Origin: Folioceros fuciformis
Lineage: Eukaryota
NCBI GenBank assembly: GCA_049999805.1
Contig: JBNGIO010005800.1
Location: forward strand, 50,031 to 70,030
Direction of reading: 5' to 3'
Length of the DNA: 20,000 bases
How positions within the stretch are numbered: the first letter of the stretch is position 1; each line of letters starts with the position of its first letter. Positions 1 through 20,000 of this stretch are shown in pieces. Below the pieces are notes generated by a model. It was not told the origin of the DNA and did no database searches. It worked only from the letters and a program-made list of their open reading frames with translations. The position numbers and the translations under genes are program-made.

Positions 1-2475
1 ATCAGGCCACACACGCGTATGCTGCCTCGCCTCCCTCCAGCAAGATGCGCGTCACGCGAGCACCGCGACACGGGCGCCGGACGCCGGCCGCTCCCAACCG
101 TAGCGGCTGAGACGCACAGCCAGTCGGTGCAAGAAGCTTCGCTCCGCTGGCCTCCGCTGGCGCGCTGCTGCCTGCTGCAAGAGAGCGGGATGGCCACAAC
201 AAGGGGCGGAGTGTGAATGAACGCCCGCAGGAAGGAGCGAGGGGTTAGGGCGGGAGGGAGGGGCTGCCCGGGCGCTTGGCTACAAGATGGCTTCCACTGT
301 GCGCGACGGAACCAGGGAAAGCAAGCACGCATGCCCACCCCAGGCGGGAAAGAGGGCAAAGCACAAGGAAGGCGAGTACTGACCTGAGTCGGCCGGCGCG
401 ATGGGAACAGAATGTGACTCGCCACCCTCCGCAGCCGTGGCGTGCGCCCACGTCCAGGTGCTACACAACCTAAAGAAACAAGGACACTGGCCTTAATTTT
501 GCGTCACGTTTCGTCCCTTTCTAAATTGAGCCCCGGCCACCCAGTTGGGCCTCCATCCCAGGCAATATGTTCCGCCTCTACCGTCCCCGATCGACGCTTC
601 TAGTGACTTCTTACCACAGTCCCCAAAAGTGGTCCACCCGCTACGTAAAAAATCGCCAGGATAAAGCCTACCCTTCTGAACCCTACTTTTATCTTTACTA
701 TATACAACTGAGGACTCGGTAACCACAAACCCTACACCCCTGCCTTTTCTCGGATACAACCACGGCAGACCTCGCCAAATAACCCTTACGTTGGGGGCTT
801 AACCTAATTTGTTTATTTTAGATATTTTTGAATTTGAAAATCATATGTAGACTACATATTTTAGTGCTATATTCATCTTACCATTAGATCAGCAAATAGA
901 CGTTTAGACGATTATTTTTGTTTTCTCTAACTCTAGGTATGGGTATACTAGGTGCAACGGACCAAATAATGGAGTTGGAAGAGAGAGGGTTATAAATAAC
1001 CCACCCCTACATAGAGAGAAAAGCTAACGAAGGGACTAGTAGGACAATTTCAAGGGGTGTAGAAAGAGAGGGCAGAGAGAACAAGCTCACACTACAAAGG
1101 CCGGCATAATGGGGAGTAACAAGCTAGGAGCAAACAGAATCAAGCACTCATGAAGCAAAAGGAAAGATTATATCACAGTAAGGTGAAATTTGGACATAGT
1201 TGTGAGACTAAGCACGATGAGCAATCATGCAAGGGACAGTGGTGCAAGTGCAAAGGGGATGCATGCTAGCGAAGTAGCGAGCCGTGACTCAGGGTAAATA
1301 AACCATGGAGGTTGACTTGCTAACTATTTCCGTGGTTGCCATATTTCGCAAGAGTGGGTTTTAAGCATCGCTCACAGTATTGCAAGCAAAGTTTGAACGG
1401 CCTGGACCTCTAAGAACAACCGGGTTTGGTAGGGTAGCACTCAGACAAGGGGTCGACGATAGGCAAGAGTGGAATGGCTCAAGAGGAGCAATTGTACATT
1501 CACTTGTTTTAGAGGGCAACTAAACTATCGACACCTTATTGAGTCTCGAACCAAGGGGTAATGACCTATGTAACTAGAATCAATTTATGGCTGTTATTGG
1601 TCCTATGCTCATCTTGATTTGGTGAAAAAGTGCTACATTAAGCTACAACAGAGGGAGGAGGATCTCGCTGCCCTCTCAAAAAGGAATCATAGCATTGGCC
1701 CTCAATGTTTGACCATTCATAACATTTGTCAAGTTTATGGAAGAGTAGTAGTATTAGTATTATGAATAAGACGACGAATGGAAAAAGGGTCCCTAATTCG
1801 ACACCCCTGTGGCATCTTGAGCTTAATGATAGGAAGAGGCCAAGCCAAGATTGAGGATGGCTGCCTTGGTGGTTTTTTACCAAGATTGTATTGGGGATGC
1901 TTAGTTATCAACGTGTATCTTACTTTGGCAATGCTTTTCTTGACTTCCTTTGGGCCATCACACAAGTAGAGCACGTTGTTTTGGGGATTGATCATGTATA
2001 AAGCACATATTTATCACTAAGAGAAGCTTCCCAAAGCTAATCTTGTGGAAAAAAGTCGTGTTTAACATTGCCTCCTCACTAGGTATTTGATGCACCTCTT
2101 TAGTATGAAAGGCTTGTTGACAAAGGAGGAGATGAACAAGTGGGGAAGGTTGTGAGTACCGGAACTCCCCTTGAAATAATCGAACGACAGGGACTTGGTA
2201 GTTTTTTTGTGCTTTGGTCAACAGAGTAACTGAATACAGTCTTGGCGGCCTCTTTTATACCCAAGAGCCTCCTTGGCCCATAGCAATTTCACTCTTCGGT
2301 GTGGTTTTGGCTACTAATAACAGATCCTTGGTCGCCCAAAGTTCCTTGGACATTGGCAATAGTATCCTTAAGTTGTTTTTTTTTTTTTGCAATAGTGAGT
2401 CTTTGGCTCATGGCCCACGAGGCAGGCCGGGACAGGGGTTCCTTAGCTCTTAGTGGTTTGGAATACCCAAGACCC

Positions 2476-2482
2476 TATATAA
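2476..2482 (+). promoter_or_regulatory. Candidate TATA box in LTR A, upstream of the LTR-internal ORF
   Basis: CCC-TATATAA-GG; positionally equivalent to TATAAAA at 10205 in LTR D. Confidence 0.55.
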
Positions 2483-2917
2483 GGAGGCAAGGTATTCCAC
2501 CACGGTCGCTCGTTCAGGTGGGGTGGTGGTTCGCGCCCCTACGATGGCTAAGTTAGGAGGGTGCTGAAGGCGGACTTGAGACAAACAGGGAGTGAAGGAA
2601 AACTTCTAGTCACGGAGCACAACTGGGAGAAAGCATTGACAAGCCATCACAGCCACGAGCAATCTCTGCGGTAATCAGAAGTCAAGGAAGGGAAGGGGGA
2701 CACAGACCACGAGGACGGACGGTGACAGCAAGGCGGCGCAGTCATCCGGGTTGGGGTAAGCCCTGGAGAAGCACCGGATTGGAGAAATAAGCGGGAAGTG
2801 CAACAGCGACCTGGAGAGAGCGCGCAGCACCTGAGAAGGAGGCAGGTGTTTGAGGGAACCGGGACTAGAGTGGAGTGGAGGATGGCGACTTAACCAGAGC
2901 CAGCGATTTCCACTGTG

Positions 2918-5111
2918 CAGTGGCCCAATATAGACCATTGGAAAATAAGAGATAGTGGTCTTGTGCAAGAGCTGGGTCTGAGGTTCATGTAGAAGAAGTG
3001 GTGCTATGATAGTCTCACTTTCGTGCTAGAGTATGCTAGCTACTTGAAGAACAATGTACAGGGAGGGTCGTTGAGGTAGAGGCCACAGGATTGGAGTTCG
3101 GAGCTCTTCTGGGCAATTTACTAAATGGGGGAGGCTGAAGAGGGGGGCTTGGTGATGGATCTCCATAGGAAAAAGACCTTAAGGGAAGCAGCAGTAGCAC
3201 TCACGAAGCCCGAGGAGGTGAGGGTTAACAATGGTTGGGTGGTCAGGCAGTTGGTCTCAGAGCAACTGGTTGGGCTAGCTAAGTGGATCTTGTGCTTTCT
3301 CCAGAGCAAAAAGCTGGATCATATGGCGGATCACTTCTTGGGTTTTCTCCATGAGGTAGTTCGAGGTGCACAGGTGGACTGGGGTAGGATTATTTCCGAG
3401 CGAGCTTGTGAGGAAAGAATAAATTTGTTGGTTGCCTGCCCGCGCCCCTCCCTCATATCACCTTTTCTGATCCACATTTTTATGTACTCCAAGTGTTTAA
3501 CCAAGCTAGAAATCGTGTTCTCCCTTCATAGCTAGAAAGTAGTCAGGGAAGTTAAGGTGGAAGAGGAAGATCCAAAGGAAGCCTTAGGGGAAGACTCCAG
3601 CAGCTAGGAGCTAGGAGCCTGAATCTCCTAAAGACTCTGAGGGGGAAGCCACGAAAGTCTGAAAGAGGAAGAGCCGGGCAACAAAGCGAGGTGTGGCTAA
3701 GAACGGGAAGACCCTAACAAGCGAATAGGAGGCAATGACCCCGACTCGTATCACCAGATCTAGGGCTATCACATAATCGCGAGAGGAACCGGAAAAGTGG
3801 AAAAGATAGACCACCCCTACCATGGCACTGAAAAACGATGGGCTGGGAATTAATGAGACTATAGTTAGAGTAGGAGGGTAAGTGCCGGCGACGGAGGGTT
3901 CCGAGGAGTGGGAGGCCATCTTCGGGGACACTCCCCTGAACCGACTAACAAGGGTGGGAGCAAAGGGTCTAGCCCGAGCAAAAGAGTGGCTCTAGAGAAG
4001 GATGATGATAGGAGCAACCCAAATTGGCGATTTGCAAGGACTGACCTTAGACATGGCCCAGACCCAGACGGATCTGCTCAACTAGGCCCCCGTGCGGCTC
4101 ACATGGCTCAACATGCACGGGCAGCATGAGAAGGTGCTGAAGGAAAAGCTGGAAGAGGTCGAAGGAAGAAATAACATAGCGGAGGACCGAAGGAGGGCGA
4201 GTGACGAGTTGCTGGGCAAAGCACAAGAAAAATTGAGGGAACTAACGAATCAACACGAAGCCCTGGTGAATCAGGTGAAAACAACCATGCCACAATTGAA
4301 AAACTTCAAAACAAAATCTTCCAAACTCAAGAGCTAGTGGCGAAACTGGAGAAATTCAAAAGGTTAGCTGAGAGGTACAAGCGGGAACGGGATGAGGCAA
4401 GAGCCAAGGTTAAGAGTGAGGTAGGGAGATCAAAGAAGGGGAAAGGTTCCGCTACCGCAGTGGCCGAAGCCGCAACCATGGTGAAATCGACCATGATTGT
4501 GGAACCCGCAACTAAAGTGGCTGAACCAGCAACCGTGGCAGAAGGAGGGACAAGGGGTAGTGGAACCAACTACCAACAAACCTATGGCAGAGGAGCATGC
4601 AACACCCTTGGAATGTAGGAGGAAGCCACCCTAGGACTATCAGCGAGAGGATTGGGTAAGGACCTCTTCGGTAGAGGGCCACATTGTGCTATCACGTAGG
4701 GATGAAGAGACCTATGTCCCTAGCTTCCAATTGCATTATGAGCAGGTGCTCACTCTAAATGTGTATATGGTGGTTGGAACAGGAGGGGGCAGGAACTACT
4801 GGCTGCATCTTTAAACAGCCACGGGCTGTTACCAATCGTTCTTGCGAATAGGTGCTGGAGTGTGCCCCTGACACGTAAGATTGCAGGAGATGATAGAAGA
4901 GGAACTGCAGGTTTGGGTGGAAGACCACACGGTAAGGTTGTCCAATGATGAAGAAACAAGGGGGAGCCCATTGAGAGAGAAATGGGCTATGGACAGTGGA
5001 AGCGAAGTGGAGGTATTATGGAAAGATCTCCCGGATCAGCAACGGGATAGAAGGGCCAGGGGGATTCCAACAGAGCGGAGGCCAAGGCAGCCAGAGCGGA
5101 GACGAGCATGA
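2918..5111 (+). pseudogene. Degenerate LTR-internal accessory ORF of A (Athila ORF1/plant transposon protein-like domain + coiled coil)
   Basis: Read through stops and frameshifts: QWPNIDHWKIR..GLRFM*KKW..RPQDWSSEL..EEGGLV..NGWVVR..LVGLAKW..HEVVRGAQVDWGRII..PSLISPFLIH..EWEAIF..DLQGLT..LTWL..LAERYKRERDEAR..EEELQVWVE..SEVEVL. Every block aligns in order with the ORF at 10355-12786. Confidence 0.8.
4460..4543 (+). repeat. Degenerate 18-21-bp coding minisatellite (VAEPAT-like units)
   Basis: Translation VAEAAT-MVKSTM-IVEPATK-VAEPAT-VAE. Confidence 0.6.
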
Positions 5112-5889
5112 TAGTCTATGAAGCACTAGGTCAGATTTTTGTTATAGGATAATCAACTCATGAATTCTGAACCAAGTAGTGTTAACCGTAGAAGAGTCTC
5201 TTTTGATACACAATTTTAGATGTGAGCTTTCTTGTGCTGAATTTGTGCACTGTGGGTTGGAGACATCCGATCGATGGTGACCTGATTCGGCATGTTGTCC
5301 TCTCGTGACAAGAGGACTTGGAAGATCCCTGGGTGGTCGAGAGCTATGTGACCTAGCTCCGCGATTGGGGTGGCTAGTGGAAAGGGGTGCTCTAGACCTA
5401 TGAGGAAGAGAAATTGCTGCAGAAGGTTAGGGTGGGAACGTGAGTTTCACGAAACCACTAGAAAGCCGAGAGGGAGCATGAGTTTTGCGAAACTCTTGTG
5501 AGCCGTACGGCTATGACTTTTTCCTTCCTCACTTCGCTGCCTAACCAGGCCGTGTTCAATCTTTGTGAGGGGTCTATGTGGCCCAAGCAGGACAATTGAG
5601 TGGAGATTTGGTGTGTGAGAAGTGTGTGTGGTTGAAATTGAGAAGTGTTGAGGAAGAGTGCTAATAGATTGAGTGGAGGAATCAGTGAGAATCAGTGATA
5701 TAGTGTAGCGCCGAGGTGTGGTTGGCTTTAATCTGCATCTACCAGTGTGATATGGTTGTAGAATAATGTGAGCAGGGCTTGGTGTGCATGAGAATTAGTC
5801 CGCACACGCAATAGCCCCTTCACAGACATCGCCAGAAACCCCACATCATCCAAGCGCCGCGACACCGGTGCGCCAAAAGGGTGGGTCCC

Positions 5890-5981
5890 ACCACGATGAT
5901 CAAATCCACTACTATGGTGGCGAAACTCACTATGGTGGTGAAGCCAGGACGACGATTGTGAACTTAGCCACGATGGTGGAG
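5890..5981 (+). repeat. Degenerate ~18-bp tandem units near the 3' end of LTR A
   Basis: ACTATGGTGGCGAAACTC (5911-5928) and ACTATGGTGGTGAAGCCA (5929-5946), plus related CCACGATG units. Confidence 0.6.
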
Positions 5982-6137
5982 TACGTCCGAGTAGGAACTC
6001 ACAGTAGAGAGTCTAGAAGTCATAGATTTAGAACAACTTGACACGAACCATTCCCTTGGGATCGAATCCTAGCACTATAACGATATAGAGGGTGAATGTG
6101 GGCCTCATTGTGTCCCTAGATACAAAATATCACATTT

Positions 6138-6155
6138 TGGTGCCGTTGCTGGGGA
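6138..6155 (+). promoter_or_regulatory. Primer-binding site of A (tRNA-Asp type, Athila-like)
   Basis: TGGTGCCGTTGCTGGGGA, 3 nt after the LTR-terminal CA; differs from the Athila-type TGGCGCCGTTGCCGGGGA by two C>T changes. Confidence 0.85.
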
Positions 6156-6234
6156 ATGACCTGCTGTCAAGGTTTTAGATGGGACTAACCTTACCTTGTA
6201 TGTTCATGCTTGAGTGTGTCAGATTGGTAGATGG

Positions 6235-6555
6235 ATGCCACAAGTTGAGTTAGAGGATTCTGAGTCAAGTCGTGAAGAGCAGCCCCAAGTGACGCGACAA
6301 CGCTAGGCAAAGGAAAGGTTGTGAAGGGCTGCAAATTGAGAGCTCAGGAGGGCTCAGTTGGAAGACGCACTTTCTGGAAGGGAAAGGGGGGTAAGGAATA
6401 GATCGAGATTTGGGGGTCCAATCTTGTTGGAGCAAGATCCTCAATCTCTTGTTTTGGACGAGGTACCATGGCCAAGGAACCTTGGTCCAACCTTGTCTTC
6501 TAACCCTTCTCTTAGAGGTGTGCGAGCTGCTGCAACCCAGCCAACTTTTGCAAAC
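6235..6555 (+). pseudogene. gag: gag of A, N-terminal segment
   Basis: ATG 6235 is in frame with ORF 6358 through three stops (TAG, TGA, TGA). It joins 7134 in frame (..TFAN|VAVTTKQPYP) if 6556-7133 is removed. Confidence 0.55.
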
Positions 6556-7128
6556 GACGTTGCTGAGACAGACACGGTAGTGTCGTGCTGTGCCGCTAAA
6601 CATCGAACTCATGCATAATTCATAAGTTAACAATACTCACACCACACAACATTACACACAAATTAAACACTGCATGATGGTGCTGCAGCTCTATGTAAGA
6701 GTGAAGCGTTTACTTCCTTCAGTCACCACAAAATCTCCTCCACTTGCATCCATACTTCTCAAAGCTGTAACTTGGGCTTCTTAAATCCTCAATTGGGTCA
6801 CATAATCTTCCACACTGCGCAGACGCACACCTCAATCGGATTTCCAATAGGAGAATGCTCCCTCAAGAGAAAGTCTATTCTCAGAAAGCAAGAGAATACA
6901 AGCTTACAGTTGCAGCGGACACCATTGAGCTAGGCTTTTATGCCTGCTACTTGAGACTTGCTGTAGCCACATCCACACCTCTAGTTGTGTGTCTATCTAG
7001 TTGACTTTATATTATATTATAGTTTTCTAATCATGCTCACTAAATAGTTATTAATTATCACTAATAGCATTCATTATTATCACTTAATTATTAAATAATT
7101 ATTATTTGCATGCATCTAAGCGACAACA
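6556..7128 (-). mobile_element. Element E: probable solo LTR (~570 bp) inserted in gag of A
   Basis: The minus strand starts TGTTG, then an AT-rich U3-like tract and CATAAAAG. Flanks CAAAC (6551-6555) and CACAC (7129-7133) form a 4/5 TSD, and excision restores the gag frame. The left terminus lacks a clean TG. Confidence 0.5.
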
Positions 7129-7133
7129 CACAC

Positions 7134-7806
7134 GTGGCTGTCACCACCAAGCAACCTTATCCATTATATGGAGAGAAGAAGGGGTATGAGAATCCTGATG
7201 AGTTTGTTGAGCGTTTTGAGCAGCTAACAATTGCAAATCAGGAGGTGGGGGATGCTAAGTGCATTCATTTATTCCATGGAGTTCTTCGAGGAGGGCCAGC
7301 TAAGTGGTATAGACACGAGTACTTCAAGATGGTAACACCCCCGATCACCTTTGAAGCCTTGAAGGACGCTTTTTGTGAAAGATTTAGGGAGATCGATGTG
7401 GAGGGCTGTGTTTTGTCCAAGTTGGAGCAGATGCGTAGGAAAAGGAAGGAAACCTTGCAAGCATATGTTGAGAGGTTTCACAACTTGCGTGATCGCAGTG
7501 GTCCTCATTCAAAACTATAGGCCATACGGTGGTTCGCTAGGGAACTAGGTACAAAAATGGGGAGACATGTGAGGCTGCAAGTGGAGAAGAGTTTGGATCG
7601 AGCAATTAGTGTAGCACTGAATTATGAAGAATCCAACTTGCAAGAGATAAAGAGAACGAGGAGGGAGGAGAAGAAAACCAAGAGGGATGGGAGGAAGCCC
7701 GCAAAAGGGAAAATGAAGAGGAATTTCTCCTCCTCCTCGGAAGGGAGCTCCACAAAAGGGAAGAACTCTTCAAAAGGTACTTTAGAGGATTCCATGGAGG
7801 AAGAAA
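7134..7806 (+). pseudogene. gag: gag of A, capsid (Retrotrans_gag-like) segment
   Basis: NPDEFVERFE..LFHGVLRGGPAKWY..TFEALKDAFCERF..LEQMRRKRKETLQAYVERF; in-frame TAG at 7518-7520; cut by element B at 7807. Confidence 0.85.
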
Positions 7807-8066
7807 TGTTACGGAATGGATAATCTACCCGTAACCCTACTGACCAGCTAGTTACCGTAGACCGTAATTAATAGTGTTTAATAATTACGAACGGGTGTGC
7901 CTCTTCAGAAGAGACACCTAGTGACATTATTTAAGACACACTTTGTAAACACCTTCCGTAGATTAACACAAAATATCTTTCTAAGCATTGCGTCTTGATC
8001 ATGCTAGACTAGATGCAATCCTAATCATGCTAGATTGGATGCAATCCTACTACTAGGATTTTCACA
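7807..8066 (+). repeat. 5' LTR of B (260 bp)
   Basis: TGTTACGG...TTTTCACA. Manual alignment to 17106-17337 gives about 16 substitutions, a 2-bp indel and a 26-bp tandem duplication (7998-8023/8024-8049). Confidence 0.95.
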
Positions 8067-8078
8067 TGGTATCAGAGC
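8067..8078 (+). promoter_or_regulatory. Primer-binding site of B (initiator tRNA-Met)
   Basis: TGGTATCAGAGC immediately after the LTR. Confidence 0.95.
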
Positions 8079-9051
8079 TTCGGCTTACATGGTCTTCTGA
8101 TCATGGCTAGAAACATGTTGTTGAGGTTGCGCAAGCGATATCCAAAGTTTTGAGAACCTTACCCGCTTGCTGATAAACCCTCTCGACGAGCTTTTCCGAC
8201 ACTGCAAAAGAAATCATGCATTAGATCATGATAGTCCTTTTTTCGTTCAAACTACAAAAAGAATCTTGCAGATGCTAGTCGAGACCTATCGATCTAGAAT
8301 AGGGAAAATGTAAGCCAAAAGAAGGTTGTCTCTCCTAGAATGTCTAGGAAACATAGTGCCTAGGCTTAGAAAATCCTCTCAAAATTTTCTCTATAAAAAT
8401 AAGGCAACATGGTAGTTCCCCCATTCGGGTAATGATCCAGGGCAAGGGCGCTTAATCCCGAATTTTGGGTGGAAGCCTAGCTAACCCCTCCCATTTTCTC
8501 AGCTTGCCTAAGGTTTGCAAGCCTGAAAATATGAGCAAAAAGAAAGTCTAAATGAACGTAAAAAACAACAACGGGAGAGGCGCGGCGCCTTGTTAGCTGG
8601 GTCTCCATTCTAGTTCTTCAACTATGAGATGTGACAAAATAACTTCTGTCACCTGTGCTCATCAAGAAATATCCGGAACATAGACCCCCACCTTGTGGCT
8701 TTCCACAAAAATTGATGGGTAATAGTTCAAGTACTTCAACCACTGGTCGTGAAGACTTGAGTTTTGAACATGGCTTGGTGTCTCATGATAGACAGCTGAC
8801 AAGCATCATTAGCATCCAGGAGCAATATTGCAGGAAAGGTTGTTAGGACCCACATGCAAGGACTCCTCTATGGTCAAAAAGAGTGTAACAGAGGGCACTC
8901 TGTTACTATAGCTGACAAACCATGACACAAACTGTCCTCATAAAATGCTGGAATGAGGTAAAGTGTCATATCAAGTATATAACCTAATTCCTTGAGAAGG
9001 TGTGTGACTTCAGATGTTACTGTCAAGCTCACCGTACCCATGCCCTACAAA

Positions 9052-9240
9052 TAAGAGACCTTGCATCTCCTAAGTGAATTTCATGCCCTTGACTATCAGG
9101 TACATGTCACAAAAAGGCTAAGAGACCTTGCGCCTCTTAGGCTGTAATACATGTTCTCAATTGACCTATATGTCACAATTGAGCTAAGAGACCTTGCGTC
9201 CCCTAAGCAATAATACACATCCTTAATTGACTTGTATGTG
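9052..9240. repeat. Three diverged ~66-bp tandem units
   Basis: TAAGAGACCTTGC at 9052, 9119 and 9185 (periods 67, 66); the rest of each unit is also alignable (TAATAC..AATTGAC..ATGTCACAA). Confidence 0.8.
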
Positions 9241-9518
9241 AGAAATGTCTTCCAATCCAAACATATACGAGCACTAGCTGCTGTATGAAAAACACCACAC
9301 TGCATGTGGTTTAACTTATGCTTTGGTGGACAGACACGTAGGTAGCAGAGGAAGATGAGACGCGCTAAAGCCTGGTTAGTACACAGTGAGCCCAACTCTT
9401 CTTGACTACCACGTGAGAGAGATCAACAAAGGTGCTCTTATTGCGAGAATCAGATTATTGCTTCTTTCTTCAATCACGTTCCAAGAGTGCGGGTATAAAA
9501 AACACCTAACTCGGAGTA

Positions 9519-9580
9519 TGTTTATACACTGTTGTATAAATTTCTCCTTACTGTTTATACTCTGTTGTATAAACTTCTCA
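9519..9580. repeat. 33-bp tandem duplication
   Basis: TGTTTATACACTGTTGTATAAATTTCTC at 9519 and TGTTTATACTCTGTTGTATAAACTTCTC at 9552. Confidence 0.85.
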
Positions 9581-10204
9581 TGTAGGAAAGACCTCCATGA
9601 GAGCATCCTTCCGGAAAGTAATATGGTAATTTGGCTTTGCGCCTTCACCATTAGAGAAGTGCCAAACCCTGATGTTTGACAGAACGTCTGTGTAGGTACC
9701 TACTTATGTCGACTTTCGGCAGGACTTCCACTAGATCGCCAATTCCTGCAATTAGTAGATCTGCTAGCATTGTGTCTTGGGCTTGAGCAAATGTGTTAGA
9801 TGTAAAATATGTAACCAACTTGCTGGTGGAGAATGACATTTCTACTGAGAACCAGGTGCATTGGTGTGAACGAAAAAAACTTTCGGAACCCCCATTTTGA
9901 GCGACGGAATGAGCAGGTTGTGATTCTTTTGTGAAGGGACAGGCGAATCGGCTAAGTAAGCGAGTAAGACCGGGGTGTTTACCCCCAAAGTCCACCTTGG
10001 GCTTCGGGGTTTGGGGAGTACGGGAGATCGGGACAAGGAGGGGGAAGCAGCGAGTGCCTCCTTGGCCCTCGGGTCATTGAGAACATTAAGGTAGGCAAAA
10101 GTAAGGGCCCGAGGTGACGGGGCAACGGTAGCCGGCAGGGCAACTGTTACCGGAGGAACGACTCGAGCTAGCCCGACGGGCGTAAGGGGAGAAAGCAGGC
10201 AGGG

Positions 10205-10217
10205 TATAAAAACCCTA
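10205..10217 (+). promoter_or_regulatory. Candidate TATA box overlapping a telo-box-like AAACCCTA in LTR D
   Basis: TATAAAAACCCTA, 150 bp upstream of ATG 10355. Confidence 0.55.
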
Positions 10218-11786
10218 GAGAAAGGGGGGCTCTATCCAGCATCCGAAAGTACGGGGAGCAGGAGTAACTTGAAGCGTGAAGCGGCTGAAAGAGGGGAAAG
10301 CGCCAGGACGACAGGAGAGACGGCGCAGGGTGTGAGAGGAGGAGGACAGGCAGAATGAGGGCGCGGCCTGAACTGATCCTTGGAGCAGCAGCCTCTAGAC
10401 AGGAGGGGGGGCCTCCTGTCCCCCGAAGTGACCTACTCCTGTGGCCCAATATGGAGCACTGGAGGGTCAGGGCAGGGAAGTTGGTGGCAGAGCGGGGTTT
10501 GAGCTTTATGACCCAGAAGTGGAACCATGCAGCACCCCAGCTGGTCAGGGAGTGCGCCCTATGGCTGATAGAGCCTGTACGCAAGGAGAGGATTAGAGGC
10601 AGACCCCAGGAATGGAGCCTAGAGTTGATTAGGAAGGTCTACGGGCGCGACCAACAGGAGGAGGGGGGACTGGTGCTGGAGTCCCTAAAGAAGCGTGGCG
10701 GGACGGGAGCCGCGGAAACGTTGCTCAAGGCAAGCACGAAAAAGGAAGCGAACGGGTGGCTAGTGCGCGACATGGCAAGTCCTTAGTTGTTGGGATTGGC
10801 CAGGTGGTTCCTGAGCTTCTTCCGAGTGCGTAAACAGGATTATATGTCCGACCAGATGCTCTTGTTTGTGCATGAAGTAGTGAAAGGTACCAGGATCGAC
10901 TGGGGGCGGATTTTATATGTCCGAATGGATGAGGAGAGGCAGAACCTGATCCGACCCAATCCTGAACCTTCTATGATTTCCCCGTTCCTAATCCATGTGT
11001 ACAGTTACTCTAACCTAGTCACTGAGCTAGAAATGCTGGCCTCGCTGCACCTGTGGAAGCCAGTTCGCGATGTGAAGTGGAAGCCCGCTGAGCTAGCAAG
11101 GGCTGCCTCCAGCAGTTGGGAAGCTGACAGTGGAAATAGCTTGCAGGAGGAAACCCCAATCAAGCCCAGGAAGAGGATGGTGCTACAGAAGAAGACTCCT
11201 GTCAAGAGGAAAAGGGCCAGAGGACAAAGTGTGAGCATGGGGGCTGATCAGGAGGAAGAGGGGGCAACCCTGGAGCAGAAGGGCCAGTAGGAGGGAGGAC
11301 GAGAACCAGCAGTCCAAGGAATTGAGGACCGAAGGTTGGAGGAGCAAGGTCAGGGTGAGACAAGACCTAAGGGGCCACAGGATCAGGTGATGGCAGCGGA
11401 CACAGTTTCCTCCAGACAGGAGGATAAGTTAGGGCGTGTTTCAGCACAAGAGGGTTTCTCAGGGTGGGAGGACATTTTCAGGTGCAGGCCTCAGGGAGAC
11501 AGGTTGCAGGTGGGGGACCTGGACAAGTTGCGAGAATTCCTGGGCATACAAATCACGGCAAGAGGAATGGGCACCGAACGGGTGTAGGAGGTGGACCTAC
11601 CTGGGCTGACTGCTGCGGTGGTGCAAGCCCAAGCAGACCTCCTGGATCAGGCTGCTAGGGCCCTGACCTGGTTAAGTGTACAATCGGAGCGAGAAACCAA
11701 GACTCAAGGAAAGGAGGAGGAGTCTCGTGAGCGAGAGGTTGAAGTAAGGAGGCAACTAGCGGAGTCGTAGACAGCGCGGCAACTGC

Positions 11787-11886
11787 NNNNNNNNNNNNNN
11801 NNNNNNNNNNNNNNNNNNNNNNNNNNNNNNNNNNNNNNNNNNNNNNNNNNNNNNNNNNNNNNNNNNNNNNNNNNNNNNNNNNNNNN
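11787..11886. other. Assembly gap (100 N)
   Basis: N run flanked on both sides by GCGGCAACTGC. Confidence 0.99.
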
Positions 11887-12199
11887 GCGGCAACTGCTGG
11901 AGGAGAAGCAACGGGTCCTGGACAGGGAGAAGGCTCAAGCCAAGGAAGAGGCGCGCGAGGCGAGGGCTGAAGTGCAGGCGCTGAAGGAACAACAGGGGGC
12001 CCTGCTAGCTCAGGTGAGGGAGGCTCACGAGGCTAACCTGGAGTTGCAACAGGAAATGGCTAAGGCAGAGGAGATGGAGATAGCCGCTGTGGAGCAGGCC
12101 CAGAAGTTAGCTGACAGATACAAGCGAGAGCGGGATGAGGCCAGAGAGAGAGTGAAGGGGAAGAGCAAGGCTGGGCGCCCGAGTCAGTCGACGACCCCG

Positions 12200-12313
12200 G
12201 TAGCGGAAGGGGCTATCGGTAGCCAAACCAGGGGAACGGTAGTCGAGGAGGCTACCGGTAGCCGGGTAGTCCACGGGACTACCGGTAGTCGAGTAGCCGA
12301 CGGGGCTACCGGT
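12200..12313 (+). repeat. ~27-bp coding minisatellite (VxxGATGSR-like units)
   Basis: VAEGAIGSQ..VVEEATGSR-VVHGTTGSR-VADGATGG; recurring CTACCGGTAG. Confidence 0.75.
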
Positions 12314-13740
12314 GGCCCAGTGAGGCCCAGGATAGCTGAGGAACCAACCCTGGAGAAGAAGGAGGCAGCAGTAGGGGCGCCTGCCCCTAGGCGCTCTAGG
12401 AGGGTGGCCCGTACCAGGAGAACAGAGCCGGAGGAGGCAACAGCTGGGCAGGCAGAGAACCTTCAGGTACCCCAGCAGGAGGGGGAGCAGGCAACCCGAG
12501 GTAGCCCAAGGGAGGACGGGGAGGGACGCGGGGCTACGTCCTACAAGTGAGGACGCGCCTGGGATTCTACCACTACAGATGGTGGGTGACAGGGCTGCCC
12601 CACTGCTATCCGGAGGCAGTTTTGGAGGAACTGACGGAAGAGGAGGCCCAGCGCTGGGTAGAACGGGAGCTTGTGGCTGTCCACAGCAACCAGAGAAGGA
12701 GGAGGGGTGGTGGACCACAGTGGCGGGACCCACCTGCGCTGCCAGCAAGGCCCAGCAGTAGCAGCAGTGATGTGGAGATCCTCTGAGAGGATCTGCCGGA
12801 CCAACGGAGAGGCAGAAGAGTGAGAGGAGGAGCAGTGAACGGTGACGTGCGAAGGCCAGGAGGAAGCCGTCATCGGCGTGGGACAGGGCGATAGTAAATG
12901 CAGGCTAGATTAGTTTTTTTTAGTGTGCTTTATTTGGACCCAAGTCGCTCAGAATTTAAGAGCGCACCTCCCCTACCTGACAGACTTTATGGCGGGAAAA
13001 CCGCCATCACCGTGTACAAGAGGCCGGTTTGAAGGCCTAAGAAAGGAGCAAGAACCAGCCGAAAAGTCGACCGTGCAGGGACCTAGCGATGGCCGTTGCT
13101 GGACGGGAGGTCCAGGCAAGCGAGCGCACGTAGCAACTTGGGGTGCGGGTGTAGGTGGTGTGCGCTCCGTGATCAGGTCCGGGGACGAATCGGGAGGAGG
13201 TGCGTCGCCGAGTGGGAGAGAAGCTCCCCAACTATCCTCGAAGTGGTCACGTGGTTGGTGTGGGTGATGGAGCCGAATCCGCGAGTGCGGAGTGGAAGGG
13301 ATTCCTCTTCCCTTAGCTCCGGTACCTCACCATTCCTCAACATTCATAGGAGCCCAGGAGGGGCATTGCTGAGAAAGAAGACGAAAGAACCGGAGAAAGA
13401 GGAAGCGCGAGGGTGCGCGTGTGTGGGAAAGGGGAGAAGCGAGTGACCGAGTAATGAGTAAGGGCGAATTTGAAGGGATGCCAGAAGGAGTGGAAGCCGG
13501 AAGTGAAGCGAAGTGTGACTGATCGCGGTGAGCCTGGAGAGGTCGTGAAGAAGTTGAATTGAGACCGCAGAGGGTGTATCTAAGGTGTGAGATCCCTCGG
13601 GTGGAAGGCGACCGGCAGATTGTTGCTGTTCATGTGTGCGTGCGTTTGATCCTGAGGAGTGAGGGGCGGCTTTGTGGAGAACCAAGGAAGGGAAGCGCAA
13701 AGGGAATGCGCGGAAAAAACGGTCGGGAAGGGACGACTCG

Positions 13741-13785
13741 GAGAGAGAGAAAACTCTAGAGAGAGAGAGAGAGGGAGAGAGAGAG
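13741..13785. repeat. Interrupted (GA)n microsatellite in LTR D
   Basis: GAGAGAGAGA-AAACTCTA-GAGAGAGAGAGAGAG-GGAGAGAGAGAG. Confidence 0.9.
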
Positions 13786-14965
13786 GACCCACGAGTGGTA
13801 GCCCGAAAGACAACGGTAGTAGCCCCCTGGGGAATGGAGAGTAGCCCAGTGGGCAACCAAGAGTAGTCCAGGGGGAGGTAGTCCCTGGAGTGACAGAGTG
13901 GTAGGGGAGTCGCCTGGAGGAAGAAGTAAGGGGGCTTGGTAAGGTCTGAGCATTGGACGTGTGTGGGTGGGTCAGTCGAGTTTTATGTGTTGGCTGACTT
14001 TAGAAGCTAACCTGTGTAGTTTAACACAAATCATTCCCTTGGGATCGAATCCCAAAGCTACAACGACATAGAGGGCTTGTGTAGACCTCGCGGTACCCCT
14101 GGGTACCATATTTTAACCCCACAATTGGCCATATGCATTGGTGTCTTCATACAAATTCTCACAACACCCAGTTGGTAAAAGTTAGTAAAGAGGTTTAGAA
14201 GACCTATGTCAGGATCGTCACCCTGTATGGTTGCCCCTAAAACACTCTTGTATCTAACACTTGATGCTCCAAACGCATTATCATCGTGCTAGGCATAATC
14301 ACTCTACTTCTTGTTACAGATATTTCTCATTGATGCCATGTTGTTTTTAGAGTGCAGAGTCTCCAATCTTGTCCACAATGGACTTAGCCCGACCTCTCTA
14401 CTATAACATGATAGATAGTCTACTTTTACTAAGAAAGTACACAGCTTCTTCGTGATTGATTGACTATGTATTTTCTTCTGAACTGGAAAAATAACAGAAG
14501 ACAGGGCTTCTGCTGTAGTGTTGATGATGCAAAGATTCTTAGTCTTAATAAGACTCCTTTCATCCAGATCAACCTGTGTTTTGCTCTTGAGTTCATTGCC
14601 AGCATTGAGAAAGATCTTGCGCATTATGAAGGGATCTCTTTTTATCAGCTGCAAATGAACGGAACTAACTGAAGATATAAGACTGGAGTAATCTTCCTAA
14701 AAGTCAGCTTCTTGCTTGTCTTGATCAGTAAAGTCATGTTGTTCCTCCTCTGCAACCATGCTACAGGCTTAACAATTATTATGTCAGAATTGACTAGAAG
14801 ATCAGCACCCACCAAAAGGGAGCATCCACATAGCAAGGTCCAGCAAGCTTGTCCCTGAGACGTATCTGCTTGCTTTCCAATTTATTATGTATGTAGCAGG
14901 AGAAACACAAATTTGGCATGTCAAAATTGTGATTTCTGGGAGTTCAGCGCACTTGTATCTGCACT

Positions 14966-15065
14966 NNNNNNNNNNNNNNNNNNNNNNNNNNNNNNNNNNN
15001 NNNNNNNNNNNNNNNNNNNNNNNNNNNNNNNNNNNNNNNNNNNNNNNNNNNNNNNNNNNNNNNNN
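14966..15065. other. Assembly gap (100 N)
   Basis: N run. Confidence 0.99.
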
Positions 15066-15510
15066 CCATATGCGCAATTTCCTCTTGACTTTTTGTACTC
15101 ACTCTAAGCACATTTCTATTCAGATCATTGAATTGATGTAAAGAATCCTTGTATGTTTCTCTAATCTTTTTAGTTAGCATGGTCAAAGAGCCATACTTGA
15201 CTAACTGTATTTTGATGAAACCTCTAGGGTTTTCATTGCCATCAAATGTGTGTCTGACCTGAATTTCTGGCAAGCCTTCTGAGTTTTTAGGAGTGAATGC
15301 AACAATCTGATGTTTCTCATTAAGGTACGCAAATACTATAATTGCATTTTTAATTTCCTTAAGATTGTCTATTTGCATTCTTTTTTCCCGAAAACCATAT
15401 AACATTACAGATGCTCTAGGCCGAAAATGTCTTGCCTTGGGCAGCAGCTCAATTCTTCTCCTAGACATAATGTCAGCAAAACCCAGGCTGCTATTTTGGC
15501 CAATCATCAT
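15066..15510 (-). pseudogene. gag: Degenerate Copia gag (UBN2/Retrotran_gag_2-like) of C
   Basis: First long ORF after the minus-strand PBS; HTFDGNENPR..QLVKYGSLTM..ETYKDSLHQFNDL resembles the Copia gag FEGNE..KLQ..FE.L.M..ET..RFNDL pattern. Confidence 0.5.
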
Positions 15511-15558
15511 GGCCTACATAATTGACTATCTTACATGGCCTGAATAAGTAGATATAAA

Positions 15559-15650
15559 AATGCACTAAATTTGCGGCTTCTATTATTTTTCTAAGAATTG
15601 TGATGTAGGAATGCACTTAATTTGCATCTTCTAGTATTTTTCTATAAAAA
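15559..15650. repeat. Two diverged ~40-bp units at 51-bp spacing in the leader of C
   Basis: AATGCACTAAATTTGCGGCTTCTATTATTTTTCTA (15559) vs AATGCACTTAATTTGCATCTTCTAGTATTTTTCTA (15610). Confidence 0.7.
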
Positions 15651-15808
15651 CTAGAATTCTACAACTCTAAAGTTCAGTTCTTGATTATGTTTTGGTTTCT
15701 TGAAAATAAACTTCTTTTCTGTTCAAGAAAATACAAAACTTGTGTCTCGTGCATCTTTTTCAATGCACAGCAGGATGTGCATCTCATGAATGCGATCTAC
15801 ATTAGCAT

Positions 15809-15820
15809 GCTCTGATACCA
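15809..15820 (-). promoter_or_regulatory. Primer-binding site of C (initiator tRNA-Met)
   Basis: GCTCTGATACCA is the reverse complement of TGGTATCAGAGC. Confidence 0.85.
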
Positions 15821-16081
15821 TAACAAAATATAAGGCTAATGTAAATCAATTATACCATTTGTATAGATTACATCTTAGATAATCAAGAAAAGGAGAGTAA
15901 CTTGTTTAGGTGAAAAGACAACTTAAGCTAACTTTACAAACGGGTGTGGCTATTCACTAATAGTCCTAACCCTAGCAAAACATTATGTCCATTCGCTACA
16001 TGTATATATGTATACATTTCATTTAATCATGGATAAGGCTAAACCCTAAACCCTTTACTCTAGATGTGTATATGGTCAACA
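15821..16081 (-). repeat. Probable 5' LTR of C (~260 bp)
   Basis: AT-rich block between the PBS and B gag; the minus strand begins TGTTGACC and ends ...TTGTTA (CA>TA presumed); contains AAACCCTAAACCCT at 16041-16054. Confidence 0.6.
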
Positions 16082-16095
16082 CCCTATTTCATTAG

Positions 16096-17020
16096 ATTTT
16101 TGCTCACACCTTGAAGTTTAGAGAGCTGCGAGGGCAGCTCGCCTCCCTTGGCTTAACCATGTCGGAGACTAATGCCGCTGCACAGCTGCTAATGAGCTTA
16201 CCACCATCTTACCAAAATTTCATGACGAGCCTGATGTTGGTATTAACTCATGGTAAGTTAGGTACCCCCTCCACCCTTACAGTGGAGGACATTATTGGCG
16301 CTCTGTATCAGCAGGAGTAGAGACGCCTTAGCTCAGCAGCAGGGTCCAAGCCCGAGATAGATAGGGCGCTTTCCACCCGCTTCAAGCCCGGGAGGAATTC
16401 GAAGGGCGAGGCAAACTTCACCCCTAAAGGTGACTCAACCTTTGCCCCTCCTCGCTAAGCTGGAAATTGCAATTGGTGCGGAGCTGCTGGCCATTGGGCA
16501 CGGGAGAGCCACAAGAAAGAGGCCGGAGAGCCGCAGAAGGCTGACCTGTGACAGGTAGCCAATATTGCAGTTAAGGGGAAAGCCAGCACAGTGGAGACAA
16601 AAACCGTAAAGATACTTACGATTTCCCTCAACACCCAGTTGCATCAAGATGCGGGGCAGTATCTCGACAGTGGAGCCACCGCCCACATATGCAACGATCG
16701 TACTCTATTCACCAAGCTGGATAATCATCCTCTCAAGGAAAGGGTGTTACTCGGTGATAACCAGAGTAGATCCAGCTTGCCAATCATGGAACAAGGCACT
16801 TGCAAATTTCCCCTCAAGGATGGTTCGCTGCTTACCTTGGAGCATGTGCTTCTAGTCCCACCAATGGACAAGAACCTGGTCTCCATGCCTCAGCTGCTGA
16901 AGCAAGGCGATCTTAAGATGCTTGCTTCAAGGGGGTCATGCAACTTTTTCAGGACCCCAAATCCTGACTTGTGCCTCTTCAGCACCATGCCTCAAGACAG
17001 CATGTACATGCTCTCATTAG
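16096..17020 (+). pseudogene. Copia gag C-terminal half, zinc knuckle and protease of B
   Basis: KFRELRGQLASLG..LLMSLPPSYQNF (UBN2-like); CNWCGAAGHWARES knuckle (~16468-16510); YLDSGATAHIC (~16660); LEHVLLVPPMDKNLVS; in-frame stops. Confidence 0.9.
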
Positions 17021-17096
17021 CCTTCAGAGGGTGTGCATCAAAGAGGAGCACTCCATGGGAGATAGCCTCCACCACTGGTCAGGTTACGTTTAGCTT

Positions 17097-17105
17097 AAGA
17101 GGGAG
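17097..17105 (+). promoter_or_regulatory. Polypurine tract of B
   Basis: AAGAGGGAG directly before the 3' LTR TG. Confidence 0.8.
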
Positions 17106-17337
17106 TGTTACGGAATGGATAATATGCCCGTAACCCTGCCGACCAGCTAGTTACTGTAGACCGTAATTAATAGTGTTGAATAATTACGAACGGGTGTGCC
17201 TCTTCGGAAGAGACACCCAGAGACACAATTTAAGACACTTTGTAAACACCTTCCATAGATTAACACGAAATATCTTTCTGAGCATTGCGTCTTGATCATG
17301 CTAGACTAGATGCAATCCTATTGCTAGGATTTTCACA
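17106..17337 (+). repeat. 3' LTR of B (232 bp)
   Basis: Direct repeat of 7807-8066; TG..CA; followed by TSD AGAAA. Confidence 0.95.
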
Positions 17338-17342
17338 AGAAA

Positions 17343-18909
17343 GGAGTAACCGCTCGGAGGAAGGATCATCCGAAGAAGAGCGCGCCAAAGGAAAAATAAA
17401 TAAGTCCAGAGTTGAAGTCGAGAGACAAAAGAGTCGTGCATGAGAAAGTAAAGAGCATGCAAGGGCAAAACAAGAAGTTGAGCATGCCAAGAAAGATGCG
17501 GAGTTGGCAAGAAAGGAGGCTGAGACAGCAGCCAAGGAGGTGGAGCAGCAAGGGAGCAAGATGGAAGAGATGACAAAATTTGAGAAATTCCACCTTAATG
17601 CAAGGAAGGAGCATGAGAGATGCAGGGCTACTATGAATGCACGGGCTAACCTCTTCTGTTCTACATGTGGCCATCAAGGGTACTCTAAGTCTAATTGCCC
17701 AACCACAAAAGTGCACCTGCTGGGCTATGAAGAAGAAGAGGAGGAAGGGTTGGAGGAGGAAGGTATGGAAGAATTGTACCAAATTCAAGAGGTACAACCC
17801 AGTCAAGGGTATCCGAAGACCAGGTACCCCCCTAATTTATGGAATTCCACAAGGATAATGGCCCGAAATTAGCCAAATAGAAACCATAACCAAATGGGCG
17901 TTGTGTTGTGCTACAATTACCTCAACTTGGGGCATTATGCGCATAGCTGCCCATGACCAACGAGATAGGGTAACGGGGAGTTCGATAGGCTGTGCCAAGA
18001 TTGCAGGCAGCAGGGACATCTAGCAGGAAGTGTGTTCTGCCAAAATCCTAGGAAGATGGTGAGGATCGCAGAACCAACAATAACGAGGATCCAGCGAGCC
18101 TAGGTCCGAACTCAATGCCAGCAATGCATGTAGAGGATGTGCTCATGGTGGTGTGGCAAGACGCCGAGGTTACAGTCCTTAGGAGCTTGGAAGGCCAGGA
18201 TAGCAGCTAATATGGAGAAGCTGCTGCTATGGCTGTCGACACCTCAAGCGCGAAGGACCGGGATAAAAGGAGGGGAGGAAAAAAGAAAAGGGATGAGGTA
18301 AGTTCTGCTGCAGGATCAGAGGAAGAAAAGCACACCTCAGCCACATCATATGAGGGAAGGCCAAAATTCCTGAAAACAGTGTCACTAGACAAGGAGGACT
18401 TAAGTGTGCCAAGTACTTCAGCAGAAGAAGGAGGGGCCAGCAAGGAGGCACGCACGAAGTGTAGAATGCTTTAGTTGAAGAGGGTGGAAATCTGAGACTT
18501 GGGGGGCCAAAAGAGGAATTGCCGAGGGAAATGGCTGTGGAAAAAACCAAACTACAACCCTCAGTGGAAGCCACGACCCAAAAAAAAGAAAAGTTAGGGC
18601 TTTCACTAGATATGCAGAGGGAGGTTATGGAAATGATTTAGGAAGAGAGGGGGAAAACGGTCATGGTGGCGGAATCTAGGGTGCCCAATTCCACTACTTC
18701 CCCACTAGATTCTGTTGTCCCACTTGAGAGAGCCACCGTTCCTTAGAGCGTATTAGCGCTAGATCCCAAGGACCAACCCTGGTGGAGAGAAGGAACGAGC
18801 TGGTGCACCTTTCAACCTAGTAGAGGCCATCATATACAAGCGCTTCACGATCACGTTTGGGTAGCTTCTCAGGGATAAACCGCGATATAGGCAACAGATA
18901 AGGCGAGCG
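17343..18909 (+). pseudogene. gag: gag of A, C-terminal part (coiled coil, three zinc knuckles, long charged linker)
   Basis: In-frame continuation after B; CSTCGHQGYSKSNC (17657-17698), CYNYLNLGHYAHSC (17909-17950), CQDCRQQGHLAG (from 17993); stops and frameshifts. Confidence 0.75.
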
Positions 18910-20000
18910 TTGAGGGTGGCCCAGCCTAAGAAGAAAAGGAGCTTGCCTAAACTGGGGCTCAAGTCACTCCCGGTGAACGTGTTGTCCATGGTGGATCAAG
19001 GACCTGCTGAATTACAGGCGGAAATTGCGCGGTGTGTAATTCATGGGGTGCCGCTTGACACTGGATCAGGTGTCAAAAGCATGACAGACGAAATGGCCTG
19101 GAGGTTGGGATTAGAGATTGAGCATACCTCCAAAGTTTTGCGGCTAGCTGACATGTTCAAGATGGCACTAGTAGGGGAGCTGACATGAGTACGAACGGTC
19201 ATTGGAACCATTCCCTATCTGATGGATTATGTGTTCATAAAGCAGAAAGCGCTGGAATACAAGGTTCTGATCGGACGAACCTGGATGTACAAGTTGCGAT
19301 GTACCCTCATGTGGGGAAGGAAGGAAATAGGGTTCCACACATGATCAAGTTGGTAAGCTGTTATGGAATAACTGTCGATGGTATAGTTGCTTCAAAGGAG
19401 GAAGGCGAAAGGGAATTCCTAGCCCAAGAGCGTAATTCGAAGGAAGAAGTTACCCGTTTCTCCTCGGAGGATTTGTTTCGAGAATGGGGCTTGAGGAAGG
19501 AGGAACTGCGAGAATCCAAGGAGGGTTTTGGGGTTAGCACAGCACCCGTGGAAAGAGAATGGGTGTAGGCGGAAGAGATTAAGGATGTGGAAGTACTTCC
19601 AGGCAAAGTACTTAAATTTGCTAAGAATATGGACGTAGTGTTACAAGAAGGAACGAAGCAGCCGCTAGTAGAGTTCATAGACATGTTTGCCTTTAATATA
19701 ACGGATATGAAGGGAATACCAAGAGAGTGGGGGTAACACAAGATTGATTTGGAACCATGATCCCTCCCAGTAAGGATTTCACAATACAAGCTAAACCCCA
19801 AGTACTTGCTGAAGGTGAAAGAATAGTTGGAACTGTATGTCAAGGCATCCATGTGATCTATCCCATTGTTAATTCAAAATGGGTAGCTCCAATCATAGTG
19901 GTGCTTAAAAAACAACTCGGGAAGATTCGTGTTTGTCATGATTGGAGGCAATTGAATAAGGCCACTAAAAAGGACCACTTTCCGTTAGCTTTCATTGACA
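18910..20000 (+). pseudogene. pol: pol of A: aspartic protease and N-terminus of reverse transcriptase
   Basis: VPLDTGSGV (Asp codon 19057); DMFAF..DMKGI..HKIDLEP..QYKLNPKY..WVAPIIVVLKK..IRVCHDWRQLNKATKKDHFPLAFID (19679-20000); multiple stops. Confidence 0.92.

Follow-up and report, generated by a model that had tools for sequence, protein, structure and literature searches.

MMTV sag and HIV nef sit within U3 or overlap it and are made from upstream-initiated RNAs, and ORF1 of Ogre elements is located in the internal region, after the primer binding site (PBS). Additional genes in plant LTR retrotransposons are assigned to the internal region, either before gag or after pol, by an account that also reports PMD for 57% of the extra ORFs in Ogre (PMC6317226); according to one review, PMD is restricted to angiosperms (PMC8616336). 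VANC21 is reported to bind DNA of its own element and to strip methylation from it (PMC8756742, PMC8616336). Furthermore, structural homology between VANC and the PMD protein MAIN has been described, and both VANC and the Athila domain have been modelled as oligomers held together by a coiled coil (PMC13547354). A full-text literature search for ORFs inside LTRs returned no plant case.

Here we analyzed 20,000 nt of Folioceros fuciformis DNA (GCA_049999805.1, contig JBNGIO010005800.1, positions 50,031-70,030 of the forward strand; hereafter the window), which contain two related units, A and D (Table 1). We hold with moderate confidence that A and D are Athila-like LTRs with a relic accessory gene, likely placed in R/U5, whose predicted product is VANC21/PMD-like. 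The element behind A is visible in the window from its 5' LTR to the start of RT, its 3' end lying beyond; metagenome scans for a complete element bearing the frame in each of its LTRs gave no match. Downstream of the PBS the order on one strand is gag, protease and RT start, as in Ty3/Gypsy elements, with integrase and RNase H falling outside the window; the protease was read from its motif, the Pfam model gag-asp_proteas reaching E 0.29 at best. A nested Copia-type element interrupts gag and hosts unit D, and a contig free of the insert links 7797 directly to 17337, supporting the Copia insertion.

Table 1. Features of the window (positions count from its first nucleotide).
Feature	Position	Strand	Remarks
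Unit A, putative 5' LTR of an Athila-like Gypsy element	2044-6134	+	4091 bp; ends TGTGG...TATCACA; adjoins PBS
TATATAA, sole TATAWAW of A on the + strand	2476-2482	+	~400 nt before frame
A frame, decayed, ~743 codons	2882-5111	+	many stops, at least 3 frame changes
N-terminal globular domain (predicted), A frame	2894-3535	+	3 internal in-frame stops, a fourth at its end
Conserved 3'-terminal block, A	6038-6128	+	74% over 91 nt against D
PBS of A element, TGGTGCCGTTGCTGGGGA	6138-6155	+	after LTR end and TTT (3 nt)
gag (capsid part) of A element	7095-7806	+	broken by nested Copia; Retrotrans_gag E 1e-8, Ty3_capsid E 1.3e-8
TSD AGAAA of nested Copia	7802-7806 and 17338-17342		
Nested Copia-type element	7807-17337	+	interrupts A element, hosts D; Copia gag and Pol_BBD matches
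LTRs of nested Copia	7807-8066 and 17106-17337	+	
PBS of nested Copia, TGGTATCAGAGC	8067-8078	+	
TSD ATTGG of D, left copy	9860-9864		
Unit D, putative solo LTR of a related high-copy family	9865-14123	+	4259 bp; ends TGTGA...CCCACA
TATAAAA, sole TATAWAW of D on the + strand	10205-10211	+	150 nt before ATG
D frame, decayed, ~810 codons	10355-12786	+	ATG start, 4 in-frame TAG, 1 frame change, N gap
N-terminal globular domain (predicted), D frame	10430-11089	+	one in-frame TAG; AF2 pLDDT 82.4, pTM 0.81
Conserved 3'-terminal block, D	14021-14111	+	counterpart of the A block
TSD ATTGG of D, right copy	14124-14128		
A element resumes	17343-20000	+	3 zinc-knuckle-like motifs, LDTGSG protease motif, RT start; read from translations

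A preliminary description of this DNA had presented A and D as units in which a TATA box is followed by a frame and a non-coding end of about 1 kb, and this layout held, with tails of 1023 nt (A) and 1337 nt (D) behind the frame. The T-rich tract that it placed behind both frames was found in D (T8 at 12914) and not in A, where no T run of at least 7 follows the frame. The frames themselves had been taken for long open ORFs, which they are not: read from start to stop, ORFs reach at most 167 and 192 aa in the two units. The A frame contains 9 stops within its first 277 codons. The D frame is constant from 10355 to 12550 apart from TAG codons at 10784, 11288, 11585 and 11768, includes a 100-N assembly gap (11787-11886), and shifts near 12505-12550 so that the last ~90 codons stand in another frame; it has 8 stops, whereas the two alternative frames have 43 and 35. 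Thus, the gene copies in A and D are dead relics (pseudogenes).

At the protein level the two frames align in blocks, as had been described: tblastn matched 2894-3724 to 10415-11209 with 42% identity over 278 aa (E 1.5e-56), and three additional collinear blocks followed (E 2.5e-7, 4e-9 and 3e-8). At the DNA level, blastn between A and D detected no more than a 41-nt match inside the frame (4363-4403 in A, 12106-12146 in D) and a 55-nt match at the 3' ends. Identity by codon position was 0.567/0.634/0.362 over 508 codons, with third positions near saturation, a pattern that fits the long-term selection on the protein proposed earlier. The non-coding 3' termini are related as well, the last ~90 nt of A and D giving a local score of 43 (shuffles 11.9 ± 1.5), whereas their 5' ends showed no significant likeness (score 14; shuffles 11.6 ± 1.3, maximum 16).

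We searched for relatives of the encoded protein by sequence and by predicted structure. Eight homologues with the same domain were found among 1.84 billion representatives at E values between 1e-8 and 6e-4, of which five are named proteins of liverworts, and profile searches added four further proteins (in one search, one of five matches was already known; in another, one of eight was new). Judged by sequence, the protein is a new family with liverwort proteins as its nearest relatives. Pfam PF20167 (Transposase_32) matched one of 21 family members at 16.8 bits, below its cutoff of 45 (E 0.0064), and neither PF10536 (PMD) nor PF03078 (ATHILA ORF-1) was reported at E up to 1-10. A language-model look-up placed the PF03078 ATHILA cluster first for the homologue P0004 at 0.86, as a lead only; language-model and predicted-structure leads to the PF20167 and PF03078 clusters stood at 0.85-0.86 and TM 0.62, below the tool's bar. 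The N-terminal domain folded with confidence in AF2, models of two family domains reaching pLDDT 82.4 and 89.7, and in a structure search of 48,161 chains 9lnk_A (VANC21 with DNA) came first for both. The superpositions gave Z 6.6 (192 aligned, rmsd 4.3) and Z 6.3 (179 aligned, rmsd 3.8), values below the tool's safe level for helical folds. VANC21 was the sole whole-domain match, the runner-up structures reaching Z 2.4 and 4.3 over part of the domain. Foldseek yielded no match at E <= 0.001, and no solved chain matched in sequence. The N-terminal helical domain has predicted-fold similarity to VANC21/PMD. Further along the protein come a basic segment resembling an NLS, a region of coiled-coil character and, at the C-terminus, a conserved block. 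The protein is probably an accessory factor that binds DNA or chromatin in the nucleus, comparable to those known from Ogre, Athila and VANDAL, and it possibly acts on the silencing of its own family.

The position of the gene relative to promoter and primer site bears on which part of the LTR it occupies. Each unit has a single TATAWAW, 432 nt (A) and 340 nt (D) from the LTR start; as one occurrence per ~4 kb is roughly the chance expectation, only the shared position is informative, and a sole TATA upstream of the frame in both units suggests placement in R/U5 rather than U3. Neither post-frame tail contains TATAWAW or AATAAA. Alternatively, the frame could lie in U3, in the manner of MMTV sag or HIV nef, if an Athila-type post-pol ORF had been engulfed by the LTR as the plus-strand primer site shifted upstream; the real promoter would then sit in the ~1-kb tail, and the RNA would arise by read-through of the element or by splicing and not from the TATA in the head. 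The Athila-specific ORF is indeed described as normally found after pol and adjacent to the 3' LTR (preprint 10.64898/2026.03.20.713144), and the ATHILA lead for P0004 points in the same direction. Moreover, the conserved 3' block and the tail could house a TATA-less promoter and an R/U5 of normal size, while an R/U5 of 3.6 kb would demand an unusually long strong-stop DNA. Since the TATAWAW motif stands in both heads and in neither tail, however, we regard placement in U3 as unlikely.

A second alternative moves the borders: the true LTRs would be short and the frame an ordinary internal ORF, either Ogre ORF1-like behind the PBS or Athila-like before the PPT, with D a rearranged fragment flanked by ATTGG through chance. 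In its favor, the window holds no second LTR of either family. Furthermore, the summed contig depth along A, a quantity that by the tool's own warning is not a copy number, is uneven (~32-43 over 2002-4002, 107-215 up to 6003, and a maximum of 553 in the leader and gag), a pattern that could reflect relatives whose 5' LTR parts differ or are shorter. The PBS, however, lies downstream of the frame, 3 nt past a TATCA-type end. The LTR-PBS junction of A reads TATCA CATTT TGGTGCCGTTGCT, with a tRNA-Asp/Asn-type core as given for ATHILA; the ATHILA junction is given as TATCA, an AT-rich spacer and then the PBS, and 11 of 13 positions of A's PBS agree with the ATHILA core TGGCGCCGTTGCC (preprint 10.64898/2026.03.20.713144). 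At the other end of A, summed depth, again not to be read as copy number, steps up at ~2044, from ~8 (bin 1335-2001) to ~32 (bin 2002-2668), and the DNA upstream is near single-copy depth. Positions 1-2043 contain no Pfam or TE protein domain in any of six frames. These two observations exclude A as the pol-to-3'LTR region of a tandem element, as unique DNA and not pol precedes it. Hidden short LTRs are likewise absent, because comparison of the first 600 with the last 1500 nt scored at shuffle level in both units (A 12 vs 12.2 shuffled, D 14 vs 14.3).

Unit D shows TG...CA ends, a 5-bp TSD, no inner LTRs, and a 3' end and frame homologous to those of A. Its borders were set independently, by TG/CA and homology to the end of A, so that an exact 5-bp match of the flanks is expected by chance in about 1 in 1024 cases, and a contig from another locus stops at 10720 and resumes exactly at D's left border, 9865. 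Summed depth over D is 850-3000 as against ~10 in unique DNA, here too without the meaning of copy numbers. Taken with the evidence at A, this makes misplaced borders very unlikely. That the frame segment entered the LTRs as a separate mobile element or a captured host gene, and is no working part of the retrotransposon, we consider highly improbable: liverwort assemblies list the homologues as ordinary annotated genes, but position, orientation and flank layout are identical in two LTR families diverged past DNA recognition, which implies long co-inheritance with the LTR under protein-level constraint, and we noticed neither an inner TSD nor terminal repeats.

The reading we prefer, an accessory gene in the R/U5 of Athila-like LTRs, would then run as follows. 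A and D would be the LTRs (4.1 and 4.3 kb) of two diverged OTA (Ogre/Tat/Athila) Ty3/Gypsy families, each retaining the relic of a single sense accessory gene of ~740-810 codons that, situated between the sole TATA and the PBS, would most likely belong to R/U5. In reverse transcription, the stretch from RNA start to PBS is copied into both LTRs; a gene upstream of the primer site would therefore be copied with each LTR. It would form the first cistron of the LTR-driven RNA, and gene and promoter would remain together in every solo LTR. The earlier claim of an accessory gene in the LTR agrees with all in-window tests (PBS, TSD, absence of inner repeats), with the restriction that both copies are pseudogenes; likewise, its proposed survival in solo LTRs is borne out by the frame in D as a relic only, since the copies seen are pseudogenes. 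We think it doubtful that the LTR goes further and acts as a self-contained cassette, with promoter, a gene for an ~800-codon VANC/PMD-fold factor and terminator in R/U5, each solo LTR being a potential anti-silencing expression unit. Such a cassette would mean two gene copies per element and, for replication, a strong-stop DNA exceeding 3.5 kb, and hundreds of D-family solo LTRs could potentially express a trans-acting factor against silencing of the family.

If a long gene under selection does reside in the LTR, annotation would be affected, since the gene would be cut apart or overlooked by LTR finders and ORF surveys. Copy-number dynamics would be those of two copies per element with persistence in solo LTRs, and reverse transcription would have to operate with a very long R/U5. 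If the VANC21/MAIN fold lead holds, moreover, a retrotransposon would here carry the equivalent of an anti-silencing or chromatin factor, a protein with its nearest relatives in liverworts.

Among known systems, Ogre (Tat clade) resembles A in being an OTA non-chromovirus Gypsy element with LTRs of up to ~5 kb and a sense accessory ORF before gag, and its ORF1/eORF-5'F with PMD compares with the A/D protein and its VANC/PMD-like predicted fold. However, the A/D family has no Pfam PMD match, A's tRNA type is Asp/Asn, as reported for Athila, and an Ogre-type eORF-5'F, between PBS and gag, was rejected: the A frame ends at 5111, within the LTR and before the PBS at 6138-6155. MMTV sag and HIV nef share with A and D a coding frame within the LTR, hence duplicated at both ends of the provirus, but A and D reside in a plant and their protein belongs to an unrelated family. 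VANC21, encoded by the VANDAL21 Mutator-like transposon (PDB 9LNK), is the sole whole-domain fold match and, similar to the A/D product, an accessory protein that is encoded by a TE and includes a coiled coil; it comes, however, from a dicot DNA transposon and has no detectable sequence similarity to the A/D protein, which is known here from sequence and models. With Athila, A shares the TATCA end, the short AT-rich spacer and the PBS core, and further likenesses are the 5-bp TSD and an accessory protein composed of a globular domain and a coiled coil (PMC13547354). Athila LTRs are given as 1-2 kb with the specific ORF downstream of pol (preprint 10.64898/2026.03.20.713144), whereas A and D measure 4.1-4.3 kb and carry the gene inside.

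Read end to end, the window is a series of retrotransposons nested in one another, whose coordinates are collected in the table below. The stretch ahead of the nest, 1-2043, contained no TE protein domain in any of its six frames when scanned with Pfam, and the DNA runs containing the window stretch gave it a summed contig depth of ~8-13. At its outer edge, positions 1-365 of the minus strand were covered by a 1872-nt contig from a putative RNA run, at depth 344 and with one difference, which continued past the left end and suggests an expressed gene at this edge; a 167-aa frame at 3-503 (minus strand) had no Pfam match. The A element, the Athila-like Gypsy element that starts with unit A, is interrupted by a Copia-type element; one contig from the DNA runs linked 7797 to 17337 with the Copia insert missing. 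Behind the insertion, the A-element protease reached only E 0.29 in Pfam, and a Pfam scan of 44 further window frames, together with six-frame read-throughs of the flanks, returned nothing beyond the gag and Copia domains. Neither integrase nor RT was found in the Copia-type element (7807-17337), which looks like a deletion derivative or may be distorted by the N gap at 14966-15065. About 3.7 kb between its PBS and gag are domain-free, and a 66-nt unit occurs in 2-3 tandem copies, ~71-76% alike, at 9052-9247. The stretches flanking unit D, 9339-9864 and 14124-14674, had summed contig depths of 660 and 1870, compared to ~10-27 nearby, and unit D seems to have inserted into another high-copy repeat within the Copia-type element.

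Features of the nested elements in the window, in order of position
Feature	Position	Strand	Details
Unit A, start	2044	+	TGTGG
Unit A, end	6134	+	ATATCACA
A-element PBS	6138-6155	+	spacer TTT, then TGGTGCCGTTGCTGGGGA; adjoins unit A end
A-element leader		+	~940 nt between PBS and gag
A-element gag capsid domain	7095-7806	+	Retrotrans_gag E 1e-8; Ty3_capsid E 1.3e-8
Copia-type element	7807-17337	+	interrupts A element inside gag
Copia-type TSD			AGAAA, 5 bp, on both flanks
Copia-type LTRs	7807-8066 and 17106-17337		260 bp and 232 bp; 92.6% identity over 217 nt
Copia-type PBS	8067		TGGTATCAGAGC, tRNA-Met-type
Unit D	9865-14123	+	within Copia-type element; TGTGA start, CCCCACA end, ATTGG on either side
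Copia gag and Pol_BBD domains	16096-17130		directly against Copia-type 3' LTR
A element resumes	17343 onward		three zinc-knuckle-like motifs, LDTGSG protease motif and first RT residues at window end, all read by eye from translations

The preliminary description had taken units A and D for two diverged LTRs of about 4 kb, each with a long sense ORF, and the LTR part of this claim was supported by the evidence within the window. In the available part of a preprint on ATHILA elements (10.64898/2026.03.20.713144), the LTR ends in TATCA and is followed by an AT-rich spacer of 3-6 nt and the tRNA-Asp/Asn PBS core TGGCGCCGTTGCC. Unit A ends in TATCA followed by CATTT and then TGGTGCCGTTGCT, which equals this core at 11 of 13 positions, both mismatches being C to T. 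Since gag, protease and RT lie downstream of A on the same strand, A occupies the place of a 5' LTR, in an element whose 3' end lies beyond the window. Across the bins flanking 2044 the summed contig depth, which is not a copy number, rose from ~8 to ~32, and the DNA upstream of A is free of TE domains and is not the pol of a tandem neighbour. Unit D is bounded by TG, CA and an exact 5-bp duplication, and the 3'-terminal ~90 nt of the two units are homologous (74% identity; local score 43 versus 11.9 +/- 1.5 for shuffles). Furthermore, a contig from another genomic locus broke at 10720 and restarted exactly at 9865, which is what is expected from a nested insertion of another D copy. In the source DNA runs, D reached a summed depth of 850-3000 versus ~10, which marks an abundant family. 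At their 5' ends the two units were not significantly alike (14 versus 11.6 +/- 1.3), having in common only the TGTG start and then an A run, and the exact 21-nt LTR-end motif had no match in metagenome contigs. Neither unit looked like a small element whose short LTRs enclose an internal frame: when its first 600 nt were compared with its last 1500 nt, the score did not exceed that of shuffled sequence (A, 12 versus 12.2; D, 14 versus 14.3).

Among diverged relatives of the D tail, many alignments broke at 13399 and 14009, and 23 contigs had loose ends before 14009; the loose letters of contigs breaking in the D tail looked like D after a short deletion. Of the whole LTR, the final ~115 nt are thus apparently what related families share most widely. 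Contigs of run X3, a DNA run from the same sample as two others, differed from the window mostly by C>T, at 1307 places versus 507 for G>A, a pattern that was absent from the two other runs and is as expected of a bisulfite-type library; if it is one, this run could report LTR methylation.

The second part of the claim did not stand: neither unit contains a long open ORF, the largest start-to-stop ORFs being 167 and 192 aa. Decayed reading frames nevertheless remain recognisable in both. The D frame starts with ATG at 10355, runs in a single frame to 12550, broken by four TAG codons (10784, 11288, 11585 and 11768) and a 100-N assembly gap, and then changes frame for its last ~90 codons, ending at 12786; 8 of its 810 codons are stops, compared to 43 and 35 in the two other frames. 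The A frame is far more decayed: 9 stops fall within its first 277 codons, and it changes frame three times or more. As had been described from reading the sequence, the two frames aligned block by block as protein, 2894-3724 matching 10415-11209 with 42% identity over 278 aa (E 1.5e-56) and three more collinear blocks following at E 2.5e-7, 4e-9 and 3e-8, while as DNA no more than 41 nt aligned. Over the 508 codons that aligned, nucleotide identity was 0.567 at first, 0.634 at second and 0.362 at third codon positions, a pattern somewhat favoured by the choice of the alignment on protein similarity. Together with the E-value, this pattern nevertheless indicates that the protein has been under selection for a long time after the A and D LTR families split, in line with the selection proposed earlier, and it rules out that the ORFs arose by chance or that their similarity is non-coding. 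Outside the frames, both heads and both tails were without such conservation, the terminal DNA block excepted, which agrees with the observation that the surrounding non-coding DNA is mostly unalignable.

Directly after D's conserved RYKRERDEAR block lies a 27-nt in-frame tandem repeat (12213-12317) rich in the palindrome CTACCGGTAG, and the corresponding part of the A frame (4444-4528) contains a palindromic stretch in degenerate form. A binding-site array of such palindromes in D (12213-12315) was considered and dropped, because the cluster is this in-frame repeat and the window-wide count, 6 compared to 5.4 by chance, is no higher than expected.

At the sequence level, the family of proteins homologous to the A and D frames is new. 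Pfam gave no match above threshold for the protein of either frame; the sole consistent weak match was to PF20167 Transposase_32 (profile positions 2-168 of 177, 16.8 bits versus a cutoff of 45), obtained with the N-terminal globular domain of D alone, one of 21 family members. HMMER, run against 1.84 billion representatives, found eight proteins at E 1.2e-8 to 6.5e-4, four from Riccia sorocarpa and one from Marchantia polymorpha among them. One Riccia protein bears a UniRef name stating that it contains an aminotransferase-like plant mobile domain, which our own Pfam scan did not confirm. Profile searches, whose tables partly repeated earlier hits, added four further proteins (three new in 5 rows and one new in 8 rows), none with a precomputed Pfam domain. 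A word-index search with the D protein gave no match among 8000 candidates, and the homologue P0011 gave 80 pattern matches in metagenome contigs, none of them confirmed. Several relatives share an architecture of the domain, an acidic or basic low-complexity stretch and a region weakly matching coiled-coil families; D has, after the domain, a basic stretch that we label NLS-like from its translation. An envelope-like or second-gag identity was rejected, there being no match to a membrane or gag family and the element already having its own gag.

The N-terminal domain is predicted to fold confidently, both in D (pLDDT 82.4, pTM 0.81; 10-row alignment) and in a Riccia homologue (pLDDT 89.7, pTM 0.87; 21 rows). 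Foldseek against PDB and BFVD returned nothing at E <= 0.001, and a profile search of solved-chain sequences nothing below E 0.13. In an exhaustive structural alignment, 9lnk_A, the VANDAL21 transposon protein VANC21 with its target DNA, ranked first of 48,161 chains with both models, which share an alignment and are not independent. Its match spanned the domain in full, with 192 residues aligned at Z 6.6 and rmsd 4.3 for one model and 179 at Z 6.3 and rmsd 3.8 for the other; both Z values lie under the aligner's safe level for helical proteins. The next matches, at Z 2.4 and 4.3, covered no more than part of the domain. For the Riccia homologue, a language-model look-up also led to ATHILA and Transposase_32 clusters, under the tool's bar. 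In the excerpts available, VANC21 is described as a sequence-specific anti-silencing protein of VANDAL21 (PMC8756742, PMC8616336), and the excerpted text of a 2026 atlas gives VANC as structurally homologous to the plant mobile domain (PMD) protein MAIN, with VANC and the Athila domain modelled as coiled-coil-held oligomers (PMC13547354). Most likely, the product of the frame belongs, as a distant member, to the class of accessory proteins carried by Gypsy elements of the Ogre/Tat/Athila group and by VANDALs, with a putative role in DNA binding or silencing.

On the sense strand, TATAWAW occurs exactly once per unit: at 2476 in A, 432 nt into the LTR and ~400 nt ahead of the ATG-like start at 2882, and at 10205 in D, 340 nt into the LTR and 150 nt ahead of the ATG. 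Since chance alone would give roughly one such motif in every 4 kb, weight falls only on the shared position. If the head motif is the LTR promoter, U3 would be of ordinary size and the frame would lie in R/U5, which implies an R/U5 of ~3.6 kb, an unusual length. The main rival places the frame in U3, as in sag and nef; this layout could have arisen if the plus-strand primer site moved upstream and so took in a post-pol ORF of Athila type. The tails of both A and D lack TATAWAW. Twelve contigs of the putative RNA run X4 lay on the window, none of them covering the A or D frame. In LTR elements, strong-stop DNA is the copy of the stretch from the RNA start to the PBS, and this stretch comes to lie in both LTRs. 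With the frame in R/U5, each transposition would therefore duplicate the gene, and solo LTRs would retain the promoter together with it, a scheme drawn from two LTR-unit copies in all, one of them (D) solo and both with dead frames.

In the available text of a survey of plant elements (PMC6317226), extra ORFs with PMD, Transposase_28 and Athila ORF-1 domains are given for 57% of Ogre elements, 23% of Retand elements and 16% of Athila elements. Extra ORFs are sorted there into those lying 5' and those lying 3' of the polyprotein; LTRs of up to ~5 kb are mentioned as well, and this text gives them no coding role. For ATHILA, the available part of the preprint describes LTRs of 1-2 kb and a family ORF behind pol (10.64898/2026.03.20.713144). 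Our full-text literature search, which left subscription journals mostly uncovered and is weak evidence of absence, returned no case of an ORF within a plant LTR. The A element resembles Athila in its PBS and LTR terminus, and Ogre in its giant LTRs and in a sense accessory gene upstream of gag. However, it differs from both in the position of that gene, which lies before the PBS and thus inside the LTR.
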